Assembly: GCA_964394685.1 (NCBI GenBank)
Contig: CAYMYO010000003.1
Span: 16,218-80,217, forward strand
Origin: an uncultured Gammaproteobacteria bacterium
GTDB taxonomy: Bacteria; Patescibacteriota; Microgenomatia; UBA10105; UBA927
Reading direction: 5' to 3'
DNA: 64,000 nt
Part shown: positions 1-64,000 of the stretch, piece after piece
Numbering within the stretch: position 1 is the stretch's first letter
How the letters are laid out: every line of letters begins with the position of its first letter
Translations under genes and position numbers: made by a program
The notes under the pieces: generated by a model
The model's input: only the letters and a program-made list of their open reading frames with translations
The model's database searches: none
Told to the model about the DNA's origin: nothing

Positions 1-102
1 AATTGTTCAGTATATACTCATGGCATCACATACAAAGCGTTATTCTGTTTGTTCTCAAACACGGGATCGTATTAAAAAGAACCCCACAAGCATACATATA
101 AC

Positions 103-1068
103 ATGACAATAACATGTATCATTGCGTCGTCTGGAACATCACGGGTCATCCCCGTATTAACACGGTGTATCTTGTCAATTTACGGCGCGAAAACACGAAC
201 AACAAACATCCGTGTCATTGTAACGACAAACAATAAAGATCACGTGCTGTCGTCGGTAAAAGCACACATACATAAAATATTAATTTCTCCGAGCAATGCG
301 GGTTTTGTGGGAATTAATAATAAAGCAATAAAGACAACTCTCCGTCAAAAAAATGATTATTATCTGATCATTAATGATGACGCGTGGATTAATAAAAACT
401 TTTTTACAAACCTGGAAACCATCATTCGAACAAGGCGCGATCACAGGGAAATTATTATCCCTCTCGTCTATGAATCAAAAGGCAAAAATATCGATTCTTT
501 TGGGGTTGAATATTTCCGGACTGGATATGCCAAAAATGCGTACTCCAAAACTATTTTCACTTCCCTTGCGTCCATGTCTTGTTTACTTATCCAATATAGC
601 TTTATGAAAAAAATGATAAATTTATATGGATATTTTCTCAACCCTATTCTTGTATGGTATCTGGAAGATGTGGAATTTTCAATTCGTGCAAATGCTGTAG
701 GTGCAACGTTGTACAAAAATAGTTCTCTTGTCGCAAAACACATGCGGACGTTTACGTGGGGAAGAAAAAGCTATATGGTCATGTATTACAGCTTCCGTAA
801 TCTTATCTGGACCATATATATAACCTGGCCTAAAAAGATCCTCACAAAACAGATGTTTCGGTTGTTCGCATGGCAGATTCTTGTCAGTATATATTGCCTT
901 ATTAAATACAATCCCTTTATGTATCCAAAAATCATTTGGGAAACCGTGCTCAATTGGAAAAAATTGCGGCGGTGCAGACTTCAAACCCTACCAACGTATC
1001 GTCCTTCGTTTAATTTTGAATCTTTATTTTCTCAATTGGAAATTAGGCATGACAGAGTCACCTTTTGA
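103..1068 (+). CDS. putative family 2 glycosyltransferase
   Basis: DxD-like LIINDDAW and downstream EDVEFSIRA motif typical of GT2. Sits in a surface-glycan gene neighbourhood. No exact motif match was verified. Confidence 0.4.
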   Translation: MTITCIIASSGTSRVIPVLTRCILSIYGAKTRTTNIRVIVTTNNKDHVLSSVKAHIHKILISPSNAGFVGINNKAIKTTLRQKNDYYLIINDDAWINKNFFTNLETIIRTRRDHREIIIPLVYESKGKNIDSFGVEYFRTGYAKNAYSKTIFTSLASMSCLLIQYSFMKKMINLYGYFLNPILVWYLEDVEFSIRANAVGATLYKNSSLVAKHMRTFTWGRKSYMVMYYSFRNLIWTIYITWPKKILTKQMFRLFAWQILVSIYCLIKYNPFMYPKIIWETVLNWKKLRRCRLQTLPTYRPSFNFESLFSQLEIRHDRVTF

Positions 1069-2400
1069 CCATGAGATGCTCGCAGCAAAGATAAAAAATA
1101 TCACAACAACATTATTCGGGGCAGTATTTTCAAATAGGCCATATAAATAATATGTAAGGAGAGAAACAAAAAACGTAATGAGAAATAATTTCTCTTCTTT
1201 TTGATTATTCATGGACATAGAGCGTATACACCGTAGTAGATGTGTACTTATTAAAACATTAATCCACACAAATAATAGAAGAGATACCACACCTCCTTCA
1301 GCTAATATCGTTAATAGTTCATTGTGTGAAGAAATCGGTTGTCTATTGGTCTCTGAAAAGCGGTTTGCAAGGGGAATCCGATAATCAACCCCAATAATTG
1401 GATCAACAAAATATGGATAATTCCCCATGCCTATTCCAAAAACAGGTGATGAAATAAACACATCAATTGCTTGTTGATATAAATATAACCGGCCTGTGGA
1501 AATTGTTATGTCTCTGTCAACATCTTTAAACAATAGTCTGTCTATTATATTGTAATGAAAAAAGGTAGTAGCGAAGACCAAACCGAGCGCTGTGGCCACA
1601 AGCGACATTGTTATTGGAAAAAGTAACTTATGAATTTCTATATATCGATATAAAACTAACAAAACGCTTAATATCCCTATTCCAATAATAAAACAGGTTG
1701 TTATCCAACGAAAATTAGAAACCACAAAAGCAAATGGGATAAGTAGCGATCCGATAAAAAGATATAAGCGTGGTAAAAATGCGTTTTTTTGTACAAAATA
1801 CAATGAACTGAAAAAGAATGGAAACGCCATGGTAAGATTTCCCCAATGGGGCACTCTTCCGCGAAGGAGTTCCCACTCAACGCCATATGCCGCATCACCA
1901 AACAACAACATTCTAGAAAGCGCAATGGCAGAATCACGAAACAATACCTGAAACGCGCTTGCAAAAGAAATTATGAGTGCTGTTGCGGAAATCCCCACAA
2001 TGAGAATTTTCTTTTCTTTTGAAGAAAAAGCGACAAACCGAATACATCCATATTGGATACCGGCAATCAACAGGATTCGAAATGTTGTTAATTGATACAC
2101 TACCGGAGCAACAAGAAGGGATAGCGCTTGAAACGCAATATATAACAACATTAAATAATCAATCAACTGAATAGATTTATGAAACACTCCTAAGCGCTTC
2201 ATATGCATCCACACAACTAACCCAATGAGCATCGCTGCTATTCCCGTCATTCCTCCGATAGAAGTGCGGGGTGGAATAGGAAGTAGTGTAGAAAATGTGT
2301 TGATAATCCCGAGAGCGTTCTGTACTACCAGTAATATTATAAGGGTCGTCCGAACAACCTTTTTGTTGTATACTATCTGAGCTATCCAAGGAGTAAACAT
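1024..2400 (-). CDS. O-antigen ligase/Wzy-like polytopic membrane protein
   Basis: About 10 predicted TM helices. Loop motif SHNELLTILAEGGVVSL resembles the HN.yL..lAE.G signature of O-antigen ligase (WaaL/Wzy) family proteins. Confidence 0.5.
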   Translation of the reverse strand: MFTPWIAQIVYNKKVVRTTLIILLVVQNALGIINTFSTLLPIPPRTSIGGMTGIAAMLIGLVVWMHMKRLGVFHKSIQLIDYLMLLYIAFQALSLLVAPVVYQLTTFRILLIAGIQYGCIRFVAFSSKEKKILIVGISATALIISFASAFQVLFRDSAIALSRMLLFGDAAYGVEWELLRGRVPHWGNLTMAFPFFFSSLYFVQKNAFLPRLYLFIGSLLIPFAFVVSNFRWITTCFIIGIGILSVLLVLYRYIEIHKLLFPITMSLVATALGLVFATTFFHYNIIDRLLFKDVDRDITISTGRLYLYQQAIDVFISSPVFGIGMGNYPYFVDPIIGVDYRIPLANRFSETNRQPISSHNELLTILAEGGVVSLLLFVWINVLISTHLLRCIRSMSMNNQKEEKLFLITFFVSLLTYYLYGLFENTAPNNVVVIFFIFAASISWSKGDSVMPNFQLRK

Positions 2401-2423
2401 GCGTCCACAGTATACTTAAAGAC

Positions 2424-3596
2424 ATGAAAAATAGAAAGCTATTAATCCTTCATACAGAATGTGTCAGCTTGCGGGGAGGAGAAAAATATCTCTATGAGAC
2501 AATAAAAAGGCTTCCTAAATCCCTACGTGTCATCCTCTGTCTTGAAACCGTTTCTCCTTATTGGAATAAACGGTTTAGCGCGCGGGGTATTGCGGTTTTT
2601 CACCTTTGGAAACCCTTGTTTGGATATTGGTTTTTTCTTCCGCTTACCGTTCTTGTAAATTGTTATCGTTTAAAAGAGGTTGTTGATGACCACACTGTTG
2701 TTCTCGCAACTAATTTTCCTTTAAATTTTTTGGCGGTGCTTCTTTCTAAGAAAACCGTTGTTTTTTGTTTCGAGCCCCTATCAATCTTTTATGATCGGGT
2801 GCGGATATGCACCATGTCTTTTCGTGCAAAGATTCTATTGATTATGGCTCGAATGTGCTATCAATGGTTTGACGCGTACGCAATACGCCGCGCCTCTGTG
2901 TTAGCAACATTAAACGCTCATGTTGCGCTATATATAAAAAATAGATACAAGCGGACACCCGATGTTTATTTACCTAATGGGGTAGACCATAAAATTTTTT
3001 TTCCAATTAATAATCGTGCTTCGCATAATCATTTAATACTGCTTCATAGCACCGATTACACCATTTTGAAGGGAACAGAGCTTCTTATTCGATCTTTAAG
3101 AAAGGTTGTCCAACAGTATCCCAATATAGAAGTTCGCATTTCAGAGAGTGTAAACAATTCCGTAGAAAAAGAAAAATATCTCGCTTTAGTGAATTCGCTT
3201 CATTTAAAAAAGGTGGTTCGGTTTATGGGAACGATATCAGAAAATCAGCTCCCTTCCTTTTACCAATCTGGTGATGTTTTTTGTTATCTGGGCTCTCCTT
3301 ATTGCGGTGGGGGATCGACGGCAAGCTTATCTGTCATAGAGGCGCAGGCCTGTGGTATACCAGTGCTTCGCTCTTTGGGTGGAGACCAAGAAATTGTTAA
3401 CTCCAAAACAGGTTATTACATTCATGACTATTCAGAAAAGGGTATTGCAAAAGCAATATTACGCTTTCTTCTGCTTTCCAATTCGAAAAGACGCTCGCTT
3501 TCTAAAGGGGCGCGACAACACGCAGTAAAACAATTTTCTTGGGACAAAACGGCCGACACACTGAGCAAAGCCGTTCAAAAAATATACTATGCGTAA
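2424..3596 (+). CDS. glycosyltransferase family 1 (GT4-like)
   Basis: C-terminal GGGSTASLSVIEAQACGIPVL matches the GT1 E-x7-E/nucleotide-sugar binding region. Size is about 390 aa. Confidence 0.6.
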   Translation: MKNRKLLILHTECVSLRGGEKYLYETIKRLPKSLRVILCLETVSPYWNKRFSARGIAVFHLWKPLFGYWFFLPLTVLVNCYRLKEVVDDHTVVLATNFPLNFLAVLLSKKTVVFCFEPLSIFYDRVRICTMSFRAKILLIMARMCYQWFDAYAIRRASVLATLNAHVALYIKNRYKRTPDVYLPNGVDHKIFFPINNRASHNHLILLHSTDYTILKGTELLIRSLRKVVQQYPNIEVRISESVNNSVEKEKYLALVNSLHLKKVVRFMGTISENQLPSFYQSGDVFCYLGSPYCGGGSTASLSVIEAQACGIPVLRSLGGDQEIVNSKTGYYIHDYSEKGIAKAILRFLLLSNSKRRSLSKGARQHAVKQFSWDKTADTLSKAVQKIYYA

Positions 3597-4356
3597 TGAC
3601 AAACCATTTATCAAAACCGCTTCTTTATACGACGCTATATACGCAAAAAAACAATACAGTTATGAGGCGCGGGTTATTGATAAATTAATTCGGCACTATA
3701 AAATTCAGGGAAAAGCCTTGTTAGACCTTGGATGTGGAACAGGAAAACATTGTATTGAGTTTGCTCGTCTAGGATATTCACCAACTGGAATTGATTGCTC
3801 TTTGTCCATGCTTACTGTTGCAAAACAAAACATGAAAGCCGCTGGGTGCTCTTTTAACCTCGTTCATACAAATATAAGTAATTACCAAACGCGGAAAAAA
3901 TTTGATGTTGCGGTGTCTCTTTTTCAGGTCCTTAGTTATCAACTAACAAATGATTCTGTTGTAAAATACTTTCGCTCAGCTTGTCGTTGCATTAAACCGG
4001 GTGGATTGTTTGTTTTTGATTGTTGGTATGGACCAGGGGTATTTCTTCTTACTCCTAAAAATAGCACACAAATACTCCAGTTTAACAACTCACGGTTTAC
4101 AAGAAACAAAAAATCTGTATGGGATATTGAACACAACGTGGTTCACGTACATCACACGATTTATGCCCGTGGTGTAAAAAGGACACCAGCACACGAGTTA
4201 CATTCAATGCGATATTTTTTCCTTCCAGAACTAAATCACTTCCTTTCAGTGGCGGGTTTCCGACTTCTTGAGTGGGGCAAGCTCGGCTCTCCTCTTAAAT
4301 CAGTTGGCAAGAGTCCGCCGTGGGAGGCCTGGTTGGTTGCACAAAAAAACGTGTGA
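3589..4356 (+). CDS. class I SAM-dependent methyltransferase
   Basis: Motif I LDLGCGTGKH (GxGxG SAM-binding) about 45 aa from the N-terminus. 4-nt-class overlap with the upstream GT gene suggests an operon. Confidence 0.65.
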   Translation: MRNDKPFIKTASLYDAIYAKKQYSYEARVIDKLIRHYKIQGKALLDLGCGTGKHCIEFARLGYSPTGIDCSLSMLTVAKQNMKAAGCSFNLVHTNISNYQTRKKFDVAVSLFQVLSYQLTNDSVVKYFRSACRCIKPGGLFVFDCWYGPGVFLLTPKNSTQILQFNNSRFTRNKKSVWDIEHNVVHVHHTIYARGVKRTPAHELHSMRYFFLPELNHFLSVAGFRLLEWGKLGSPLKSVGKSPPWEAWLVAQKNV

Positions 4357-4360
4357 TTAT

Positions 4361-5194
4361 TTATTGAAAGTCGATAATAAATGGGGAAATAATAACTTTG
4401 GGTAGGTTAATAATTAACACATCTCCTACTTTAACCGATAAAAAATAGGCAAACACCTCGCTATTTGTAGCAAGCGTTGTTTGTATCTCTGCTGTAAGCG
4501 TGACATCTTTTTTAAACGGGTCTGTGGTTCCTATTACAACATTACTTTGTTGGTTTTGTGGGTTTGCGTTCAGAATAATTTTCTCTGCATTAACAACTTC
4601 TTTTGTCAAAATTGTTGCCCACACATCGTTTTCAGAACTGATCATCTGATCCCCAATAGAAATAGCGTCTGCTTGCCACGGATATACGTTATACCACTTA
4701 AGAACAACGGTTCTTTTTTTTTGTTGTCTCTCTGGTGACACCCCTTGTATTCCAATAACGTTTGCGTAAAGCTGAACGTTGTTGGGGGCCAAAAGAAGTG
4801 TTGCTCCAATTTCGAGAGGTGTTTGTTTATATCGATATTTTTTTGTCCATTTATTCAGGGTGGCAAGTAGTTTTGCTTTGATATATATTGTTTTCTTGTT
4901 TCCTTCGTTAAACTTTTGTACCTCCAGCAGCTCTATTTGTTTTTTCCCTTGGATAGTATATTCCACCGCCCCCTCAACAATGGGGTCGCCTAACCAATAT
5001 GGAGGGTGGGTAGTATCCCACCACCATTCACCGCCGGTTACCAACAGCTCTGCTTCTATGTGTGTGTCTTTAATAAGAAAGCTTTTTACAAACACAGCAA
5101 GACAAATAATAATAGAAAAAATAACAAAAATAAGGGCGGTGGTTTTTTTTGAAGAAGGGGTCGTTTTGTTTGAATTTTTTTTCATAGAAAGCAT
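4361..5194 (-). CDS. hypothetical membrane-anchored protein
   Basis: Lys/Ser-rich N-terminus followed by a single TM (LIFVIFSIIICLAVFV). No recognisable domain. Confidence 0.3.
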   Translation of the reverse strand: MLSMKKNSNKTTPSSKKTTALIFVIFSIIICLAVFVKSFLIKDTHIEAELLVTGGEWWWDTTHPPYWLGDPIVEGAVEYTIQGKKQIELLEVQKFNEGNKKTIYIKAKLLATLNKWTKKYRYKQTPLEIGATLLLAPNNVQLYANVIGIQGVSPERQQKKRTVVLKWYNVYPWQADAISIGDQMISSENDVWATILTKEVVNAEKIILNANPQNQQSNVVIGTTDPFKKDVTLTAEIQTTLATNSEVFAYFLSVKVGDVLIINLPKVIISPFIIDFQ

Positions 5195-5212
5195 TATATC
5201 ACTCTTTCGCTA

Positions 5213-5241
5213 TTGACTATAAACCTTTTTACAATTATATT
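5213..5241 (+). promoter_or_regulatory. candidate sigma70-type dnaA promoter (TTGACT-17 nt-TATATT)
   Basis: -35 TTGACT at 5213-5218, 17-nt spacer, -10 TATATT at 5236-5241, about 40 nt upstream of the dnaA ATG. Read directly from the sequence. Confidence 0.4.
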
Positions 5242-5259
5242 GTGGATAACTTGTCCACA
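5241..5259. promoter_or_regulatory. pair of DnaA boxes overlapping the dnaA promoter
   Basis: TGTGGATAA at 5241-5249 (reverse complement of consensus TTATCCACA) and TTGTCCACA at 5251-5259 (1 mismatch). They abut the -10 element, the classic dnaA autoregulation arrangement. Confidence 0.5.
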
Positions 5260-5279
5260 ACCCCCTGCCGCAACGCATT

Positions 5280-6653
5280 ATGGAACCAAACACAATTTGG
5301 AAAGCGGTTTTATCAGAACTTGAAATTTCCGTTTCAAAAGCCATCTATCAAACGCAATTTGCTCATAGTGAATTATTATCCCTGAAAGACGGCGTTGCGA
5401 CGGTTGGATTAAATAATCCGCTTGTCAGAACCATGGTGGAAACCCGATATTACTCTCTCGTAAAGAGCATCTTGGATCATCACACAAATTCAAACATCAG
5501 CATTGTTTTTGTTGTTACCCAAAAAAAACTCGCGCTTTCTGACAAAGAAGCCGGGCCGTTGTTCTCTCAATCAACCATGGAATCTCCCCATGCCGATGCG
5601 GCAAGTGCCGCAAAACGCATGCATATACGGCCAGAATTTACATTTGAAACGTTTGCTGTTTCCACAACCAATCAAATTGCCTATGCTGCGGCTTCCGCTG
5701 TTGCAAAGTCTCCGGGGAGCGCATATAACCCTTTGTTTTTTTATGGTGGGGTGGGGGTAGGGAAAACACACCTCATGCACGCTGTTGCTAATATGCTTCT
5801 TTCCAAAAAACCAACGTCGCGCATTGTGTATTGTGCCGGAGAAGAATTTTTAAACGACATTATTGAAGCAATTCAAACAAAATCCGTTCGATTATTTAAA
5901 CAGAGGTATCGCTCCGCAGAACTGCTCCTTGTTGATGATGTTCAATTTATTGCAGGAAAACAAACAGCACAGGAAGAGTTTTTCCACACATTTAATGCGG
6001 TACTTCGAGAGGGCGGGCAAGTCATTTTAACAAGTGACCGATCACCGGGAGAAATTTCGCGCCTTGAAGACCGTCTCAGGTCCCGATTTGAAGGAGGGCT
6101 CATGGTGGATATTTCCCCACCAGATTTTGAACTTCGCGCGGCGATTGTTAATATCAAATCGCAGGCAATTGGTCTTCAGTTGTCTATCGACTCCTCTAGG
6201 GTTATTGCAGCAAATCTAACCGATACGCGTGCCATTGAGGGGTTTTTAAAACGCCTTACCACAGAGGTTTCTACTCATAAAACAGAGCTTACGCCCGACT
6301 CCATCACAGCTCTTTTGTCAGCGCGCGGCGCTTCTCCTTCCTCAACAACCCCATCTTCCAAAAGGCGGGTTAGTCCACAAGAAATTTTAGAAGCCGTTTC
6401 AAAATACTACGACATAAAATCAACTGCTTTAAAAGGAATTAAAAGGGATAGACCCATTGCAAGACCCAGACAGCTTGTTATGTATTTATGTAAAGTTGAA
6501 CTTGGGCTCACGCTTGATGATATAGGAGGGATGCTTGGCGGAAGAGATCACACAACCATTATGCACGGAATTGACACAATTACCCACGAACTTTCAACAA
6601 ACGAGCGCTTACGAGATGCGGTGATGGGGATAAAAAAACAACTATGGGTTTAA
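5280..6653 (+). CDS. dnaA: chromosomal replication initiator protein DnaA
   Basis: Walker A GGVGVGKTHLMHAV, Walker B LLLVDDVQF, and sensor/box VII regions. C-terminal DnaA-box-binding domain (HTTIMHGI). Length 457 aa. Confidence 0.95.
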   Translation: MEPNTIWKAVLSELEISVSKAIYQTQFAHSELLSLKDGVATVGLNNPLVRTMVETRYYSLVKSILDHHTNSNISIVFVVTQKKLALSDKEAGPLFSQSTMESPHADAASAAKRMHIRPEFTFETFAVSTTNQIAYAAASAVAKSPGSAYNPLFFYGGVGVGKTHLMHAVANMLLSKKPTSRIVYCAGEEFLNDIIEAIQTKSVRLFKQRYRSAELLLVDDVQFIAGKQTAQEEFFHTFNAVLREGGQVILTSDRSPGEISRLEDRLRSRFEGGLMVDISPPDFELRAAIVNIKSQAIGLQLSIDSSRVIAANLTDTRAIEGFLKRLTTEVSTHKTELTPDSITALLSARGASPSSTTPSSKRRVSPQEILEAVSKYYDIKSTALKGIKRDRPIARPRQLVMYLCKVELGLTLDDIGGMLGGRDHTTIMHGIDTITHELSTNERLRDAVMGIKKQLWV

Positions 6654-6819
6654 AATACATAAGTTTTCCACTTGTCCTCTTTTATCAACATTTTATCCAC
6701 AGAGCTATCCACACGGTTAAGCTCTTTATTAATTTTAAATACCAGCCAGTTGACAGGCCCGCCATAAAACCATACACTTTTCAACACTGCTTATTACTAC
6801 TAATACTAATAAATAGAAT
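6654..6819. other. candidate oriC (dnaA-dnaN intergenic DnaA-box cluster plus AT-rich stretch)
   Basis: TTATCAACA (6682-6690, 1 mismatch), perfect TTATCCACA (6693-6701), CTATCCACA (6705-6713), and TTTTCCACT (6664-6672). Followed by AT-rich TTATTAATTTTAAATA and TACTACTAATACTAATAAATAGAATA, which are DUE-like. Confidence 0.55.
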
Positions 6820-7926
6820 ATGAAAGTTTCGATATTACAAAAACACTTATTATCTACGCTGACAAGTGTAGGAAGAATTATTTCTTCAAGGGCCCAACTC
6901 CCAATACTTCAAAACTTTTTATTAGAAACAAAAGGAAATAATTTTATTATTACTGGAACCAATACGGAAACATCAATTGTATCCAGAAGCAGCGCAAAAA
7001 TTGAAAAGGAAGGGGGAGTATGTACTCCTGCAAAACTCCTCGTTGAGTTTATTACTTCTCTTCCAGAGGGAGTAGTGGAATTGAGTGCAAAAGAAGGAGT
7101 GCTTATCATTACTAGTAATGGGTTTGAGGCATCTATCCCCTGTGTGTCAAAAGAAGAATTTCCTCCTCTTCCAAAATATGATAAAACAAAAGGCGCGGAG
7201 ATTCCAAAAGAAACGTTTTTAAGAGCGTTGGAGTCAGTTTTATTTGCGGCGGCAACTGACGAAGGGAGACCAATATTAACAGGGGTGAAGATTCAAAAAG
7301 CAGATAAAGAAACGCTTTTTGTTGCAACAGACGGATATAGGCTTTCTTTAAAGAGAGTAGATTTGGCCATGGAAGAAAACCTCGACATAACCATTCCAGC
7401 AAGAACTTTAACTGAGGTGGTTCACATTGGGCTTGGGGACGGAGAGAATAAGAGTATTATACTTAAAACAATTGATGCGTCTCAACTCGGGTTTTTCCTC
7501 GGAGAAACCGAAATTTACACGAGAATTTTAGACGGAGAGTATCCTAACTTTGAAAAAATTCTTCCTAAAAAATACACAACGAAAATTATCCTTGATAAAG
7601 AAAAGTTTCTTCAGGCGGTTAAATCAGCAAGCATTTTTGCTCGAGATAACGCAAACATCATAAGGTTTATGATGGCCGACGGAGAAATAACCATATCAGC
7701 AAACACCCCGCAAGTTGGGCAAAACAAAGTCGTTCTCGAAGGAGAGGTTGATGGGGAAGGGGGGGAAATCGCCTTTAACTCTCGTTTTGTTCTAGACTTT
7801 CTAGGTCATTTTCAGGAAGAAAAACTTCAATTTGAAATGACAGGCTCATTGAATCCCGGGGTATTTAAATCCACAGAAGACGACAGCTTCCTTCATATCA
7901 TTATGCCGGTAAGAACAAGTGGTTAG
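6820..7926 (+). CDS. dnaN: DNA polymerase III beta sliding clamp
   Basis: 368 aa immediately downstream of dnaA. N-terminal MKVSILQKHLL and three-domain beta-clamp length and architecture. Confidence 0.9.
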   Translation: MKVSILQKHLLSTLTSVGRIISSRAQLPILQNFLLETKGNNFIITGTNTETSIVSRSSAKIEKEGGVCTPAKLLVEFITSLPEGVVELSAKEGVLIITSNGFEASIPCVSKEEFPPLPKYDKTKGAEIPKETFLRALESVLFAAATDEGRPILTGVKIQKADKETLFVATDGYRLSLKRVDLAMEENLDITIPARTLTEVVHIGLGDGENKSIILKTIDASQLGFFLGETEIYTRILDGEYPNFEKILPKKYTTKIILDKEKFLQAVKSASIFARDNANIIRFMMADGEITISANTPQVGQNKVVLEGEVDGEGGEIAFNSRFVLDFLGHFQEEKLQFEMTGSLNPGVFKSTEDDSFLHIIMPVRTSG

Positions 7927-8906
7927 TAAGATTCCATTGCAGAGACGGCATATTTAATTATTAGATTTTCCCCACCTGCTTTTGTTGTTCCGGTAAATAT
8001 ATAGTATGGCTCGAGAAGCAGAGCCCCCTTGTTTGGATAATATATATAAGAAAAGGAAGAGAACAAAACCTCTTGAAAAGAAGGAATTTCATCGAAAAAA
8101 GATACCGCCCTCTCTCTTCCAAGTGAAATAAGCACCCCTTTTCCGTGTTGAATATTATAAACAGCCTCTTCTGTGGTAAGAATGGGCCGCTCGTGTGAAG
8201 CACCAACATCAACAACAAAACCATACATTATTGAACGGACAACACCGGCCTGATTGATAATTAACAGTGCGGAAATCTCGCCAAAAGAAGAGTTGACGAT
8301 CGTTTGGCCGTTTGGAGTTTGACAGGAAAAATAAAACCCTCGAAGCGTTTCTAACGAAACAATTCCATCAAATTGACCCGTTGATTCTTTTGCTAACACC
8401 AAAGAGCAAGAGTTGGCGGATGGGGGAAACGTTTTTTCAATGAAGTTTTTTGCTTGAGCAGCGCTAGTAATCAACCCATGAGAAAAAACAGGCTTATCGC
8501 CCTGACCAAACACCCACCTGTTTTCACCGCTTTGTTCGATGAAAACAAGAGAGGCGGTTTTGTCAGTCCATTTATAAGTAGTGGTATTTTTTGTTGATGT
8601 TTTTAGAGGAATACTAGAAAAGCCAACGCGTCTTGCAATAGAAGCCGATTCGCTGGCCGAGGTGGTTTTTTTTGAATATGAAAACACAGGAAGAACGTTT
8701 TCTGTTGCGGGGATTTTTATTGAAGAAAAATCAATTGTTGTTGGCACCCCAGGAATAATGGTTATCTGGGGCGGGAAAGAAGCCGTTCTTGGCGTTGGGG
8801 CTGAAGTTGGACCGATAATTCCACGAGGTCCTGTTTTGCTTGAAAAAACAAATCCCAGCATGAGAGCAAGAATACCAACAATAACAAAAACTGCTTTTCG
8901 TTTCAT
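7923..8906 (-). CDS. hypothetical exported/membrane-anchored protein (last gene of T4SS-like operon)
   Basis: N-terminal TM/signal (AVFVIVGILALMLGFVF) then Ser/Thr/Pro-rich linker. 4-nt overlap with the upstream M23 gene. Confidence 0.3.
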   Translation of the reverse strand: MKRKAVFVIVGILALMLGFVFSSKTGPRGIIGPTSAPTPRTASFPPQITIIPGVPTTIDFSSIKIPATENVLPVFSYSKKTTSASESASIARRVGFSSIPLKTSTKNTTTYKWTDKTASLVFIEQSGENRWVFGQGDKPVFSHGLITSAAQAKNFIEKTFPPSANSCSLVLAKESTGQFDGIVSLETLRGFYFSCQTPNGQTIVNSSFGEISALLIINQAGVVRSIMYGFVVDVGASHERPILTTEEAVYNIQHGKGVLISLGRERAVSFFDEIPSFQEVLFSSFSYIYYPNKGALLLEPYYIFTGTTKAGGENLIIKYAVSAMESY

Positions 8907-10801
8907 TGGCCACCTCCACCAACGGCCGGATAATTACAGGCAGTACAACCGGTTGTGCCATTGACACAACGATCTATGGCAAAAGGCAATATTGAATTAA
9001 TACTCCTGTTTTGCCCGCTGTTATCAATGAAACTAAAATGAAGATGCGGCCCGCTTGAGCTTCCGCTGTGATCAACTTCGCCAATAACAACGTTTGGAAA
9101 CACCTCTTGCCCTTCGGAAATGCGTATGGTAGATCGAAGCAAATGACCAAATTTAAGAGTGTAATTATATGGAGAAATTCCAACAATAATAATATGATTG
9201 CCCAAATATCCCCCACAAGGGTTTCCTAAAAACCCCTCATAATCAGGACAACCGGCGAAAACCCTAGTTGCGTGTCCGCGGATGGTGGCGTATACATCCG
9301 TTCCACTTGGTGCACCTATGTCAATGGCGTTTGCTTTCGCGTGAGTACCGCCGCAGGAGGTAAATGGTCCTTGGGTAATTGTTCCGTTTGTTGGCCAACG
9401 ACAATCTTGGGAAGAGGGATCACAAGCGGCCATAGAACATAGTGGATCTGTCGGGTTGTTCTCGCAATCAACAAATTGATTTTCGTCTCCCGTTCCAAAC
9501 GCCTGAACAAACGCATTGTCGTCGACGAGTTGTACATATTTTGTAGAAGGAATAATTCCAAGAGAGTCGACAAGAGGAACAACGCCCGCAATGAGAGCGA
9601 CAATTGAAACAAGAACGAGCGCGATGATAAAACTTGCATCTTTCCAGACAGACGGTGTTTCAAAATTGCCGTTGACAAGATCGGTAATAAATTTTAATGA
9701 GAAAAGATTAAACAACCCGGAAACACCGCGACCGACAAAAGAAAGAGCTTTGTCGATAACCAGATCTCCCACAAACCATCCCACGACACTTCCTATTCCG
9801 GGACCGAAAAATCCGCCAATCCACGCACCAAAACTTTTCCCAATTGTTGATGTGACCACTTTTTCTCCTGCCTCTTTTAGCGCCGTTCTTGCGACACCCC
9901 GCATGGTTGCTCCACTTAACGACAATGCAACAGTTGACATTTGGCTCCATGAATAAGATATTGGTTGTTGAAGATAGACGGCATAACGAACCGCATAGAG
10001 CTGTGGGCCAACAAACACAGAGGTGTATGCGTCTGAAAAAAAATTAAACAAAGCATTGTTTGGGGTAAGTCGTACCCCAGGTTGTTGAAAAGACCCAGCA
10101 TTCATTTGTGTTAATGCGCGCTTTATTTCACCGGAATCTGCAATTGTGGATCCCAATTTATCTGTTTTATCTTGAATGGTTTTATGCGCCTTTCCAATTG
10201 CAGCTTGTATGATGTCTTGCTGGGCACCCCGTGGAAGAGCATCAACAACACCCGCAACAATTTTTTGAAGCGGAGTTTCAGCAACAGTTTTAAAAAATCC
10301 TTTTGGTATTTCTGGAAAACCAAGAGAATTAATTGGAAGGTCGGTTTTATCAGAAAAGAAAGAAGCTGCCTCAACAAGTTTTGGTGCCAAATCAGTAAGC
10401 ACAACCTGAGTTGGAGTGGGTTCTGTTTTTGGTTCTATTTCTCGGGTAGTGCGTTCTTGTTTAATTTGTTTAATGTATCTATCAACTTTTATTCCATTGC
10501 TATCAAAAGGAACACGATTTTTTTGAGAAGCTTGCGCCTCTCTTATTTCTTGCATTAATGGTTCGAGCACCTCTTTTGTCGGAATGTTTTTTTCGATAGT
10601 CGTCTGATCAGTCGGTGCTTCGAGTTGTGACAAATAAAAACGAAATTGAGCCTTAAATCCATCAAGCACGCCCAAAAACCTATCATTTGCAAAGTCCATT
10701 GGAATCGCGTTTATATCTAACTGGTGAACAAAATTTGCATATTCTTTTGGATAGAATTTTTGGGCATACAGAAGTAGTTGTAGTGCGTCTTTATCTATCA
10801 T
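8903..10801 (-). CDS. membrane protein with C-terminal M23 (LytM-type) metallopeptidase domain
   Basis: C-terminal HAKANAIDI (HxxxD) and GPHLHFSF (HxH) zinc-ligand motifs of M23 peptidases. Cys-rich segment upstream of the domain. Central TM (IIALVLVSIVALIAGVV). Translationally coupled to the VirB4-like gene. Confidence 0.6.
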   Translation of the reverse strand: MIDKDALQLLLYAQKFYPKEYANFVHQLDINAIPMDFANDRFLGVLDGFKAQFRFYLSQLEAPTDQTTIEKNIPTKEVLEPLMQEIREAQASQKNRVPFDSNGIKVDRYIKQIKQERTTREIEPKTEPTPTQVVLTDLAPKLVEAASFFSDKTDLPINSLGFPEIPKGFFKTVAETPLQKIVAGVVDALPRGAQQDIIQAAIGKAHKTIQDKTDKLGSTIADSGEIKRALTQMNAGSFQQPGVRLTPNNALFNFFSDAYTSVFVGPQLYAVRYAVYLQQPISYSWSQMSTVALSLSGATMRGVARTALKEAGEKVVTSTIGKSFGAWIGGFFGPGIGSVVGWFVGDLVIDKALSFVGRGVSGLFNLFSLKFITDLVNGNFETPSVWKDASFIIALVLVSIVALIAGVVPLVDSLGIIPSTKYVQLVDDNAFVQAFGTGDENQFVDCENNPTDPLCSMAACDPSSQDCRWPTNGTITQGPFTSCGGTHAKANAIDIGAPSGTDVYATIRGHATRVFAGCPDYEGFLGNPCGGYLGNHIIIVGISPYNYTLKFGHLLRSTIRISEGQEVFPNVVIGEVDHSGSSSGPHLHFSFIDNSGQNRSINSILPFAIDRCVNGTTGCTACNYPAVGGGGQ

Positions 10802-12642
10802 AGTGGTTGTTTGTCTTGACTTATCGTTTCAACGGTAAACATAGGACGGGCCTGTGTCTGTTCTTTTTGTTCAGCAATTTCTTGTGGTTTTGTTGTAGCA
10901 AGAGCGTGTTCTTCAGGGCTTGCGATAACCCGGATTGCTGCGTGGGCAGGTCCAGCAAACAACAGCCCCTGACCAATATCAGAAGAGAGGAGTAAATGTT
11001 TTTCTCCTTCAGACAAATAAAATACTTCTGCAACGCGATCGATAGCCGCAGAGGATTGTTTGAGAAGAATTTGAATGGAGCTGTTTTGTATGATGGTTTT
11101 CCCTAAATCTCCAGCCAAAAAATCCTCCACGTCCTGCGTGATGGTTGTTAAACCCAAATAGTATTTTCTACTACGCTTTGCTATGGAATTAAGAAATTGT
11201 GCCGAATCGGGGTATTTCATGAGATACCAAGCTTCATCAACAATTAACACCCGTTTTTTTATAGATTTTCTAATCTTTGTCCAAATAAAATCAAGAATGA
11301 GATACATTGCGATAGGTCGAAGTTCGTCTTCAAGATCTCGAATAGAAAACACAGTAAGATGGTTGGTTATTTCCATATTGGATTGCTGATCAAAAATTCC
11401 AATGAGAGACCCACGAACAAATTTTTCTATTCTATCAGCAAGTCCTCGGGCGGTTGTTTCCTCCATTCCAACCAATGCTTTATACAGGTCTTCCATAAGA
11501 GGAGGCTCCCTGTTTTGTGTAGTTGGATCCGGGGTAATACCCTTTTGTTTATAGGTAAGAACGAGTGCCCGATCAAGAAGTGCGTCTTCAGTGGGTGTTA
11601 GTTTCCCCATAACAACACGGAAAAACCCGTGAAGAGAAAGAATTTTTTGGTTGAGATCATTTTCCTCTTCGCCCACATCTTTCAAAACCGATAAATCAAA
11701 TGGATTGATTTTTGTTTTCCCACCAAATTCAAAACGGGTATACTCGCCTCCAAGTGCATTCGTTAACGCTTCATACTCGTTTTCCGGATCAATAATAATC
11801 ACCTCTGTGTCAAACATGAGGCTTCGAATGACTTCAAGCTTAACCATATACGATTTACCAGATCCGGATTTTCCAAACACCACAGTATTTGCGTTTTCAA
11901 GTGTAAAACGGTCAAAAATAACTAAGCTTTCGTTTCCTTCATTAATTCCATACAACACCCCTTCGTTTGCAGTCAGTTCCGAGGTGGTAAATGGAAATGT
12001 TGTAGCAAGAGAGGTGGTATCCATATTTCTTGTGATCATGAGTCGGTCTTGTCCCATGGGAAGTGTTGTTTTGAATCCCTCTTCCATTTGAAGAACCGCC
12101 TTTTTAGGCATAATCATGAGTGATGCAAGCGTCGCCTCAACCTGTTTAGTAGTTTTGTTTAATTCCTCAAGAGTTTTTGCTGGTATGGTGACATAGAGAC
12201 CAAATTGAAAAAAACGTTCAGAGCCCTTTGCAAGCTCCTGTTGGAGGGATAATGCGTCTTCAAGAGCAACCTGTATTGAGGGTTCAATAACACGACCGCG
12301 TTTTAAATCTGATTGAATAGTGGCCTCCATTTCTCCAACTTTTCGTTTCAGATTGTCTAGTATTTCCTCAGATTTTGATGGATAGACATAGAGCGCCACG
12401 TCAAGTGTGTGATTGAAAGAAATAAGTGGCTCTAGCCAATTAGCGCTAACATAGCGTGGATAGCCTGCAATAAAAAGAGTTCGAACAAGCTGGTCACCAA
12501 TGGTAAGGTGATCGAAGTCAACCTCAATTGCGGGTGGCGCAATGATGTCTTTTGTGGTCAGTGGACCTGACGGAGTCGGACCTTTTAGTGCACTTGGAGG
12601 CTGCAATGTAATAAATGATCGGATGGTATTTTTTATATTCAT
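10798..12642 (-). CDS. VirB4/TrbE/TraC-family type IV secretion ATPase
   Basis: Walker A VVFGKSGSGKSYMV, Walker B RVLIVDEAWYL, and C-terminal ATPase fold. Size 614 aa matches compact VirB4/CagE-like proteins of Gram-positive/CPR-type T4SS. Confidence 0.75.
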   Translation of the reverse strand: MNIKNTIRSFITLQPPSALKGPTPSGPLTTKDIIAPPAIEVDFDHLTIGDQLVRTLFIAGYPRYVSANWLEPLISFNHTLDVALYVYPSKSEEILDNLKRKVGEMEATIQSDLKRGRVIEPSIQVALEDALSLQQELAKGSERFFQFGLYVTIPAKTLEELNKTTKQVEATLASLMIMPKKAVLQMEEGFKTTLPMGQDRLMITRNMDTTSLATTFPFTTSELTANEGVLYGINEGNESLVIFDRFTLENANTVVFGKSGSGKSYMVKLEVIRSLMFDTEVIIIDPENEYEALTNALGGEYTRFEFGGKTKINPFDLSVLKDVGEEENDLNQKILSLHGFFRVVMGKLTPTEDALLDRALVLTYKQKGITPDPTTQNREPPLMEDLYKALVGMEETTARGLADRIEKFVRGSLIGIFDQQSNMEITNHLTVFSIRDLEDELRPIAMYLILDFIWTKIRKSIKKRVLIVDEAWYLMKYPDSAQFLNSIAKRSRKYYLGLTTITQDVEDFLAGDLGKTIIQNSSIQILLKQSSAAIDRVAEVFYLSEGEKHLLLSSDIGQGLLFAGPAHAAIRVIASPEEHALATTKPQEIAEQKEQTQARPMFTVETISQDKQPL

Positions 12643-13274
12643 AGTTTTATTGTTGGCTGTTGAATTCCAGGATTATATAAAGAGAAAAACAATTGAATAA
12701 GCTGATCGTTAGTTAATTGGGAGGAGCGAAGCCCAAGTCTTCCAAGAAGGCGCTGTATATGATCTCGTTTTGGAAGAAGAGCAATGAGAGCTCGTTCGAT
12801 AATATAGGATTTCGCGTAAGGGAGCCCACTCTTTTTGGTGCCAAAGAGCACGTTCGTTGATGGACCCAGTTCAAGATTTGAAAAAGGAATGACGATATAA
12901 AACTTTTTATCCAACACCTCTTTTTCTTTTACTGTTGATTCAATAAAAGCCCGATATCCATGAATACTTTTGATAAGCTTTGGATTTTGCTGTTCTTTTT
13001 CTTTATCTTCAAGAAGCTTGAGGTACGCAGTAATGTCCTTATGTTTAGAGCGAATCAATATCTGAATGGGAAATGATAAAGAGTTAAGAATTCCAGCGTA
13101 CGCGTAAATAATTGCCTCCTGCTCTTTTTCAGAAAGCAAGCCAAAATTAACTGCTGTTACCGACAAAATTAAAGCACACGAGCCGTCAACAAACATGACA
13201 ACGTTTTGTAAAACATCCTCTATTTCTGTAAATTGTTGTGTTGATGCCCGTATTGGTACGACTGGTTCTGTCAT
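12639..13274 (-). CDS. hypothetical protein (T4SS-like operon)
   Basis: 211 aa with no recognisable motif. Overlaps neighbours by 4 nt on both sides, indicating co-transcription. Confidence 0.3.
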   Translation of the reverse strand: MTEPVVPIRASTQQFTEIEDVLQNVVMFVDGSCALILSVTAVNFGLLSEKEQEAIIYAYAGILNSLSFPIQILIRSKHKDITAYLKLLEDKEKEQQNPKLIKSIHGYRAFIESTVKEKEVLDKKFYIVIPFSNLELGPSTNVLFGTKKSGLPYAKSYIIERALIALLPKRDHIQRLLGRLGLRSSQLTNDQLIQLFFSLYNPGIQQPTIKL

Positions 13275-13277
13275 ATA

Positions 13278-14384
13278 TTATGAATTAACTGTTTGCCCAA
13301 AGATTTGTTTTGAGAGCTCTTCTCTGTTAATATCCCGTTTGCTTTTGGCAACAATTTCAATAGCTGGCATGACGGTGCCATTTAATGTAATTTGTGCCCG
13401 GTCAAACAAAAAGCGGCTTCGTGGATCTTCAACCTCAATAATATAAGTTCCATTAGGAAGCTGAGTTGAGGCAGCGAATTGTCCCAGCTTATTTGTTTTT
13501 AGAGCCCGAAGCGGCACCCCTTCTTTATCGCGCACCGTTACCAAGACACCAGGAAGCAATCCTCCAACGTTGTCCTTCACAATTCCGGTTACAACATTGG
13601 AAAAAGTCGTAAGTCGAGGAAGCCCTGCGCGTGTCGCTGCCTCAGGCGGAATTATTTTTACCGTTGGACCCCTTAAAGCCGCGTTTGACGCGGTTATTGG
13701 TGGAGCGGGTTGGTGTGCGCGCATCGGCAGAGGAGGAATGGGTGTTTGAACCTCTTGTTTTTGAAGTTCAAGCGTTTTCAGTTCCGATTGTGTTTTTTCA
13801 TCTAATTGTTGTTCTAATGTTTTTATTTTGTTCTGTAAATCAAGATATTCAGATGATGGTTGTGTTTGTAAAACCGGTTGTTGAACAGCTGGTGAGACAA
13901 TTGGGCGCGTTACGATTACTGACTTAGGAAATAAATCGTCCAGCCAGCCAAAGAGCATATCGCCAAACGACCTCTTTTGCGCAACTGTTTGTTGTGTATA
14001 TAGTCCTCTGAGCCTCTCAGATACAGCTGGACGCTGCGTTGTTGCGGTTGGAGGTTGAGGTTGCACCACTTGTGCTCTTGCTGGTTCTGAAGCAGCTGGA
14101 ATACGATGCCAAATGAATTGAGTGGGACTATATACATTTCGTAAAAACGATAACACCCACACGTCCATCGGGCGTTCTTCAATGGGGACAAACGCAAATC
14201 CAAACCCAAGAAGTCCAAAGAGTACTGTCATTGGCCACGTAAAAAAGAAAGGCAATGGGAGTTTGTAGGAAATAAAAGCAAGTATTGCGCCACCGGCAAG
14301 ATACCCAAATTGTTTAATGGTCATATCTCCGATGAGCCGAAATTGAAACGTGGTGACGTTTTGAGGGACAGGATGTTGTTCCAT
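13278..14384 (-). CDS. membrane protein with Pro/Gln-rich linker, coiled coil and C-terminal beta-sandwich-like domain (VirB10-like topology, speculative)
   Basis: Two N-terminal TM helices, PQPPTATTQRP/Pro-rich region, and QQLDEKTQSELKTLELQKQ coiled coil. C-terminal LPNGTYIIEVEDPR resembles carboxypeptidase-regulatory-like folds. First gene of the operon. Confidence 0.3.
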   Translation of the reverse strand: MEQHPVPQNVTTFQFRLIGDMTIKQFGYLAGGAILAFISYKLPLPFFFTWPMTVLFGLLGFGFAFVPIEERPMDVWVLSFLRNVYSPTQFIWHRIPAASEPARAQVVQPQPPTATTQRPAVSERLRGLYTQQTVAQKRSFGDMLFGWLDDLFPKSVIVTRPIVSPAVQQPVLQTQPSSEYLDLQNKIKTLEQQLDEKTQSELKTLELQKQEVQTPIPPLPMRAHQPAPPITASNAALRGPTVKIIPPEAATRAGLPRLTTFSNVVTGIVKDNVGGLLPGVLVTVRDKEGVPLRALKTNKLGQFAASTQLPNGTYIIEVEDPRSRFLFDRAQITLNGTVMPAIEIVAKSKRDINREELSKQIFGQTVNS

Positions 14385-14446
14385 AGTAGTTATTTTATTG
14401 TAAAGAGAAAACCATATTCCCGCAAGGGGAAAAGCGCATTAGAATC

Positions 14447-16708
14447 GTGAAAACTCAAATTTTTCATTTCACGCAAATTCTCTTGCATCTATGTTATGAT
14501 ATTTTTATGGGTGACGAGCTAACCATTGTCGAAATAAAAAACTCCCGTGATAGCGAAGAAACACCACTTGTTATGGAACAGGTGTTTGCGGCCCTTGGTG
14601 TTGGGAGATCTCATGGAATTCTTGAACAACTATTTGGTCTCAAAGAACATCGATGGTTTTCGTTTGAAATTGGAGTATTCCAATCAATCATTCATTTTTA
14701 TGTTGTGACCCCAAAATCTGCATATTCCTATCTCGAAAGCCAACTCAGTGCACAATACCCAAAGATTATGGTAGCAGCCGTTGCTGATTATGTTCCACCA
14801 TTTATGGCAAATTCACATGCTCTTACACAACTAACGCTCGCGAGCCCGTCATATTATCCTCTAAAAAACTATAAAGACGTGAAAGACATTGATTTGCTCG
14901 CAAGCGTGCTTGGGTGTCTTGCGCGATTTTCAAAAGAACAATCAGCAGTAATACAACTACGAGTTGCGCCCGCTGGAAACGGATGGCGACAAAATGCCGC
15001 TGGGGTTCTTGCCCGCGGTATTGTTGATTCGATTGATCCGCGGCGCTCTAAAGCGCATCCGCAAGCCAGACTCATAGAAACCAAAATGAATCAAACCGGA
15101 TTTCATACGGCATTTCGTGTGGGGATATCAGCGTCAACGCAAGAAGAAGCAAATACGCTACTCCAAACACTTGTTGGAACATATGGAGTATTTGCGCTCG
15201 GAGAAGGGAATGCCCTTGTTTTAACAAAACCAGCATTCTGGCAAACCAATAAATTAAAAGAATCTTTCGTTACCCGCGCAAGGGGTCCAGTGCCGCGACA
15301 TCAAGTGCTTGGATCGGCTGAACTTGCGACACTCTGGCACCCTCCGGGCCTCCTTCTTTCGGCAATTAAAAATATTTCGTGGGGACTGACTCTTGCAGGT
15401 GAACCGCCAGAAAACCTTCCCATTGCAATAGAAAACGAAGAAGACCGGAAACTTATTAACTTTTTTGCCCGGACGGAATTTCGCAATAAGCAAACAACAT
15501 TTGGCATTAAACGCGATGATAGAAGAAAACATATGTATGTGGTGGGAAAAACAGGAACCGGAAAATCAACAATGATAGCTAACATGGCAATTAATGATAT
15601 GAGAAATCACGAGGGATTAGCAGTTATTGATCCCCACGGTGATTTAACAGACGCGCTTCTTGATTACATTCCCTCATTTCGGGTGAACGACATAGCATAT
15701 CTTGACCCATCTGATATTGCCCACCCTTTTCACCTTAATCCGCTTGAGCTCAAAAATCCGGCACACCGGGAGCTTGTTGCCTCAGGTATTGTTTCAATAT
15801 TTTACAAACTCTACCATTATTCGTGGGGACCGCGACTTGAATATATTTTAAGAAACTGTATCCTTACACTGTTATATATTCCAAACACCACACTTCTGCA
15901 GGTGCCGGAGCTTCTGACAAACGACAGATATAGAGATAAAGTGTTGGAGAAACTTCCGGACCAGGTCTTAAAGAATTTCTGGATCAATGAGTTTAACAAA
16001 CTGAGTCCTCAGATGCGAAGCGAAGCAATTATGCCAATATTAAATAAAGTGGGGCAGTTCCTTTCCTCACAAACAATTCGAAACATTGTGGGCAATCCTC
16101 AATCGACCGTTGACTTAGAAGATATGATGAATAAAGGAAAAATAATTTTAGTCAACCTTGCTCAAGGAAAGCTCGGAGAAGACAGCAGTGCGCTACTCGG
16201 AGCCATGATTATAACCAAAATTCAACTAGCGGCCATGAACAGAGTATATGATCAGGAAGCCAATAGGAAGGATTTTTATTTGTATGTGGATGAGTTTCAA
16301 AATTTTGCTACTACTTCATTTATCAAAATTCTTTCAGAGGCGCGGAAGTATCGACTCAATCTAACTCTGGCCAATCAATACATTGGGCAAATTGATGAAG
16401 ATGTCCAAAATGCCATCTTTGGAAATGCCGGATCTCTCGTTTCATTTTGTGTCGGTGCAACAGACGCAAGACCATTGGCAAGAGAATTTGGTCTGAAATA
16501 CAAAGAAGAAGAGTTGGTGCAAATAGGGAACTATCAAGTAATCCTTAAATTATCTATTGATAATCACACCTCAAGTCCATTTTCAGGAACCACCCTTCCG
16601 CTTCCACGGTCTCATAATCAAAACAGAGAAAAAGTCATTCGGTCAAGCCGGGAACGATTTACAAAAAGTTTTGAAAACATTGGAGTGAAAGAAGAAAGTG
16701 CAAAATAA
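14447..16708 (+). CDS. VirD4/TraG/TraD-like type IV coupling ATPase (T4SS DNA-binding domain protein)
   Basis: HMYVVGKTGTGKSTMIAN Walker A followed by VIDPHGDLTDALL. Walker B YLYVDEFQNFAT. Divergent from the VirB4 operon. The likely true start is the internal ATG at 14507 (MGDELT...). Confidence 0.65.
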   Translation: MKTQIFHFTQILLHLCYDIFMGDELTIVEIKNSRDSEETPLVMEQVFAALGVGRSHGILEQLFGLKEHRWFSFEIGVFQSIIHFYVVTPKSAYSYLESQLSAQYPKIMVAAVADYVPPFMANSHALTQLTLASPSYYPLKNYKDVKDIDLLASVLGCLARFSKEQSAVIQLRVAPAGNGWRQNAAGVLARGIVDSIDPRRSKAHPQARLIETKMNQTGFHTAFRVGISASTQEEANTLLQTLVGTYGVFALGEGNALVLTKPAFWQTNKLKESFVTRARGPVPRHQVLGSAELATLWHPPGLLLSAIKNISWGLTLAGEPPENLPIAIENEEDRKLINFFARTEFRNKQTTFGIKRDDRRKHMYVVGKTGTGKSTMIANMAINDMRNHEGLAVIDPHGDLTDALLDYIPSFRVNDIAYLDPSDIAHPFHLNPLELKNPAHRELVASGIVSIFYKLYHYSWGPRLEYILRNCILTLLYIPNTTLLQVPELLTNDRYRDKVLEKLPDQVLKNFWINEFNKLSPQMRSEAIMPILNKVGQFLSSQTIRNIVGNPQSTVDLEDMMNKGKIILVNLAQGKLGEDSSALLGAMIITKIQLAAMNRVYDQEANRKDFYLYVDEFQNFATTSFIKILSEARKYRLNLTLANQYIGQIDEDVQNAIFGNAGSLVSFCVGATDARPLAREFGLKYKEEELVQIGNYQVILKLSIDNHTSSPFSGTTLPLPRSHNQNREKVIRSSRERFTKSFENIGVKEESAK

Positions 16709-16732
16709 TAGCTTCTGATTTATACTTACAGC

Positions 16733-17338
16733 ATGAAAATTGGACTTCTCGGTGGAACATTTGACCCTCCGCACATAGGCCATTTATTAATTTCTGAATA
16801 TGTATTAAAAAATACAACTCACTCCGTCGACGAAATGTGGTTTATTCCAACGTATGAGCAGCAATATTTCGGTATAGACCCATCAAAGAACGCCTCATCC
16901 TATGCAATACGTCTAGAAATGGCCGAATGTATATCTTCCCACATTCCTCATACGCGAGTTTCAACAATTGAACAAGAGCACCGATTGTCCGGTCAGACAA
17001 AGGATTTATTTCCATTCTTGCCACTTGAACACGAATACTGTTTTATTATTGGTACAGATCAACTACCCTCGTTTCATCGATGGATGGAGTATAAACAATT
17101 GCTAAAACGAATGCCGTTTTTAGTGTATCCCCGCGCAGATTATCCACCAGAACCACTCTACAAAGGAATGATTCTTCTCGATGGAGATGCGCCGATAACC
17201 AATTTTTCTTCTACTATGGTGCGGGAAATGATAGCAAGAGGAGAAAAAGCAGACGGCATCATTTTACCAGAAGTCTTTCGTATTATTGAGCAGCACGGGT
17301 TATATCGAAAATCAGGGAGAAAAGAACATAAACCATAG
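16733..17338 (+). CDS. nadD: nicotinate-nucleotide adenylyltransferase
   Basis: N-terminal LLGGTFDPPHIGHL (HxGH nucleotidyltransferase motif). About 200 aa. Confidence 0.8.
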   Translation: MKIGLLGGTFDPPHIGHLLISEYVLKNTTHSVDEMWFIPTYEQQYFGIDPSKNASSYAIRLEMAECISSHIPHTRVSTIEQEHRLSGQTKDLFPFLPLEHEYCFIIGTDQLPSFHRWMEYKQLLKRMPFLVYPRADYPPEPLYKGMILLDGDAPITNFSSTMVREMIARGEKADGIILPEVFRIIEQHGLYRKSGRKEHKP

Positions 17339-17359
17339 TGATAAATTACAAATTACAAT

Positions 17360-17746
17360 TTGAAATTTGAAATGAAATCAGAAATTTCAAAAAAACCAAA
17401 CGAGAAAAAATACGATTTAGAAGAAAGAACAGCAATGTTTGCCGAACATATTATTGATTTGTGCAAGAAATCACAAAAGAATATCATTACCATTCCAATT
17501 ATTAATCAATTGATTCGATCGGGCACAAGCGTTGGAGCAAATTATTGCGAAGCTAATGGAGCCTCCAGTAAAAAAGATTTCAAGAATAAAATATATATTT
17601 GCAAAAAAGAATCAAAAGAAACGAGATATTGGCTTCGATTACTGGTTAAGGCGTTGCCAGAAGCAAGAGAAGATTGTAAAGTGTTATGGAAAGAAGCGAG
17701 CGAGTTCGTATTGATATTTGGATCAATTGTGAGTAAAACTGTTTAA
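17360..17746 (+). CDS. four-helix-bundle protein (TIGR02436-like, 23S rRNA intervening-sequence protein family)
   Basis: SVGANYCEANGASSKKDFKNKIYICKKESKETRYWLRLL matches the conserved core of the four-helix-bundle family commonly encoded in rRNA intervening sequences. 128 aa. Confidence 0.7.
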   Translation: MKFEMKSEISKKPNEKKYDLEERTAMFAEHIIDLCKKSQKNIITIPIINQLIRSGTSVGANYCEANGASSKKDFKNKIYICKKESKETRYWLRLLVKALPEAREDCKVLWKEASEFVLIFGSIVSKTV

Positions 17747-17803
17747 GATTTGAAATTTGTAGCTTGAATATTCATTTCAAATTGTAAATTTCAAATTGAA
17801 TTT
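17746..17803. repeat. palindromic/inverted-repeat element downstream of four-helix-bundle gene, partner of IR at 17345-17372
   Basis: CATTTCAAATTGTAAATTTCAAATTG at the right end is the near reverse complement of CAAATTACAATTTGAAATTTGAAATG at 17347-17372. The right copy is also internally palindromic (TTTGAAATTTG...CAAATTTCAAA). Confidence 0.45.
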
Positions 17804-17805
17804 TT

Positions 17806-18576
17806 ATGAAAAGCATAAATGTACAACAAGAAGTTGATCATATTGTTGCCTTTCTTCGTGACACATTCCAGAGAGTCGGCTTTTCAGATGCTGTCGTTGG
17901 TCTGTCGGGAGGTGTCGATTCAACAGTGTCATTTATACTTGCTGTACAGGCGCTGGGGATAGACCATGTCTATCCCATTCTTCTTCCGTACGGAGCGTTA
18001 AGCACAAAAGGAGTAATCGATGCAATGAAAATTATTGAAGCCACCCACATTCCTCTTACTCATGTGGTTCGGATTGACATCCAACAAGCGGTAGACGCAA
18101 TTGTGAAAGTAGACCCCATGATGGATAAGGTGAGAAAAGGAAACATTATGGCGCGCGTAAGGATGACAAATCTTTTTGATCAGGCAAAAAAAAGAAAAGC
18201 GCTCGTTATTGGAACCGAGAACAAAAGCGAACATCTGTTGGGGTATTACACACGATATGGAGATGAAGCAAGCGATGTGGAGCCCATACGGCATTTGTAT
18301 AAAACGCATGTATGTGAGCTGGGAAAATATTTGAAAATTCCGGAGGAGATTCAACATAAAACTCCATCAGCTGATCTCTGGCCAGAGCAAACAGACGAAG
18401 GAGAATTCGGCTTTACCTACAAACAGGCCGATGAAATTCTGTATTTCCTTGTCGATGAGAAAAAGACAGAAGAAGAGATCATCACCGCGGGATTTGAAAA
18501 AAACCTCGTTTCAGCAGTTGTGCATCGTTTATCCTCCAACAGCTTCAAGCACAAAACACCATATATATTAGCTTGA
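17806..18576 (+). CDS. nadE: NH3-dependent NAD+ synthetase
   Basis: PP-loop GLSGGVDSTV near the N-terminus. About 256 aa. Confidence 0.8.
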   Translation: MKSINVQQEVDHIVAFLRDTFQRVGFSDAVVGLSGGVDSTVSFILAVQALGIDHVYPILLPYGALSTKGVIDAMKIIEATHIPLTHVVRIDIQQAVDAIVKVDPMMDKVRKGNIMARVRMTNLFDQAKKRKALVIGTENKSEHLLGYYTRYGDEASDVEPIRHLYKTHVCELGKYLKIPEEIQHKTPSADLWPEQTDEGEFGFTYKQADEILYFLVDEKKTEEEIITAGFEKNLVSAVVHRLSSNSFKHKTPYILA

Positions 18577-18611
18577 GTATCGACTATGTATCGTCCAATA
18601 TCGTCTATTCA

Positions 18612-18735
18612 TTGAAAGTGACATTTTCGTTATGCACGTGCGTATGAAATACAGTACATTTTTAATCTCGGACCCGCCCTCGGCCCGCTTCGCCGAATCG
18701 AGGCGAGCGAGGCAAGGCTTGTTGAGGCTGATTTT
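18612..18735. repeat. cassette-boundary repeat A, copy 1
   Basis: About 120 bp (TTGAAAGTGAC...CACGTGCGTATGAAAT...CTCGGACCCGCCCTCGGCCCGCTTCGCCGAATCGAGGCGAGCGAGGCAAGGCTTGTTGAGGCTGATTT) recurring at 19542-19673 at roughly 95% identity. GC-rich core contains an imperfect palindrome around GAATCGA. Confidence 0.6.
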
Positions 18736-18769
18736 GCACAAAAGCACTAGATTGCTATACAATAGAAAT

Positions 18770-19156
18770 ATGAGTCAGACAGAAGTAATCCAATATTGGC
18801 TGGTTTCGGCCAAAGAAGCGCAAAAAACCGCAGAAGATTCGCTCGTTGATAAACATTATGATTGGGCGTTTTTCCTGTTTCATTTAACTATCGAAAAGTT
18901 ATTAAAAGGGCTTATTGTTAAACAAGACAAAACTCCATTGCCCATTCATGATTTACCGAAATTAGCAAGATATGCAGGCCTTAAGGCAACAGAGGATCAG
19001 CGTATCATTCTTGAAGAGGTAACAACATACAATATTAAAGCGCGATATGATGATTATAAACGAAAGTTTTATAAAAAAGTTTCAAAAAAAGAATATCAAG
19101 AACAATGGATTCGTGCGTGTAAGGAGATTATCATATGGCTGCAAAACGAGTATTAA
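18770..19156 (+). CDS. HEPN domain protein (toxin component of HEPN-MNT pair)
   Basis: Adjacent to and overlapping a minimal nucleotidyltransferase gene. About 129 aa from the ATG at 18770 (the ORF track extends upstream through the repeat). Helical HEPN-sized protein. An Rx4-6H motif was not verified by eye. Confidence 0.55.
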   Translation: MSQTEVIQYWLVSAKEAQKTAEDSLVDKHYDWAFFLFHLTIEKLLKGLIVKQDKTPLPIHDLPKLARYAGLKATEDQRIILEEVTTYNIKARYDDYKRKFYKKVSKKEYQEQWIRACKEIIIWLQNEY

Positions 19157-19464
19157 ACCAAGCGGTGGTGAAGGAAGTGAAAAAGTATGGAGCTATTCTT
19201 CGTGAAAAGCATATCCCATACGAACGTCTTATTGTATTTGGATCGCAAGCAAAGGGTTTGGCAAAGAAATGGAGTGATATAGACATTTGCGTTGTTTCAA
19301 AAGCATTTGGAAAAGACCCACACGCAGAAATGGTTAATCTTATGCGAGCGCGTGAAGATTCAGACTATATTATTGAGCCGCACCCATACAGCCCTGTCGA
19401 TCTGCAGGAAAAATACGACTCTCTTGCTTCAGAAATCCGTAAATACGGCATCACCGTAGTGTAA
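19135..19464 (+). CDS. minimal nucleotidyltransferase (MNT, antitoxin of HEPN-MNT pair)
   Basis: LIVFGSQAKGLAKKWSDIDICVV is the GS...DxD Pol-beta-like nucleotidyltransferase motif. 109 aa. 22-nt overlap with the HEPN gene. Confidence 0.7.
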   Translation: MAAKRVLNQAVVKEVKKYGAILREKHIPYERLIVFGSQAKGLAKKWSDIDICVVSKAFGKDPHAEMVNLMRAREDSDYIIEPHPYSPVDLQEKYDSLASEIRKYGITVV

Positions 19465-19466
19465 AT

Positions 19467-19489
19467 CTTGTCAGGATGTCACCCTGCCA
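19467..19489. repeat. cassette 3'-end repeat B, copy 1 (CTTGTCAGGATGTCACCCTGCCA)
   Basis: Begins 2 nt after the MNT stop codon. An identical 23-mer recurs 6 nt after the Fic stop (20974-20996). Confidence 0.6.
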
Positions 19490-19541
19490 TGGAGCGATAA
19501 GACAAGCTAAACAAGAAGAATATATCAAAAGATATCACTGT

Positions 19542-19673
19542 TTGAAAGTACTATTTTTGCCACGCACGTGCGTATGAAATTAAGTACATTTTAATCTCGG
19601 ACCCACCCTCGGCCCGCTTCGCCGAATCGAGGCGAGCGAGGCAAGGCTTGTTGAGGCTGATTTGGTAGTGTAT
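19542..19673. repeat. cassette-boundary repeat A, copy 2
   Basis: See copy 1. Ends in CTTGTTGAGGCTGATTTGGTAGTGTAT, which also recurs at 21006-21032. Confidence 0.6.
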
Positions 19674-19755
19674 TTGCTTTCATTTTCTTAATTTGATATA
19701 TTTTAATTAGATTAATTACTAGACCAATCATTAGACTAATAATTAGACCAATATT

Positions 19756-20967
19756 ATGACAAATTCGAACGTAATTCGACCATTTTCAAATATATTTCTC
19801 TCTCAATTTTTGTTTGCTCCCGAACAACTTCCATTTACCAATGATGAAATCATGGAGTTTGATCAAACGCTTTCAACATACGAACAGATATTTCTAAATC
19901 CCGATATAGAAAGAACGCTTATTAGTAAGAATGAACTATTAGCGTCATTCGCTATTTCAAAAGCAGAAGCATCACAACTTACAATGAAAGAAGCACAAGA
20001 CGTATACGCGCTTTTGGTAGAGAATTCACAGTATGATTTTATTGGGAAAAAATTGCGGGAGAAAAAGAAATTGACTCAAAAAGATCATGATCAGCTTGAG
20101 TTTTTCAATATTGCAAAAACATTTCGCATGTTTTCTCAAAAGAATATGGTCATAGAAGATATAACTCCGTCATTTATTCAAGAAATACACAGGCAGGTAA
20201 CCCAAGGCATGGATATATTCAAAAATCATCTTTCTGACTTTACTATCTATAAATCTGGTTTATGGCGGGACAATGATGATATTCGAGTGGGAGCGTATAT
20301 TCCTGCACATTTTGGCGATATACAAAATGGCGTGGATGAGCTTCTTTTGTATTTAAAAAAGAATCAAACACCAACCGGAATAGCTGTTTTTCACACTGGT
20401 CTTTATGGACTGCATCCATTTAATAATGGAAATAAACGGGTATGTCGCATACTCGAACACATGCTTTTTCGAAGTATTGGATTGAATGAAAAAAACTTAT
20501 ATAGCACATCGTATTACTACCACATAGAGAAAACTCGATATTACAAATATCTGTTGTTTTCATTGGAACGAAAAAATTTGAATCATTTCGTTTCATTTAT
20601 GTTGGAATCACTCGTTTTTTCTATTGTGTCTGTGTTAAAAACGAGTATTGAAGTAAAACGGAATGAATTTTTTCAAAAACAACAGATCGAAGGCGTCGGG
20701 AAGACTGTTTTAAAACCTCTTCTCAAACGAAAAGAATTGCAATTTAAGCATCTTGCAAAATACGCGAGTGGAAAAGTAGCACGGCAAACGTTAGTAACAA
20801 CGCTTCAAAGCGCCGTTTCACAAGGAATATTGATTCGTCGAGAATCTGGAAAAACAACATATTATCGTTTGAACCTCTCGCTTCCAGAAGAGCAAACCTT
20901 GGAACAATGGTTACAAACTATTCGAGAGCGGCTATCCTATATCCCAGATGATATAGCACTAGCATAA
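19756..20967 (+). CDS. Fic/DOC family protein
   Basis: Canonical Fic motif HPFNNGNKRVCR (HxFx[D/N]GNGRxxR). 403 aa with a C-terminal winged-helix-like extension. Confidence 0.75.
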   Translation: MTNSNVIRPFSNIFLSQFLFAPEQLPFTNDEIMEFDQTLSTYEQIFLNPDIERTLISKNELLASFAISKAEASQLTMKEAQDVYALLVENSQYDFIGKKLREKKKLTQKDHDQLEFFNIAKTFRMFSQKNMVIEDITPSFIQEIHRQVTQGMDIFKNHLSDFTIYKSGLWRDNDDIRVGAYIPAHFGDIQNGVDELLLYLKKNQTPTGIAVFHTGLYGLHPFNNGNKRVCRILEHMLFRSIGLNEKNLYSTSYYYHIEKTRYYKYLLFSLERKNLNHFVSFMLESLVFSIVSVLKTSIEVKRNEFFQKQQIEGVGKTVLKPLLKRKELQFKHLAKYASGKVARQTLVTTLQSAVSQGILIRRESGKTTYYRLNLSLPEEQTLEQWLQTIRERLSYIPDDIALA

Positions 20968-20973
20968 AAGCAC

Positions 20974-21032
20974 CTTGTCAGGATGTCACCCTGCCACGCC
21001 CGCATCTTGTTGAGGCTGATTTGGTAGTGTAT
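20974..21032. repeat. composite repeat (B copy 2 plus 3' segment of repeat A)
   Basis: CTTGTCAGGATGTCACCCTGCCA (20974-20996) followed by CTTGTTGAGGCTGATTTGGTAGTGTAT (21006-21032). Confidence 0.6.
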
Positions 21033-21045
21033 ACTTTATGTATCT

Positions 21046-24000
21046 ATGAGCGAGAAGAAAGAAAATGTTTCAGAGATAGTTTCACGATGGATTGGTGCGA
21101 TTGCTGAGGCCGCTGATGCAAAAAAAAGCAAGATTACTCCAGACACGCTTGAAGCAAGAGTTCAAAAATTAGGAGAGACAAAACATACACCCGTTGAGAG
21201 CTTTGAAACTCGTATTCAAAGAGAGCAACGAGAGGCAAAGGAATTTACAGACGCGATTCAGTCGAATCAAAAAAATATTTCTTTAGTGATGGAACAATGG
21301 AAAGCATCAAACAAATACGAAGATCTATTGCCTTTAGATAAAGCAAAAAATAAATTAAAGACAGCATGGAGCTTGTCTAAAAATCAGCCGACGTGGTCAG
21401 GAATAAGCAGTCCAGAACAAATTGAGTATAGCGCCGCGGCCGCTGAATATCTATCAACAGTTGCGCTTTTACCACAAGAACTTGCAGAAGATCCGAATGT
21501 TTTTTTCCACGAAACCGCGAAATTTGCCGCATCCATGAGCAGTGATCCTTTGGCTCGGGAAGAAGAATTAAAAATACTTAACCAGGCAATTATTCATCAA
21601 GAAAAATTAAAAGGTTTTACTTTAAGTAAAGAAGACACCATTTACACCCTTCGCGGATTTGTTCTGTATGACAAAGAACTAGATGGTGACATTTTAGATC
21701 CGGTTAACCAAGTTGAAGCAAAGAATTTTCTTACGGAAATACAAGGGAGAATTGAAACGAGAAAAACAGGTGGCATTTCTGCTCAAGACGAGGCAATGTA
21801 TTTAAAACGACAAGGAGATACCATTGCCGCAAGTGATTATTACGTCATAGATAATATCCATCCGTCGCAGAAATATCAAATTAAGGATAAAAAAGTTCTA
21901 GAACCATTCGAAAGAAGAATTAATCGTCGAGTTGCAGAATTGACAGAAATAAATAAAGCACAGCGTCAAGCAGAATATCAATCACGCACATTTGAAGGAG
22001 CAGAATTTAATACCCCAGAGGAGTTAAAAAAAGGAATCGAAGCTCATTTTCTGAGATTTGAAGCTCCAACCGAGGAAATAAAAGAGAAAATGCTACGTCT
22101 GAGTCCAGAAGACCAGGAAAAATTTAAAAAAGAAATAATAAAAGGGATACGAAAAACTGTTGAGAGGTTGGAAAATAATCCCGAAAATTGGCGTATTGGC
22201 GGTATAGAGCCACTTCCAAGATCATTGATGTCTTGGATGCTTATTTTAGAAGATATGGGAGACCATAAATTATATGAAAAGATACATATAGAGACAGAAG
22301 CAAGATCCTGCCAGCATGTGATATATGAAACTTTAAAAAAGGGTGGTTCGCCAAGTGATATGAAAGATTTTCAAAAAGTTCAAGGTGATTTTGATAAAAT
22401 GGAGTTTCAAGAAGCAATAACTCATATTCCAGGTATGGCCAAGACACAAATGTTACTTGATGAACGATATGAAAGAGTTATTAAGGGCGAATTAAATCCA
22501 GTAGAAAAACAAAAAGTAAAAGATGAAATCCTAACAATATTACGAGACGACAAAACAATTTGTGATACAGAACACACAGGGATAACACCAGAAGCAGCAC
22601 TTGAGCTGGCTACCCGACACTATTTTGAACAAGGTAGGGATGGATTTAAGTATAGGGAATACATTCGTAAACATCATCTCCTTGGGACAACAAAAGATAA
22701 ACATGGAAATACAATTTGGGTTGTTGATCCGAATGCTCCGCTTAAATGGGATCCATATCGTTTATTATATTGTCCTGAGGCAATGCCAGCGTTTTTTAAA
22801 TTTGGTTCTAGTCAAGCTGGAGATGTTAGTAAGCTAACATTGCCAAATGGTAAGACAATTGAGGCAGTATTCGCTCAAGGAGTTGGAGCAGATTTTTATA
22901 AAAGTCTACTGGATCACGGATTTGATTTAAAAGTTACTGACTATGTTTCTCGGAGAAGAGATTATGAACTAGAAGCATGGATTTCAGAACAATTAGATAC
23001 GAAACAGGAACGCGGAGGAAGTAGTCAAGTGATTTGGGAATTAGGGTCGTTAAAAAGAGATGAACGAGGAGAAGATTCCATAGAATGGAATGCACTTCAA
23101 AGAGAAATAATGACTAATGATCCAACATTAGGAGAGCTTCGCTCTTTTCAAAGACAAGAAATCCGTTTGAGTTATAATATCAAATTTGCAGATGAGTTTG
23201 GTGTGAATGTATGGTCAGCATATTCAGAAAATGAAAAAAATTATCTTCAAAACGTTCAGACTTTGCGCACTAAAGCGTCAAATCAAGGTAGAACAGATAT
23301 TGTCCAGGAGCTTGATGCATTAAAGGATAGATATACAGCTACTCTTGCCAGAGCACGAGAAATTAATGATAAGTTTAAGAAAGACGTTTGTGAGAAAAAC
23401 GGTATAAAACTAGAAGAATACGAGTTCGTCTATGGAGATTTTTTTCCGTCGTTAGCTAAATTTGACGAAAGTAAAATTCCATGGATGAGAGTAGGAAGAC
23501 TTCAGGAAAACAAAAGAGGTAACTATAGAGACCATATAAACGCACTTACCCCAATGCAACAGGTGGCTGACTGCGCCATATATCCATCAGAAGAGAATAT
23601 TTTGAAAGTAGATCATAAAGCTATGTGTGGATATACAACGCTAACAAACGCACAAAAACATTTGATGTACCCCGTTTTGCAAGCATATATAGATGTTCAA
23701 AGAGGGAAAGGACCATTTGGGTCTGAAGTGACAAGTCTTTTGGAAGTAGGGAAAAGTAAAGTTGCAAAAGCATATGATCAAAAATCCAAGACTGATTTGG
23801 ATATATATAAGATTGTTCGTCAGCTTGTTGCCAAGGGAGCTTTATCTCGGGATGTAGCATATAAGATTAGAGGAGGATTTGCCGGTCGTGTTAGAGATAA
23901 AATACTTGAATACGCTGACCCTGCGAGTTTGGTTATTTTGCTTGGAGCTATAGTTCAGGAAGAAGCGAAAAAAACACAAAAGGATTTAGAAAAAGGTTAA
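21046..24000 (+). CDS. large hypothetical protein (984 aa), Glu/Lys-rich, predicted largely helical
   Basis: Long uninterrupted ORF with no recognisable catalytic motif. Lies between the cassette array and the VirB6-like/pilin genes. Confidence 0.4.
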   Translation: MSEKKENVSEIVSRWIGAIAEAADAKKSKITPDTLEARVQKLGETKHTPVESFETRIQREQREAKEFTDAIQSNQKNISLVMEQWKASNKYEDLLPLDKAKNKLKTAWSLSKNQPTWSGISSPEQIEYSAAAAEYLSTVALLPQELAEDPNVFFHETAKFAASMSSDPLAREEELKILNQAIIHQEKLKGFTLSKEDTIYTLRGFVLYDKELDGDILDPVNQVEAKNFLTEIQGRIETRKTGGISAQDEAMYLKRQGDTIAASDYYVIDNIHPSQKYQIKDKKVLEPFERRINRRVAELTEINKAQRQAEYQSRTFEGAEFNTPEELKKGIEAHFLRFEAPTEEIKEKMLRLSPEDQEKFKKEIIKGIRKTVERLENNPENWRIGGIEPLPRSLMSWMLILEDMGDHKLYEKIHIETEARSCQHVIYETLKKGGSPSDMKDFQKVQGDFDKMEFQEAITHIPGMAKTQMLLDERYERVIKGELNPVEKQKVKDEILTILRDDKTICDTEHTGITPEAALELATRHYFEQGRDGFKYREYIRKHHLLGTTKDKHGNTIWVVDPNAPLKWDPYRLLYCPEAMPAFFKFGSSQAGDVSKLTLPNGKTIEAVFAQGVGADFYKSLLDHGFDLKVTDYVSRRRDYELEAWISEQLDTKQERGGSSQVIWELGSLKRDERGEDSIEWNALQREIMTNDPTLGELRSFQRQEIRLSYNIKFADEFGVNVWSAYSENEKNYLQNVQTLRTKASNQGRTDIVQELDALKDRYTATLARAREINDKFKKDVCEKNGIKLEEYEFVYGDFFPSLAKFDESKIPWMRVGRLQENKRGNYRDHINALTPMQQVADCAIYPSEENILKVDHKAMCGYTTLTNAQKHLMYPVLQAYIDVQRGKGPFGSEVTSLLEVGKSKVAKAYDQKSKTDLDIYKIVRQLVAKGALSRDVAYKIRGGFAGRVRDKILEYADPASLVILLGAIVQEEAKKTQKDLEKG

Positions 24001-24021
24001 CTCCTTGATTTTTCTGGCTAT

Positions 24022-25401
24022 TTATTTTCCTGCCTCTGGTTGTTTATTTTTATCCGCATTTGTCCATTCTTTTCCTCTCATGAGGCCTTCCATCTGTCTT
24101 TTGCCCATATAGTATTGAATGCCCATTTGTGTTGCGGTGCCGACAATACCCATTGCTCCTCCACCCATTGACACCATTGGTTTTACTTTCAGCGCGTCTT
24201 TGAGAGATTTCACAATTGATGGTATAGATAAAGAGAGACCTAGACCAATAAGCGCTGCTATTCCATTACCACCCATGCCAAGAAGAGGAGGTGTCCATAC
24301 CTGGGTTGTGCTATTGACTAAAATAACACTGATCATTAAAAGAATTGCGGTGATGGGGAAAACAATAATGTTTGAAAAAAGATTTTTTATCCAAGATTCA
24401 AACGATTTAGAACCGGGAATTGCCTCTAAAAGCAACTGAAGCGGTGATGTTAGAAGTCCAATGATGATTTGAACATATGCATTGATAAGCATAAAAAAAA
24501 TTCGAAGTGCGGCAAATAAATAGGCAATAGCAAGAAAGACTATTAATAAAATACTAGCTATTGCTCCACCTAAAAGATAACCATATGCGTTTCCTTCGTT
24601 CATTCCCAAGAAACTTAATAATTCACCAAAACCAGCATATCCTCCAAATAACCCTTTCCACACAGCTCCAAACCCACTTGTTGTATATTGACTTAACACA
24701 TCGGTTTTAAATATACCGGGAGAAGCAGAATTGAGAAGTTGGATAATAATAACGAGAAATACATACATCAAATCGATCATGAGGCCGACGATTGCGTAGG
24801 AGAAGGTGATTAATAAAAGAGCGATAACGATGCGGGGGAGGGCGTTTTGGACGGAGACGACGGTTTTTGGATCGATTTTTTTCCGAAACATCACCATAAA
24901 TCCGATGACGATCATGACAATGGCAAGCAGGAAATACGCCATATTGCGGAACACTTTCCATATGGGAAGAAGAGCGGATAAGCCACTGAACCCCACTCCT
25001 TGTGCGTACGCGGATTTTGGAATAAATCCAAGTGTTTGCCCCATGTCTTGAACAAATGCATAGGTTGACGCCGGAGGATTGAGATACATGGCAGTGATAT
25101 ATGAGGATAAATTATAGATTGCGCTCTGTGCGAGCATTTGTTTAGCAATAGCAGAATCCATAGATTTAACAGTTATGCCCGGAACGGCACCCAAAATTTT
25201 TCGTATAAGTTCTACCTCAGAACCTGAACCTACATTCGCCACATGTCCAAGAGAATTTACTCCTCCGCTATATATGTCCTCATAGCTTTCTGGAAACCCC
25301 TGATCGGGCCAAAAGCTTGGTGCTTCTGCATAGACAGGAGTAACACGTGGTAGTGCAAAAGAAATAACAAGCGCGAGAAGCAAAATGACTATTTTCTTCA
25401 T
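24022..25401 (-). CDS. polytopic membrane protein, VirB6/TrbL-like (putative T4SS channel component)
   Basis: N-terminal signal peptide (MKKIVILLLALVISFALP), about 130-aa extracytoplasmic segment, then at least 6 TM helices and a Gly/Met-rich tail. Topology and size fit TrbL/VirB6. The assignment is by architecture only. Confidence 0.4.
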   Translation of the reverse strand: MKKIVILLLALVISFALPRVTPVYAEAPSFWPDQGFPESYEDIYSGGVNSLGHVANVGSGSEVELIRKILGAVPGITVKSMDSAIAKQMLAQSAIYNLSSYITAMYLNPPASTYAFVQDMGQTLGFIPKSAYAQGVGFSGLSALLPIWKVFRNMAYFLLAIVMIVIGFMVMFRKKIDPKTVVSVQNALPRIVIALLLITFSYAIVGLMIDLMYVFLVIIIQLLNSASPGIFKTDVLSQYTTSGFGAVWKGLFGGYAGFGELLSFLGMNEGNAYGYLLGGAIASILLIVFLAIAYLFAALRIFFMLINAYVQIIIGLLTSPLQLLLEAIPGSKSFESWIKNLFSNIIVFPITAILLMISVILVNSTTQVWTPPLLGMGGNGIAALIGLGLSLSIPSIVKSLKDALKVKPMVSMGGGAMGIVGTATQMGIQYYMGKRQMEGLMRGKEWTNADKNKQPEAGK

Positions 25402-25522
25402 ACTGGTATTATGTTCAAAAATGGCAAGATAATCAAGGAGGGAGATTGCCGGTCGCCAAGTTGTCTTTTAGTCGGGCCAAAGTACTACTTGACTTATATA
25501 ATAGTCGTGTTAAAATACACCT

Positions 25523-26761
25523 ATGTTCATCAAAAGAACGATTTTTCATGAAGTTCAAAAACATCTTAATAGTCAGGAAATAACCCTTATTGTTGGGCCT
25601 CGTCAGGCTGGGAAAACGACTCTCATGGAAATGCTTCGCGACGACCTAGAAAAGCAAGGTAAAAAAACATTATTTCTTAATTTAGATTTTGAATCTGATC
25701 GGCCGTTTTTCGAATCTCAAGATCGATTAATTCAGCGGATTGTTTATGCAATCGGAAACGATCGCGGATATATATTTATTGATGAAATTCAACGGAAAGA
25801 AAATGCAGGATTATTTTTGAAGGGTCTCTACGACATGAAATTACCGTATAAATTTATTGTGTCCGGATCCGGAAGCATCGAACTCAAGGAAAAAATTCAT
25901 GAATCTCTTTTTGGGAGAAAACGGATATTTGAACTTACAACATTGAGCTTTGAAGAATTTATTGGATATAAGACGAAAGATTCTGATTTTTCATCGTTTT
26001 TCACATTATATAAAGAGAAAGGAATACAATATTTGGAGGAATATCTAAATTTCGGTGGGTATCCAAAAGTAGTTCTTTCGCCAACGATTGCAGAAAAACG
26101 TGCGGTTATTGCTGATATTTATCAAAGCTTTTTAGAAAAAGATATTGCCATTCTTCTTGGTATTCAAAAAACGGAAAGTTTTACTCAACTCGTGCGTCTT
26201 CTTGCTTCTCAAGTGGGGAAGCTGGTTAATGTAACGGAATTATCAAATACGTTGGGTATGTCCCAACAGACGATCAAAGACTATCTTTGGTATTTAGAAA
26301 AAACATATTGTGTTCATAAGGTAACGCCCTATTTTAAAAACGTGCGCAAAGAAATTACGAAAGCGCCTTTGTACTATTTCACTGATTTAGGGCTAAAAAA
26401 TTATGCCGCAAATACATTTGGTATCGCCACAACATCTCGGGACGGATTTTTATTTGAAAATTTTGTGTATAATGTGTTGGAAAAAAATGAAAAACTTACT
26501 TCAACAACAATTCATTTTTGGAGAACACGTGACGGCGCTGAAGTGGATTTTGTTGTAAACATCGGACAAGAGCAAATTCCTGTCGAAGTAAAATACTCAC
26601 GGTTGAAATCATTGGAAATTACCCGTTCATTCCGTTCGTTTTTGAGTAAATATAACCCACAAATTGGTTATATTGTTCATTTAGGTGATTCATTTGAAGC
26701 AACTATTGAAAAAACGACAGTGTCTTGTGTTCCGTTTTTTAATATTCCAACATTTAGTTAA
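25523..26761 (+). CDS. AAA-family ATPase with DUF4143-type C-terminal domain
   Basis: Walker A IVGPRQAGKTTLMEM and Walker B YIFIDEIQ. Typical AAA_14/DUF4143 architecture of about 410 aa. Confidence 0.6.
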   Translation: MFIKRTIFHEVQKHLNSQEITLIVGPRQAGKTTLMEMLRDDLEKQGKKTLFLNLDFESDRPFFESQDRLIQRIVYAIGNDRGYIFIDEIQRKENAGLFLKGLYDMKLPYKFIVSGSGSIELKEKIHESLFGRKRIFELTTLSFEEFIGYKTKDSDFSSFFTLYKEKGIQYLEEYLNFGGYPKVVLSPTIAEKRAVIADIYQSFLEKDIAILLGIQKTESFTQLVRLLASQVGKLVNVTELSNTLGMSQQTIKDYLWYLEKTYCVHKVTPYFKNVRKEITKAPLYYFTDLGLKNYAANTFGIATTSRDGFLFENFVYNVLEKNEKLTSTTIHFWRTRDGAEVDFVVNIGQEQIPVEVKYSRLKSLEITRSFRSFLSKYNPQIGYIVHLGDSFEATIEKTTVSCVPFFNIPTFS

Positions 26762-26816
26762 TCTATTAAATTTGGATACCGAAGGTTGTGATGTTAACGC
26801 CGGAATAGGAAGATAA

Positions 26817-27206
26817 TCAAGGAGTAGGTATTTCAATGCCGAATGTTGTGACGGTAACTCCTGTGAACTTTTCAATAAGAAGGAGAATGAGGTAACTACT
26901 GACGAGAACCAATAGTCCTGCAAACGCGCCGGTGAGCGTTCCTTTTGCTTTTTCAAGCTTTTTCTGATCTCCTCCTGAAAAAAGAAAAGAAAATCCGCCA
27001 ACCAGTAACATAACGAAAAGAACCACTCCGGAAAACATCACAATGGCCTTAATGATATTAGTAATAAGCATTGTCAGAGAGCCAATGGTTGCTACATCAG
27101 CAACTGCATCAGTACCAGATTTCTGTAATGCTCCCCAGGTTGGAGCCTGTGCAAGTAATGACATTTTTTTAATATGGCCTTGGAAGATTAATTCCTTGCG
27201 AACCAA
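26817..27206 (-). CDS. T4SS pilin (VirB2/TrbC-like) paralog 6
   Basis: Two TM helices flanking a conserved GGFSFLFSGGD...KLEKAKGTLTGAFAGLLVL loop. A probable start at an internal Met (about 27164) would remove the overlap with the upstream paralog. Confidence 0.55.
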   Translation of the reverse strand: MVRKELIFQGHIKKMSLLAQAPTWGALQKSGTDAVADVATIGSLTMLITNIIKAIVMFSGVVLFVMLLVGGFSFLFSGGDQKKLEKAKGTLTGAFAGLLVLVSSYLILLLIEKFTGVTVTTFGIEIPTP

Positions 27207-27498
27207 TGACGTTGATACCTAGGAAATTCTGAACCAATGCCATGACTGCCCATGCGGCGCCGACGATAATAAGACCAACAATAGCATGCGTTATCTTGTT
27301 TCTTGCTGTTTCCATGTGCGTTTTATCTCCACCAGAGGTGATCCACTGGATGCCTCCAAGAATAAGATATAAAAACGCCATGAGTGCAGCGAGTATGAGA
27401 AGCGTGCCGACGATAGCGCTAATAAGCATTCCAACATCAGTAATTTTTACACCCGGTGGTTGTGCGACCGTTAAATCAGCTGCAAATATTTTAAACAT
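27169..27498 (-). CDS. T4SS pilin (VirB2/TrbC-like) paralog 5
   Basis: LYLILGGIQWITSGGDKTHMETARNKITHAIVGLIIVGAAWA conserved core shared with neighbouring paralogs. 109 aa. Confidence 0.6.
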   Translation of the reverse strand: MFKIFAADLTVAQPPGVKITDVGMLISAIVGTLLILAALMAFLYLILGGIQWITSGGDKTHMETARNKITHAIVGLIIVGAAWAVMALVQNFLGINVIGSQGINLPRPY

Positions 27499-27547
27499 AC
27501 GTCACCTCCTCATGGTTACTACTTTTTATATTATACGGTACTTTTTA

Positions 27548-27907
27548 CTATTGAGCAATCGTTCCGCCAAAAGACGGAATTCTAAGAGCCTTCACATTAA
27601 GTCCAAAAAATTGTCCGACAAGAGCAAAAATAGCGTAGGCCGCTGCCACAATAACAAGCCCAACAAGCGCATTGGTAATTTTATCTTTTGCCGTTTCGAG
27701 TTTTGATTTGTCTCCGGATGATGTTATCCACGATAGACCTCCAGTAAGGAGATAGAGAAAAGTGAGAAGAAATGCAAAAAGAAAGAATAATCCGCCGATA
27801 TTTGATATAAGCATGCCGATAATCGTTGCACCTTGTTCTTTTGGTCCGGAGCCAAGAATTGGAGGAAGGACAGGGTTAGTTAGATCAGCGAGTAATTTTT
27901 GTTCCAT
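27548..27907 (-). CDS. T4SS pilin (VirB2/TrbC-like) paralog 4
   Basis: LYLLTGGLSWITSSGDKSKLETAKDKITNALVGLVIVAAAYA core. 119 aa. Confidence 0.6.
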   Translation of the reverse strand: MEQKLLADLTNPVLPPILGSGPKEQGATIIGMLISNIGGLFFLFAFLLTFLYLLTGGLSWITSSGDKSKLETAKDKITNALVGLVIVAAAYAIFALVGQFFGLNVKALRIPSFGGTIAQ

Positions 27908-27909
27908 AG

Positions 27910-28356
27910 TTATTTAAATTTAATTGTATGAATGACAGAGTCAGGCATTAAAATATTTTCCCACCCAAAAAATTCACCTGCTAAGGCAAGAACCGCCCAA
28001 CCGGCCACAACAATGACAAGTCCCACAAATGCATTGGTGAGTTTATCCCGTGCTTGTGTGAGTTTTGTTTTATCTCCTCCAGCGGTAATCCAGGAGATGC
28101 CTCCGGTGATAAATGTTATAAAAAACCAAAATGCTGCCACAACGGTCATGAGTCCAATCACAGCTGATAATGCGCCAGTGAGTTTCCCCATTGCTGTTAA
28201 AGGATTATTTAGCCCAGCTGCGGTTGGATTGCCGAATGGCCCCAATCCTTCAATGTTGCCCAATGGTGTTCCTGTTATTTGTGGCATAGCATTATTTTGG
28301 CCCGTAAATAACGGGACTAAGCATAAACATCGGATTTCCAAAGAGTATGTAGCCAA
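27910..28356 (-). CDS. T4SS pilin (VirB2/TrbC-like) paralog 3
   Basis: FITGGISWITAGGDKTKLTQARDKLTNAFVGLVIVVAGWA core. Probable start at the internal Met near 28287, which removes the overlap with paralog 2. Confidence 0.55.
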   Translation of the reverse strand: MATYSLEIRCLCLVPLFTGQNNAMPQITGTPLGNIEGLGPFGNPTAAGLNNPLTAMGKLTGALSAVIGLMTVVAAFWFFITFITGGISWITAGGDKTKLTQARDKLTNAFVGLVIVVAGWAVLALAGEFFGWENILMPDSVIHTIKFK

Positions 28357-28648
28357 ATATGGCTGTCAGGACAAATGATCCGGCGATGATGGCAAGTCCC
28401 AGAAGTGTTTGCCATATTCTACTCCATGCGCTTGTTAGTTTTTTTGCATCTCCTGCAGCGGTCATATATTCAAAACCAGCAATGATGATATTTACGAGTG
28501 CGTACATACCGGCCACAACAAAAATAAGCCGCAGGATATTTGAAAAAAAGGCAGTAAGCCCTCCACCCTCTACACCACCATAGAGGTTCAATGGATTCTT
28601 AATTTCCCCGACAATAGAATCAGCCGCAAAAATTTTTTCTAGTATCAT
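28292..28648 (-). CDS. T4SS pilin (VirB2/TrbC-like) paralog 2
   Basis: NIIIAGFEYMTAAGDAKKLTSAWSRIWQTLLGLAIIAGSFV core. 118 aa. Confidence 0.55.
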   Translation of the reverse strand: MILEKIFAADSIVGEIKNPLNLYGGVEGGGLTAFFSNILRLIFVVAGMYALVNIIIAGFEYMTAAGDAKKLTSAWSRIWQTLLGLAIIAGSFVLTAIFGYILFGNPMFMLSPVIYGPK

Positions 28649-28995
28649 AAAAAAGTCGGTTTGAGAATGTCAATACCAGTAATAATTTCAATAATTTGAA
28701 TGATCCAATACGCTGCAATAATCAATATTAGTCCGGTGAGTGCGCTGGTAATAGTGTTTTTCCCTTTTTCCTTGGCTTTTGCATCTCCTCCTGCTGATAC
28801 TATAAAGCTAAATCCGCCTAAAATCAATAAAACAAGGCATATGACCCCGGCAATAGTCAGCGCATTTTTAAGAAGTATGTTAACAAGAGTACTAATAGAG
28901 GTGATGGATGTTGACGGAGCAAGATCTTTTAAGTCCATATAAAAAGTGTACGAAAAACAAGTAGCAAATACAAGGCTGAGTTTGTATAATAGCAC
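28645..28995 (-). CDS. T4SS pilin (VirB2/TrbC-like) paralog 1
   Basis: LLILGGFSFIVSAGGDAKAKEKGKNTITSALTGLILIIAAYW core. First gene of the six-gene array. Divergent from the ECF sigma gene. Confidence 0.55.
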   Translation of the reverse strand: MLLYKLSLVFATCFSYTFYMDLKDLAPSTSITSISTLVNILLKNALTIAGVICLVLLILGGFSFIVSAGGDAKAKEKGKNTITSALTGLILIIAAYWIIQIIEIITGIDILKPTFL

Positions 28996-28996
28996 T

Positions 28997-29509
28997 ATGT
29001 TTCTTCGTGATAAACAGACAGCCGCAAAATTTTACCAAACATATAGACCAAAACTGTTGGCTTTTGTGCGGTCTAAAATTACCAATCCTCATGAAGCAGA
29101 AGACGTTGTGCAGGATACTTTATTTGCGTTTCTTGAGGCAATCCGTGATTTTCATGGAAACTGTCGGATATCTACATACCTTTTTTCCATTTGCAGACAT
29201 AAAGTAATAGATTATTATAGGAAGAAAAAAATAAAACAGATTGTATTTTCTCATGCTTCGGAAATAGAAGACGTATTATCACCGCTTTTGAGTCCGGAAG
29301 AAACATTAGACGCAGTTTTACTGAAAGAAAAGCTTCATAAAACACTTCAAAAATTGTTGCCTCAATATACGTATATTCTTCAAGCGCGATATATTCTTAA
29401 TATGTCTGTCGCTGATATCGCAAAAAAACTGGCTACCACGCTCAAAAGCGCAGAAATGACCTTGTTTCGGGCACGAAAAGCATTTATACAAACGTATGAA
29501 AAAGAATAA
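28997..29509 (+). CDS. ECF-type RNA polymerase sigma-70 family factor
   Basis: Region 2 (YRPKLLAFVRSKI...EAEDVVQDTLFAFLEAIRDF) and region 4 HTH (LQARYILNMSVADIAKKLATTLKSAEMTLFRARK). Start taken at the second Met to avoid a divergent overlap. The ORF track starts at 28946. Confidence 0.7.
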   Translation: MFLRDKQTAAKFYQTYRPKLLAFVRSKITNPHEAEDVVQDTLFAFLEAIRDFHGNCRISTYLFSICRHKVIDYYRKKKIKQIVFSHASEIEDVLSPLLSPEETLDAVLLKEKLHKTLQKLLPQYTYILQARYILNMSVADIAKKLATTLKSAEMTLFRARKAFIQTYEKE

Positions 29510-29726
29510 TAAGCAAGCGTTTTTGAACAGGTGGCAGGAGACGACTGAAATTCCTGTGCAAACCATTGGACCCTTTACTCCGTATTACAAAGAAGTGACA
29601 AAGCGATTAAAAACAATGCCATTTCCATTATTAATTGCAGTATCCATTATAATCGTGGGATTGCTGGTATACTTGCTTGGGTCTTCTGTAACCAGACTCG
29701 TGTCCTTATTACAACGAGGGTTTTAA
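29496..29726 (+). CDS. small single-TM protein, putative anti-sigma factor
   Basis: Overlaps the sigma stop by 14 nt. Single TM (FPLLIAVSIIIVGLLVYLLG). The assignment is positional only. Confidence 0.3.
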   Translation: MKKNNKQAFLNRWQETTEIPVQTIGPFTPYYKEVTKRLKTMPFPLLIAVSIIIVGLLVYLLGSSVTRLVSLLQRGF

Positions 29727-29761
29727 GCTCCTCATACGACTAATTTATACTACCCTTTGTC

Positions 29762-30409
29762 ATGCTGAATTTGTTTCAGCATCTATTTATTATGTCAGAT
29801 CAACTAGTGCTCAGTTTTTATACGTTTGGTCGATCAATAATCGGTATTTTGACACGGCCGTATGAAACATACCGTAAGATTATTAATCACGGTTCATTGT
29901 GGGAATTCGTTCCGCTGACGATCCTTATTGCAAGCTATTTGGGTATTGCATCGCTTGTAAAAACTGCTGCGTTCCGTCCATACATTCTTACTAAGCAATT
30001 TGTTGTGTTGGGAAGCGCAGTGGGCGCAACATATATATTAGTTGTTGTGTTGTTATGGACAGTTGGAAAAATTGTTGGAGGGAAGGGGAAATTAAAAACA
30101 ATCGCTTTGGGATGGGCATATACGCTTATTCCGACGACAACATGGTTTTTGGCAACATCTTTTTTGTATATGCTTCTTCCTCCTCCAAGAACAACTCGTC
30201 CGCTGGGAATTCTTTTTAGCGCATCATTTCTTCTTTTTTCGTCTGTGCTTTTCTTCTGGAAAATTATTTTGTCGTACTTGACTCTACGCTTTAGTATGAA
30301 GCTCGACTTGCTTCGCATCAGTATTGTTTTTTGCATCGTTATCCCGATTGTTGCACTATACAGCATTGGAATGTACCGGTTAGGAATATTTAAAATTCCA
30401 TTCGTATGA
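29762..30409 (+). CDS. polytopic membrane protein (Yip1-like, uncertain)
   Basis: Five predicted TM helices in 215 aa. No catalytic motif. Confidence 0.3.
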   Translation: MLNLFQHLFIMSDQLVLSFYTFGRSIIGILTRPYETYRKIINHGSLWEFVPLTILIASYLGIASLVKTAAFRPYILTKQFVVLGSAVGATYILVVVLLWTVGKIVGGKGKLKTIALGWAYTLIPTTTWFLATSFLYMLLPPPRTTRPLGILFSASFLLFSSVLFFWKIILSYLTLRFSMKLDLLRISIVFCIVIPIVALYSIGMYRLGIFKIPFV

Positions 30410-31356
30410 AATTACACACTGAGGGTATGGTTAAAAAAATAGTTTTAGTAAAACCCCGGGGGTTATGTGCCGGAGTGGAGCGGGCTTTAAGAATTTTGGA
30501 TTTAGTGGTGAAAAAAAGCAAAGGACCAGTGTATTGCCGACACCAGATTGTACACAATAAAAAAGTCGTAGAAGAATTTATTAGAAAAGGCGTAGTTTTT
30601 GTGGAAGATTTAAACCAGGTACCCAATGGTTCGGTGGTGGTTTTTAGCGCTCACGGCAGTAGCCCGAAGTTTTTTAAATTAGCCCAAAGGAAAAATTTAA
30701 CAGTAATTGACAGTGTTTGCCCTCTAGTAACTAAGGTCCATATGGAGGCAAAAAGTTATACAAAAAGAGGCTACTTTGTTGTTTATTTGGGCCATAAAAA
30801 TCATCCCGAAGCGATCGGAGTCTTAGGGGAAACGGAAGGAAATTCAGTTTTAATCAACAATTTAGAAGAGGCCAAAAAGTTACGTTTAACGAAGAAAGCG
30901 GTTTTATTAACGCAAACAACTTTAAGTTTGGATGAAACCAAAGAAATTATTGACTATTTAAAAAAGCGCTGGCCGGACTTAGAGTTTCCACCCGGAAAAG
31001 ATATTTGTTTTTCCACAACCAACCGGCAGCTGGCGGTAAAAGAGTTAGCCAAAAAAGCAGACTTAATCTTGGTCGTGGGTTCAAAGGAAAGTTCAAACTC
31101 AAATCGGTTAAGAGAAATGGCGGAAAAATCAGGAATCTCAGCCTACCTAATTGACGGGCCGGAGGATTTACACGATGAATGGTTTGAGAATAAAAAAAAG
31201 GTTGGGATTACAGCCGGAGCGTCAGTGCCAGATAAATTTGTTCAACAAGTAATTCAGGCGGTTCAGAAAAGATACGGCGGAGTAGTTGAAGAATTGGAGA
31301 TTTTTCCAGAAAATGTCAAATTTCTTAACTTACCCAAAGAATTAGAAATGTTATGA
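30406..31356 (+). CDS. ispH: 4-hydroxy-3-methylbut-2-enyl diphosphate reductase
   Basis: N-terminal KPRGLCAGVERAL (IspH/LytB PRGFCAGV motif) and conserved Cys. 316 aa. Confidence 0.8.
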   Translation: MKLHTEGMVKKIVLVKPRGLCAGVERALRILDLVVKKSKGPVYCRHQIVHNKKVVEEFIRKGVVFVEDLNQVPNGSVVVFSAHGSSPKFFKLAQRKNLTVIDSVCPLVTKVHMEAKSYTKRGYFVVYLGHKNHPEAIGVLGETEGNSVLINNLEEAKKLRLTKKAVLLTQTTLSLDETKEIIDYLKKRWPDLEFPPGKDICFSTTNRQLAVKELAKKADLILVVGSKESSNSNRLREMAEKSGISAYLIDGPEDLHDEWFENKKKVGITAGASVPDKFVQQVIQAVQKRYGGVVEELEIFPENVKFLNLPKELEML

Positions 31357-32354
31357 AAAAAATAGCAATTTTAGGTTCAACAGGAGTAATTGGTTCTAAA
31401 GCTCTGGAAGTAGTTCGGGATTATCCTAAAGAGTTTAAAATTGTTAGTCTGGCTTGCGGCCATGAGTCAGAAAAATTTAAAGAGCAAATTAAGGAATTCA
31501 AGCCGGAGATCGCGACAGTTGGAGAAGAGGATTTGGTGAAAGCCGTATCTCATCCAGAGATTGATTTAGTAATCGTGGCAGTGGTGGGAACGGCCGGAAT
31601 TAAAGCGACGCTAGCAGCGATTAAACAGAAAAAAAATATTGGGTTGGCAACAAAAGAAGTATTGGTGGTAGCCGGAGAAGAGGTGATGAAGGAGGCAAGA
31701 AAAAATGAGGTAGAAATAATTCCAATTGACAGCGAACACAGTGCAATTTTCCAGAGCCTAAAATCCGGAGAAAAAAGAGAAATAAAAAATATTTATTTAA
31801 CGATAGGGCAGGGCAAAATCAGTCAAATGAACAGAGAAGAGTTGGAAAAAGTGACGCCGGAAATGGTGTTAAATCGGAAAACGTGGACGATGGGACAAAA
31901 AATCAGCGTGGATAGCGCCACGTGTATTAATAAAGCGTTTGAAATTATTGAAGCCAGGTGGTTGTTTGGAGTTCGGCCGGAGCAAATTCAAGTGGTGATC
32001 CACCCAGAATATCTATGTCATTCGATGGTGGAATTTGTGGACGGTTCAGTGATAGCGGAGTTGGGCGTACCGGACATGAAGCGATATGTATCTTACGCGA
32101 TGTTTTATCCGCAAAGACGGGAAGTTAAAAACATTCCCCAAATAAATTTAGCTGAGAAAAGTTTATCTTTTAAGGCAGTCGACTTGGAAAAATTTCCAGG
32201 GTTGCAGTTAGGGTATTTGGTTTTGGAAAAAGGGGGTAGGGCGGCGGAAATTTTATACCAGACAGACGAGGCAGCCGTAGCTGAGTTTTTAAAAGGAGAA
32301 ATTAAGTTCACCCAAATAATCCCTATGATTGAAATGGAGATGAAAAAACTATGA
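31353..32354 (+). CDS. dxr: 1-deoxy-D-xylulose 5-phosphate reductoisomerase
   Basis: KKIAILGSTGVIGSKAL NADPH-binding N-terminus. Conserved IPIDSEHSAIFQ. Short for Dxr at 333 aa. Conserved IDSEHSAIFQ segment is present. Confidence 0.75.
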   Translation: MKKIAILGSTGVIGSKALEVVRDYPKEFKIVSLACGHESEKFKEQIKEFKPEIATVGEEDLVKAVSHPEIDLVIVAVVGTAGIKATLAAIKQKKNIGLATKEVLVVAGEEVMKEARKNEVEIIPIDSEHSAIFQSLKSGEKREIKNIYLTIGQGKISQMNREELEKVTPEMVLNRKTWTMGQKISVDSATCINKAFEIIEARWLFGVRPEQIQVVIHPEYLCHSMVEFVDGSVIAELGVPDMKRYVSYAMFYPQRREVKNIPQINLAEKSLSFKAVDLEKFPGLQLGYLVLEKGGRAAEILYQTDEAAVAEFLKGEIKFTQIIPMIEMEMKKL

Positions 32355-33016
32355 TTTCTGCTATTATCACTTGCGCCGGCAACAGTTCCCGATTCGGAAA
32401 AGAAAAGTTGTTTAAATTAATTAAAGGCGAGCCGGTTTTTATCCGAACAGTAAAACAGTTTGTTCAAGTTAAAGAAATAGGGGAAGTGGTAGTGGTGGTG
32501 AGGAAAGATACCAGAAAAAGATTTGAACGATGGCTGCAGAAATTCAAGCTCACTCCCAAATTGGTTGAGGGCGGAGAGGAGCGGTATATTTCTGCCTATA
32601 AAGGGGTGCAGGTCAGCCGGGGACGTTACGTTTTAATTCATGACGGCGCCAGGCCTTTGGTTTCCGCAAAATTAATTAAGAAGGTGATTAAAGCGGTTAA
32701 GCAGTATCCGGCAGTCATGACGGCGTTGGAAGCAACGACCTGCGTAAAATTAATTAATCCGAAAAAAATGGAAGTGGAACAATGTTTGGAGAGACAGAAA
32801 AGCTGGCTGGGCCAGACTCCGCACGGTTTTAAAAAAGAGATTATTTTGCGGGCGTACGAAAAAGCGATGAAAGGGGAAATAAGCGGAATGGACGATTGTG
32901 AATTAGTCAGAAAAACCGGAGTGAAAGTAAGGGTGGTTCCGGGAGAATGGACCAACAAAAAAATCACTTTGCCGTCTGATTTAGACATTATTAAAAACTG
33001 GAGTAAATATGTTTAG
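32351..33016 (+). CDS. ispD: 2-C-methyl-D-erythritol 4-phosphate cytidylyltransferase
   Basis: AIITCAGNSSRFG (IspD AxGxGxRxG-type motif). 221 aa. Confidence 0.8.
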   Translation: MISAIITCAGNSSRFGKEKLFKLIKGEPVFIRTVKQFVQVKEIGEVVVVVRKDTRKRFERWLQKFKLTPKLVEGGEERYISAYKGVQVSRGRYVLIHDGARPLVSAKLIKKVIKAVKQYPAVMTALEATTCVKLINPKKMEVEQCLERQKSWLGQTPHGFKKEIILRAYEKAMKGEISGMDDCELVRKTGVKVRVVPGEWTNKKITLPSDLDIIKNWSKYV

Positions 33017-33479
33017 AATCGGTTTAGGTCAGGATAGCCATAGATTAAAAGAAGGTGGTGAGTTAATTCTCGGAGGGGTCCAAATAACAGAAGAATGTTC
33101 TTTGGAGGCGGATTCAGACGGGGACGTGATTATTCATAGTTTATGTAATGCCTTATCAACAGCCATTGGCGGAGGGTCGTTGGATACTTGGGCGGGGGAG
33201 ATGTTTAGAAACGGAATTACGGACAGCAAAGAGTATTTAAGAAAAATTTTAGCCAAAGTTAAGGCCGGAAAATATACAATTAATAATGTGGCGATTATGG
33301 TCGAGGCAGCTAAGCCAAAACTGGAAAAATATCGGGAGGAAATACAAAAATCTTTAGCTAAGTTATTAGAGATTGAAGCGGAGAAGGTTGGGATGGCGTT
33401 TACCAGTGGTGATGGGTTAACTAGTTTTGGGCGGGGGGAAGGAATACAAGTAATCAGCACGGTGTTAATCGAAAAATGA
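33009..33479 (+). CDS. ispF: 2-C-methyl-D-erythritol 2,4-cyclodiphosphate synthase
   Basis: RIGLGQDSHRL (RIGxGxDxH) and SDGDVIIHSL (second IspF motif). 156 aa. Confidence 0.85.
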   Translation: MFRIGLGQDSHRLKEGGELILGGVQITEECSLEADSDGDVIIHSLCNALSTAIGGGSLDTWAGEMFRNGITDSKEYLRKILAKVKAGKYTINNVAIMVEAAKPKLEKYREEIQKSLAKLLEIEAEKVGMAFTSGDGLTSFGRGEGIQVISTVLIEK

Positions 33480-34258
33480 AGCTAAAACTGAGAGCGCCAG
33501 CTAAGATTAATTTAGGCTTAAGCATTTTGAAAAAGCTTGATAATGGCTTTCATAAAGTGAAAACAATTTATACAAAAATAAATATATTCGACTTGATAGA
33601 GCTGGAAGAAATAAAACAGGATTATATTGATTTTCTGGACAAAAATAACTTGGTTTACAGAGCGGCATGGCTGGTTAAAAACGAGTTAAAAATAAAACGG
33701 GGAGTAAAAATAAGCTTAACAAAAAAGATTCCGGCGGGGTCAGGCTTAGGTGGCGGCAGCAGTGATGCGGCCGCGGTTTTAAGAGGCTTAAATAAAATAT
33801 GGCAGCTGAATTTAAAAGAAAAAGAATTAATTAAGTTAGGAAAGAAATTGGGTAGTGACGTTGCTTATCAAATCGTTGGCGGTACAAAACTGGAAATTCA
33901 GGGAGGCAAAAAAGCAGGGAAATTTGTTGATTTAGGAAAATTAATTAAAGATTGGATTGTGGTTTGCGTACCGAATATTTTTATCAGCAGTCAGGAAGCC
34001 TATCAGAAAGTCGCGTATGATAAAGTCGGCAAAAACGAAGTTTTATGGCACAATGATTTTGAAATTTGGACTTTTAAGCAATATCCTGAAATAAAGAAAA
34101 TTAAAGAAATGATGATAAAAAATAGCGCCGAAAAAAGTTTGATGAGCGGTAAAGGTTCAGCAGTGTTTGGAATATTTAAAGATAAAAAAGAAGCGAAAAA
34201 AGTATATAATCAATTAAAATTAAAATACGAGCAAACATATTTAACTAAATCTTTATGA
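33476..34258 (+). CDS. ispE: 4-diphosphocytidyl-2-C-methyl-D-erythritol kinase
   Basis: APAKINLGLSI N-terminus and GHMP-kinase motif PAGSGLGGGSSDAAA. 260 aa. Confidence 0.75.
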   Translation: MKLKLRAPAKINLGLSILKKLDNGFHKVKTIYTKINIFDLIELEEIKQDYIDFLDKNNLVYRAAWLVKNELKIKRGVKISLTKKIPAGSGLGGGSSDAAAVLRGLNKIWQLNLKEKELIKLGKKLGSDVAYQIVGGTKLEIQGGKKAGKFVDLGKLIKDWIVVCVPNIFISSQEAYQKVAYDKVGKNEVLWHNDFEIWTFKQYPEIKKIKEMMIKNSAEKSLMSGKGSAVFGIFKDKKEAKKVYNQLKLKYEQTYLTKSL

Positions 34259-35310
34259 TTAAAAGAAGACTAACGAAAAAAATCAGAGTGGGGAAAATTG
34301 CTATCGGCGGAGATAGTCCGATTACAGTGCAGACAATGGTGAAAGTTGATGCCCATGACGTTAAAGCGGTGGTCAGGCAAATCCGGGAACAAGAAGAAGC
34401 CGGATGCGATATTACCCGGATGAATGTTTTGGATATGGAGAGTGTCAAGAATTTTTCCAAGATTAAAAAAGAAATTCATATCCCAATTGTGGCGGATATT
34501 CATTTGAATTATGAGTGGGCTTTGGAGGCGATCAAGCAAGGGGTGGATAAATTAAGAATCAATCCGGGGAATATAGGCGGAATTGATAAGGTTAAACAGG
34601 TGGTGAAACTGGCTAAAGAAAGAGGAGTGCCGATTCGGATCGGAGTTAATGCCGGTTCTTTGGAAAGGGATTTGCTCATAAAATATAGCCGGCCAACACC
34701 GGAAGCCTTAGTTGAGTCAGCCAGCCGGCACATTAAAATTTTGGAAGATTTAAACTTTGACCAGATTGTGGTGTCGTTAAAAGCGTCGGATGTAATTCAA
34801 ATGACACAGGCCTACAGATTATTCAGTCAAAAATACGATTACCCGGTCCATTTAGGGGTGACTGAAGCCGGACCGCCGAGCATTGGGACAATTGTTTCCA
34901 GTATGGGAATTGGGTCGTTATTATTGGAGGGAATCGGAGACACGATCAGAGTGTCTTTAAGCGGAGACAGCCGGGAAGAAATCAGGGTGGGAAAAGAGAT
35001 TTTAAAAAATTTAGGCTTAAAAAGCGGGCCGATTTTGGTTTCCTGCCCGACCTGCAGCCGGACTCAATATGACATGATTCCTTTAGTAGCCAAAGTGGAA
35101 AAATATTTACAAACAATTGAAAAACCGATTAAGGTGGCAGTGATGGGGTGTGTGGTGAACGGGCCGGGAGAAGCGAGAGAGGCGGATGTGGGAATTGCCG
35201 GAGGAAAAAATGCCGGAGTGATTTTTAGTAAAGGAAAGATTGTGAAGACGGTGAAAGAAAAAGAGATGTTTGAAGAATTAAGAAAGCATATTGAGCAGTT
35301 ACTTGCTTAG
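34255..35310 (+). CDS. ispG: 4-hydroxy-3-methylbut-2-enyl diphosphate synthase (GcpE)
   Basis: TVQTMVKVD N-terminal TIM-barrel region. CPTCSRT plus downstream MGCVVNGPGE Cys ligands of the 4Fe-4S domain. Confidence 0.85.
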   Translation: MIKRRLTKKIRVGKIAIGGDSPITVQTMVKVDAHDVKAVVRQIREQEEAGCDITRMNVLDMESVKNFSKIKKEIHIPIVADIHLNYEWALEAIKQGVDKLRINPGNIGGIDKVKQVVKLAKERGVPIRIGVNAGSLERDLLIKYSRPTPEALVESASRHIKILEDLNFDQIVVSLKASDVIQMTQAYRLFSQKYDYPVHLGVTEAGPPSIGTIVSSMGIGSLLLEGIGDTIRVSLSGDSREEIRVGKEILKNLGLKSGPILVSCPTCSRTQYDMIPLVAKVEKYLQTIEKPIKVAVMGCVVNGPGEAREADVGIAGGKNAGVIFSKGKIVKTVKEKEMFEELRKHIEQLLA

Positions 35311-35380
35311 GTTTTGGCCTTGGGTTTGATACACGGGAAAGAAATATTGAGTACGCGCATAGAAACGTAAACAAAGTACG

Positions 35381-35911
35381 ATGACCATGTTAAATCAAAT
35401 AGATACGACAGATGATCAGTCAGAACAATTTATTATAGTTGATGTGCATGACAATATCATTGGATATAAATCACGGTATGAGTGTCATCATAATAAAACA
35501 CTCATACATCGCACAGTTGGTACAGCGATCTTTAATTCAAAAGGTGAACTTTTATTATTAAAACGGAGCAGGACGAAAGATTTAGGAGCTGGTCTATGGG
35601 ATGTGTGTTCTGCAGGACATGTAAATAAAAATGAATTATATGAGCAAGCTGCTAAAAGAGAACTATTTGAAGAACTAGGTATTGATAATCCATTGGTTTT
35701 TCACTCAAAGACTATTTTTTCTGACTCCAATGAAACAGAGATGCAAGGATTATTTACCACGAAATATGATGGAGAATTTAAAATAAACAAAGAGGAAATC
35801 GAAGAAATTTTGTTTATTCAGCCAAACACATTACGAAGAAAATTACAAGTGAAAGAAATACTATTATCTGCTTGGGCCAAGCAGGATGTAAAAAAATTAC
35901 ATATCGTATGA
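35381..35911 (+). CDS. idi: isopentenyl-diphosphate delta-isomerase type 1 (Nudix fold), probable
   Basis: LHRTVGTAIFNSKGELLLLKRSRTKDLGAGLWDVCSAGH and ELFEELGI follow the IDI-1 pattern (H..F.....N.G.lLlQ.R....K...G.W...C..H). 176 aa. Confidence 0.6.
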   Translation: MTMLNQIDTTDDQSEQFIIVDVHDNIIGYKSRYECHHNKTLIHRTVGTAIFNSKGELLLLKRSRTKDLGAGLWDVCSAGHVNKNELYEQAAKRELFEELGIDNPLVFHSKTIFSDSNETEMQGLFTTKYDGEFKINKEEIEEILFIQPNTLRRKLQVKEILLSAWAKQDVKKLHIV

Positions 35912-36591
35912 AGCAAGGACAAATTCCGACACATATCGCAGTAATTATGGACGGGAATCGCAGGTGGGCAAAAGAACGAGGACTTCCCATTCTTGAAGGG
36001 CATCGAAAAGTAGCCGATGAGATACTCGAACCCCTGATTGAAGCTGCTGCGAAATGCGGGGTGAAATACATGACGTTCTGGGCATTTTCAACAGAAAATT
36101 GGAAGCGATCTGAAAAAGAAGTGCATGGGATTATGACAATTTTCAGACACGTGGTACAAAAACGATGGCAGAAACTTCACGAAAAAGGCGTGCGTATTCG
36201 GGTGATCGGAGATATTTCAAAGTTTCCTCATGATATTTCTGATGCCCTTACAAAAGTAGTGGAGCAAACAAAAGGTAACAATAAAATAACTGTTGTGTTT
36301 GCACTTAATTACGGGGGTCGTGACGAGATAGTACGTGCGGTGAAAAAAACAAAAAACATTTTAAAAATAAATGAACAAGAATTTTCAACTCTTCTTGATA
36401 CACAAGGAATTCCGGATCCAGAACTCATTATTCGGACAGGCGGAGAACAACGACTGTCAGGCTTTCTTCTTTGGCAAAGTGAATACAGTGAGTTATATTT
36501 TCCTTCGTGGTATATGCCCGAATTCACCCCAAAAAAGCTTGATGAAGTTATTAATGAGTATGAGAAACGAAACCGAAGATTTGGAAAGTAA
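35872..36591 (+). CDS. uppS: undecaprenyl/isoprenyl diphosphate synthase (cis-prenyltransferase)
   Basis: HIAVIMDGNRRWA signature. Probable start at the Met at 35908 (MKQGQ), overlapping the idi stop by 4 nt. Confidence 0.85.
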   Translation: MGQAGCKKITYRMKQGQIPTHIAVIMDGNRRWAKERGLPILEGHRKVADEILEPLIEAAAKCGVKYMTFWAFSTENWKRSEKEVHGIMTIFRHVVQKRWQKLHEKGVRIRVIGDISKFPHDISDALTKVVEQTKGNNKITVVFALNYGGRDEIVRAVKKTKNILKINEQEFSTLLDTQGIPDPELIIRTGGEQRLSGFLLWQSEYSELYFPSWYMPEFTPKKLDEVINEYEKRNRRFGK

Positions 36592-36966
36592 CTATTTGAA
36601 TATATCTGTTATTCCCTTCATTCCAAAAACTATCCCTGTTATTTGTACGAGCCAGTACGCAACAAAGATGATCACAAACCCAGTTATTCCATTCGTAAGT
36701 CCCTTTTTCCCTTTTTCCATGGCTTTTGCATCGCCCGCGCTGGTCAGAAGCGTAAATCCGGCGCTTAAGATAACAATGAGTAATCCTATCCCGGCAAGAA
36801 CATAGATATAGTTTGTAATTCCTGTGACGACAGAAGCGGTGTTTGTGAATTTAAATCCTGTTGGATATGGGATTTGAATTGGTGATCCGCTTGGTCCAGG
36901 AAGAATAAGTTGTGCAAGTGTGTTCATATTATTTAAATCCCGGAACGCCGAGAATATCTGCGCCAA
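36592..36966 (-). CDS. T4SS pilin (VirB2/TrbC-like) paralog, dispersed copy
   Basis: ILSAGFTLLTSAGDAKAMEKGKKGLTNGITGFVIIFVAYW core matches the tandem array at 26.8-29.0 kb. Confidence 0.55.
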   Translation of the reverse strand: MAQIFSAFRDLNNMNTLAQLILPGPSGSPIQIPYPTGFKFTNTASVVTGITNYIYVLAGIGLLIVILSAGFTLLTSAGDAKAMEKGKKGLTNGITGFVIIFVAYWLVQITGIVFGMKGITDIFK

Positions 36967-37975
36967 TCAATTTTAGTAAAAATACAGAGAAGATAATAAG
37001 AAGCAGTCCGACAATAGCGGACGTTACCAATTCTTTTCCTGCATTGAGTTTTTCCGGATTTCCGGCACTGGTCATTATCTGCAGTGCGCCAATGAGCATG
37101 AGAAGAAACGCAATTCCCCCTCCAAGTCCCATGGCAAACGGAAGAATGGTTTTTACAAACCCACTAGGGGTTGATGAAATACATCCGATTGCTGTCCAAA
37201 TGCCTGGTGGAGAACCGCCGATACACGCGGTACATTGACTTCTTCCTTCTCCTTGAGCAAAGGAACAAAGATCGGTAAATTGCGACTCAAGCATGCCTCC
37301 GCCATTCTCTGTTACTTGAAAGCTGCGTTCACAAAGTTTACTGCTCACTCTATTTTTCGCAATATAAAATTTATTATTACTTATACCGTAATTGGATATC
37401 AGGATATTTGGTTTGTCTGCATTGATTGAAGTAACCAAGTGATTTGTGATTCCCTCTATTCCTGGTTTTGCGCCATCATGATACAGATTATAATTACCGG
37501 TTGCATTGAATTTTACATTAACAGTAAGTGTGTCTCGGACGGATGGCGCGGGAGGATTAACAGTAATAGTACAATTTCCTGATTCTGTTGCTGATATTCC
37601 AAATGATCTTGTACAAATAGTGACAAGATTACCGGTCGGTGGATCATAATTGAGTTTGATTGTATATGTTTTTCCTGCACTAAAGGTTGACGCGGCTTGA
37701 GTGAAAGAAATAATCCCCCCCATTGCTTTCGCTGATTTATTCGGACCTGATGAGAATACAGCTGTGAATGATCCATTTGGATCATACGCGGCAGGTTGAC
37801 TATCTGATAAATCAAATTTAAATGTAAGAGCGGTGTCACTTGGGATTGCAAAGATATCGTTTTGTCCTTCAATTCGAAATGATTCACATGTCTTTGCAGC
37901 AACGATTTGACCAGTGGGAATGGCAAAAAACAGAAAGGCAGCGAACAATGCGAGTATAAATAATCGAATTTTCAC
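36929..37975 (-). CDS. secreted Cys-containing protein with C-terminal T4SS-pilin domain (extended pilin / tip-like subunit)
   Basis: Signal peptide, about 230-aa extracytoplasmic domain with several Cys, then a pilin core LLMLIGALQIMTSAGNPEKLNAGKELVTSAIVGLLLIIFS. Overlaps the downstream pilin gene by 38 nt. Confidence 0.5.
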   Translation of the reverse strand: MKIRLFILALFAAFLFFAIPTGQIVAAKTCESFRIEGQNDIFAIPSDTALTFKFDLSDSQPAAYDPNGSFTAVFSSGPNKSAKAMGGIISFTQAASTFSAGKTYTIKLNYDPPTGNLVTICTRSFGISATESGNCTITVNPPAPSVRDTLTVNVKFNATGNYNLYHDGAKPGIEGITNHLVTSINADKPNILISNYGISNNKFYIAKNRVSSKLCERSFQVTENGGGMLESQFTDLCSFAQGEGRSQCTACIGGSPPGIWTAIGCISSTPSGFVKTILPFAMGLGGGIAFLLMLIGALQIMTSAGNPEKLNAGKELVTSAIVGLLLIIFSVFLLKLIGADILGVPGFK

Positions 37976-38004
37976 TCCTTAAGTGTATCAAAGTCCATGT
38001 TACA

Positions 38005-39771
38005 ATGGAAGATATGTTCCGCAAGCTATTTGTTACTTTGTTACTTTGTTACTTTGTTACTTTGTTTATTCATGCTCCCGTCTATGCTCAATCCTGTGAT
38101 TCTTCTTGTGCAAATACGATTGAGTGTCAACGGAAAATTGAAAAATGCCAAGAAGCGTGGGATCAAATGGAAGCAGCTAAAAAGCCTCATGTGGACTCGC
38201 TTCGAAAAATGGAAGCAGACATTATTGCATTTCAAAATAGAATTAAACTCATTGAATCGGAACTGGTTAAAAAAGCAGCAGCAATTCTATTAGGAGAGAA
38301 GGAACTTATTGGATTATTGGATGTGGCTGGACGCCGGATTCGACAATTCTATATGCGATCAACAAAATCCAATCCTGTGTTTATATTTCTTTCATCAACC
38401 AATGTCGGTTCAGCACTTCGCTCCTACGGCTATCAACAAGCAATTACCAATGAAGATAAAAAAGTCATCACCCAAACTGCGCTTCTTGTGAAGGATTTGG
38501 AGGATAAGAAAAAAACGTTAGAAGGAGAAAAAATTATGCTTGCTTCCATGAAAGAAGATGTAGATAGACGAGCGGTATCGATACGAAAGCTGGTTGGTGA
38601 TGCGAGTGCATATCAAACAAAATTGTCCGGCTTTATTGCATCTCTTTCTACTCAGCAACAGGAATTTTTAGGAGCAAAGCTATCTGGATTAAACTTACCG
38701 ACAAGTTTAGGCGCGGGACCACTTTATTGTACTGATGATCGAAAACTTGATCCGGGATTTTCTCCAGGATTTGCCTTTTTTACCTTCGGTATTCCACACC
38801 GCGTTGGAATGAATCAGTATGGAGCTTATGGCAGGGCTAAGACGGGCCAGGACTACAAAACGATTTTGCAGGCATATTTTAACGGGATTAGCTTTGAAAG
38901 CGGCAAGGAAGATATAAAAATTAAGATCCAGGGATATGGAGAGAGATCTTTGGATGAGTATTTGCTGGGAATTTACGAGATGCCGGAAAACTGGGACATG
39001 AATGCTTTAAAAGCCCAAGCAGTGGCAGCCAGAAGTTATGCTTTGGCTTACACCAATAACGGCCAGGGGGAAATTTGTACGACTCAAGCTTGTCAAGTGT
39101 GGAAGCCGGATAAAAAGACCGGACAGTGGCAACAGGCAGTGGAACAAACTAAGGGCGAAGTGATGGTCAATGGAGGGCAAGTGATCAAGGCCTGGTATTC
39201 GTCAACTGACGGCGGTTACACTTTTACTTCCGGTGATGTATGGGGTGGGGATAAGGCCTGGACGAAACGGCTTCGCGATACCAATGGAGACGTCAGTAAT
39301 TTTTCTGATTTGTTGTCTAAAGCATACGACAGGGATTCACCTTGTTTTTATGCAGCGCAAGGGTGGCGAAGTGAACACGGAAAATCTGCATGGCTTAAAT
39401 CTGATGAAGTTGCAGACATCGTAAATGTTATTCTTCTTGTGCAAAAAGATTCTTCTCGCGGATGTTATGTTTTTCAGCCAGACAAACCTCCTCCTTCTCC
39501 TGATCCCAAAAAAGGATGTCCGGTAACTGACAATTGGAGCGTAGATAAGGTTAAACAAGAACTTTCATCACGGGGAGTAACCCCATTTAATAATATAAAT
39601 AATATTTCTGTTTCAGTAGATTTTGGTGTGGGAACAACTTCTAATGTAAGTTTTTCTGGAGATGCCGGATCAGTCAGTTTTCCAGGAAGCGATTTCAAAA
39701 ACTATTTTAACCAAAGGGCCCCTGCTAATATTCAAATTGTCGGACCATTGTTCAACGTAGAACGGAAGTAG
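38005..39771 (+). CDS. SpoIID/LytB-domain protein (cell-wall amidase enhancer / lytic transglycosylase-like) with N-terminal coiled coil
   Basis: GYGERSLDEYLLGIYEMPENWDMNALKAQAVAARSYALAY and GEICTTQACQVW match the SpoIID/LytB conserved core. Signal peptide overlaps the 8-bp tandem repeat. Confidence 0.6.
   Translation: MEDMFRKLFVTLLLCYFVTLFIHAPVYAQSCDSSCANTIECQRKIEKCQEAWDQMEAAKKPHVDSLRKMEADIIAFQNRIKLIESELVKKAAAILLGEKELIGLLDVAGRRIRQFYMRSTKSNPVFIFLSSTNVGSALRSYGYQQAITNEDKKVITQTALLVKDLEDKKKTLEGEKIMLASMKEDVDRRAVSIRKLVGDASAYQTKLSGFIASLSTQQQEFLGAKLSGLNLPTSLGAGPLYCTDDRKLDPGFSPGFAFFTFGIPHRVGMNQYGAYGRAKTGQDYKTILQAYFNGISFESGKEDIKIKIQGYGERSLDEYLLGIYEMPENWDMNALKAQAVAARSYALAYTNNGQGEICTTQACQVWKPDKKTGQWQQAVEQTKGEVMVNGGQVIKAWYSSTDGGYTFTSGDVWGGDKAWTKRLRDTNGDVSNFSDLLSKAYDRDSPCFYAAQGWRSEHGKSAWLKSDEVADIVNVILLVQKDSSRGCYVFQPDKPPPSPDPKKGCPVTDNWSVDKVKQELSSRGVTPFNNINNISVSVDFGVGTTSNVSFSGDAGSVSFPGSDFKNYFNQRAPANIQIVGPLFNVERK
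38029..38068. repeat. octanucleotide tandem repeat (TTTGTTAC x4 plus one degenerate unit) inside 5' coding region
   Basis: Read directly: TTTGTTAC at 38029-36, 38037-44, 38045-52, 38053-60, then TTTGTTTA. Two candidate ATGs (37997 and 38005) lie exactly one unit (8 nt) apart in different frames. Confidence 0.8.
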
Positions 39772-39794
39772 TATACTTATGTGAGGTATTTATC

Positions 39795-40391
39795 ATGTCA
39801 GAACGGACACGTGAGATAACCAAAACAAATCTTTTTACCGCGTTTGCGACGTGGCCCCCAAATCTTCGGTTTGAACATCAGGAAAAAAATGAAACAGTTA
39901 TTTTGTTTTTACGACAGCATCTCATTACAATTGTTCCGACTATGGCATTTGGAGTGCTCCTTATTTTTGCTCCTATGGTTTTATTCCCAGTGCTTTTAAA
40001 AATGTTATCGACGACAATCACTATACCGGTTGGATACATCATTGTCGGTACAATTTTTTGGTATACCGCATCGTTTGGAGTGATTCTGGCTAAATTTCTT
40101 CACTGGTTTTTTAATATTTTTATAGTGACAAACGACCGGATTATTGATATTGATTTTATTAATCTCCTGTATAAAGATGTCGCGGAAGCGCAGCTCTCAA
40201 GAGTGCAGGACATTTCGTATAATCAAAAAGGAATTTTTGGAACCATGTTTAATTATGGAAATGTCGTCATTCAAACTGCCGGAGAATTACCAAATTTTTC
40301 ATTTGAAATAGTTCCAAAGCCAAGTGAAGTAGTTGACATTGTCAGTGACGCAGCGAAATTGAAAACAAAGAATGGGGGAGACGGTCATTAG
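39795..40391 (+). CDS. membrane protein with two TM helices and PH-like (bPH_2/YdbT-like) C-terminal domain, uncertain
   Basis: Two TM segments (residues about 45-100) then a soluble about 90-aa domain. The assignment is by architecture only. Confidence 0.3.
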   Translation: MSERTREITKTNLFTAFATWPPNLRFEHQEKNETVILFLRQHLITIVPTMAFGVLLIFAPMVLFPVLLKMLSTTITIPVGYIIVGTIFWYTASFGVILAKFLHWFFNIFIVTNDRIIDIDFINLLYKDVAEAQLSRVQDISYNQKGIFGTMFNYGNVVIQTAGELPNFSFEIVPKPSEVVDIVSDAAKLKTKNGGDGH

Positions 40392-40639
40392 TATGGATAC
40401 ACAACAATTTACGAATATTGGGTGGATGGCAATAAAGATACTTACCATTGTCGGATTATCTTTCTATGCAATATATGGAGCAATTATCATCAGACAAGAA
40501 GAGCTCATGTCGAAGGTGCTCGCTGAAACGTCGGAGCCAATTTTACGGTTGCTGTCTATTATTCATTTTATTTCTTCTTTAGCTGTTATCGTTTTAGCCA
40601 TCATTCTTCTCTAATTAAAACGTGATACGATAGAAATAT

Positions 40640-42379
40640 ATGCGAATCATTCCCATTGTTGGATCGGTGGTTGGTGCTACAACCACGTCTTTCTGGACCC
40701 AAACAATAAAAACAGAATTTGTGTACGGTGTCGTTGAAACAAATTCTCATTCAGAAAATGCTCAAATAATAGGAATGCAGGCAATTACTACAATCGTAGG
40801 TGTGTGTTCGAATCCAATTCAAGAGCTTTCGGTAATTGAAGCACTCGTTCGTGATGCATTAGCACCGGGCGTACAATCTATAGTCCTTTTTGTACCAGTT
40901 GGTTTGACAACACATGTTGTTATTGGTGGTGGAGGCGCTGTATATATAAAAAGGGAAGGACAATACGCAAAATTATTAGACAAAAGCGGATCTATTTCAG
41001 GAGTTGCTCAAAAAGGAGATATATTTATTCTTTTGTCTAAAACGTGCAGAGCCATTCTTCCAGAAGAAGAATTATTTAGTATTTTCGATCACTTATCAGC
41101 AGATGTTTTAGCTGAAAAGTTAACGCTCTGTTTACAAGGAAAAGAATCAATGTATGGTTGCGCAGCGCTTTTATTTGAAGTGAAAGATATACAAGAGGAT
41201 GAGTTGATACAACCGAAATTACATATATCATTCCCTTCGTTGAAAAAACGCCTTGTTAATCTTCGGCATATCAAGCAAACACCAGGGGCATGGATCACTA
41301 TGATCCTCATTGGTATATTTTTAATCAGCGTTATCGTTGGTATACGTCGCGAAATGATTTATAAACACGACACAAAACTGCAAGCAGTCGTACAAGAAGC
41401 AGAGCGTTTGTATGAAGAAGGACAAGCACTTCTTGAGCTAAATGGGGTAAAAGGAAGAGAACGTCTCATGGGAGCAAAAGCACTGCTTGCTCCCATTGCC
41501 GAAATTGTGACAGATAAGACAAAAGAAGAGCGCTATGCATCAGAATTATATGGACGCATTACTTCAACATTAACCACGGCAATGCATATTTATACACAAG
41601 AACCCCAAGTATTTTATGACGTGGAATTATTAAAACTTGGAGGTTTCATATCAACAATGGGTCTTTGGGGAGATACGCTTGTTATTGGAGACACATCTCA
41701 AAAAGCGGTCTATGCGCTTACTGTTTCATCTAAAACTGGAAAAATAATAGGTGGTGGAATGGGGTTTGAACAGGTATTTGCGGTTGATGCACAGGGGGAT
41801 ACGGTGTATGTGTTAACCCCTGATGGGATTCGTCAACTATCCATAGAAAATAAAAACATGATTGTGCAACGTATCAAAAAAAGTAGTGAATGGGGAAGCG
41901 TTGAGACGATGACGGTTTTTGGTGGAAATATATACTTACTTGATACAACAAAAAGCAGAATTTGGAAGTACATCGCTACTGAAAAGGCTTTTTCTGAACT
42001 TAAGGAATACCTTAATCCGGATACGCTTCCTGATTTAAGCAAAGCCACAGGAATGACTATTGATGGATCTGTGTGGATAGGAACGAGTGATGGAAAAATA
42101 CAGCGTTTTTCTCAGGGAAAAGAAAACACATTTGTGTATAAAGGAGTAGATCCGCCATTCGGGAAGGATTTGATACTTTTTACAAGTGATGAAACGAAAA
42201 ATCTTTATGTTCTTGACTCGCAAAACAAACGGGTAGTTGTTGTTGACAAAGACGGAATTTATCTTGCTCAATATATCTGGACAGGGGATATCATCCCAAG
42301 CCAATTGGTTGTAGCGGAAAAACAAGGTAAAATACTACTTCTGGCAACTGGAAAGCTTTATAGCCTAGATTTAAAGTAA
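40640..42379 (+). CDS. hypothetical protein with central TM helix and C-terminal beta-rich (propeller-like) region
   Basis: 579 aa. TM AWITMILIGIFLISVIVGI. No catalytic motifs recognised. Confidence 0.3.
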   Translation: MRIIPIVGSVVGATTTSFWTQTIKTEFVYGVVETNSHSENAQIIGMQAITTIVGVCSNPIQELSVIEALVRDALAPGVQSIVLFVPVGLTTHVVIGGGGAVYIKREGQYAKLLDKSGSISGVAQKGDIFILLSKTCRAILPEEELFSIFDHLSADVLAEKLTLCLQGKESMYGCAALLFEVKDIQEDELIQPKLHISFPSLKKRLVNLRHIKQTPGAWITMILIGIFLISVIVGIRREMIYKHDTKLQAVVQEAERLYEEGQALLELNGVKGRERLMGAKALLAPIAEIVTDKTKEERYASELYGRITSTLTTAMHIYTQEPQVFYDVELLKLGGFISTMGLWGDTLVIGDTSQKAVYALTVSSKTGKIIGGGMGFEQVFAVDAQGDTVYVLTPDGIRQLSIENKNMIVQRIKKSSEWGSVETMTVFGGNIYLLDTTKSRIWKYIATEKAFSELKEYLNPDTLPDLSKATGMTIDGSVWIGTSDGKIQRFSQGKENTFVYKGVDPPFGKDLILFTSDETKNLYVLDSQNKRVVVVDKDGIYLAQYIWTGDIIPSQLVVAEKQGKILLLATGKLYSLDLK

Positions 42380-42386
42380 TCTTTGT

Positions 42387-42836
42387 ATGAAAATAATAAA
42401 CCGAAAAGCATCCTATGACTACACGATCATTGACCGTATTGAAGCCGGTGTGAGTTTACTAGGAAGTGAAGTAAAATCTCTTCGGTCTGGTCACGGAAAA
42501 TTAGAAGGGGCATATGTAAAGATAGCAAGCGGAGAAGTGTTTTTAATCAACGCTGAAATAATGCCGTATAGTTATGCACGTCCGCCAGCTGGCGGGTATG
42601 ACCCAAAACGGACACGGAAGCTACTTTTGCATAAACGGGAGGTTATTAGCCTTCAAAACAAGCTGGATAGCGCTAAATTGACCCTTATACCCCTCTCCTG
42701 GTATACTAAGGGACCTCAAATCAAGCTCGAAATAGGACTCGCGCGTGGAAGAAAAGTTTACGAGAAACGAGAGAAAATGAAAAGGGAAGATCAAAAACGG
42801 GAACTAGAGCAAGATTTTCGAGGAAAAATAACGTAA
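42387..42836 (+). CDS. smpB: SsrA-binding protein
   Basis: KIINRKASYDYTIIDRIEAGVSLLGSEVKSLR matches the SmpB N-terminal consensus. 149 aa. Followed by a tmRNA-like sequence. Confidence 0.85.
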   Translation: MKIINRKASYDYTIIDRIEAGVSLLGSEVKSLRSGHGKLEGAYVKIASGEVFLINAEIMPYSYARPPAGGYDPKRTRKLLLHKREVISLQNKLDSAKLTLIPLSWYTKGPQIKLEIGLARGRKVYEKREKMKREDQKRELEQDFRGKIT

Positions 42837-42885
42837 CGCTTCGTTTCCAATAAAGGGGTTTACCCTGAGGAGCGATAGCGACGAA

Positions 42886-43292
42886 GGGGATGAATGATTC
42901 GACGGGAATGCACATTAACAAACAGCAAGCCGACATTGTTAGATTGTCGTAAATTAACTATCAAAAAATACATGCTGATAACACTATCAGTAAACTTGAA
43001 GCGAAACTCGCTCAACTTGAGCAGGCATTAGCATTCAAGAATTCCCGAGCTTTTGCATTCGCACAAGCATAAGGAATCATCTGTGAATATCTGTTGTTCA
43101 GCGAGATTTTACAGGTGACAACATAGCTGGACCATCAGAAGGTAGATGACTGGTTACCTTTGGAGTATCTATTCAGTCAACCCCTCATTATTATTTTTGT
43201 CCATTTCTATAATGATGAGGAATAAAATGGACTACGCTTGTAGACGTTTGTTGTTTGCGTTTTCGGACCCGGGCTCACCCCCGGCATCTCCA
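42886..43292 (+). ncRNA. ssrA: tmRNA (ssrA), candidate
   Basis: 5' GGGGATGAATGATTCGACGGGAATGC closely matches the tmRNA 5' consensus (E. coli GGGGCUGAUUCUGGAUUCGACGGGAUUUGC). 3' GGACCCGGGCTCACCCCCGGCATCTCCA resembles the T-arm plus acceptor strand, and CATCTCC pairs with the 5' GGGGATG. Length about 407 nt. Lies immediately 3' of smpB. Tag-peptide reading frame not resolved. T-loop is 6 nt and noncanonical. Confidence 0.55.
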
Positions 43293-43408
43293 CACTCCGC
43301 TCCGATAAAAAATCGGAGCTACGTGTGGCACGGCCATACTTTTATTACATGAATGTTTTATGTTATAAGAGCGGAGTGTGTCCCACGAAGCTTTAGCGAA
43401 GTGGGGCT

Positions 43409-43645
43409 ATGTATTATGTTTATATTCTTCAATTAATTAATAAAACGTATTATATTGGTTTCTCTTCAGATTTATTATCTCGAGTTCAAAATCATCAACA
43501 AGGGTTGGTTTCACAAACAAAGAATTTTCGACCAATAAAATTGGTTTATTACTCCGCCTTTGATTCAAAATTAAAAGCACTTCATTTTGAATCATACTTA
43601 AAGACGGGTTCCGGTTTTGCATTTCGAAACAAACATTTTATTTAA
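43409..43645 (+). CDS. small GIY-YIG nuclease-family protein
   Basis: N-terminal MYYVYILQLINKTYYIGFSSDL (GIY...YIG motif) and conserved R/H/N downstream. 78 aa. Paralog of 44612-44851. Confidence 0.6.
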   Translation: MYYVYILQLINKTYYIGFSSDLLSRVQNHQQGLVSQTKNFRPIKLVYYSAFDSKLKALHFESYLKTGSGFAFRNKHFI

Positions 43646-44312
43646 TATGCACCTTTTTGATCTTTTTTTCCCAAAGTTTTGTCTCGGGTGCGGGAAATTA
43701 GGATCATATATTTGTTTTTCCTGTTATTCAAAAATCCATAAGCTTCCATACCTAAAATGCCCCGTGTGTAGCCGTGCTTCCATTGATGGGATTACCCATC
43801 CTAGATGTAAAAAACAATTCGGTTTAGACAGACTGATAAGTTTTTTTCCATATATGGCAGTTATACAAAAAGCTATAAAAACGATTAAATATCGATATGC
43901 GCACAAAGTGACAGATGATTTATTACGCTACGCATCATTTTCCAAACTACCAAAACAATCATTATTTGTTCCCATTCCACTTCATCCGGCACGTCGTAGG
44001 CTTCGTGGATTTAATCAGGCTGAAATAATAGCTCGTCTATTGTCAAAACGTTTTAATATACCAGTTCAAACTGATATTTTGAAGCGAATTCGAAAAACAG
44101 TTCCGCAGGTCGATATGAAAAATCGGGAAAATCGGCTTTTCAACATGAAAGGCGTATTTATTGTGAACGAAGAGGTAATACCGTCAATACAACAAAACAC
44201 CATTATTTTAGTTGATGATGTCTATACAACTGGAGCAACCATGCAATCAGCATGCGAGGCGCTTAAACGTGCTGGCGTAAGAACTGTATGGGGACTGACA
44301 ATAGCACAGTAG
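43617..44312 (+). CDS. comF: ComF family protein (phosphoribosyltransferase-type competence protein)
   Basis: N-terminal Cys4 zinc ribbon (CLGCG...CFSC...CPVCSR) and C-terminal PRTase motif IILVDDVYTTGATM. Confidence 0.7.
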   Translation: MHFETNILFNMHLFDLFFPKFCLGCGKLGSYICFSCYSKIHKLPYLKCPVCSRASIDGITHPRCKKQFGLDRLISFFPYMAVIQKAIKTIKYRYAHKVTDDLLRYASFSKLPKQSLFVPIPLHPARRRLRGFNQAEIIARLLSKRFNIPVQTDILKRIRKTVPQVDMKNRENRLFNMKGVFIVNEEVIPSIQQNTIILVDDVYTTGATMQSACEALKRAGVRTVWGLTIAQ

Positions 44313-44350
44313 GGAAGCTTCTTGGTATAATGAAAGCCGAAGTTTGTATT

Positions 44351-44433
44351 GGAGAGTGGGCAGAACGGTAATGCACAGGTTTGCTAAACCTGCATCGCGC
44401 AAGCGGTGAGTGGGTTCGACTCCCACACTCTCC
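44351..44433 (+). tRNA. tRNA-Ser (anticodon GCT)
   Basis: Acceptor GGAGAGT/ACTCTCC, anticodon stem CAGGT/ACCTG with loop TTGCTAA, 17-nt variable arm, T-arm GTGGG-TTCGACT-CCCAC. CCA not encoded. Confidence 0.8.
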
Positions 44434-44456
44434 GCAGCACCAAAAAATATAACATT

Positions 44457-44539
44457 GGAGGGGTGCTCCGAATGGTAAGGAACCAGTCTTGAAAACTGGC
44501 GCTCGCAAGGGCTTGCAGGTTCGAGTCCTGTCCCCTCCG
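44457..44539 (+). tRNA. tRNA-Ser (anticodon TGA)
   Basis: Acceptor GGAGGGG/CCCCTCC, anticodon stem CCAGT/ACTGG with loop CTTGAAA, long variable arm, T-arm GCAGG-TTCGAGT-CCTGT. Confidence 0.8.
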
Positions 44540-44611
44540 CCTTCGCCTCGCTAAAGCTCGGCTTCGGCGAGATGAAATCCGCCAAGACGAGCGAAAGCGG
44601 GTTTAGCTTAT

Positions 44612-44851
44612 ATGTATTATGTTTATATTTTGAAATGTTCAGACAATAGAACCTACTCAGGTTGCACAGATAATCTGAAAGACAGAATAGATAGACACAA
44701 TAAAGGCAATGTCCCCGCCACAAAAGATCGTCTTCCAATAAAACTCATTTCATATTTTGCTTTTTTAAACAAATATACTGCTTTCAACTTCGAAAAATAT
44801 CTCAAATCTGGTTCAGGAAGAGCGTTTCTAAAGAAACACAAAATTATATAA
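44612..44851 (+). CDS. small GIY-YIG nuclease-family protein (paralog)
   Basis: MYYVYILKCSDNRTYSGCTDNLKDRIDRHNKG. 79 aa. C-terminus FEKYLKSGSGRAFLKKH parallels FESYLKTGSGFAFRNKH of the first copy. Confidence 0.6.
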   Translation: MYYVYILKCSDNRTYSGCTDNLKDRIDRHNKGNVPATKDRLPIKLISYFAFLNKYTAFNFEKYLKSGSGRAFLKKHKII

Positions 44852-44855
44852 TTTT

Positions 44856-45518
44856 ATGAATACAACAGACATCCTTCAAGAACTAAAAAAACACAAAAAT
44901 CCTCAAAATGTTGCCGGCATGGCGCGGTTTGGGATTAATCCGAAGAATACTCTTGGTATTTCCATTCCATTACTTCGTGTACTAGCTAAGAAAATTGGAA
45001 AAGATCATGCTCTTGCACAGGAATTGTGGAAAAGCGATATCCATGAGGCACGGATTTTAGCAGCCCTAGTTGATGACGTTAATCTTGTAACACAAAAACA
45101 AATGGACCAATGGGTAGCCGACTTTGATAGTTGGGATGTGTGCGATCAGGTGTGTATGAATTTATTTGATAAAACGCCGTGGGCGTATGAAAAGGCGATT
45201 GAATGGGCCAGTAACAGGAAAGAATTTACGAAACGCGCAGGTTTTGCGCTTATGGCTGTACTTGCATTTCATGACAAGAAAGCAGAGGATAAAAAGTTTG
45301 ATCAGTTTTTTCCCATTATCGAGCGCGAAGCAATGGATGAACGAAATTATGTAAAGAAAGCAGTTAATTGGGCTCTTCGGCAAATAGGAAAACGAAACAA
45401 CACATGTATGAAGAAAGCAACAGTGTGTGCAAATAGACTCATAGAAATTGATAGCAAAAGTGCTCACTGGATAGCGTCAGACGCACTTCGAGAATTTCGA
45501 AAGAAATCTCTACGTTAA
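44856..45518 (+). CDS. DNA alkylation repair protein (AlkD/AlkC-like HEAT-repeat glycosylase family)
   Basis: N-terminal LQELKKHKNPQNVAGMARFGINPKNTLGISIPLLRVLAKKIGKDHALAQELW is characteristic of the DNA alkylation repair enzyme family. 220 aa. Confidence 0.55.
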   Translation: MNTTDILQELKKHKNPQNVAGMARFGINPKNTLGISIPLLRVLAKKIGKDHALAQELWKSDIHEARILAALVDDVNLVTQKQMDQWVADFDSWDVCDQVCMNLFDKTPWAYEKAIEWASNRKEFTKRAGFALMAVLAFHDKKAEDKKFDQFFPIIEREAMDERNYVKKAVNWALRQIGKRNNTCMKKATVCANRLIEIDSKSAHWIASDALREFRKKSLR

Positions 45519-45557
45519 CACTACTTTTTTTCTGCTTCTTGGTATATACTTTCTAGT

Positions 45558-46064
45558 ATGGATACTGATTCTGCCCCAAAAGAAGAAGTTGCTCTTACCT
45601 GGTCATCTCCTTCAAGATTATTTAAGCGCAGGGATAAGGAATATTTTACTAATATTGGTGCAATTGTATTTCTTCTTACGGTTATTCTCATATTTGCACG
45701 GGAATTTGTACTCGTTGGTGCCGTATTATCAATCGTATTTCTTGTCTATGTTCTTTCCACAGTTGCCCCAGAAGAAGTAAAGCATAGTATTTCCAATCTT
45801 GGCATTGAAAGTGCTGGACATTTTTATCGATACGAGGAGCTTGTAGAGTTTTGGTTTGAAGATCAATGGGGACAAACACTACTCATCCTAAGACCTATTA
45901 TTGGGTCAAGAATTATTATACTTCTTGGTGCAATAGAGAAACAGCGTGTTCAAGAAGCACTAAAACAATTTATTGCATATCGTGAACAACCGGAAAAGTC
46001 ATGGGTTGATAACGCCGCATCCTGGCTTTCTAAAAAAGTCCCCCTCGAAAAACCTCAATCGTAG
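45558..46064 (+). CDS. hypothetical membrane protein
   Basis: Two adjacent TM helices (IGAIVFLLTVILIFA...LVGAVLSIVFLVYVL). 168 aa. Confidence 0.3.
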   Translation: MDTDSAPKEEVALTWSSPSRLFKRRDKEYFTNIGAIVFLLTVILIFAREFVLVGAVLSIVFLVYVLSTVAPEEVKHSISNLGIESAGHFYRYEELVEFWFEDQWGQTLLILRPIIGSRIIILLGAIEKQRVQEALKQFIAYREQPEKSWVDNAASWLSKKVPLEKPQS

Positions 46065-46105
46065 TGTTTAGCTGTTATTCGTAGTAAAATACACGCATAG
46101 CAATT

Positions 46106-46178
46106 GCGCCCGTAGCTTAATGGATAGAGCATTAGATTGCGGATCTAACGGTTGTGGGTTCAACTCCCGCCGGGCGCG
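46106..46178 (+). tRNA. tRNA-Arg (anticodon GCG)
   Basis: Acceptor GCGCCCG/CGGGCGC, D-arm GCTT-AATGGATA-GAGC, anticodon stem TTAGA/TCTAA with loop TTGCGGA, T-arm GTGGG-TTCAACT-CCCGC. 73 nt. Confidence 0.75.
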
Positions 46179-46190
46179 CAAGAAGCAGTT

Positions 46191-46212
46191 CCCTGCCTGC
46201 CGGCAGGCAGGG
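46191..46212. terminator. perfect 22-bp palindrome (CCCTGCCTGCCGGCAGGCAGGG), hairpin/terminator candidate after tRNA-Arg
   Basis: Read directly. 11-bp perfect stem with no spacer. Followed by ATTCTG rather than a clean U-tract. Confidence 0.35.
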
Positions 46213-46251
46213 ATTCTGCACAGGAACGCCAAGGGAGGGTTGGTTGAGTCG

Positions 46252-46280
46252 TTGACAGTAAGCACATTAACATTTATGAT
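46252..46280 (+). promoter_or_regulatory. candidate sigma70-type promoter for LAGLIDADG gene (TTGACA-17 nt-TATGAT)
   Basis: TTGACA at 46252-46257, 17-nt spacer, TATGAT at 46275-46280, 6 nt before the ATG at 46287. Confidence 0.45.
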
Positions 46281-46286
46281 GTTTAT

Positions 46287-47282
46287 ATGAATAGAGTGCA
46301 ATTAGATCCTGAAGACTTAAAGATGTACTTTGAGCAAATTAAAATCAAATCAAATTTATCTTATGCTAATTTTGCTAGCTTGTGGAAGATAAATCCTCGA
46401 ACATTTCGGGATTGGAAAAAAGGAACGTATTCTTTTCCCGAAGAGTTTAGTATTAATATTGGTCACCAATTACATGTTTGTCTCCCTTCGACTGCGATGA
46501 TAAAAAATGAAACTGAAATTAGGGCACGAGCAGGTAGAATTGGTGGGATTGTGAGTATAAAAAAATATGGGAATCCGGGAACAGCCATCGGGAGATCAAA
46601 AGGAGGAATGAATTCGCTGGTTACACATCAAAGAATGCGTACTGGCTTTAAAATAGCAAAAGTGTTTTCTGTACCACAACTAACAGCGCAATTTGCAGAA
46701 TTTATTGGCATAATGCTTGGTGACGGAGGCATAACAAAATATCAAATAAGAATAACATTGAATAAGATTGATGATAAGGATTACGTTGTTTACGTTAGAA
46801 AACTTATTAATAAAATATTTCGAGAATATCCATCGCTTGAGTTTAAAAAAGGGAAAGCGGTTGATCTGGTAGTTTCTGGAAAAAATCTTGTGCAACTATT
46901 ACTTTCTTATGGGCTCGTAAAGGGAGATAAAATTAAACAACAAATAAAAATACCTTCTTGGATTAATACTAGCGATGAGTTCAAGTTAAGTGTATTACGA
47001 GGGTTGTTTGATACTGATGGATCAGTCTATTTAGATAAACATTATAAAAAAAAGATTGTTTATAAAAGTATTTGCGTTGCTTACACGAGTTATTCAACCC
47101 CTTTACGGCTAAATATTTATGATACTTTACGTGAATTTGGTTTTTCACCTACAGTTAGTACAAAAAATAGAATTATGCTGAGAAAAAGAAAAGATGTTGT
47201 TAATTTTTTTAACTTAGTAAAATCAAATAATAAGAAGCATTTAATACGTTATGCACAATATTTGAAAATGTGTGAAGGTTAA
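46287..47282 (+). CDS. LAGLIDADG-family homing endonuclease-like protein (two-motif, single-chain type) with N-terminal HTH-like region
   Basis: Two LAGLIDADG-type motifs: FIGIMLGDGGI and LRGLFDTDGSV, about 100 aa apart. 331 aa. Stop codon is 5 nt before the tRNA-Ser(CGA) start. Confidence 0.7.
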   Translation: MNRVQLDPEDLKMYFEQIKIKSNLSYANFASLWKINPRTFRDWKKGTYSFPEEFSINIGHQLHVCLPSTAMIKNETEIRARAGRIGGIVSIKKYGNPGTAIGRSKGGMNSLVTHQRMRTGFKIAKVFSVPQLTAQFAEFIGIMLGDGGITKYQIRITLNKIDDKDYVVYVRKLINKIFREYPSLEFKKGKAVDLVVSGKNLVQLLLSYGLVKGDKIKQQIKIPSWINTSDEFKLSVLRGLFDTDGSVYLDKHYKKKIVYKSICVAYTSYSTPLRLNIYDTLREFGFSPTVSTKNRIMLRKRKDVVNFFNLVKSNNKKHLIRYAQYLKMCEG

Positions 47283-47287
47283 TACGT

Positions 47288-47376
47288 GGAGAGGTGCAGG
47301 GAATGGCTATCCGGACAGTCTCGAAAACTGTTACCCTGAAAGGGGTTTGTGGGTTCGAGTCCCACCCTCTCCGCCA
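47288..47376 (+). tRNA. tRNA-Ser (anticodon CGA), CCA encoded
   Basis: Acceptor GGAGAGG/CCTCTCC, anticodon stem ACAGT/ACTGT with loop CTCGAAA, long variable arm, T-arm GTGGG-TTCGAGT-CCCAC, then GCCA. Confidence 0.75.
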
Positions 47377-47488
47377 AGACGGACAAAATGAAAAACGGGT
47401 TGTTCTGGCAATCCAGAGCATTAGAAAAATACGTTCTAACCTAAAACAGAGGTTGGCCTGACGGGGGGCGGGATTAGAACCTAATATT

Positions 47489-47992
47489 ATGGAAAAAGCG
47501 AATCGACAACCATTGGCGCACGTTATTATTGGTTTTATCGGATCAGGAAAAACGACATTTGCAAAAAAACTGGAAAAAGAAACCGGGGCGTTGCGATTTA
47601 CAAAAGATGAATGGGTAATTGCAATTTTCGGTCATGATCCAACCATTGATGGATTTGAAACATACGATAATCGAATCTCAAAGTTGGCCGTTGACGTAGC
47701 GCTGTATTGTTTAAAAGCTGGGAACGATATCATTATAGATGAAGGATTTTGGGTCCGATCTCAACGAGATGAAATTCGTAAGAAAATAGAAAAGGCCGGC
47801 GGAGAAGTTCAATTGTACTATGTAAAAAATACCCATGAAACGATGAAGCAAAGAATATCCAAAAGAAACCAAAAACCAACGGAGGACGCTTTTGTTATAA
47901 GCCAGGAAATGTATGATGGCTATAAAAAATATTTTGAAGAACCCTCACCTAAAGAAAAATGTATTATTGTTGAGAATATAGAGGAGAAGTAA
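47489..47992 (+). CDS. P-loop NTPase/kinase-like protein (AAA_33/zeta-toxin-like fold)
   Basis: Walker A IGFIGSGKTTFAKK at the N-terminus. 167 aa. Family not resolved. Confidence 0.4.
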   Translation: MEKANRQPLAHVIIGFIGSGKTTFAKKLEKETGALRFTKDEWVIAIFGHDPTIDGFETYDNRISKLAVDVALYCLKAGNDIIIDEGFWVRSQRDEIRKKIEKAGGEVQLYYVKNTHETMKQRISKRNQKPTEDAFVISQEMYDGYKKYFEEPSPKEKCIIVENIEEK

Positions 47993-48035
47993 TTGTCTGG
48001 AAATAGGTTATAACTCTGTAAATGGTATTCTGCCT

Positions 48036-48452
48036 ATGAAAATTGCAATATCCGCAAGTATGACGTTTTTTAAAGAAATGCGCTCTGTTAAAAAGGAGTT
48101 GGAACAACGTGGACATACAGTTATTGTCCCGATGGGGATAGAGGAAGAAGTACCTATTGAAGCAAAGCCAGGTATTTCAAAAGATGAACTTATCGCAGCA
48201 AAAATTGAATATGATTTCATAAGAAAACACTTTAAGAATATTGAAGAATCAGATGCAATTTTCATATTAAATTATCCAAGAAAAGGAATTAATGGGTATA
48301 TTGGTGGAAATACATTTTTGGAAATGGGTCATGCGTTTGGGCTAAGAAAGAAGATATTCATCTTATATCCACTTCCAATAATGGATTACGAATCAGAAAT
48401 GCACGCAATGCAGCCGGTTGTTCTTAACGGAGATTTAACAATAATTAAGTAG
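48036..48452 (+). CDS. nucleoside 2-deoxyribosyltransferase-like protein (uncertain)
   Basis: MKIAISASMTFF N-terminus and FLEMGHAFGL region resemble the NDT/Rossmann-like fold with catalytic Glu. 138 aa. Confidence 0.35.
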   Translation: MKIAISASMTFFKEMRSVKKELEQRGHTVIVPMGIEEEVPIEAKPGISKDELIAAKIEYDFIRKHFKNIEESDAIFILNYPRKGINGYIGGNTFLEMGHAFGLRKKIFILYPLPIMDYESEMHAMQPVVLNGDLTIIK

Positions 48453-48455
48453 TAT

Positions 48456-48530
48456 GCTCTTGTAGTTCAATGGATAGAACGCGGCCCTCCGGAGGCTGTA
48501 ATTGCAGTCCGACTCTGCACAGGAGCGCCA
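48456..48530 (+). tRNA. tRNA-Arg (anticodon CCG), CCA encoded
   Basis: Acceptor GCTCTTG/CAGGAGC (one G-U), D-arm GTTC-AATGGATA-GAAC, anticodon stem CGGCC/GGCTG with loop CTCCGGA, T-arm TGCAG-TCCGACT-CTGCA (noncanonical T-loop), then GCCA. Overlaps the 3' 64 nt of the minus-strand EamA ORF. Confidence 0.5.
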
Positions 48531-49453
48531 CGTCTTATTTTCCCAATTGTTGCAATTGCCACACCTGTTAATACTAATAGTCCTCCGGCAATAAGTCCGT
48601 AGGTCAGTTTTTCTCCGAGCAATAGAAAATTCAATACAACTGCAAAAACAGTTTCAATATATTGTTTGAACGATGCGGTTGTCGCGCTAAGATGTTCAAT
48701 GGCCCACTGAAAGAGGAAATAGGTAATGATGGTCAGAAAAATTGCTGAGTATGCTAACACAAAGATATAACTTGGTTGAAACACTTGAGGAGTGAAAAAC
48801 TGTTGTTTGGTAAGAAGAACAAGAATAAAACTAGTAAGCGTTGCAAGAAAAAAATAAAATGATGTTGTCGTAACAGGAGAAAATTGATTCAGTGCTCTTA
48901 TGCGGCGTGACCAAATTGCATATAACGTCCAAGAAAGCATTCCGACTGCAATAAAGAGATTTCCTTGAAAACTTCCAGCCATCATCTCACCTTTTTCGAT
49001 AACAGGAAGAATAATAATAATACAGACTCCGATAAGTCCTACAAAAATTCCTATCCATTTTGATAAAGAGTTTTTTTCTCGTATCAAAATATACGATAAA
49101 ATCGCAGTTGTCAGTGGTCCAGCGGTATAAATAAGGGTTGCAGAGTTTGCAGTGGTTGTTTTAATACCATAAAAAAATAATGGTACATTCAATGCACCAA
49201 TGAAACTAGGAATGAGCAATTGTTTCCAGTTTAACCAAGCCTTTTTCTCGCGAAGAAAAAATGGAAGGATGAGGATTGATGCGATGAAGAATCGATAAAA
49301 AGCGACAACAAATGGATGCATGTCCTTTACTAATATTTTTGCCGTAACTCCGGCGGTTGACCAAAGGAGAGATGCGACAATAAGCGCAATTAATGCCAGA
49401 GTCTTTTGTGACATATGACGATTATACCGTACAAAATGATATAATACATCCAT
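48467..49453 (-). CDS. EamA/DMT-family transporter
   Basis: 10 predicted TM helices in two 5-TM halves (EamA duplication). 328 aa. C-terminal tail reads through the tRNA-Arg complement. Confidence 0.6.
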   Translation of the reverse strand: MDVLYHFVRYNRHMSQKTLALIALIVASLLWSTAGVTAKILVKDMHPFVVAFYRFFIASILILPFFLREKKAWLNWKQLLIPSFIGALNVPLFFYGIKTTTANSATLIYTAGPLTTAILSYILIREKNSLSKWIGIFVGLIGVCIIIILPVIEKGEMMAGSFQGNLFIAVGMLSWTLYAIWSRRIRALNQFSPVTTTSFYFFLATLTSFILVLLTKQQFFTPQVFQPSYIFVLAYSAIFLTIITYFLFQWAIEHLSATTASFKQYIETVFAVVLNFLLLGEKLTYGLIAGGLLVLTGVAIATIGKIRRGAPVQSRTAITASGGPRSIH

Positions 49454-50040
49454 TCAAAGACTTATATTTTATGAATAATAACAAAAAAATCGCCAATATT
49501 ATTTATGAAGCTGCGACAATGAAACGCATGAAGCGAGTTGGGTTTCAGATTCTGGGTAATGGTGAAGAGACAATTGGTGAACATTCATTTATGACAGCAG
49601 TGATTGCGTATTTTTTAGCAAAGAAATTACATCTTGATATTGGGAAAATCCTTACAATGAGTATATTTCACGATATGCATGAAACAAGAGTTGGTGATGC
49701 ACATAAAATTTCTCTTCGGTATATTACTCGGAATCAAAAAAAGGCAAATCAAGACATTTTTGGATTCGTAGACACAAGCCTCGTTCAATTATTAGAAGAG
49801 TATGAAGAGAAAAAATCAATAGAAGCGCAAATTGTATTTGAGGCAAATGTGATAGCGCTTCTTGTTCGATTAAAACCTCTTGTTGAACGAGGGGATATGC
49901 ATGCAAAGAAATGGATGATGAATAAAAGTCGCATTCGAACTCCCGAGGGGATTGCTTTAACGAAGACGCTCCTCGAGACAGATTCTCAAGACTGGTGGTT
50001 GGATATCCAACAAGAGTTAGAAGAGGAATATAAACGATAA
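49393..50040 (+). CDS. HD-domain phosphohydrolase (YfbR-like 5'-deoxynucleotidase family)
   Basis: H...HD...H...D metal ligands (EHSFMTAV, FHDMHETRVGD). Likely start at the Met near 49471 to avoid overlap with the divergent EamA gene. Confidence 0.55.
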   Translation: MPESFVTYDDYTVQNDIIHPFKDLYFMNNNKKIANIIYEAATMKRMKRVGFQILGNGEETIGEHSFMTAVIAYFLAKKLHLDIGKILTMSIFHDMHETRVGDAHKISLRYITRNQKKANQDIFGFVDTSLVQLLEEYEEKKSIEAQIVFEANVIALLVRLKPLVERGDMHAKKWMMNKSRIRTPEGIALTKTLLETDSQDWWLDIQQELEEEYKR

Positions 50041-50104
50041 TGCTTTTTGGAAGGGTCGCATATTGAACGAAGTGAAACCCTGAGCAAAGCGAAGGGGTTG
50101 GTAT

Positions 50105-50190
50105 GGAGAGGTGTGATAATTGGTAGTCGCCCCGCTTGGAAAGCGGGTGTCCCGGAAACGGGATTAGGGGTTCGAGTCCCCTCCTCTCCG
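50105..50190 (+). tRNA. tRNA-Ser (anticodon GGA)
   Basis: Acceptor GGAGAGG/CCTCTCC, anticodon stem CCCGC/GCGGG with loop TTGGAAA, 18-nt variable arm, T-arm AGGGG-TTCGAGT-CCCCT. Confidence 0.8.
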
Positions 50191-50322
50191 CAGTAGTCTC
50201 AAGGTTCTACCCGACCCATTCACTACCTCTGAAGGGGTTGCTGTGGCTTGCTAAACCCTCTTGAAATAAACATTTATCGTTTCTGAAGCCTGGAGAGAGC
50301 TGGGGGATGTGATTATAGGACC

Positions 50323-50829
50323 TTAATGTCTCTTTTTAATTCCGAATTTATCCGCTTTTTGTATTTCCTCGATAGTTGTTTTGATCTCTTCAAATCCCTC
50401 TTGTAGAGTTAGTGTTTTACCACAATTATCACACTTAAATATTCCACCGTTTTTGCGCAGTTTTATTATTTGCTTTTTTCCCCTCAGCCAATTTTTTGAA
50501 TAATAAGCTGCCGTGTTGGTGGCAAGTTGTAAATTCCATTTTCTATTTGATTCTTCATCTGATAATCCATTGTCTGGAATGCTCCATTTTTTTCTTAGAA
50601 GAGCTATATCTTTTTGAAAATCAGGTTTGGCGATTAGAAGTTTCGTTCTTTGTTTGGCTCGTGTAGCTAATGTTTTGAAATATTCGTCTTTCATAGCCTG
50701 ATTATAGTGCAATGATGTCGCTTTAGGTTCAGGAATAGAGTAAAATACAGACAACATGAATACCGACTTAACCTTTATTACCAACGAAAAAGACAAGAAT
50801 CTTTCTGAGAGGTTCAAGGTACTCATCAA
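50323..50829 (-). CDS. hypothetical protein with C-terminal CxxC zinc-ribbon-like motif
   Basis: CDNCGKTLTLQEGFEE near the C-terminus. Probable start at the internal Met (about 50754), which removes the overlap with the divergent PLD gene. Confidence 0.3.
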   Translation of the reverse strand: MMSTLNLSERFLSFSLVIKVKSVFMLSVFYSIPEPKATSLHYNQAMKDEYFKTLATRAKQRTKLLIAKPDFQKDIALLRKKWSIPDNGLSDEESNRKWNLQLATNTAAYYSKNWLRGKKQIIKLRKNGGIFKCDNCGKTLTLQEGFEEIKTTIEEIQKADKFGIKKRH

Positions 50830-52270
50830 AGATACTAAATTCTTTGATGTTTTAGTCGGCTATTTTTATACCAGCGGTTTCTATGCCATCTACAAATCAC
50901 TTGAAAATACCGAGAAAGTAAGAATTCTCATTGGTATTAGCACGAACAGGGATACGTATAACCTAATTCAAAAGTCCTATGTTCCAGTACAAGAAAGCCT
51001 GCAATTTTCTCATGCCGAAGCAAAAGAAAAGTTTTCTGACACTTTAGTTGAGGAAATGGGCACTTCAGAAGACAATCACGATACAGAAGAAGGGGTCAAT
51101 AAGTTTCTGGAATGGTTAAAAAGTGGGAAGCTGGAAATAAAAGCCTATCCCTCGGAAAATATCCACGCCAAGCTCTATGTTATGACCTTTGCAGAGGGAG
51201 ATAGAGACGTTGGTAGAGTCATTACTGGTTCGAGTAACTTTACTCAAGCGGGCCTAATTGATAACTTGGAATTTAACGTAGAACTGAAAACTAGATCTGA
51301 CTATGAATTTGCACAACTTAAGTTTAATGAGCTTTGGGAAAATGCAGTTGATGTTTCAGAAAAATACATAGAGACAATCCAAACCAAGACTTGGCTAAAT
51401 AACACCATTACTCCATACGATTTATACCTAAAATTTCTTTACGAGTATTTTAAGGACGAGATAAGTCGAACAAGCGAAGTATTTTACAAATATGTTCCAA
51501 CAGAATTTAAGAAATTAGAATATCAAGAGCAAGCAGTATTAAATGCTAAAAAGATTCTCGGAATGGTTTTAAATTCAGACGAAAACACAAATAAAGGAGC
51601 TTTTGCCAAAGATGATTTAATTTCCGAAGTTAAAACAGACGTTAATACAAAGCCTTATATAGAAGGTAAGTACCTCAAAAAATATTTAATAGAGAAAACA
51701 TTATTTCTGGAATGGGATACAAAAAGAGTTCCCCATCTTTTAAGTAGACCTACTTTCCCTGAACTTTATAACAGGCCTAAAATAATGAGAGGCAGAGTAA
51801 CAGAAGGAACATATGATGATACAGGTCTAGTTAGTAATGACAGTATATTGCTTTTTCAAAGATTTGCAGATCTCAAAGGAGTTAAAAATAACAGTATTGC
51901 AATTAGCATACAAAAATTTAATTCTCACTCAAGGGAGGAACTAGAAAATATTTCTCTTAAGTTTGATCTGAAATATCTACTAGCAATAATAAATTCACAA
52001 TTTGCTAATGTTTATCTTAATAATATTCGTAGACATCGTTTAGAGAATTATTTTTACCCTGATGATTTTCGTAATCTTCCTATAGCGGAAATTCCCCTAT
52101 CTGAGCAGAAGCAATTTATTGATTTTGTAGACAAGATTATCGACTTAAAGAAATCTAGTTTGGAAAAAGATAAACATCAAGCACTTGACTACGAAAAACA
52201 AATTGACCAATTAGTTTATAAACTCTACGACTTAACTGACAAAGAAAAAGAAATTGTTGAAAACGCTTGA
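50756..52270 (+). CDS. PLD-family (HKD) nuclease fused to TaqI_C-like target-recognition domain, no methyltransferase motifs
   Basis: N-terminal HKD motif NIHAKLYVMTF...GSSNFTQAGL. C-terminal KYLLAIINSQFANVYL and QIDQLVYKLYDLTDKEKEIVEN match the TaqI_C signature that normally follows a gamma-class N6-MTase domain. No NPPY/DPPY motif found. Confidence 0.6.
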   Translation: MNTDLTFITNEKDKNLSERFKVLIKDTKFFDVLVGYFYTSGFYAIYKSLENTEKVRILIGISTNRDTYNLIQKSYVPVQESLQFSHAEAKEKFSDTLVEEMGTSEDNHDTEEGVNKFLEWLKSGKLEIKAYPSENIHAKLYVMTFAEGDRDVGRVITGSSNFTQAGLIDNLEFNVELKTRSDYEFAQLKFNELWENAVDVSEKYIETIQTKTWLNNTITPYDLYLKFLYEYFKDEISRTSEVFYKYVPTEFKKLEYQEQAVLNAKKILGMVLNSDENTNKGAFAKDDLISEVKTDVNTKPYIEGKYLKKYLIEKTLFLEWDTKRVPHLLSRPTFPELYNRPKIMRGRVTEGTYDDTGLVSNDSILLFQRFADLKGVKNNSIAISIQKFNSHSREELENISLKFDLKYLLAIINSQFANVYLNNIRRHRLENYFYPDDFRNLPIAEIPLSEQKQFIDFVDKIIDLKKSSLEKDKHQALDYEKQIDQLVYKLYDLTDKEKEIVENA

Positions 52271-53465
52271 TTCACAAAATATACGATTAACTAAAGGTAA
52301 GTATATGGGAACAAACTTAGATAATGATAATTGGATTCAATCTTCTGATGACAATTTTAATATCGGAGAAGAGACCTTTAATGATTTAGAAATCCACCCC
52401 ACCCCAATAAATAATTTTTACTATTTTTTTAACAAGAGTAAAAATAAATTAATTAAGCAATTCGTTTTAGAAAAGAAAGCCAAAGTCGATTATATATGCA
52501 AGGTTATTTTAATTAAAAAGGGAGATAAGTTTACACCCCGGCTTTCTTTTTCAGTTAGAAATAGAGCCGGAAAAATAGTTGAAGATTCGATTGTACTAAC
52601 AGAGATTGACACCCACTTGGTTAAGGCAAATATAAATTTAAATGAATGTCATGAAAACTTCTGGCACCTCATTTCCTTTTTGGAATCACTTCGACAAATT
52701 GAAATACCGAGAGAAAGTTTTTCTTTGGTCTCTCAAGCAGAGAGCGACATAGTTAAAGCCATAAGAGGACGCGGTGTCGAGAGCGTGTTAAGCATTATTA
52801 AGCAACTAGCTTTAATTAATGGTGTATCTCTGTCAGAGAAAGATATCAATCAAATATTAAAACGCAAAGAGAAGCTTACTTTGTTTGGCTCTTCAATAAT
52901 AGAACAATCATCTGATGAAAAATGGTGGCAGATTTTTTTTGAAAACAATAAATGGATATTTGGTTATGGTTTAAATTATCAGATTTTACGACAGGAACAG
53001 GATCAACCTCATTATGGAGGAACAAGAGTAAATGGAAGAGGCGGACAAATAGGAGACTATTTAACTTCAACAGTGGGAGATTTAAGTTTTACGGTATTAG
53101 TTGAAATAAAAACTCCCGACACCTCACTCCTCCAAGGAGCTAAGGAAATAAGATCAGGAGTATGGAGCCTTTCTAAGGAGCTCACTGACGCTTTATCGCA
53201 AATACAAGCAAATATCGATATTTGGGATAAGCAAGGGTCTAGACAGCCTGAAAATGTAGACGAGTTTGAGAAAAAAAATATATTTACCGTTCAACCTAAG
53301 GGTATTATAGTTATTGGACAACTAAGCCAACTTGATAGTAGAAGTAAAAGAGAAACTTTTCAGAGATTTCGAAAATCTATACATGGAATAGATATTTTGA
53401 CTTTTGACGAATTATTAAACAGAGCAAAATTTATTGTTGACGAAAAAGCAGAAGATAAAAAATAA
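52254..53465 (+). CDS. Shedu-like DUF4263 nuclease-domain protein
   Basis: EKWWQIFFENNKWIFGYGLNY, GDLSFTVLVEIKTP (D...E.K PD-(D/E)xK-like core) and KGIIVIGQ resemble the DUF4263 (Shedu SduA) conserved blocks. Overlaps the upstream gene by 17 nt. Confidence 0.5.
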   Translation: MLKTLDSQNIRLTKGKYMGTNLDNDNWIQSSDDNFNIGEETFNDLEIHPTPINNFYYFFNKSKNKLIKQFVLEKKAKVDYICKVILIKKGDKFTPRLSFSVRNRAGKIVEDSIVLTEIDTHLVKANINLNECHENFWHLISFLESLRQIEIPRESFSLVSQAESDIVKAIRGRGVESVLSIIKQLALINGVSLSEKDINQILKRKEKLTLFGSSIIEQSSDEKWWQIFFENNKWIFGYGLNYQILRQEQDQPHYGGTRVNGRGGQIGDYLTSTVGDLSFTVLVEIKTPDTSLLQGAKEIRSGVWSLSKELTDALSQIQANIDIWDKQGSRQPENVDEFEKKNIFTVQPKGIIVIGQLSQLDSRSKRETFQRFRKSIHGIDILTFDELLNRAKFIVDEKAEDKK

Positions 53466-54225
53466 AGATATGTCTCAATATTACAATCCAAACCGCGTGA
53501 GGAATAAATACGACTCGGGCGCAAAAGAGCTGTTCAGGTTGAGTCGGGGGAAGATTGATTTATTTATTAATTGTCCTCGTTGTTTTTATCTTGACCGCAA
53601 GCTTGGCGTCAAACAGCCGCCGGGATATCCGTTTTCTCTCAATTCCGCTGTCGATAAACTTCTCAAGAAGGAATTCGACATCCATCGAGCCAAAGGCACA
53701 CCACATCCGCTCATGAAAGCCTACGGCATAGATGCTGTACCACTTGCTCACAAGAAGATTGATGAATGGCGGGACTCACTAAGAGCTGGTATTACGTTTC
53801 AGATTGAAGGAACGAATGTAGTCGTTACCGGTGGCGTTGATGATGTATGGGTAAAACCTGATGGAGAATATATTATCGTTGATTACAAGGCGACATCAAA
53901 GGATGCGGAAGTGACACTCGATGCTGATTGGCAAATAGGATACAAACGGCAGATGGAAATATATCAATGGTTGTTTAGAAAAAACGGCTTCAAAGTATCT
54001 TCAACGGGATATTTTGTTTACTGTAACGGCGATGCTGATAAAGATGCTTTTGATGGTAAATTAGAGTTCGATATTAAAATTATTCCTTATACTGGCGATG
54101 ATTCTTGGGTCGAAAAAACAATTCTTGATGCGATTGAATGTCTCAAGGGAAATAAACTACCTGCACCTGGATTAGACTGCGATTACTGTAAATATCGTCA
54201 AGCCGTAAAGAAATTTGAGCAGTAG
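53434..54225 (+). CDS. Cas4-like PD-(D/E)xK nuclease family protein with 4-Cys cluster
   Basis: N-terminal CPRCFYLD, catalytic-core-like GGVDDVW...YIIVDYKAT (D...D/E.K), and C-terminal CDYCKY give the Cas4/RecB-nuclease-like Cys arrangement. Likely start at MSQYY (53470). Confidence 0.55.
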   Translation: MLTKKQKIKNKDMSQYYNPNRVRNKYDSGAKELFRLSRGKIDLFINCPRCFYLDRKLGVKQPPGYPFSLNSAVDKLLKKEFDIHRAKGTPHPLMKAYGIDAVPLAHKKIDEWRDSLRAGITFQIEGTNVVVTGGVDDVWVKPDGEYIIVDYKATSKDAEVTLDADWQIGYKRQMEIYQWLFRKNGFKVSSTGYFVYCNGDADKDAFDGKLEFDIKIIPYTGDDSWVEKTILDAIECLKGNKLPAPGLDCDYCKYRQAVKKFEQ

Positions 54226-54251
54226 TATGGTATGGACGGTAAGGAGAAAAA

Positions 54252-55556
54252 ATGGATCTACTGACAAAATCATTGAACAGTTTTAGTTTTGAAGACATCG
54301 TTGCTTTTCAAAAACAGAATCATCCGGAAGGCACAGAACTCGATTATAAAAAAGATTTTCCAGATAAGGGATTAGCAAAAATTATTGCGTCGCTTGCCAA
54401 CACAAGGGGCGGAGTGATAATTCTTGGTATTGAAGAAGATGAAAAAACTGGATTACCAATAGGTGCCGATGGTATCGTTCCCGGAAAACATGAAGACAGG
54501 GTATATCAATTTGTCGGGAATATTAATCCTATTCCGAAAATTGTATGCAATACAACCAATGAGGTTAATGGAAAAGTTTTTGTGCTAATCAGAGTGTTTG
54601 AGGGTGATGAAACACCATACTATGCGCATAACGATTCAAATATATGGATTAGAACAGGAAATATATGTAAACCGATTGATATTGTGTCACCGGAGGGCGC
54701 GGAACTTTTGTTTAAGAAGAGCGAGCGAGCAGAGATGGGAAGAATGCAAAATCGAGACGCAGCGGAAAGTAACCTACAGTCCTTTTTGAAAAGAGCAGAA
54801 AAACAACGGTTACGTGAGATTGAAATAGAAAAAGAAAATTATGAAACTAAAAAAAGACAACACGAGGACGGTGATAACTTTCCTCCCTTTAAATCTCAAA
54901 TTGTTCAATCGCCAATCGGACAGAAGGTTTCGTTATTAAAAATATTGGTACAACCATATTATCCGCATGGAGAATTTATCCGTCCGTTAGATATTGAGCC
55001 AATTATTCTTGAGGCTAGGAGCAGGAATGCTATTTACGAATTTCCAGCCAACCAGATGTATGAGTCTATAACTGAAGGAATGGTTTATTTCGATTGGTCG
55101 CGAGGAGATGGAGAGGTACAATCTCAACAGATATTTGCTAATGGGTTGGGATATAGCGTTCATGATGTTTTGCGCCCTACACGTGAAGGTCGACCAGTAA
55201 CTCATCTTGGTTGGCTAGCAGGAGAGGTGTATATAACATTGGTTGGAATGAAGAAAATTCTAGAAAAATTTGGCTATCAGGGAACACTAATAGGTAAAGT
55301 GTCAATTGATAATATTGAAGGAGTAATAATTAATCCAATAATAGAAAGAATGTTTCCCGATAATAAAACTTCCGTTTTTGCTCATAGAACTTGGCCGCTA
55401 CGACTTGATACAAGAATTTTATCCGAATCAGAAAAGCTTCAAGAATACGTAACCGAGTTGGTTCGGGACATCCATTGGTCGTTTGGCTATAAAGACGTTT
55501 CAAGACAAATTACGATGAAATATTTATTTGAAAAGGGATATTTGAAAGAAAGTTAA
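54252..55556 (+). CDS. AlbA_2 (Schlafen-like divergent AAA / putative DNA-binding) domain protein
   Basis: N-terminal EDIVAFQKQNHPEGTELDYKKDF...LAKIIASLANTRGGVIILGIEED matches the AlbA_2 (PF04326-like) consensus. 434 aa with an uncharacterised C-terminal half. Confidence 0.6.
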   Translation: MDLLTKSLNSFSFEDIVAFQKQNHPEGTELDYKKDFPDKGLAKIIASLANTRGGVIILGIEEDEKTGLPIGADGIVPGKHEDRVYQFVGNINPIPKIVCNTTNEVNGKVFVLIRVFEGDETPYYAHNDSNIWIRTGNICKPIDIVSPEGAELLFKKSERAEMGRMQNRDAAESNLQSFLKRAEKQRLREIEIEKENYETKKRQHEDGDNFPPFKSQIVQSPIGQKVSLLKILVQPYYPHGEFIRPLDIEPIILEARSRNAIYEFPANQMYESITEGMVYFDWSRGDGEVQSQQIFANGLGYSVHDVLRPTREGRPVTHLGWLAGEVYITLVGMKKILEKFGYQGTLIGKVSIDNIEGVIINPIIERMFPDNKTSVFAHRTWPLRLDTRILSESEKLQEYVTELVRDIHWSFGYKDVSRQITMKYLFEKGYLKES

Positions 55557-55572
55557 AAACAGTAATATTATT

Positions 55573-56349
55573 ATGAACCAATCAACTTTATCAGAAATAA
55601 TTAAGACCGAATTAGGATTAATCGAAAATGCGCCCAATAAATACAAAGATTTTTATCATCATGCGCTTCAATCAATTAACTTACTACAATCTTTTATTAT
55701 TTCTGTAAAAAATGAAGGGTGGTTTTTTGTGGCCTTTCTGTCGCATATAAAAAAGCATCAATTACTTTCGTTGTTATCAATAATTAGAAGACATCATGTC
55801 CAGACCGTAATGAATTTACGGCAAGTATTAGAATCAGGGGTAAGTGCCTCATATGTATTAGCAAATCCGAATATCGATGATTTTGCAATAATTACGCCTG
55901 AAGGCTTGCTAGATGTCAAAGAAGAATTGAAGAGTAGAAGGTATAAATGGTTAGAAAAAAACTATCCCAAAGGATCTGGTGCTATTAAAGCTATGAAAAA
56001 ACAAATGCAGTTGTCCAGTCATTCCAATATTGTTGATACACAAAGAACTTTCAAATATGAAGAAATTGACGGCGCGTCTCAATTAAAGACGTCTTTTTTT
56101 GATCTCGAAAATGAATTTCAAGAAAAAGCGGATTTGTGGGCTACTGCAAATATCGTAATGGGATTAATGGATTTATTCTATGGAATAAACATGAAGCAAA
56201 AAGTTCTTACTTTCTCACCAGCATTTATAGAAGAATTGCAGAATTTGGATAAGGAAAGTAAAAGGCTGAAAGAAATTATTATGAATACTCCCAATTTTAA
56301 AAGAGCTGATAAAATTGCAAAAAAGAGAGATAAAAGGATTAATTATTAA
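55573..56349 (+). CDS. hypothetical protein (last gene of 5-gene operon)
   Basis: 258 aa, 16 nt downstream of the AlbA_2 gene. No motifs recognised. Confidence 0.3.
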   Translation: MNQSTLSEIIKTELGLIENAPNKYKDFYHHALQSINLLQSFIISVKNEGWFFVAFLSHIKKHQLLSLLSIIRRHHVQTVMNLRQVLESGVSASYVLANPNIDDFAIITPEGLLDVKEELKSRRYKWLEKNYPKGSGAIKAMKKQMQLSSHSNIVDTQRTFKYEEIDGASQLKTSFFDLENEFQEKADLWATANIVMGLMDLFYGINMKQKVLTFSPAFIEELQNLDKESKRLKEIIMNTPNFKRADKIAKKRDKRINY

Positions 56350-56894
56350 ATAATAGTTTGAAGAAGAGGATCTATTTGTTGGCGCAACATATTTTCATCA
56401 TATGTTTCAGCTACTTGAATTGCGAGAAATTTAATTCCAGCTTTAGTTAATACGCTTTCAACTTTTTGATCCCTATTTCTTCGGTTGAATTGTAGATGCG
56501 ATTTGCCGTTGAGTTCAATTGCAATTACGGGTGACATGACTTCTTTATCAAATAGCACAAAGTCTAATGAGAGATGGTCAATCAGCCGGTACAGATTATC
56601 ATGGTCCTTTACGTCGTTTTTAACATCCAAAATTGCAGCAAGGCGCACCTGTGGGTATGTGTAGTATTTGTCGCCATAGAGTTTCACAAGGATATCGAAA
56701 AATTGCCGTTCATCTGCACGCATAATTGAGGGTTTTTTGGAGAAGAAACCACGTATGTCTGCCAGATCCAGAAGCTCATCGCGCGTTTTATTGTATTTAT
56801 CTTTGTAGTAAATAGCGATCCAGGCAAAAATGACAATGAAGCCGATAAGGAAAACGAACGCTGTATTGTTAAGAGTAGTGGTTAGTATGGGCAT
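56346..56894 (-). CDS. DUF2726-family (PD-(D/E)xK-like) protein with N-terminal TM
   Basis: LSLDFVLFDKEVMSPVIAIELNGKSH...IKFLAIQV matches the DUF2726 core (D..l.d....v.aIElDG.sH). N-terminal TM anchor. Confidence 0.55.
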   Translation of the reverse strand: MPILTTTLNNTAFVFLIGFIVIFAWIAIYYKDKYNKTRDELLDLADIRGFFSKKPSIMRADERQFFDILVKLYGDKYYTYPQVRLAAILDVKNDVKDHDNLYRLIDHLSLDFVLFDKEVMSPVIAIELNGKSHLQFNRRNRDQKVESVLTKAGIKFLAIQVAETYDENMLRQQIDPLLQTII

Positions 56895-56962
56895 ATATTT
56901 ACTATAGAGCTTCTCAGGGTATAATCAAAGGGATTTCAGTATAGATCGTTCCTCTAATAACT

Positions 56963-57400
56963 ATGAATCAAACAGACGCCTTGCTTCAAGGTCAATTTGG
57001 ACAATACATAAAGAAGCTCGAAGAGTTTGAAAAGAAATACGGTGTGGCGTGGGTAAGGAGTAAATACGCGGATTTTCCCACGAAAGACAATCCATATTAT
57101 GAATTTGCAAAAAAGATGCATGCAGCGTACTTATACCGACAAAAAAGAAACAGGCCTTCAGAAAAACCCATTCATGAAGTCAGCATCACAAGGAATGCCC
57201 TTAAAAAGATGCATAAGGAGAAGTTTGGTATTTCCAACCAATTGCTAAATTCTTTAGCAGGATTTAATAGCGGCGGTGGTAAAATAGCTCACTCCTCTGA
57301 GGAGTTTTACGATGGCTGGATTGCATTTAATTCCAAGAATATACATAATCCCAAAATAAAAACTATTGTTGAGGAGGCGGCTGTAAAAAAGATGAAGTGA
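56963..57400 (+). CDS. hypothetical protein, co-transcribed with RNaseH-helicase gene
   Basis: 145 aa. 4-nt overlap (ATGA) with the downstream gene. Confidence 0.3.
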   Translation: MNQTDALLQGQFGQYIKKLEEFEKKYGVAWVRSKYADFPTKDNPYYEFAKKMHAAYLYRQKRNRPSEKPIHEVSITRNALKKMHKEKFGISNQLLNSLAGFNSGGGKIAHSSEEFYDGWIAFNSKNIHNPKIKTIVEEAAVKKMK

Positions 57401-59244
57401 TGAAAAAGATCTCTCATTTTATTAGCAACAGAGAAAAAAAAGTAAAAAAGTATATCGATCGAAACGGACTAACGGGGAAGAGAGTAAAAGTAAAGAGAGT
57501 GAGGCCAGTAAAGCCCGTAGGCAAGGAAATTCTTGAGTCCTCTGAAACTATCGATGTCTATTACATCACGGGGGGAGGTTCAAATGCTACGATTCATGAC
57601 GCTGCATCCATATCGGTAGTCAAAAATGGAAACATTTTTATTCAAAAGAATATTGAGGGCAAGACGGCAAATGAGGCAGAATATTTAGCACTCATCGAAG
57701 CGTTGCGCGATGTTGGTGATAAAAGGGCGGTCATTTACAGCAATTCGCAGTTGGTGGTGTTTACGGTTACCAATTACTACAAGATGAAAGCGGAAAATTT
57801 GAAACCTCTATATAAACAAGCTAGGGATCTAATTGATGGAAAGAATGTTGATATTTTATGGATTTCCTATTTCAAAAATAAGGCGGTTGATCAGCATGCG
57901 CAGCATTCTTTTAAATCCCAACCGAAACAGAGATTAAATGAAAGACGCATCGATATATCAGACATCACTTTAAGTTCAGAACAAAAAGAACTATTTGAAT
58001 TACTTGAAAAGGCGAATAATCACTATTTTTTTACGGGTAAAGCTGGAACAGGCAAATCTGTATTGCTTCAATACTTTCGTCAAAAGTCAGAAAAACACAT
58101 TGTTGTATGTGCGCCGACAGGTGTGGCCGCTCTGAATATTGGGGGGCAAACTATTCATTCGCTTTTTAAAATACCTCCTGGGTTTGTGAAAAAAGATAGT
58201 CTGAAAATTGAGAAAAGAACGGCTAAGTTGTTAAAACATATTGATTCCGTGGTTATTGACGAGGTTTCTATGGTGAGTCCTGATTTGATGGATGCGATGG
58301 ATCATCTCCTGAGGCAGGCGAGAAATAGCACTGTGCCGTTTGGAGGAGTACAAATGGTTATGTTTGGTGATTTGTATCAGCTACCTCCAGTGTTGACGGA
58401 TAAAGAACTTTATGAGTATTTTGAGAAAAATTACGGGGGATATTTTTTCTTCAACGCGCATGTTTGGCAACGCACTTCGTTTGAAATTCGGGAATTAACA
58501 ACGATTTTTCGGCAAAAAGATGAGGATTTTAAAATAATACTTAATGCAATAAGAGAGGGAACTATTACCGATGAGCAACTTGCGCTACTAAATAAGAGAA
58601 CTGTTGCAGCACCTTCGGAGGGCGTTGTGATTCTAGCAACCATAAATGTGTCAGTTGCCAAAATTAACGAGATGAGACTCTCGAAGCTTGAAGCAACGGT
58701 GTATGAATACGAGGCTGAGATAGAGGGAAGTCTTGAAAAGTCAGCGTTTCCTGCTGACGAAGTGTTACGTTTGAAAAAGGGAGCACAGGTAATGTTGCTT
58801 AGAAATGATAAGGAGAAGCGATGGGTTAATGGATCAATGGGATATATACATTCCCTTACTGATACGATAATACAAGTGAGTATTGATGGTGTTAACTATA
58901 CGATTCCAAAAGAGACATGGAAAAAAATACGATACAACTTTAATCAAACTACAAATAGTATTGAAGAAGAGGTTGTCAGTTCATTTACGCAATTTCCGTT
59001 GAAACTTGCCTGGGCGATCACTATTCATAAATCACAGGGACAAACATATACGACAGTAGCTATAGATATGGGAAGAGGCGCATTTGCCTCTGGACAAGCA
59101 TATGTTGCGTTAAGCAGGTGTCGAACGCTTGATGGTATTTATTTGAAAAGACCGATATTGCGACAAGATATTATTGTGGAATCGAAAATTAAGGATTTTA
59201 TGAAGAATACTATCCATTTACAAATTCCGCCCAATTTGGGTTAA
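57397..59244 (+). CDS. RNase H-like domain fused to PIF1/RecD-family (AAA_30) helicase
   Basis: N-terminal RNase H block (YITGGGSNA...TANEAEYLALIEALRDV...YSNSQLVV). Helicase Walker A FFTGKAGTGKSVLL, Walker B VIDEVSMV. C-terminal ITIHKSQGQTY...ALSRCRTL is typical of PIF1/RecD-type helicases. Confidence 0.65.
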   Translation: MMKKISHFISNREKKVKKYIDRNGLTGKRVKVKRVRPVKPVGKEILESSETIDVYYITGGGSNATIHDAASISVVKNGNIFIQKNIEGKTANEAEYLALIEALRDVGDKRAVIYSNSQLVVFTVTNYYKMKAENLKPLYKQARDLIDGKNVDILWISYFKNKAVDQHAQHSFKSQPKQRLNERRIDISDITLSSEQKELFELLEKANNHYFFTGKAGTGKSVLLQYFRQKSEKHIVVCAPTGVAALNIGGQTIHSLFKIPPGFVKKDSLKIEKRTAKLLKHIDSVVIDEVSMVSPDLMDAMDHLLRQARNSTVPFGGVQMVMFGDLYQLPPVLTDKELYEYFEKNYGGYFFFNAHVWQRTSFEIRELTTIFRQKDEDFKIILNAIREGTITDEQLALLNKRTVAAPSEGVVILATINVSVAKINEMRLSKLEATVYEYEAEIEGSLEKSAFPADEVLRLKKGAQVMLLRNDKEKRWVNGSMGYIHSLTDTIIQVSIDGVNYTIPKETWKKIRYNFNQTTNSIEEEVVSSFTQFPLKLAWAITIHKSQGQTYTTVAIDMGRGAFASGQAYVALSRCRTLDGIYLKRPILRQDIIVESKIKDFMKNTIHLQIPPNLG

Positions 59245-59472
59245 GGACAGCTGTTGAGTGAATATAAAGAATCGGTTAAAGACTTGAGAAGTAGAATATA
59301 TCAAACTACATCATAAGAATTTGAGACATTCCCTTTTTATACTGTCTCATTTGTCTCATTTAGCCACGACTACGGGACATGAAAAACGCTGAATCTGGTA
59401 CAATACTACATTAGGAGTATAGAGAGACTAAGGGATACAAGAGTTCCCAACTCGTATGCTCCGCCACGATTT

Positions 59473-59889
59473 ATGAAATTTAATACACTACTTCCCGAAT
59501 TATACGTTTTGGATTTTGATGAGAGTCTGTTTTTTTATCGGGATATCCTTGGGTGGTCCGTCGAATATACCCGAGAGGATCCGAAATTTGCGTTTTTGTC
59601 ATACGGTAAAAGTCAGTTGATGATTCAAGAGTTACAACCTGGAGAAAAGGAAAAAGAAAAATTGGATTATCCGTTCGGTCGAGGCATTAACTTTCAAATC
59701 GAGACAGGTAGCGTGCAGAAAATAATCGATTCATTAAAAAAGCATCAGTATCCATTAAAACGGGGGATTAAAGACAGCTGGTATCAGGGAGATGGGATAA
59801 GCTATGGCTGTCGAGAGATATTAGTACAAGACCCGGATGGATATCTGTTACGTTTTTCTGAAGATTTGGGTGAAAAAAGCAGCGCTTAA
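59473..59889 (+). CDS. VOC/glyoxalase-bleomycin resistance family protein
   Basis: N-terminal LYVLDFDESLFFYRDILGW pattern typical of the VOC fold. 138 aa. Confidence 0.5.
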   Translation: MKFNTLLPELYVLDFDESLFFYRDILGWSVEYTREDPKFAFLSYGKSQLMIQELQPGEKEKEKLDYPFGRGINFQIETGSVQKIIDSLKKHQYPLKRGIKDSWYQGDGISYGCREILVQDPDGYLLRFSEDLGEKSSA

Positions 59890-59913
59890 TATAGGTTATA
59901 ATACTGTCAATTA

Positions 59914-60696
59914 ATGAATAAGAAAACAATACTTCTTACCGGGGATGATGGGTATAACTCGATCGGAACGAGATTGCTGATCCATTTTTTAAAAAATGAT
60001 TTCGATCTTGCCATTGTTGGAACGCTCAAACAGCAAAGCGGTGTCGGCGGGTTTAAATCCATTCAGCTAACTGGCACATGGGGAAAAGAAACGGTTGACG
60101 GAATACAAACGTTTTGGATAGACGGATCTCCCGTTGATGCAATGGAGCTAGGGAAAGATGTGTTTCCAGTTCCATTTGACTATATCATTTCCGGTATTAA
60201 TTTGGGAGCAAATATTGGAGGATGTTTAGTAACTTCAGGAACATTTTCAGCTGCCGCACATGGAGTAAATCTTGGAATAGCTCGTCGGGCTATTGCAATC
60301 AGTTGGGATACGCCTGCATCATTTCATTTCCGAAACCATTCAATCAAAGACGATTTTTCTTCATATCTTGCGCATCCTGGAAAAGCAGCGTACAGAGTTT
60401 TAAAAGATGTTATATCGAATGCGTGTTGGGGAGCTGATATTGTTAACATCAATCTTCCACAACACCCAACAACAACCGTTGAGTTTGTTAAGCCGTTGAA
60501 AGATATATATACCCTGTGGCCAAGCATTAAACTGAACAAGAAAACAAAAACGTATTCATATATGAAAGGAAATATGTCAACGCATCTTGGAGCGAAAGAT
60601 ACTGATGTGCAAGCATTAGCGCGAGGACACATTGCGGTTTCGCCCTGTCAGTCAACCTATTTTCATACAATGGCATATAAGAAAATGGTAAAATAA
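59914..60696 (+). CDS. surE: 5'/3'-nucleotidase SurE
   Basis: N-terminal ILLTGDDGYNSIG (SurE ILxTNDDG motif). 260 aa. Confidence 0.7.
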   Translation: MNKKTILLTGDDGYNSIGTRLLIHFLKNDFDLAIVGTLKQQSGVGGFKSIQLTGTWGKETVDGIQTFWIDGSPVDAMELGKDVFPVPFDYIISGINLGANIGGCLVTSGTFSAAAHGVNLGIARRAIAISWDTPASFHFRNHSIKDDFSSYLAHPGKAAYRVLKDVISNACWGADIVNINLPQHPTTTVEFVKPLKDIYTLWPSIKLNKKTKTYSYMKGNMSTHLGAKDTDVQALARGHIAVSPCQSTYFHTMAYKKMVK

Positions 60697-60701
60697 AGGA
60701 T

Positions 60702-61298
60702 ATGGAATACAATAGACAACAATTTTTTGAAGTGTTACAAAAACAGCTTGAACCGAACATTCTCAATCATTCACTCGCTGTGGAAGCCTGTATGGATGGG
60801 ATATATGAATATCTTGCCTCTCAACAGCAATTAGGGAGTAATGAACCTATCAAAGAAGATTGGCTTCTTGCTGGGCTCATTCATGATATTGATTACGGAG
60901 GAGAGTTTAAAAATGACCATCCGTTTAAGCTCAAAGAAGCATTGCAAAAATGTCAGTTAGAAATATCACCTGTTGTTGAGAAGATTATCCGTGCTCATGC
61001 TGCATCTCACTTTAAAATAACTCCATCTAATAAAGCGGAGTGGGCAATATATTGTGCTGATAGTTTAACTGGTCTTATTATGGCCGTAGCTTTCGTTTAC
61101 CCCTCACGAAAGCTGGCTGACGTAAAAATATCCTCAGTAATAAAACGATTTTTAAAACAACCAAATTTTGCTGCTGGAACAAGACGAAATGAGGTAGCGG
61201 AGTGTAGTAAATCTGAAGGACTTGCTATTCCACTCGAAAAATTTATTGAAATTTGTCTTTTATCCATGCAGAAAATCGCAGATCAAATCGGTTTATGA
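60702..61298 (+). CDS. HD-domain protein
   Basis: H..(A)..C and LIHDIDYGGEF (HD motif) metal-binding residues. 198 aa. Confidence 0.45.
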   Translation: MEYNRQQFFEVLQKQLEPNILNHSLAVEACMDGIYEYLASQQQLGSNEPIKEDWLLAGLIHDIDYGGEFKNDHPFKLKEALQKCQLEISPVVEKIIRAHAASHFKITPSNKAEWAIYCADSLTGLIMAVAFVYPSRKLADVKISSVIKRFLKQPNFAAGTRRNEVAECSKSEGLAIPLEKFIEICLLSMQKIADQIGL

Positions 61299-61765
61299 TT
61301 ACCTGTACGTTTGAAAATGGAAACACCAATTCTCTTCGACATGTTGTTGTTCACATGATTGTTGAAAAAGACGGATGTTTACTGTTGGAAAAACGTGATG
61401 GACCAATTTTGGAAACCGGGAAATGGAGTTTACCAGCCGGATTTCTTGATCGAGGAGAAACAGCAGTGGAATGTGCTGTGCGGGAATTGAAAGAAGAAAC
61501 AGGGTGGATTGGAGAGGTTGTAAAACTGTTTAAAATTAACACCAGCCCCAATCGTCCAAAAGAGGATCGTCAGAATGTAACGATTGAATTTATTGTAAAA
61601 CCCACTAAAAAAGTCGGTGAAAAAGATTGGGAGTCGTCAAAAGTAGAATGGATTCCTTTTGACAAACTGCTTCCGTATGATGAGTATGCATTTGACCATG
61701 GAGAAACAATCAAGCAATATCTTGAATATCGGAAAAAATCATTCCAACTACCAATCCTTATTTGA
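61253..61765 (+). CDS. NUDIX hydrolase
   Basis: Nudix box GFLDRGETAVECAVRELKEETGW (Gx5Ex7REUxEExGU). Probable start at the internal Met (about 61295). Confidence 0.65.
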   Translation: MSFIHAENRRSNRFMITCTFENGNTNSLRHVVVHMIVEKDGCLLLEKRDGPILETGKWSLPAGFLDRGETAVECAVRELKEETGWIGEVVKLFKINTSPNRPKEDRQNVTIEFIVKPTKKVGEKDWESSKVEWIPFDKLLPYDEYAFDHGETIKQYLEYRKKSFQLPILI

Positions 61766-61833
61766 AATTTTATTTTTTTGTGGTATTCTTCCCATACGAG
61801 TAATGTAAGACTGTTTTTGAGAGGTGTATTGAT

Positions 61834-63615
61834 ATGGGTGATGCAGATGAAGTAAAAGCAAAATTAAATATCATCGATGTTATCGGTGAAAAAGTACCAC
61901 TCAAGAAAGCTGGCCGTAACTTCAAAGGACTGTGTCCGTTCCATAACGAAAAAACTCCATCGTTTATGGTATCCCCAGAGAGACAAGTATTCCATTGTTT
62001 TGGGTGCGGCAAAGGCGGATCAGTTATTGATTTTGTCATGGAATACGAACATATGGAGTTTCCGGAAGCACTTGAGGAACTAGCTGAGCGCGCGGGAGTA
62101 ACCTTAACAAAAAGGAAATCAGATTCACCCGAGCGAAAATTAAAAGATACACTGTTTGAAATCAACCACCTTGCGAGTGAATTTTATCACTATATATTAA
62201 CCAAACACCACTTAGGAGAAAAAGCGCTCCTGTATCTTCGAAACCGTGGAATCACAGACAAATCGATCCGCACGTTTTCTTTAGGGTACAGTCCGAATAC
62301 ATGGGAATCGTTGTATCAATTTTTAAAAAAGAAACAGTATGACGACACGATGATAGAAAAAGCAGGGTTAGTGCTTCGTGGAAATCGTGGGATGTATGAC
62401 CGATTCCGCGGACGGCTCATGTTTACACTTCGAGATCACAAAGGAAACATCGTCGGTTTTTCAGGACGAGTACTAGATCCAACAATTAAGGAAGCAAAAT
62501 ACATTAATACTTCTGAGACACCAGTCTATAGTAAAAGCAATGTTCTTTATGGTCTCGACGTGACGCACGATGCAATTGTCAAAGCAGGGGAGGCAATTCT
62601 CATGGAGGGTGAAATTGATGTGATTTCCTCTTTTCAGGTGGGCGTATCAAATGTAGTTGCTATTAAAGGCTCAGCTCTTACAGAAGGACATGTTCATCTC
62701 CTTAAACGTTATACAGAGCGCGTTATCTTTGCCCTTGACGCTGACATGGCAGGCGATAAGGCAGCCAGACGTGGCATTGACGTCGGAGAGGGAGTGGGAC
62801 TGGATATGCGGGTTGCTATTATGCCGATTGGAAAAGATCCTGATGAAGCAGCGCGGGAAGATGAGGTGGGACTTAAACATGCATTAAAAAACGCAATTCC
62901 TATTTATGATTACTTTATAGAGTCTGCAAAAAAACGATTTGATCTCACCAGCGCGTTTGGAAAACAAAAAGCGAGTGAAGAGCTTCTTCCCATCTTATCC
63001 AAAATTGAAAATGGCATCGTGCAGGGTCACTATATTAAAAAAACTGCAGAAGTATTTGGCGTATCTGAAGAAACGGTCGTTGATGGAATCAAAAAGGTAA
63101 AACGCCCCATAGAAATGGTTCGCGGAAAAACTGTCGATAGGAACAAATCAAGTTTCGCCATTTCAGGACCGGAACGATTTGAGTTATACACATTGGGACT
63201 TCTTTTACAACGTGATACAAAAAAATTGTATGCTGATATCTTACAAGTGGTGACAATAGCTTCTTTGAAACATATGGGAGTGCGCCGAGTCATGGAACAA
63301 ATAGATTCGTATCTTAAACAAGATGCTGCGTTTGTGGTTTCAGAGTTTGCCGAAACGCTTCCAAAAGAGCTGCTTCCAGTTCTTGATGAAGCATATTTAT
63401 GGGACATATCGACCATTGTTGATGATCCGGACGCGTATCAAAAAGAATGGAGTAAAACCCTCAAGGAAGTACAAAAAAGCATCATCAGGCGTTGCATGCG
63501 TGATGTAACGGAAAAGATAAAATCAAGTAAAGATGAGGATACGGAAACCCTTCAACAAGAGCTTGTAAAGCTTACTGTTGCATTTACCGCTCTAGAAAAA
63601 CAAGAGCGAAGCTGA
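61834..63615 (+). CDS. dnaG: DNA primase
   Basis: CHC2 zinc finger CPFHNEKTPSFMVSPERQVFHCFGCGKGG. TOPRIM region EGEIDVIS...DADMAGDKAA. 593 aa. Confidence 0.85.
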   Translation: MGDADEVKAKLNIIDVIGEKVPLKKAGRNFKGLCPFHNEKTPSFMVSPERQVFHCFGCGKGGSVIDFVMEYEHMEFPEALEELAERAGVTLTKRKSDSPERKLKDTLFEINHLASEFYHYILTKHHLGEKALLYLRNRGITDKSIRTFSLGYSPNTWESLYQFLKKKQYDDTMIEKAGLVLRGNRGMYDRFRGRLMFTLRDHKGNIVGFSGRVLDPTIKEAKYINTSETPVYSKSNVLYGLDVTHDAIVKAGEAILMEGEIDVISSFQVGVSNVVAIKGSALTEGHVHLLKRYTERVIFALDADMAGDKAARRGIDVGEGVGLDMRVAIMPIGKDPDEAAREDEVGLKHALKNAIPIYDYFIESAKKRFDLTSAFGKQKASEELLPILSKIENGIVQGHYIKKTAEVFGVSEETVVDGIKKVKRPIEMVRGKTVDRNKSSFAISGPERFELYTLGLLLQRDTKKLYADILQVVTIASLKHMGVRRVMEQIDSYLKQDAAFVVSEFAETLPKELLPVLDEAYLWDISTIVDDPDAYQKEWSKTLKEVQKSIIRRCMRDVTEKIKSSKDEDTETLQQELVKLTVAFTALEKQERS

Positions 63616-63621
63616 TATACT

Positions 63622-64000
63622 ATGGCTGTTCAATCGAAGTCATTTGTCTCGGCTTATGGGACAAAGACTCACGGTACATATATGGCAAAAACAAAACCTA
63701 TCAGCAGCGTTGATGAACTTCTCAAAGAAGGGAAAGAAAACGGCTTTATTTCCCAAGAAGATATTCTTTATCTTTTCCCAAAACCTGAAGACCACATCAT
63801 TGAAATTGATCTTTTGTACGATAAACTCATTCGGTCCGGTATCGATGTATTTGAAACCACATCCGCAGATGTGGAAAAAGAAGCGGGAAAAAGCATTGAG
63901 GAGTTAGAAAAGGAGATTGAGGCGCTTGCGTCATCAAGCGCAGAACCCGTATCAGATCCCGTCCGGATGTATTTAAAAGAAATTGGCCGTATACCGCTTC
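63622..64000 (+). CDS. rpoD: RNA polymerase sigma factor RpoD (5' partial, runs off the window end)
   Basis: Translation from the ATG at 63622 gives ...GFISQEDILYLFPKPEDHIIEIDLLYDKLIRSGIDVFE...DPVRMYLKEIGRIPL (region 1.1/1.2). The DPVRMYL motif is diagnostic. The ORF track's 63644-63907 ORF is in a different, spurious frame. Confidence 0.75.
   Translation, partial: MAVQSKSFVSAYGTKTHGTYMAKTKPISSVDELLKEGKENGFISQEDILYLFPKPEDHIIEIDLLYDKLIRSGIDVFETTSADVEKEAGKSIEELEKEIEALASSSAEPVSDPVRMYLKEIGRIPL

Follow-up and report, generated by a model that had tools for sequence, protein, structure and literature searches.

Does the secretion-like operon that abuts dnaN in this genome belong to a mobile element that landed beside the origin, or to a resident machine of the cell? 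We analysed the surrounding stretch of 64,000 nucleotides (the window; Table 1) and conclude, with a probability of about 85%, that the locus is a known chromosomal, relaxase-free type IV secretion system (T4SS) of the kind typical for ultrasmall Patescibacteria (CPR), in this case from a Gottesmanbacteria-like genome.

Table 1. Coordinates of the features discussed, with the matches or criteria used for their assignment
Feature	Position	Strand	Evidence
Two DnaA boxes (one perfect), just 5' of dnaA	5241..5259		Box scan
dnaA	5280..6653	+	Pfam Bac_DnaA 213 bits, Bac_DnaA_C 80 bits
Cluster of three DnaA boxes (one perfect), then AT-rich stretch, in dnaA-dnaN spacer	6682..6713
dnaN (beta clamp)	6820..7926	+	Pfam DNA_pol3_beta, all three domains
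Fast-evolving orphan family (327 aa), last operon gene	7923..8906	-	TM residues 5-23
Membrane protein with C-terminal M23/LytM peptidase (632 aa)	8903..10801	-	Peptidase_M23 47 bits; TM 392-410
VirB4 ATPase, MPF-FATA type (614 aa)	10798..12642	-	NCBIfam conju_CD1110 399 bits (cut-off 325)
TrsD/TraC-like protein, homologous to VirB4 N-terminal part (211 aa)	12639..13274	-	NF045975, NF041427
PrgI/VirB3-like two-helix membrane protein, first operon gene (368 aa)	13278..14384	-	PF12666 29.8 bits (cut-off 27)
Divergent intergenic region (122 bp)	14385..14506
Soluble ATPase (733 aa), DUF8128 N-domain and T4CP/DUF87-type motor	14507..16708	+	Pfam; homologues with PF26449
984-aa protein in conserved slot converging on VirB6 candidate	21046..24000	+	No family match
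VirB6 candidate (459 aa), signal peptide and about seven TM helices	24022..25401	-	Topology and position
Six tandem VirB2-like pilin genes (109-148 aa)	26817..28995	-	PF18895 T4SS_pilin 24.5-35.5 bits
ECF sigma factor and 76-aa single-TM protein, divergent from pilin array	28946..29726	+	Sigma70_r2/r4_2, TIGR02937 90 bits
Two further pilin-domain genes (36592-36966 and 36929-37975)	36592..37975	-	PF18895 28.8 bits

Only two perfect DnaA boxes occur in the window (5241 and 6693), in small clusters flanking dnaA, and the cumulative GC skew reaches its minimum near 6 kb. Boxes and skew minimum together mark the cluster between dnaA and dnaN as the likely oriC core, about 1.2 kb from the end of the operon. 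The last operon gene stops with TAA (complement of 7923-7925) and dnaN with TAG (7924-7926). The contact between the two, noted in a preliminary description of this DNA, is thus a tail-to-tail overlap of 4 nt (7923-7926), as read in the sequence.

The operon comprises five minus-strand genes (7923-14384). Three of its junctions are 4-nt overlaps, as had been described, but the TrsD and PrgI genes are separated by 3 nt, so that overlaps "throughout" were slightly overstated. The first product, formerly a Pro-rich membrane protein, indeed contains 9.5% Pro and was identified as PrgI/VirB3-like above the Pfam cut-off; its helices are followed by a Pro/Gln-rich linker and a CarboxypepD_reg-like beta-sandwich (PF13620, 23.8 bits). 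The second, listed as hypothetical, can now be assigned by family profiles as TrsD/TraC-like (NF045975 positions 127-237, E 9.5e-8; NF041427 TrsD, E 1.3e-5), and its orthologue in the relative L083 carries PF26593 (TraC-like). The ATPase proposed to be VirB4-like passes the curated cut-off of its family, with model positions 185-730 covered, and matches P-loop_TraG with 92 bits. The extreme N-terminal part is missing from this VirB4 and is supplied by TrsD. Peptidase domain and transmembrane segment of the fourth product were both recovered where a membrane protein with an M23 peptidase had been expected; its position is conserved in relatives, and it is the likely cell-wall-opening (VirB1-role) component. 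The last gene encodes an N-terminal membrane anchor or signal peptide followed by an exposed domain of ~300 aa. A search of 5.8 billion proteins yielded only 4 close homologues of this protein, one of 1.84 billion gave 69 representatives at E ≤ 1e-3, and Pfam and PDB sequence searches gave no match; hhalign recognises its positional orthologues in relatives as homologous (98%). The 122-bp region upstream of the operon presumably holds promoters for both directions.

Six VirB2-like pilins and a polytopic protein, the VirB6 candidate, are encoded at a second locus (24022-28995). Four of the six pilins exceed the PF18895 cut-off of 26.6 bits; all are two-helix hairpins with pairwise identities of 24-58%. 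The two additional genes encode a protein of 124 aa and one of 348 aa that carries its pilin domain at the C-terminus (hmmsearch E 1e-21 and 2e-13), and the T4SS_pilin profile accounts for all eight pilin paralogs counted earlier. The gene previously called VirB6-like encodes a polytopic protein beside the pilins, and its counterpart always adjoins the pilin array in relatives. Since family and PDB searches gave no match, however, its label comes from topology and position only. No VirB8-like component was identified in the window. The slot converging on the VirB6 candidate is occupied here by a 984-aa protein without a match in family searches and in relatives by proteins of 1147-1365 aa; only its first ~230 aa are common to some of these (hhalign). 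The ECF sigma factor is paired, here and in relatives, with the 76-aa protein, a possible anti-sigma factor.

The divergent ATPase more likely starts at ATG 14507 than at GTG 14447, because its homologues (724-734 aa) match the 733-aa form end to end. The preliminary description had called it VirD4/TraG-like and atypical, without N-terminal TM helices and with a soluble N-domain of about 300 aa. The atypical build was confirmed: no transmembrane segment was predicted, and the N-terminal DUF8128 domain spans ~290 aa. The family label applies only loosely, since the motor passes the TrwB_AAD_bind cut-off (29 bits, cut-off 20.5) but fits DUF87/HerA equally well (DUF87, 30 bits), and the N-domain is VirB4-like in its predicted fold. 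Walker A (GKTGTGKST) and Walker B (DEFQ) both lie in invariant alignment columns. Sequence models place T4CP families slightly ahead of VirB4 for the motor; among solved folds, the T4SS ATPases TrwK/VirB4, DotL and TrwB rank ahead of HerA for the full-length model. The N-domain model (pLDDT 84), searched in isolation against the PDB, retrieved TrwK/VirB4 in all of its top 14 matches (TM-score 0.48-0.58, E down to 2e-6). DUF8128 is therefore predicted to share the fold of the VirB4 N-terminal domain; its profile gave no match to TrsD and VirB4 of the same locus. We conclude that the protein is a soluble relative of the VirB4/VirD4 family. In R388 structures, the VirB4 N-terminal domain reportedly contacts VirB3 and VirB8. 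We infer a role for this second ATPase in the machine, in which it may dock on the membrane complex via its VirB4-like domain rather than via TM helices. The lack of TM helices and the predicted fold of DUF8128 are the one modest addition to the published picture.

Eight other species keep the whole arrangement, orientation included, so that the place next to dnaN is conserved among relatives. On the dnaN side, the order is dnaA-dnaN, then anchored protein <- M23 <- VirB4 <- TrsD <- PrgI; on the far side, -> DUF8128 ATPase ... big protein, VirB6 candidate <- pilins, -> ECF sigma. L083 keeps the segment from ECF sigma to VirB4, with a VirB6 candidate only 42% identical. Across the eight species, identities are 73-87% for VirB4, 62-80% for DnaA and 47-58% for DnaN; the intracellular core is therefore strongly constrained, whereas surface-exposed parts diverge fast. 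The best homologues stem from Gottesmanbacteria, Microgenomates and Patescibacteria, by which the genome is that of a Gottesmanbacteria-like member of the Patescibacteria (Microgenomatia).

For such systems, an MPF-FATA ancestry, the lack of a relaxase, arrays of pilin genes and a location close to dnaA/dnaN are already published (Quinonero-Coronel 2025, PMC12102498). According to that survey, the Patescibacteria VirB4 clade is nested in MPF-FATA, TrsD is abundant, VirB2 arrays occur especially in Microgenomatia, relaxases were found in only 103/3,035 genomes, and dnaA/dnaN lie near virB4 in Microgenomatia and Paceibacteria. The earlier reading of the locus was right but not new, because its origin-side position was described in 2025. 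In the saccharibacterium Southlakia epibionticum, a T4SS (SEML1_0006-0019) and its pilin array are essential, and no coupling protein or relaxase is recognisable (Wang 2023, PMC10633639). Reviews state that a function has been demonstrated for no Patescibacteria T4SS. Regarding assembly and substrate, we infer that the PrgI/VirB3-like protein, TrsD and VirB4 would form a membrane-associated energising complex and that the 459-aa polytopic protein would provide the membrane channel (VirB6 role). The M23 peptidase would open the cell wall, the eight pilins would build an extracellular filament or conduit, and the 327-aa anchored protein could be a surface accessory that evolves fast. The pilin/VirB6 operon is probably under the control of the ECF sigma pair. 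The machine would support life in dependence on a host, by transferring proteins or other molecules between the cell and the host cell to which it presumably attaches.

An integrated conjugative element, or its decaying remnant, that landed beside the origin is a very improbable reading of the locus. All components do derive from conjugation machinery (conju_CD1110, the Mycoplasma ICE VirB4 family, TrsD), the pilins weakly match the Mycoplasma ICE pilin-like family (27 bits, cut-off 40), and GC is slightly raised (0.438 at 8-10 kb and 0.432 at 14-16 kb, against a window average of ~0.39). However, among ~66 ORFs scanned in the window we found no relaxase family, as had been noted before, and no integrase or recombinase family; nor were a tRNA or ncRNA near the locus, borders included, or flanking direct repeats detected. 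The locus is abutted by the housekeeping genes dnaN and nadD, and in the published VirB4 tree lineages are class-specific and rarely exchanged (PMC12102498). The conserved order and orientation in eight species, with VirB4 identity above that of DnaN, point to vertical inheritance under selection, not decay. We regard the conjugative-element reading as largely refuted. With VirB4, PrgI, TrsD and T4SS_pilin present and no mobile-element marks, the proposed chromosomal, possibly non-conjugative T4SS stands, and since no relaxase is present in the window the machine most likely does not conjugate. Whether the DUF8128 ATPase is part of it is less certain: at somewhat below even odds, it is a housekeeping ATPase of many Patescibacteria and no more than a neighbour of the operon in this clade. 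Among 80 genome loci with a homologue (45-59% identical, many Microgenomatia orders), 68 have no VirB4, TrsD or PrgI within 10 kb and no conserved neighbour, and conservation of the protein is very strong by CPR standards. T4CP homologues occur in 2,918 genomes against 2,417 for VirB4, only 148/5,713 lie near virB4, and the S. epibionticum homologue is reported to be non-essential (PMC12102498). Unlinked loci and dispensability are thus reasons to doubt its membership. Adjacency to virB4, found in this clade only, is on the other hand head-to-head with the PrgI-TrsD-VirB4 operon throughout the clade, including L083 with its only 42% identical VirB6 candidate; the nearest solved folds are T4SS ATPases, and the modelled N-domain matches that of VirB4 specifically.

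The direction of transport is a further matter. That the resident T4SS works inwards, as a pilus-assisted importer of host DNA, nucleotides or other building blocks likened to ComB of Helicobacter or the archaeal Ced system, seems unlikely. Patescibacteria cannot make nucleotides, amino acids or lipids; S. epibionticum can do without competence (comEC) but not without its T4SS, and uptake is considered a possibility in two reviews. The window also contains a comF-family gene (43617-44312), and VirB4 and the second ATPase weakly match CedB (50 bits) and CedD (27-28 bits), ATPases of archaeal DNA import. These scores are far below the conjugative VirB4 match (399 bits), however, and no ComB-type or Ced-type accessory proteins were seen in the window. 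Because a full MEP isoprenoid pathway is encoded next door, not every building block is imported. Transport direction is not readable from sequence; contact-dependent protein export is weakly favoured over uptake.

The chromosomal T4SS described here resembles those of the Patescibacteria clade in its VirB4 with adjacent TrsD, its PrgI/VirB3-like protein, the peptidase downstream of virB4, the tandem divergent VirB2-like pilins, the missing relaxase and the chromosomal position next to dnaA/dnaN. Unlike in most of that clade, the virB4 operon has a T4CP-like ATPase as its immediate neighbour (148/5,713 in the survey), and PrgI is linked to virB4, which is true of only 22.6% of Microgenomatia VirB3 homologues (PMC12102498). 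The genes moreover form two operons, separated by 10 kb in which nadD/nadE and cassette genes lie. Monoderm MPF-FATA conjugative T4SSs (C. difficile CTn CD1110 family, pGO1 Trs, pCF10 Prg, Mycoplasma ICE) provide the best VirB4, TrsD and PrgI matches (Mycoplasma ICE VirB4, 252 bits). They likewise lack a VirB7/9/10-type outer-membrane core and possess a membrane-bound cell-wall hydrolase. They differ in residing on mobile elements and in being reported without pilins (PMC12102498), whereas the present locus is vertically inherited beside oriC, has a pilin array and contains no relaxase or oriT in the window. With canonical coupling proteins (TrwB of R388, VirD4, DotL, Cag-beta), the ATPase shares the motor and, between Walker A and Walker B, an insertion predicted to be all-helical (residues 418-530), and Foldseek matched its model to TrwB, DotL and Cag-beta at E 5e-8 to 1e-5. 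It differs from them in having DUF8128 in place of the N-terminal TM domain and no partner relaxase. Transmembrane helices are also missing from some Gram-positive coupling proteins, TraJ of pIP501 among them. Like TrwK/VirB4 of R388 (PDB 7o42, 7o43, 8rtb, 8rtd), the protein consists of an N-terminal domain and an ATPase domain, and the full-length model aligns with it over 750-880 columns, although sequence identity is only about 10% and the motor is slightly closer to T4CP families.

The ATPase in the five-gene operon beside dnaN, preliminarily described as VirB4-like, is a true VirB4. It scored 399 bits against the NCBIfam model conju_CD1110 (cut-off 325), 92 bits against P-loop_TraG and 252 bits against the VirB4 family of Mycoplasma ICEs, and both a Walker A (GKSGSGKS) and a Walker B motif (VDEAW) were read from the sequence. 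The match to conju_CD1110 begins only at model position 185. The 211-aa product of the gene beside virB4, first listed as hypothetical, turned out to be TrsD/TraC-like. Against the TrsD family NF041427 it scored only 25 bits where the cut-off is 200 (E 1.3e-5); it also covers positions 127-237 of the VirB4 model NF045975 (E 9.5e-8), and its orthologue in a relative carries a PF26593 TraC-like domain. The TrsD-like protein thereby provides the N-terminal piece absent from VirB4. The Pro-rich membrane protein was identified as PrgI (VirB3-like), with residues 5-88 matching PF12666 at 29.8 bits (cut-off 27). Its sequence contains a two-helix hairpin, from which a linker rich in Pro and Gln leads on to a CarboxypepD_reg-like domain. 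The membrane protein with an M23 peptidase was confirmed as such, its 632 residues comprising transmembrane segments and a C-terminal M23 domain.

The fifth product, earlier described as exported, is anchored at its N-terminus and matches no family in Pfam or NCBIfam. Just four close homologues were found among 5.8 billion proteins, and its family counts 69 representatives in 1.84 billion clusters, all of about 320-350 aa. Positional orthologues were detectable by profile comparison only. A profile search of the PDB was empty, and a Pfam scan of 66 family members returned noise only. An internal two-domain repeat, as in TcpC/VirB8-like proteins, was rejected by a negative repeat test. The 327-aa protein might take the vacant place of a VirB8-like scaffold, or act as a host-binding factor or adhesin.

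Coordinates of the secretion genes, the replication genes and other features of the window
Feature	Position	Strand	Basis or remark
dnaA	5280-6653		Pfam
dnaN	6820-7926		Pfam; stop TAG at 7924-7926
327-aa protein	7923-8906	-	ORF map
632-aa protein (M23)	8903-10801	-	ORF map
614-aa protein (VirB4)	10798-12642	-	ORF map
211-aa protein (TrsD-like)	12639-13274	-	ORF map; 4-nt overlap with virB4
368-aa protein (PrgI/VirB3-like)	13278-14384	-	ORF map
Second ATPase, 733 aa	14507-16708	+	DUF8128 and motor
Cassette-like insertions	17343-21032		between nadD and large protein
984-aa protein	21046-24000	+	large-protein slot
VirB6 candidate, 459 aa	24022-25401	-	topology and position
AAA_14/DUF4143 ATPase gene	25523-26761	+
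Six tandem small two-helix pilins	26817-28995	-	all match PF18895 T4SS_pilin
MEP-pathway operon	30406-35310		ispH, dxr, ispD, ispF, ispE, ispG
Two more pilin-domain genes	36592-37975	-	PF18895
smpB, then tmRNA	42387-43295
comF-family (ComFC-like) gene	43617-44312
Free-standing LAGLIDADG endonuclease ORF	46287-47282		among tRNA genes
Apparent defence island	50756-59244

The five genes form a minus-strand operon, as had been proposed. The 4-nt overlaps said to run throughout were found at three junctions, the other being a 3-nt gap. The operon indeed abuts dnaN: the two meet tail to tail in a 4-nt overlap, with the dnaN TAG set against the operon stop (complement of 7923-7925). Only two perfect DnaA boxes occur in the 64 kb, at 5241 and 6693, each within a small cluster; two boxes lie immediately upstream of dnaA, and three lie in the 166-bp dnaA-dnaN spacer, followed by an AT-rich stretch. 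The cumulative GC skew has its minimum near 6 kb and rises steadily rightward. Thus, the box clusters and the skew minimum place the operon end ~1.2 kb from the probable oriC. The operon is transcribed toward oriC and head-on to the rightward replication fork. Both T4SS operons have this head-on orientation, and most other genes right of oriC are co-directional with replication. As the convergent junction leaves no room for a terminator, convergent read-through or antisense transcription is likely. A promoter consensus scan of 7.7-17 kb gave no more sites than shuffled sequence, and the excess of terminator-like signals was scattered across coding sequence and carries no information.

For the comparison with relatives, one genome per species was scanned for relatives of the second, divergently encoded ATPase. 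This yielded 80 loci, onto which the proteins of the window were mapped. The homologues of both the second ATPase and the 459-aa VirB6 candidate are all patescibacterial, belonging to Candidatus Gottesmanbacteria, Microgenomates and other Patescibacteria. For eight species of the closest clade (loci L001-L012), the flanking sequence was long enough for gene order to be judged, and all eight keep the locus beside the origin with identical order and orientation. The order runs dnaA, dnaN; the ~330-aa anchored protein, TM-M23 protein, VirB4, TrsD and PrgI (minus strand); the second ATPase and nadD (plus strand); a 1147-1365-aa protein (plus strand); the VirB6 candidate and 3-6 pilins (minus strand); and an ECF sigma factor (plus strand). 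The junction of dnaN with the last T4SS gene is always tight in this clade: at one extreme the two genes overlap by 6 nt, at the other they are 18 nt apart. The metagenomic relative L083, whose VirB6 candidate is 42% identical, has kept the part from the ECF sigma gene to virB4. Identity across these species is 73-87% for VirB4, 64-78% for TrsD and 64-75% for the second ATPase, compared with 62-80% for DnaA and 47-58% for DnaN. Thus, the cytoplasmic core of the T4SS is under no less constraint than the replication proteins. Its exposed parts change quickly, with 40-51% identity for the VirB6 candidate and 25-31% over partial matches for the M23 protein.

The second locus contains the protein previously called VirB6-like. 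Topology and position speak for this assignment: it has a signal peptide and about seven TM segments, and it is encoded with other T4SS genes, always next to the pilin array, in the window and in the relatives. Similarity to VirB6 families in sequence or PDB profiles was not detected. Searches gave no Pfam hit at E<=1, no NCBIfam hit and no PDB profile hit, and Pfam domains were absent from all of 120 homologues. This is in line with the published description of VirB6 as "scarce" in Microgenomatia, possibly through divergence (PMC12102498). All eight pilin paralogs reported earlier were recovered, six in tandem and two farther on. Pairwise identity within the array is 24-58%, and the genes for an ECF sigma factor and a small membrane protein are divergent from it. 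In the window, an inserted AAA_14/DUF4143 ATPase gene separates the VirB6 candidate from the array; the two are directly adjacent in most relatives. The tandem pilins and the pilin at 36592-36966 also match, weakly (26-27 bits, cut-off 40), NF045849, the "pilin-like conjugal transfer protein" family of Mycoplasma ICEs. These low scores hint that monoderm MPF-FATA systems, usually said to lack VirB2-like proteins, may have some after all. The conserved ECF sigma and Yip1 genes are followed downstream by an operon of the MEP pathway. At the same position, L083 (1-5741) has mevalonate-pathway genes (HMG-CoA reductase, HMG-CoA synthase, thiolase, GHMP kinases), so that related Gottesmanbacteria seem to have swapped one isoprenoid route for the other at this place.

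The large-protein slot, which converges on the VirB6 candidate, keeps its position in the window, in L001-L012 and in L083-L084. The slot proteins are 980-1365 aa long, family-less and highly variable, and three unrelated families fill the slot. The 984-aa protein of the window had no match in Pfam, NCBIfam or PDB; its first ~230 residues are common to one group of slot-mates, and it shares nothing with two others. Speculatively, such a pattern is what a polymorphic substrate might show. Cassette-like insertions that the relatives lack separate nadD from the large protein in the window. They comprise a 23S rRNA IVP-family gene with 49-nt inverted repeats on both sides, followed by nadE, a HEPN/nucleotidyltransferase pair and a gene for a Fic-domain protein. 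A ~130-nt repeat recurs ahead of the HEPN pair (18612-18744), the Fic gene (19542-19673) and the large protein (20974-21032, partial). Some bacteria use Fic proteins as T4SS effectors.

That no relaxase is present, as the preliminary description had noted, was borne out by a scan of the about 66 ORFs of the 64-kb window, which returned 0 MOB/relaxase Pfam families; integrase and transposase families were likewise missing from these ORFs. The nearest tRNA gene lies at 44 kb, no RNA families were found near the locus, and the search for flanking att-type repeats returned only a 19-nt pair of 84% identity, which is at chance level. Together with the conserved synteny, these negatives from the 64 kb rule out an ordinary integrated conjugative element. 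Elsewhere, the window holds smpB followed by tmRNA, a comF-family gene and a LAGLIDADG endonuclease ORF (Table). The apparent defence island encodes a PLD/NgoFVII-like nuclease, a Shedu SduA_C protein, a PD-(D/E)XK nuclease, a Schlafen AlbA_2 protein, a DUF2726 protein and an RNase H-PIF1 helicase fusion.

The second ATPase had been taken for a VirD4/TraG-like coupling ATPase. The divergent gene and the T4CP-like motor are as described; the membrane anchor of canonical coupling proteins is not there. Its homologues are 724-734 aa long and match the 733-aa form end to end, so that ATG 14507 is the best start. No hydrophobic segment was found in these 733 residues, in agreement with the reported lack of N-terminal TM helices. 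The soluble N-domain has a predicted alpha/beta fold and is, as noted before, atypical for a coupling protein; in homologues it corresponds to PF26449 (DUF8128). TrwB_AAD_bind (29 bits, cut-off 20.5) and DUF87 (30 bits) both exceeded their Pfam cut-offs, and the best NCBIfam matches were weak and to coupling-protein families. Walker A and Walker B are invariant, and a predicted helical block at 418-530 corresponds to the all-alpha insertion of the NBD.

The full-length AlphaFold model was mediocre (pLDDT 66, and below 50 over 598-703). Its Foldseek matches in the PDB were, in order, full-length TrwK/VirB4, the motor domains of DotL and TrwB, and HerA. Modelled alone, the N-domain reached a pLDDT of 84 and a pTM of 0.86. 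Its top 14 PDB matches were all TrwK/VirB4 (E down to 2e-6, TM-score 0.48-0.58), followed by unrelated ferredoxin-like enzymes (E ~1e-3, TM-score ~0.33). RecA-type ATPases were absent from the match list, and the match is thus to the VirB4-specific N-terminal domain. By hhalign, the DUF8128 N-domain gave no signal with TrsD and VirB4 of the clade (E 0.3-0.4), so that its link to the VirB4 N-terminal domain is one of predicted structure. Taken together, the sequence and model results give the protein two domains laid out as in VirB4, the motor being T4CP-like. A HerA/FtsK-type translocase, with a HerA-type N-terminal barrel or FtsK-type membrane and gamma domains, was rejected, as the N-domain is VirB4-like rather than HerA-like and HerA ranked below VirB4, DotL and TrwB.

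The second ATPase is linked to the T4SS in this clade only. In the other 68 loci (45-59% identity, many Microgenomatia orders), no VirB4, TrsD or PrgI was encoded within 10 kb of its homologue, and no neighbour of it was conserved. Published data are consistent with this: 148 out of 5,713 T4CP homologues lie near virB4, and the Southlakia epibionticum homologue is non-essential (PMC12102498). These data speak for the view that the second ATPase does not belong to the T4SS machine, a serious alternative to which we give somewhat less than even odds; the gene order shared by all eight judged species is the observation on the other side. We assign a probability of only about 0.25 to the following combined reading: the DUF8128 ATPase is a third, undescribed branch of the VirB4/VirD4 family, neither coupling protein nor classical VirB4, soluble, with a VirB4-type docking domain, widespread in Patescibacteria and T4SS-linked only in this Gottesmanbacteria clade, and the slot proteins are polymorphic substrates of the T4SS.

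With the components identified, their synteny and the absence of mobile-element marks as observed, a working scheme can be drawn by analogy to MPF-FATA and VirB systems. PrgI, TrsD and VirB4 would energise assembly at the membrane, the polytopic 459-aa protein would form the channel, the M23 enzyme would open the wall, the pilins would build a filament, and the ECF sigma pair would regulate the pilin/VirB6 operon. The absence of a relaxase from the 64 kb makes conjugation unlikely. We weakly favour contact-dependent protein export to a host cell. Two later reviews, which regard the function of these T4SSs as unknown, consider both effector delivery and uptake; uptake instead of export is in our estimation rather improbable here.

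The proposal of a chromosomal, possibly non-conjugative T4SS is thus supported, although both the system and its placement near the origin were already known from earlier publications. Quinonero-Coronel et al. (2025) surveyed 3,035 Patescibacteria genomes and found VirB4 in 2,417 of them, as a clade that nests within the monoderm MPF-FATA class. TrsD was the most abundant VirB4 companion, PrgI/VirB3 homologues were also reported, VirB2-like pilins often stood in arrays of 2-11 genes, above all in Microgenomatia and Saccharimonadia, and relaxases were present in just 103 genomes (PMC12102498). dnaA and dnaN were among the commonest virB4 neighbours in Microgenomatia and Paceibacteria, which was read as a gene-dosage effect (PMC12102498). 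To us, this argument seems weak for slow-growing cells without multifork replication. In S. epibionticum, Tn-seq showed the T4SS (SEML1_0006-0019) and its pilin array to be essential; that T4SS lies at the chromosome start, and coupling and relaxase proteins were not recognisable (Wang et al., 2023; PMC10633639). Few machines have been shown to be essential for epibiotic life in these ultrasmall bacteria, and the Patescibacteria T4SS is one of them.

No mention of PF26449 or DUF8128 was found in the literature searched, and the second ATPase is the one place where the window adds to what is known. Three leads emerge: the VirB4-NTD-like fold of DUF8128, the orphan surface protein with its possible VirB8 or adhesin role, and the hypervariable large-protein slot. 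Unlike canonical type IV coupling proteins (VirD4/TrwB/TraG), which have a membrane domain at the N-terminus, the second ATPase has none. In its other features, the locus corresponds to the MPF-FATA-derived T4SS of the Patescibacteria clade: VirB4, the adjacent TrsD, VirB3/PrgI and the PF18895 pilin array are all present, no relaxase accompanies them within the 64 kb, and dnaA and dnaN are close by, a reported tendency of Microgenomatia rather than a strict criterion. Nearly all candidate parts (PrgI, TrsD, VirB4, hydrolase, VirB6 candidate, pilins, regulator and second ATPase) lie within 22 kb of oriC. We conclude that the window holds a clean, well-conserved Microgenomatia example of this system rather than a new kind.

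Follow-up and report, generated by a model that had tools for sequence, protein, structure and literature searches.

How small accessory genes come to be strung together beside a housekeeping gene is the question raised by a locus of an uncultured CPR bacterium, in which co-oriented toxin-antitoxin (TA) and defence genes, all on the + strand, lie 3′ of nadE. The stretch of DNA analysed, called the window throughout, is 64,000 nt long and is chromosomal, with dnaA, dnaN, tmRNA, tRNAs and isoprenoid genes present; the array is near dnaA, away from the replication terminus. A sequence-only reading had described two repeat-bracketed cassettes, a HEPN-MNT pair and a Fic gene, and had likened them to an integron array without a visible integrase. 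The locus is best explained as an accessory-gene array of hypervariable content, set between nadE and a large gene beside type-IV-secretion genes, in a Microgenomates-like CPR host. The features of the window on which the argument depends are listed below.

17806 to 18576, + strand: nadE (NAD synthetase; Pfam NAD_synthase, 3.5e-68), left anchor of the array
18370 to 18387, + strand: site within nadE, GCTGATCTCTGGCCAGAG, codons ADLWPE, containing the palindrome CTCTGGCCAGAG; the displaced nadE 3′ remnants of relatives start here or just after
18578 to 18606, + strand: T, three TATCG(A/T)C heptamers 11 nt apart, directly 3′ of the nadE stop
18612 to 18662, + strand: E5 box, copy 1, TTGAAAGT..ATGCACGTGCGTATGAAAT..ACATTTT, holding an operator-like palindrome
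18663 to 18717, + strand: GC-rich hairpin insert, copy 1, strain-specific at this position
18718 to 18734, + strand: R-left, copy 1 of R, CTTGTTGAGGCTGATTT, 17 nt; a different promoter replaces the sequence to its right
18735 to 18763, + strand: promoter-like TGCACA-N17-TACAAT; the −10 box ends 9 nt 5′ of the HEPN ATG
18773 to 19464, + strand: cassette 1, TA pair of HEPN (18773-19156) and MNT (19135-19464)
19467 to 19489, + strand: pal, copy 1, the 23-mer CTTGTCAGGATGTCACCCTGCCA, starting 2 nt after the MNT stop
19490 to 19541, + strand: S spacer, TGGAGCGATAAGAC..ATATCAAAAGATATCA, which accompanies pal in several strains
19542 to 19646, + strand: E5 copy 2 (19542-19591) and GC hairpin copy 2 (19592-19646), from sequence comparison and folding
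19647 to 19673, + strand: R copy 2, CTTGTTGAGGCTGATTTGGTAGTGTAT, 27 nt, matched exactly at 21006-21032
19674 to 20967, + strand: cassette 2, Fic leader (to 19755) and Fic gene (19756-20967)
20974 to 20996, + strand: pal, copy 2, starting 6 nt after the Fic stop
21006 to 21035, + strand: R copy 3, full length, CTTGTTGAGGCTGATTTGGTAGTGTATACT; TTGTTG-N17-TATACT, with the −10 box ending 10 nt 5′ of the next gene's ATG
21046 to 24000, + strand: gene for a 984-aa protein, function unassigned, right anchor by synteny with related loci L041, L076 and L093

The HEPN-MNT and Fic gene calls of the earlier reading hold, with Pfam matches to HEPN (1.2e-18), to NTP_transf_2 (3.2e-10) for the MNT protein and to Fic (4.4e-13). 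In PADLOC the MNT of the window matches PDC-S09 and its Fic protein SoFic (4.7e-24), and the defence-type cargo as a whole comprises SoFic, PDC-S01, PDC-S04 and PDC-S09. The Fic leader carries tandem 12-nt ATTAGACYAAT repeats. The 984-aa protein of the right anchor had no match in the Pfam scan; its gene is followed 3′ by a gene for a membrane protein and then by type-IV-secretion pilins.

The repeats of the window

Every repeat described from the sequence (the two long elements, the 27-mer and the 23-mer) was recovered in place. The long elements, E1 (18612-18735) and E2 (19542-19673), are 82% identical over their first 51 nt and, after a 1-nt indel, 99% identical over the following 75 nt; for the latter part, a recent duplication or a gene-conversion tract beside R is the best interpretation. 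E1 contains only the first 17 nt of the 27-mer, namely CTTGTTGAGGCTGATTT, and the 23-mer CTTGTCAGGATGTCACCCTGCCA occurs exactly twice in the window. When three patterns (the 23-mer, the GC core and the 17-mer) were each compared with 100 shuffles, the observed copy number was matched in 0 of 100, the mean chance counts being 0, 0 and 0.31, respectively. Under loose matching, R, pal, E5 and the TATCGTC iterons had no further copies in the 64 kb. The repeats had been taken to mark the ends of genes, and within the 64-kb window no copy was found away from a gene boundary. The broader claim, that co-oriented TA and defence units are bounded by conserved repeats, is supported.

The boundary itself is not the 120-nt GC-rich element, as had been proposed, since all that relatives retain of it is the AT-rich 5′ box and the final 17-30 nt, without the GC hairpin. 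The element is a strain-specific composite of the 50-nt E5 box, the GC-rich hairpin insert and R-left. E5 is conserved in L035, L051, L057, L076 and L091, and the hairpin is missing from the E elements of L035 and L051. The GC core folds as an imperfect hairpin only modestly better than shuffled sequence (z of −2.0 and −1.4), and its apex matches 21 of 23 nt within the pal of L091, a different module in another strain. Two other origins were considered and rejected: the repeats do not overlap Rfam matches (gathering and permissive thresholds) or ARAGORN matches and so are not pieces of tRNA, tmRNA or a known RNA, and the 120-nt element is not a decayed nadE fragment, given that among the junction modules aligned to four nadE genes only L035-B gave a significant match, and L051-B a weak one.

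A nearly invariant junction sequence

R was found at 21 junctions in 11 loci. Every cassette in these eleven related loci, which come from about six distinct strain lineages in other metagenomes and MAGs, is separated by R, and all array-bearing strains have R 5′ of the conserved large gene as well. On the left R has a sharp edge in every case, at (C)TTGTT, irrespective of the upstream DNA, whereas its right edge is ragged, with divergence after TTT, GGTAG or GTGTAT; in several contexts the 17-mer R-left is sharply bounded at either end. The copies of R are without exception direct repeats, and inspection by eye revealed no dyad symmetry of the dif or lox type in R. Over 22-30 nt R is essentially invariant, compared with 72-92% identity of the adjoining orthologous genes between strain lineages, and its 17-nt spacer is as invariant as its hexamers. 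Because a plain promoter has no need of a conserved spacer, this invariance suggests that a sequence-specific protein, either a recombinase or a regulator, recognises R.

The position of R is that of a promoter. In most cassettes its TATACT ends 6-10 nt 5′ of the ATG, and the canonical promoters of the window (TTGACT-16-TAAAAT and TTGACA-17-TATGAT, each 6 nt 5′ of an ATG) have the same geometry. The substitute promoter in front of the window HEPN gene occupies the same position relative to the ATG as the promoter-like part of R does elsewhere. A consensus promoter scan of the window did not call R, because TTGTTG fits TTGACA at only three of six positions. Judged by its sequence, R is a putative promoter, TTGTTG-N17-TATACT, that would drive leaderless transcripts.

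The second junction element, pal, is a degenerate palindrome in the window and takes the perfect form TGTCAGGGTG-T-CACCCTGACA in relatives, with a length of 21-23 nt. Nearly all of its approximately 14 copies in relatives lie within 10 nt of a stop codon. It is found at roughly half of the junctions and may be present or absent at otherwise homologous ones; we regard it as optional because it is missing at the corresponding post-Fic place in L034. It is predicted to form a stem-loop and, with R, may make up a terminator/promoter junction. A stretch homologous to S is found in L035, L057, L076, L083 and L091.

Cargo and nadE 3′ ends in related strains

The comparison of strains proposed in the earlier reading was carried out, and cassette content does differ between relatives. 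Their cargo pool includes two HEPN-MNT types, three Fic types, a DUF4143 ATPase and a PRTase-like gene, and the flanks are constant, with nadD-nadE on the left in all relatives and the large gene beside type-IV-secretion genes on the right. The arrays are composed as follows.

Window: HEPN-MNT, Fic
L035: Fic, nadE remnant, Fic-MerR
L051: HEPN-MNT
L076 and L093-L098: HEPN-MNT, 352-aa Fic
L034: HEPN-MNT-A, ATPase, Fic, HEPN-MNT-B plus PRTase
L057 and L091: MNT-led arrays
L041-L050 (a more distant relative): empty site, 17 nt from nadE to the large gene, no R

The same cassette can have different neighbours. The HEPN-MNT cassette of the window recurs in other contexts in L034, L051 and L076, and its Fic unit is 79-83% identical in nucleotide sequence to the counterpart in L034 and L035. 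HEPN-B is preceded by Fic, PRTase or MNT-A, depending on the strain, and PRTase copies that are 95% identical have HEPN-A 3′ of them in one strain and HEPN-B in another. Cassette-specific DNA stops exactly at R, and the indels and replacements of cassettes between relatives are bounded by the junction motifs. The contig of L034 begins and ends in the same HEPN gene (HEPN-A), with a 37-nt overlap, which fits a four-cassette cycle closed through R; a circle, a tandem array and an assembly cycle are all possible explanations. Turnover is not fast, as the same array was kept in six samples of one population.

Some relatives also carry a displaced 3′ end of nadE within the array. The nadE 3′ fragment of L035 is 195 nt long, starts exactly at GCTGAT, nadE nt 565, and is joined in register to R-left; the two fusion partners have GCTGAT.T in common. 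In L083 the junction partner is pal, joined to the 3′ end of a second, different nadE allele; T and a further pal come next. The remnant of L051 is decayed. The remnants of L083 and L051 start at roughly nadE nt 570-594. The two good remnants (L035 and L083) retain intact reading frames of 59 codons; their identity is 71% between the two and 73-80% to live nadE genes, which indicates that independent nadE alleles were their source. Although their alleles of origin differ, the start of each is no more than about 30 nt from nadE nt 565, a coincidence that looks more site-specific than random. The displaced ends at the junctions of two relatives point to a candidate recombination-prone site inside nadE. 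T is found 3′ of nadE or of a nadE remnant in L035, L051, L057, L083 and L091 as well, and is absent from the empty-site relative L041. Local alignment of the window modules W-A, W-B and W-C detected no significant similarity to nadE, and the window has no nadE remnant.

Explanations for the array and its relation to known systems

What has been observed, namely repeats, variable cargo with constant flanks, junctions without attC features and nadE 3′ remnants in relatives, could be explained in several ways. The reading that we favour, with somewhat less than even confidence, is modular shuffling at R, like that of the PeSL cassettes of T4-type phages. Each unit is one gene or gene pair of a TA or defence kind, with R in front and often pal right after the stop, and units would be gained, lost and reordered by recombination between directly repeated copies of R. 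Such R-R recombination could loop out or insert promoter-plus-gene modules without an adjacent integrase, and we infer that no dedicated enzyme is involved. Shuffling is favoured because the same cassette is found with different neighbours, the flanks are fixed and the edge of R is sharp. It is counted against this reading that RecA-type recombination would have only a short stretch of 22-30 identical nt to work on. The invariant spacer of R, the failure of the consensus scan to call R, the closeness of both good remnants to nadE nt 565 and the stability of the array in six samples also speak against it.

The main rival, a real possibility that we nevertheless consider improbable on balance, is that R, alone or together with pal, is a simple recognition site of a dedicated site-specific recombinase whose gene lies elsewhere in the genome. 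The nadE segment from nt 565 to 578 (GCTGATCTCTGGCC) would then be the primary or a secondary chromosomal target, and integrase-less mini-islands would insert serially, and some of them would bring a replacement 3′ end for nadE, so that the old end is displaced. The in-register fusion of R-left at nt 565 in L035, with GCTGAT.T in both partners, the pal fusion to another allele in L083, the decayed remnant in L051 and the intact frames of independent origin in the good remnants are all in keeping with this view, as are the conservation of all 30 nt of R and the sharpness of R-left on both sides. The T iterons, which accompany arrays and not the empty site, resemble arm-type sites in their helical spacing, and pal has the geometry of a recombinase core, with inverted arms of 8-10 bp. 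Yet the Pfam scan of the window, covering nearly all non-nested ORFs of at least 110 aa, detected no recombinase, integrase or transposase domain, which bears out the earlier remark that no integrase is nearby; the gene tables of L076 and L093-L098 contain no recombinase beside the arrays; and the cassettes encode only HEPN, MNT, Fic, ATPase or PRTase-like proteins. R itself lacks dyad symmetry by eye and has a ragged right edge, the remnant junctions are of two types (R-left and pal), pal is dispensable at homologous junctions and the window is without a remnant. Elements of the icd/e14 type would be a precedent for this rival. Phage 21 and e14 integrate at icd, bring a replacement 3′ end and displace the old one, and likewise the relatives have a displaced nadE 3′ fragment with an intact frame at the far junction and a live nadE that is intact; however, an array unit measures only some 1-1.5 kb and lacks an integrase gene, and the lack of a remnant in the window and the two kinds of junction set the array further apart. 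Modules of the pdif/Xer kind are small, often TA modules with a short conserved site that are moved by recombinases encoded elsewhere, and to this extent they are similar. The dif site has 28 nt, with 11-nt inverted arms around a 6-nt spacer, and pdif sites alternate in orientation, whereas R shows no such 11-6-11 arms on inspection and occurs as direct repeats only, at a locus near dnaA and not at the terminus.

It is unlikely, in our estimation, that the repeats have no role in mobility. In that case R, E5, T and pal would regulate a single regulon and would have been co-opted, or duplicated together with the genes. Strain differences would then be due to deletions and to ordinary horizontal transfer, with homologous recombination taking place in the core genes on either side. 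The conserved flanking genes could indeed anchor replacement of the whole array, R may be just the regulated promoter of the large gene that it always precedes, and the array was stable in the six samples of one population. Replacement of whole arrays leaves unexplained, however, why one cassette has different immediate neighbours, why cassette-specific DNA ends exactly at R and why nadE 3′ ends are duplicated. Defence islands and hotspots also accumulate defence-type cargo between conserved flanking genes, but they are without an invariant 30-nt sequence between every gene. A still poorer candidate, to which we attach very little weight, is a chance gathering of generic REP/MITE-like elements scattered genome-wide. 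Like REP elements, pal and the GC hairpins are small palindromes just after stop codons, and the hairpin apex occurs in two different modules; against this, all copies within the 64 kb are at one locus. A scan of 185,579 species-representative genomes with CTTGTTGAGGCTGATTTKG gave 30 matches, all single chance matches with dissimilar flanks. The 19-mer of R had 39 metagenome matches; approximately 30 were not arrays (7 of them read as coding sequence for a DNA methylase motif, ..IVEADLV.., and the rest as unrelated chance matches), and every real one was the same kind of array. Neither a search of viral contigs with the 23-mer and R nor a blastn comparison of the region with plasmids and phages yielded a match.

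That the array is a true integron remnant (CALIN), an attC cluster without integrase in which the GC-rich repeat is attC, we consider hardly credible. The resemblance is real in that the cassettes are co-oriented and carry TA cargo, the repeat of about 120 nt has the length of Vibrio-type repeats, and GTTGAGG fits the GTTRRRY core at six of seven positions. The criterion used for attC was an imperfect hairpin of 57-141 nt with inverse cores R″ (RYYYAAC) and R′ (GTTRRRY) after each cassette. An inverse core CCTCAAC (at most 1 mismatch) was present within 150 nt 5′ of GTTGAGG in none of 20 R copies, the junction folds have z-scores mostly above −2 relative to shuffles, and the hairpin is missing from homologous elements of relatives. 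Some junctions are too short for attC, only 6 nt separating the ATPase stop from R in L034. The attC-like structure suspected earlier is therefore not borne out. There is likewise no Rfam match, although Rfam is not expected to include an attC model, and IntI is found neither in the window nor next to the arrays. Cassettes of integrons typically have no promoter, unlike the cassettes here, whose conserved junction looks like a promoter. The array is not an integron, and that reading is contradicted. Integrons and CALIN do share with it co-oriented, strain-variable cassettes of a gene or gene pair, rich in TA and defence functions, with a repeat at every boundary (Cury et al. 2016, PMC4889954), and CALIN shares the absence of a nearby integrase, IntI being lacking from CALIN by definition (PMC4889954). 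The array differs in having no attC (no R″/R′ inverse cores and no conserved hairpin), no IntI and no attI, and in that its cassettes seem to bring their own promoter, whereas integron cassettes use a shared Pc.

The term PeSL denotes junctions made of a promoter and a stem-loop; they lie on either side of non-essential ORFs in variable regions, and recombination between them produces indels and mini-circles (PMC2839356; PMC4122927). For T4-type phages, the recombination logic of these "mobile regulatory cassettes" has been demonstrated experimentally in their hyperplastic regions (Arbiol et al. 2010, PMC2839356; Comeau et al. 2014, PMC4122927). Here, too, short conserved intergenic modules of a promoter and stem-loop, both predicted, flank non-essential genes in a hypervariable region; the motif bounds indels and swaps between relatives, circles are possible and a dedicated recombinase would not be needed. 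The differences are that the array is on a bacterial (CPR) chromosome and not in a T4-type phage genome, that PeSL follows a loose sigma-70 consensus whereas R is one nearly invariant 30-mer, that the array transcripts, lacking a Shine-Dalgarno sequence, appear leaderless, and that the array is anchored to one housekeeping gene, whose 3′ end is duplicated in relatives.

CPR (Patescibacteria) genomes are tiny. To our knowledge, few mobile elements have been recognised in them and the exchange of their defence and TA genes is poorly understood; our literature search returned no earlier description of such an array in CPR bacteria, and we know of the PeSL strategy only in T4-type phages so far. 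At this locus an invariant 30-nt junction appears to supply a promoter to each incoming gene and probably supplies the recombination point as well. A more speculative proposal, which we hold tentatively and think doubtful, is that R, pal and the nadE site are the site set of an undescribed CPR gene-capture system, in which an unlinked, possibly new recombinase inserts and shuffles promoter-bearing defence cassettes at a simple 17-30-nt site and a conserved block of nadE codons is the chromosomal anchor. If this were true, the array would be a functional analogue of the integron made from unrelated parts. The recurrent breakpoints in nadE are a concrete candidate for an attachment site. R is also a practical search key, because the real metagenome matches to it were all this kind of array, and with it the cassette pool of the lineage could be catalogued. 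If the junction does supply both promoter and recombination point, then the PeSL strategy, or alternatively an integron-like capture without attC and IntI, would also work on a bacterial chromosome.

Repeats and setting of the array

All of the repeat positions reported in the sequence-only reading were correct, and they are as follows.

18612-18735: E1, first copy of the ~120-nt repeat
19542-19673: E2, second copy of this repeat
21006-21032: exact match to the final 27 nt of E2

In the alignment of E1 with E2, identity is 82% over the initial 51 nt and, past an indel of 1 nt, 99% over the other 75 nt; of the 27-mer, E1 has only the first 17 nt, CTTGTTGAGGCTGATTT. The 23-mer CTTGTCAGGATGTCACCCTGCCA is present in two copies, which start 2 nt past the MNT stop codon and 6 nt past that of Fic. 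The observed copy numbers of the 23-mer, the GC-rich core and the 17-mer were each attained in 0 of 100 shuffles (mean chance counts 0, 0 and 0.31, respectively). The GC-rich core folds as an imperfect hairpin whose advantage over shuffles is only modest (z −2.0 and −1.4), and neither Rfam nor ARAGORN gave a match within the repeats.

The identities of the HEPN, MNT and Fic genes were borne out by Pfam, as were the upstream neighbors nadD, a 23S-rRNA-IVP gene and nadE; the downstream neighbor encodes a 984-aa protein of unknown function. The cargo matched the defense or candidate-defense PADLOC families SoFic, PDC-S04, PDC-S01 and PDC-S09. The window is part of a chromosome: it includes dnaA and dnaN (5.3-7.9 kb), type-IV-secretion-like genes (~8 to 29 kb; VirB4/TraG-type ATPases, PrgI and many pilins), isoprenoid genes, tmRNA with SmpB, and tRNAs, and its nearest named relatives by protein are Microgenomates-group CPR bacteria. 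A scan that took in nearly all non-nested window ORFs of at least 110 aa yielded no recombinase, integrase or transposase domain.

Elsewhere in the window, a separate defense island (50756-59244) encodes a PLD/NgoFVII-like nuclease, Shedu SduA, a PD-(D/E)XK nuclease, a Schlafen AlbA_2 protein, DUF2726, and a PIF1-type helicase with an RNase H / RVT_3-like N-terminus. A LAGLIDADG-domain ORF (46287-47282) lies amid tRNA genes and is followed by a zeta-toxin-like kinase gene (47489-47992).

Modules at the cassette junctions

The ~120-nt element had been taken as the repeated unit, a view that was not borne out by the alignment of all junctions, which leaves R, the ~30-nt promoter-like repeat before each cassette, alone nearly invariant: (C)TTGTTGAGGCTGATTTGGTAGTGTATACT is conserved at 21 junctions from 11 loci. 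The left edge of R is sharp in every copy. On the right, copies cease to match after GCTGATTT (two cases), GGTAG or GTGTAT, according to the downstream gene. Cassette-specific DNA spans essentially start codon to stop codon. Orthologous genes beside R are 72-92% identical between different strain lineages, and R itself is identical. It is R, rather than the 120-nt element, that has been conserved. An R 19-mer also matches coding sequence in contigs L053, L054, L056, L063, L072, L081 and L082, which we take to encode a DNA methylase motif (..IVEADLV..) on unrelated metagenome contigs; flanks must be checked in searches with R.

R can be read as TTGTTG-N17-TATACT, with 6-10 nt separating the end of the −10-like box from the ATG. 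Other window genes have canonical promoters at equal distance without a Shine-Dalgarno sequence, and a substitute promoter before the window HEPN gene occupies the equivalent position. A consensus promoter scan did not flag R. We infer that R may act as a promoter. A −10-like box at this distance from the ATG, without a Shine-Dalgarno sequence, is seen at many gene starts of the window (e.g. 25523, 46287, 45558 and 40640), which suggests that leaderless transcription is widespread in the organism.

Outside R, smaller modules make up each junction in mosaic fashion. The palindrome, pal (in its perfect form TGTCAGGGTG-T-CACCCTGACA), usually lies no more than 10 nt from the stop codon and is optional among otherwise homologous junctions. 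A spacer of ~50 nt, S, is a further module. The E5 box, the 5′ ~50 nt of E1 and E2, includes a 12-14-bp palindrome, ATGCACGTGCAT, and T consists of three TATCGTC heptamers with 11-nt spacing after nadE. The remaining modules are GC-rich hairpin inserts. Because the GC hairpin of the window is absent from the E elements of the related loci L035 and L051, and because its apex recurs at 21 of 23 nt within the pal of L091, the 120-nt element resolves into E5, a hairpin insert and R-left, the 17-nt left part of R. Another small GC hairpin, CTGCC(N)GCCGGCAGGCAGG, lies in or beside pal in L083 (330-375), L076 (1390-1428) and L091 (6150-6175); very small GC-rich hairpin inserts appear to be mobile among the junction modules. 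The Fic leader of the window (19706-19753) carries tandem 12-nt repeats, ATTAGACYAATN, and these repeats are also present in L091 (~5350-5395) directly past nadE and T, where the Fic gene is absent.

Copies of the nadE 3′ end were also found at junctions. One such copy, 195 nt long and beginning exactly at nadE nt 565, is joined in register to R-left in L035, where the fusion partners have GCTGAT.T in common. In L083, a different nadE 3′ end is joined to pal, and T and a second pal come after it. L051 has a decayed remnant, and the window itself has none. The two good remnants retain open 59-codon frames; since they are 71% identical mutually and 73-80% identical to live nadE genes, they derive from independent alleles. 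Every remnant breakpoint lies within ~30 nt of the position corresponding to window 18370-18387, a stretch with the palindrome CTCTGGCCAGAG.

Related loci and their cargo

Related contigs from metagenomes and MAGs were reached via close homologues of Fic and NadE, and seven further contigs came from a metagenome scan using part of the repeat. The sequence-only reading had proposed comparing strains; cassette content indeed varies between them, and the flanks are constant, with a coupling-ATPase gene, nadD and nadE on one side and the large gene, a membrane protein gene and pilins on the other in all relatives.

Cassette content between nadE and the large gene
Window: HEPN-MNT, Fic
L035: Fic, nadE fragment, Fic-MerR
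L051: HEPN-MNT
L076 and L093-L098: HEPN-MNT, 352-aa Fic protein
L034: HEPN-MNT-A, DUF4143 ATPase, Fic, HEPN-MNT-B + PRTase-like gene
L057 and L091: MNT-led arrays
L041-L050 (more distant, NadE 74% identical): no cassette, nadE-large gene gap of 17 nt

The first 37 nt of L034 (1-4837) equal its last 37 nt, both within HEPN-A, and because these ends match, the four-cassette array assembles as a cycle, which is a circle, a tandem repeat or an assembly artefact. The MNT-A and MNT-B proteins share only 44% identity, yet both terminate in ..ASEIRKYGITVV. Over the last ~80 nt, the window (19408-19489) and L034 (3961-4041) agree at about 80-85%; the MNT 3′ end may be within reach of recombination or conversion.

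The IVP (four-helix-bundle) gene between nadD and nadE (17360-17746, within 17343-17797) is flanked by 49-nt inverted repeats (17343-17391 and 17749-17797; 71% complementary). This slot is empty in L035, L051 and L076, and in L041 it is occupied by a Fic-MerR gene with 82% identity to that downstream of nadE in L035. The nadD-nadE gap looks like another small slot of variable content. An unexplained 41-nt match (90% identity) joins window 29746-29786 (minus strand) to L051 2244-2282, in the intergenic region before nadD.

At L036-L040, a remoter Fic homologue (67% identical) has other surroundings, namely AbiEii, a polysaccharide-synthesis gene and, 3 kb off, a large serine recombinase. R was not found at this Fic locus and is, therefore, lineage-specific rather than Fic-specific.

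Possible routes of cassette exchange

The array is bounded by R, variable between strains, co-oriented and without an adjacent recombinase. The reading of it as an integron, with attC-type sites, did not survive inspection: the inverse core site was found upstream of R in 0 of 20 copies, most junctions folded no better than shuffles, the gap from stop codon to R is just 6 nt at some junctions, and IntI is absent from the window and from the surroundings of the arrays. By the definitions of complete integron and CALIN in PMC4889954, the array is neither, and integron or REP-like readings are, taken together, highly improbable.

Among documented systems, the array comes nearest to the PeSL of T4-type phages, promoter/stem-loop cassettes that bound indels and form mini-circles (PMC2839356; PMC4122927). 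One interpretation is that the R array undergoes similar, homology-driven shuffling, in which units would move through recombination between directly repeated R copies; we adopt it tentatively, with confidence somewhat short of even. The self-closing of L034 inside HEPN-A is compatible with PeSL mini-circles and proves nothing. The main rival, plausible if on the whole doubtful, is that an unlinked recombinase recognizes a simple site, either R or pal, and has the nadE site as its target. The invariance of all 30 nt of R and the recurrence of nadE breakpoints favor such an enzyme; however, R has no dyad symmetry and a ragged right edge, pal is optional, and no recombinase was found in the window or next to the arrays. 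That the repeats are regulatory and play no part in mobility seems unlikely.

We found no earlier description of such an array in the literature, and phage, plasmid, viral and species-representative genome collections gave no match. We rate the array as integron-like by outcome and PeSL-like by anatomy.

Follow-up and report, generated by a model that had tools for sequence, protein, structure and literature searches.

A fixed six-gene array of predicted type IV secretion system pilins facing a probably separate ECF sigma module in Gottesmanbacteria

Introduction

Tandem arrays of VirB2-like pilin genes in Patescibacteria are already published biology: 441 arrays of 2-11 genes, with a mean identity of 25%, have been reported and are abundant in the Microgenomatia (PMC12102498). 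In Southlakia epibionticum (Saccharibacteria), six essential PF18895 pilins (SEML1_0014-0019) adjoin a VirB6-like gene (PMC10633639, PMC12857230). Here, we describe an array found in a 64,000-nucleotide stretch of DNA (the window) from a Gottesmanbacterium (Microgenomatia). Like the published Patescibacteria arrays (Quinonero-Coronel et al. 2025, PMC12102498; Wang et al. 2023, PMC10633639), it consists of tandem, divergent paralogs with the PF18895 domain, and it accompanies a monoderm-type type IV secretion system (T4SS; VirB4, PrgI and TrsD) near dnaA. With SEML1_0014-0019 (PMC10633639) it shares the number of paralogs, a VirB6-like neighbor and a paralog identity of about 25-35%. Unlike the S. 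epibionticum array, beside which no sigma gene lies, the window array faces a conserved module of an ECF sigma factor, a 76-aa protein and a Yip1-domain protein. The window also differs from the published comparison array in carrying a VirD4-like coupling protein and a second pilin pair 8 kb off.

The VirB2/TrbC/TraA pilins of Gram-negative bacteria (PF04956) likewise are small two-helix hairpins with a basic loop and have VirB6 and VirB4 partners. The window pilins, however, show no sequence match to them and mostly lack a long cleavable leader, and where those systems have one major pilin, the window has many paralogs in a monoderm cell. Tandem divergent VirB2-like copies also occur in the T4SSs of Bartonella and Anaplasma, where their variation is regarded as a means of immune evasion, whereas the window copies belong to fixed, conserved orthogroups. 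The sigma factor resembles CnrH/CnrY-type ECF systems with a class II anti-sigma domain in having sigma2 and sigma4 only and a small, overlapping single-pass membrane partner, and the Bacillus subtilis SigX/SigM envelope regulons in its envelope-lipid (undecaprenyl/isoprenoid) gene neighbors and a CGAC-type -10 candidate. In contrast to both, its 76-aa partner has no anti-sigma family match, Zn motif or sensor domain; and unlike in known ECF systems, the sigma gene has a predicted sigma-70-type promoter of its own and the -35 candidate, GGRTTT, lacks AAC. What is new here is the fixed six-gene order in Gottesmanbacteria, the VirB6-like gene following the array in relatives, the predicted sigma-70-type pilin promoters, the position of the sigma trio at the head of isoprenoid genes with a conserved candidate ECF motif, and the absence of a sigma gene beside the saccharibacterial array.

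Results and discussion

Six minus-strand genes encode T4SS pilin paralogs

Longest-ORF calling gave six consecutive minus-strand ORFs within 26817-28995, each encoding two hydrophobic segments, as the initial annotation had described. The protein lengths it listed (109-148 aa) were those of the longest ORFs and proved too long: in independent assemblies, p5 to p1 measure 118, 125, 119, 109 and 115 aa. After start correction, the array spans 26817-28938 on the minus strand and encodes six proteins of 97-125 aa, numbered from p6 (first gene) to p1 (last). The longest p6 ORF is 116 aa, from GTG 28995; the start is most likely ATG 28938, giving 97 aa (28645..28938). Orthologs of p6 begin M-E-R-V-F-A, about 6 nt past a TACACT sequence, and no Shine-Dalgarno sequence was found upstream of p6. 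There follow p5 (28292..28648), whose ATG overlaps the p6 stop codon (ATGA), p4 (27910..28287; N-terminal tail GGxGLGPFG), p3 (27548..27907; tail NPVLPPxLG), p2 (27169..27498) and p1 (26817..27164), all closely spaced or overlapping and predicted to make up one or two transcription units.

The identity of these proteins as T4SS pilin (PF18895, 'VirB2-like') paralogs, proposed earlier, is supported at the sequence level by a profile search in which all six matched PF18895 T4SS_pilin (E 1e-8 to 3e-5). Four of the scores lie above the gathering threshold of 26.6 bits (p1, 31; p2, 35.5; p3, 28; p6, 33.3), and p4 (25.2) and p5 (24.5) fall slightly under it; a family HMM that was started with the window proteins and then extended iteratively with relatives scores all six at E<=1e-24 (2.8e-25 for p5). 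The other paralogs are 22-40% identical to p1, and the common core, GG.xWITSGGDKxKLxxAxxKITNAxVGLxIV, is true sequence similarity that goes beyond hydrophobicity.

In each protein, the two hydrophobic segments surround a basic loop (K+R 3-4 vs D+E 2-3), and the AF2 model of p2 is a helical hairpin (H19-54/H59-93, core pLDDT about 90). Foldseek searches with this hairpin were non-significant (best E=3); an Aeropyrum pernix conjugation pilin, 8dfu, ranked fifth (prob 0.66, TMt 0.67) amid generic hairpins. None of the eight pilin-domain proteins of the window matched PF04956 (TrbC/VirB2) at E<=0.1, and a PDB profile search returned chance matches only and no solved VirB2, TraA or TrbC pilin. Most of the pilins have, instead of a hydrophobic leader, a short N-terminal motif, M-x(1-5)-[ILV]-[FYL]-A-[QAE], whose conserved part, ..[ILV][FYL]A[QAE], lies at residues 4-9; a few orthologs and a 348-aa protein described below carry complete signal peptides whose ends fall at the aligned site.

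The array accompanies a monoderm-type T4SS and a second pilin operon

Adjoining dnaA/dnaN, the T4SS core genes occupy 8903..16708 and were identified with Pfam/NCBIfam: on the minus strand, an M23 peptidase (8903-10801), VirB4 (10798-12642; CD1110 family, 399 bits vs a cutoff of 325), a TrsD-like protein (12639-13274) and a PrgI-like protein (13278-14384), and on the plus strand a VirD4-like protein (14447-16708). With the VirB6-like protein, these make up a T4SS of monoderm type. The features by which Patescibacteria pilin arrays are recognized are present in the window, namely six tandem and two more pilin-domain genes, VirB4 and MPF-FATA-like parts.

For comparison, 434 genome stretches encode a relative of the sigma factor, and 80 Gottesmanbacteria loci, in which the sigma is 44-86% identical, were retained. 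In these relatives a gene for a VirB6-like protein directly follows the pilin array, with a homolog at that place in 54/57 loci; one inserted gene separates the two in the window. The window protein (24022..25401, minus strand, 459 aa) is a polytopic membrane protein tentatively assigned by synteny and predicted fold. Its AF2 model (mean pLDDT 78.9) retrieved TrwI/VirB6 chains of R388 from the PDB at Foldseek ranks 1-6 and 8, all weak matches (E 8e-3 to 0.75, prob 0.75-1.0, TM-score 0.29-0.45; top hits E 8e-3, prob 1.0, TMt 0.41-0.45). Neither this protein nor 27 orthologs matched PF04610 and its relatives; the window protein has no Pfam match, and a PDB profile search was also empty.

The second pilin operon opens with the gene for the 348-aa protein (36929..37975, minus strand), which combines a signal peptide, an extracellular domain and a C-terminal pilin module (PF18895, 28.8 bits, residues 275-336). 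The sequence TGATACACT (37990-37982) stands 6 nt before its GTG 37975, and this predicted promoter is conserved in relatives. The operon also holds a seventh small paralog (36592..36966, minus strand; PF18895, 36.5 bits), a 124-aa ORF with an alternative start at ATG 36927 that gives 111 aa. Both proteins at 36.6-38.0 kb, singled out earlier for alignment with the array, thus contain the PF18895 domain, and relatives keep a conserved pilin pair 8.5-9.5 kb downstream of sigma.

Predicted sigma-70-type promoters precede the pilin genes

The 5' end of the array had been thought to overlap the sigma gene (28946 vs 28995). This overlap is an artefact of longest-ORF calling: the conserved starts, ATG 28997 for sigma and ATG 28938 for p6, leave a divergent intergenic gap of 58 nt. 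The predicted array promoter (28945..28973, minus strand) consists of a -35 TTGTAT (28973-28968), a 17-nt spacer and a -10 TACACT (28950-28945) that stands 6 nt from ATG 28938, a leaderless arrangement. In relatives the promoter takes the form TTGACA-17/18-TACACT-6-ATG (TACACT in 42/59 loci, TTGACA in 29/59 and the 6-nt distance in 36/59). A predicted internal promoter and ribosome-binding site precede p2-p1 (27505..27558, minus strand), with TTGCTC (27558-27553), a 17-nt spacer, TATAAT (27535-27530) and GGAGG (27509-27505); a promoter-like sequence is kept there in 47/61 loci and a Shine-Dalgarno in 50/61. The sigma-70-type elements of the two pilin operons and of the predicted promoter inside the array, before p2, read TTGACA-17-TACACT, TGnTACACT and TTGCxC-17-TATAAT. 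The dnaN gene is also preceded by TTGACA-17-TACACT.

These elements suggest two transcription units of sigma-70 type. The leaderless TTG(ACA)-17-TACACT-6-ATG unit would express p6-p3, and p2-p1 would be expressed from the internal TATAAT promoter, which is accompanied by the only strong ribosome-binding site. Because it has this site and a dedicated promoter, p2 is probably the major subunit.

We consider it likely that the array is the pilin module of a chromosomal monoderm-type (MPF-FATA-like) T4SS typical of Patescibacteria, and that the sigma module is separate. In our model, the pilins would insert so that both termini lie outside and the basic loop faces inward, and the VirB4/VirB6 machinery would extract them to build a heteromeric pilus- or stalk-like conduit. 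Its bulk would be formed by p2, with the other five as minor or specialized subunits and the 348-aa protein, in which a pilin module is joined to an extracellular domain, as a surface or tip subunit.

To our knowledge, no pilus has ever been observed in Patescibacteria of this kind. The six proteins might instead be membrane or channel components of the T4SS, comparable to the small two-TM conjugation proteins of Gram-positive bacteria and forming at most a short wall-crossing stalk, a reading that we regard as possible but somewhat unlikely. It would suit the normally pilus-less state of monoderm-type T4SSs, the lack of detected homology to solved pilins, and the weak match of p2 to the NCBIfam model Mbov_0395, a 'pilin-like conjugal transfer protein' of Mycoplasma ICEs (E 1.4e-5, below cutoff). 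It accounts less well for seven to eight paralogs, one with a 270-aa extracellular domain and several with conserved external tails, and the strong dedicated promoter and ribosome-binding site of p2 suggest a high-copy structural subunit.

The sigma factor belongs to a module heading an isoprenoid gene string

The divergent gene (28997..29509, plus strand, 170 aa) does encode an ECF-type sigma factor, as first annotated: it contains Sigma70_r2 (PF04542) and r4_2 (PF08281) only, without r3 or r1, and scores 90.9 bits with TIGR02937 against a cutoff of 42.9, with no equivalog-level match in NCBIfam. One search returned 431 homologs at E<=1e-5. The following ORF (29496..29726, plus strand), which overlaps the sigma stop, had been placed in the anti-sigma position. 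It is a real, strongly conserved single-TM gene, found in 77/77 eligible loci, nearly always about 76 aa long and overlapping the sigma stop in most loci; its product matches no anti-sigma family, and we treat it as a candidate minimal anti-sigma. The protein also has no Pfam or NCBIfam family match, no sensor domain, and neither Cys nor His, so that the HxxxCxxC motif of zinc-binding (ZAS) anti-sigma factors is absent. Its topology is N-in with a single TM and about 40 cytoplasmic residues, and its consensus is ..RWEEVTDLPPQTLGPLTP.YK..RLKVMPWP-TM-..LLQRGF. The third member, a Yip1-domain membrane protein (29762..30409, plus strand; PF04893, 48.7 bits), is present in 76/77 loci. Its true start is probably ATG 29792; the ortholog in the relative locus L004 begins MSDQ. 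An isoprenoid-uppS gene string read in the same direction follows, with this trio at its head.

The sigma gene has a predicted -10 TATAAT (28985..28990, plus strand) 6 nt before ATG 28997, where relatives have TGnTATAGT. Over the loci, the distance from TATAAT or TGnTATAGT to the ATG is 6-10 nt, and this upstream region showed no AAC...CGT motif of ECF type. Since its predicted promoter is of sigma-70 type, sigma does not appear to be autoregulated. Only 11 nt separate the sigma -10 from the array -35, so the two predicted promoters would lie back to back and overlap. This overlap within 58 nt is the sole link between sigma and the pilins that the sequence suggests.

A candidate ECF-type promoter, GGGTTT-N13-CGACTAAT, lies at 29718..29744 (plus strand), upstream of the Yip1 gene and the isoprenoid string. 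Its form in relatives, GGRTTT-N12-CGACTAAT, is conserved downstream of the sigma/76-aa pair and before Yip1 and the isoprenoid genes. A regex search of 1.4 Mb gave 48 matches, 46-47 of them before the Yip1/isoprenoid string and none before pilin genes. The GGRTTT element departs from the classical ECF -35, which has AAC. Some 20 loci have a terminator hairpin past the 76-aa stop codon and in front of the motif, and there GGRTTT coincides with the T-tract of the terminator; in addition, the Gly codon overlapping the candidate motif shows codon bias. We hypothesize that sigma most likely acts on GGRTTT-N12-CGACTAAT before the isoprenoid string and not on the pilin promoters. The sigma factor, its 76-aa TM partner and Yip1 would then form a module separate from the pilins. 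Reassigning the ECF sigma to an isoprenoid/undecaprenyl operon offers a testable regulatory hypothesis in organisms with very few regulators.

A bolder proposal, to which we give little credence, is that the trio represents a new Gottesmanbacteria-specific ECF group, with the 76-aa partner as a minimal, sensor-less anti-sigma, that would couple membrane state to isoprenoid-uppS transcription through the GGRTTT-N12-CGACTAAT promoter. Under this proposal, the state sensed might be, for instance, pilin/VirB6 load or lipid-carrier demand during T4SS/pilus assembly, and the pilin operon could also be modulated indirectly, by competition between the back-to-back promoters. The six paralogs would form an obligately heteromeric T4SS filament, in contrast to homopolymeric VirB2 pili.

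Direct control of the pilins by sigma, in which an envelope signal would release sigma from the 76-aa anti-sigma as the initial annotation implied, is improbable. Of those among the 80 Gottesmanbacteria loci that extend far enough upstream, nearly all keep the divergent layout, sigma and the array share the 58-nt control region, and such close, lineage-wide adjacency could be a sign of co-regulation; in Brucella, an ECF system is reported to affect T4SS expression (PMC8315932). However, the search for ECF -35/-10 motifs in the divergent region found sigma-70-type elements and no AAC...CGT-type motif between sigma and p6. The predicted pilin promoters, with a TTGACA -35 and an extended -10 TGn, have the same hexamers as that of dnaN, and the only conserved motif that is not of sigma-70 type, the CGAC-containing one, never occurs upstream of pilin genes. 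TGn is recognized by the sigma-3 domain, which ECF sigmas lack. Moreover, a polyprenyl synthase gene splits sigma from the array in about 10 loci, and no sigma gene lies near the six pilins of S. epibionticum.

The six pilins are an old, fixed set

Exactly six pilins in identical order are present in 61/80 Gottesmanbacteria loci. Between genomes, pilins at the same position are 51-75% identical, compared with 26-52% at different positions; p2 is the most conserved paralog (mean identity 75%, orthologs 70-94%), and each position keeps its own N-terminal tail across relatives. Thus, by their sequences and order, the six are an ancient, fixed set of individually conserved paralogs, and the earlier view of an 'expanded and diversifying' family with antigenic variation is not supported.

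Interchangeable variants, alternately expressed or under selection for variation in antigens or host range, in the way proposed for the VirB2 paralogs of Bartonella and Anaplasma, are accordingly very unlikely. The low paralog identity (22-40%) would be compatible with such variants, and the idea has been raised for Patescibacteria (PMC12102498), but every position is a lineage-wide orthogroup with a conserved tail, the genes are packed into one or two units without any repeats or recombination signals seen in the array, and S. epibionticum needs each of its six individually. Taken together, the fixed set, the VirB6-like gene and the predicted major subunit p2 favor a heteromeric structural assembly over variable antigens. 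In the one genetically studied Patescibacterium the T4SS and pilin array are essential to epibiotic life, and a distant class, the Gottesmanbacteria, retains six pilins, fixed as a set and each conserved on its own, and a VirB6-like gene. This set and the predicted major subunit p2, with its predicted promoters, offer specific starting points for studies of expression, the proteome and structure.

That the six are unrelated small membrane proteins (holin-like or stress proteins) sharing hydrophobic composition alone can hardly be right: the hairpin fold is generic, but conserved non-hydrophobic motifs such as GGD.K...A...IT.A, above-threshold Pfam matches, the conserved VirB6-like linkage and the occurrence of the same family within the T4SS gene cluster that S. 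epibionticum requires all speak against it. Across the lineage, the block of VirB6-like gene and six pilins, divergent from sigma, 76-aa and Yip1 genes, persists as flanking genes change.

A tandem array of six T4SS pilin genes

We listed the ORFs between 24 and 40 kb and observed six co-oriented ORFs on the minus strand (26817-28995). Facing them on the plus strand, an ORF with sigma-70 regions precedes one of 76 aa. All six matched the Pfam family PF18895 ('T4SS_pilin'), four of them above its gathering score and two slightly below, as did a 124-aa ORF (36592-36966) and the C-terminus of a 348-aa ORF (36929-37975), which form a second pilin operon. The ORF listing and the PF18895 matches thus bear out the six consecutive minus-strand T4SS-pilin genes of the initial annotation. 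Alignment revealed a genuine conserved core (..GG.xWITSGGDKxKLxxAxxKITNAxVGLxIV.., paralogs 22-40% identical), and by hydropathy each pilin has a basic loop flanked by two TM segments.

Gene starts were refined by reading the DNA together with independent gene calls, which shortened several ORFs. The array, all on the minus strand, runs from p6, the first gene and the one nearest sigma (28645-28938, 97 aa), through p5 (28292-28648, 118 aa), p4 (27910-28287, 125 aa), p3 (27548-27907, 119 aa) and p2 (27169-27498, 109 aa) to p1 (26817-27164, 115 aa). Because sigma starts at the ATG at 28997, the supposed overlap between the 5' end of the array and the sigma start disappears, leaving a divergent intergenic region of 58 nt. 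Most paralogs (p1, p2, p3, p5 and p6) and their orthologs carry, at the very N-terminus, the short conserved motif M-x(1-5)-[ILV]-[FYL]-A-[QAE], for example at 27498-27470 and 28648-28620, which may be a processing site or a leader remnant; a few orthologs (such as p4 of the relative locus L013) have a full signal peptide, ending at the aligned site between ..VSA and QQ.

The array accompanies an origin-proximal T4SS

The source names of homologs place the window in a Gottesmanbacteria/Microgenomatia Patescibacterium. Inside it, dnaA and dnaN adjoin monoderm-type T4SS genes encoding an M23 peptidase, a VirB4 whose match to the CD1110 family scores 399 bits (cutoff 325), a TrsD-like protein, a PrgI-family protein and a VirD4-like coupling protein. 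This stretch (5280-16708) agrees with the published origin-proximal placement of T4SS genes, near dnaA, in Patescibacteria (PMC12102498). The interval from the T4SS core to the pilin module holds a '23S rRNA-intervening sequence protein' (17360-17746), a HEPN/nucleotidyltransferase pair (18632-19464) and a Fic-domain protein (19756-20967).

Close to the array, a 459-aa polytopic protein (24022-25401) had no match when its sequence was searched against Pfam and the PDB. A fold search of the PDB with its AlphaFold model (mean pLDDT 78.9) placed TrwI/VirB6 chains from the T4SS of R388 in ranks 1-6 and 8 (TM-score 0.29-0.45, probability 0.75-1.0, E 8e-3 to 0.75). We therefore call it VirB6-like with moderate confidence, the fold search being what pointed there. 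An AAA_14/DUF4143 ATPase gene (25523-26761, plus strand) is inserted between this gene and the array, and is missing at the corresponding place in 64 of 64 comparable loci. Upstream of the VirB6-like gene, a 984-aa protein (21046-24000, plus strand) has no Pfam or NCBIfam family and a detectable homolog in only 4 of 53 loci, although the same place holds a large ORF without annotation (1244 aa at 2513-6247 in L015, another relative locus). The 984-aa protein is a large, rapidly evolving neighbour of the T4SS module. Its gene and the Fic gene share a 20-nt upstream stretch, gaggctgatttggtAGTGTA (plus strand). The two copies, at 19672 and 21031 on the minus strand, precede 19756 and 21046 respectively and make up a repeated promoter-region segment.

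The initial annotation had assigned the array to VirB2/T4SS pilins. Membership in PF18895 stood, but a sequence link to classical VirB2/TrbC was not demonstrable: PF04956 matched none of the eight pilin-family proteins, and a PDB profile search with a 65-sequence pilin alignment returned designed helical proteins only and no pilins. The predicted structure of p2 is a clean helical hairpin (H19-54 and H59-93). Foldseek against the PDB, which cannot discriminate a two-helix hairpin, gave nothing significant (best E=3), with the archaeal conjugation pilin 8dfu at rank 5 among generic hairpins. A sub-threshold match of p2 to the Mycoplasma-ICE 'pilin-like conjugal transfer protein' family hints that PF18895 may have monoderm relatives. 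As the array proteins are partnered with VirB6 and VirB4, the best reading is that they work like VirB2; their identity as VirB2 itself is unproven.

Such arrays have been described. Quinonero-Coronel et al. (2025) applied the PF04956 and PF18895 models to 3,035 Patescibacteria genomes and found VirB2-like pilins in 1,948 assemblies (PMC12102498). Southlakia epibionticum has six 'structurally conserved but sequence-divergent' pilins, each essential (Wang et al. 2023, PMC10633639; 2025 review, PMC12857230), and its SEML1_0014-0019 are PF18895 proteins adjoining a VirB6/TrbL-like gene (supplementary table). At its core, our finding thus adds one more case to a known kind, which it resembles in its six pilins, family and VirB6-like neighbour. 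The S. epibionticum array, however, is flanked by the VirB6-like gene and Hsp20 with no sigma, whereas ours faces an ECF sigma; that genome lists only RpoD and 'RpoS', both located elsewhere. Thus, sigma adjacency is no general property of Patescibacterial pilin arrays.

The six pilins form a fixed set in Gottesmanbacteria

We scanned 80 genomic loci encoding a sigma ortholog (44-86% identity) in six frames with a pilin HMM. Six opposite-strand pilin genes lay directly upstream of sigma in almost every locus with enough upstream DNA, and exactly six were present in 61 of the 80; most of the others were on short contigs with too little upstream DNA, or had extra DNA between array and sigma. The relatives also carry a second pilin pair 8.5-9.5 kb downstream, like the window.

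The initial annotation had proposed an expanded, diversifying set, possibly serving antigenic variation. Between genomes, pilins that share an array position show 51-75% identity (75% for p2), those in different positions 26-41%, with p2/p3 (52%) as the exception, and position-specific N-terminal tails are kept, such as NPVLPPxLG in p3 and GGxGLGPFG in p4. Because same-position identity exceeds between-position identity and the tails are position-specific, the sequences mark the six pilins as ancient, individually maintained paralogs. This favours structural roles that differ from one pilin to the next and speaks against antigenic variation or a recent expansion. A modest novelty is that Gottesmanbacteria keep these six orthogroups as a fixed set.

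Pilin promoters resemble housekeeping sigma-70 promoters

The promoter and mechanism statements that follow are predictions from sequence conservation; a generic promoter scan of 26500-30000 found 10 sites against 10.0 in shuffles and is uninformative alone. On the pilin strand of the divergent region, the relatives share the consensus TTGACA-17/18-TACACT, 6 nt, ATG (TACACT in 42, TTGACA in 29 and the 6-nt distance in 36 of 59 loci). The predicted p6 promoter of the window reads TTGTAT-17-TACACT-6-ATG (28973-28936, minus strand). With no Shine-Dalgarno before the p6 start, the mRNA is predicted to be leaderless. At the head of the second pilin operon stands TGATACACT-6-GTG (37990-37975), kept in relatives. 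TACACT was considered as a pilin-specific -10 and rejected, as dnaN in the window is preceded by TTGACA-17-TACACT; for the same reason, the pilin elements look like housekeeping sigma-70 promoters.

A second, internal promoter is predicted before p2 (TTGCxC-17-TATAAT, often with another TTGACA upstream); the leader behind it, some 20 nt long, contains AAGGAGG. Of 61 loci, 47 have this promoter and 50 the Shine-Dalgarno. The window's own promoter elements lie at 27558-27530 (minus strand), with GGAGG at 27509-27505. As p2 has the only strong RBS in the array and is its most conserved paralog, we infer that it is the major subunit. This predicted subunit and the promoter architecture are modest new points.

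The initial annotation had also proposed that the ECF sigma controls the pilins. No classical ECF promoter (GGAAC...CGTC) occurs in the 58-nt region or its 75 orthologous versions, where we found sigma-70-type elements instead; a GGGAAT...GTC look-alike in some loci was rejected, its 11-nt spacer being too short. The conserved adjacency of sigma and pilins is weakened as proof of co-regulation by the wider synteny of the region, and further by a polyprenyl synthase gene between array and sigma in about 10 loci and by the sigma-less Saccharibacterial array. We found no literature linking ECF sigmas to Patescibacteria. We find ECF control of the pilins unsupported; they would lie outside the sigma's targets. 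On the opposite strand, sigma is preceded by a -10 TATAAT (28985-28990, plus strand), replaced in relatives by TGnTATAGT, 6-10 nt from the sigma ATG. This -10 is 11 nt from the pilin -35, and the back-to-back, overlapping promoters should compete for RNA polymerase.

A candidate sigma target in front of an isoprenoid gene string

Pfam and NCBIfam assign sigma to the ECF type at superfamily level. We regard the 76-aa ORF as a true gene: it follows sigma in 77 of 77 eligible loci, nearly always at about 76 aa, and usually overlaps or abuts the sigma stop. Its product combines a conserved cytoplasmic part of about 40 residues with a single TM segment and ends in an invariant ..LLQRGF. Its position was previously taken as that of an anti-sigma; the conserved placement holds, but the protein has no Cys or His and no anti-sigma family match in Pfam or NCBIfam, so a putative anti-sigma role is plausible by position only.

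A Yip1-domain membrane protein comes next in 76 of 77 loci, and the trio heads a long, co-directional, tightly packed gene string, which in the window carries ispH, dxr, ispD, ispF, ispE and ispG of the MEP pathway, then idi and uppS. Most relatives have the mevalonate pathway in this slot. The pathway is swapped in situ (30406-35310, MEP, versus 11334-17756 in L015): only 1 of about 70 loci shares MEP genes between Yip1 and idi/uppS, and almost all others have HMG-CoA reductase and synthase, thiolase, two GHMP kinases and diphosphomevalonate decarboxylase.

Directly after the 76-aa stop we observed a conserved bipartite motif, GG(G/A)TTT-N12-CGACTAAT (29718-29744), which in most relatives stands 8-12 nt upstream of the Yip1 ATG. 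A loose regex gave 48 matches in 1.4 Mb on both strands, 46-47 of them at the Yip1-upstream site and none before a pilin operon, which again speaks against ECF control of the pilins. Part of the motif falls on the invariant last codons (QRGF*) of the 76-aa gene, where synonymous sites are biased: the overlapping Gly codon leans to GGG/GGA and is never GGC. In about 20 loci, a GC-rich hairpin and T-run separate the 76-aa stop from the motif; in these loci a separate promoter is required for the string downstream. The classical -10 of SigX-type ECF promoters in B. subtilis is CGAC. We propose the motif as a candidate ECF-type promoter; our best guess, given slightly less than an even chance, is that it is the sigma's target, with sigma serving isoprenoid/lipid-carrier supply, a typical envelope function. 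This candidate regulon is a modest addition.

An 8-bp hairpin, ATGCTGAA-tttgt-TTCAGCAT, with a T-rich run (29762-29782), missing in most relatives, probably lies in the Yip1 leader, the true Yip1 start likely being the ATG at 29792 (MSDQ, as in the relative locus L004). Further along, the ORF at 46287-47282 carries a LAGLIDADG_3 homing-endonuclease-like domain.
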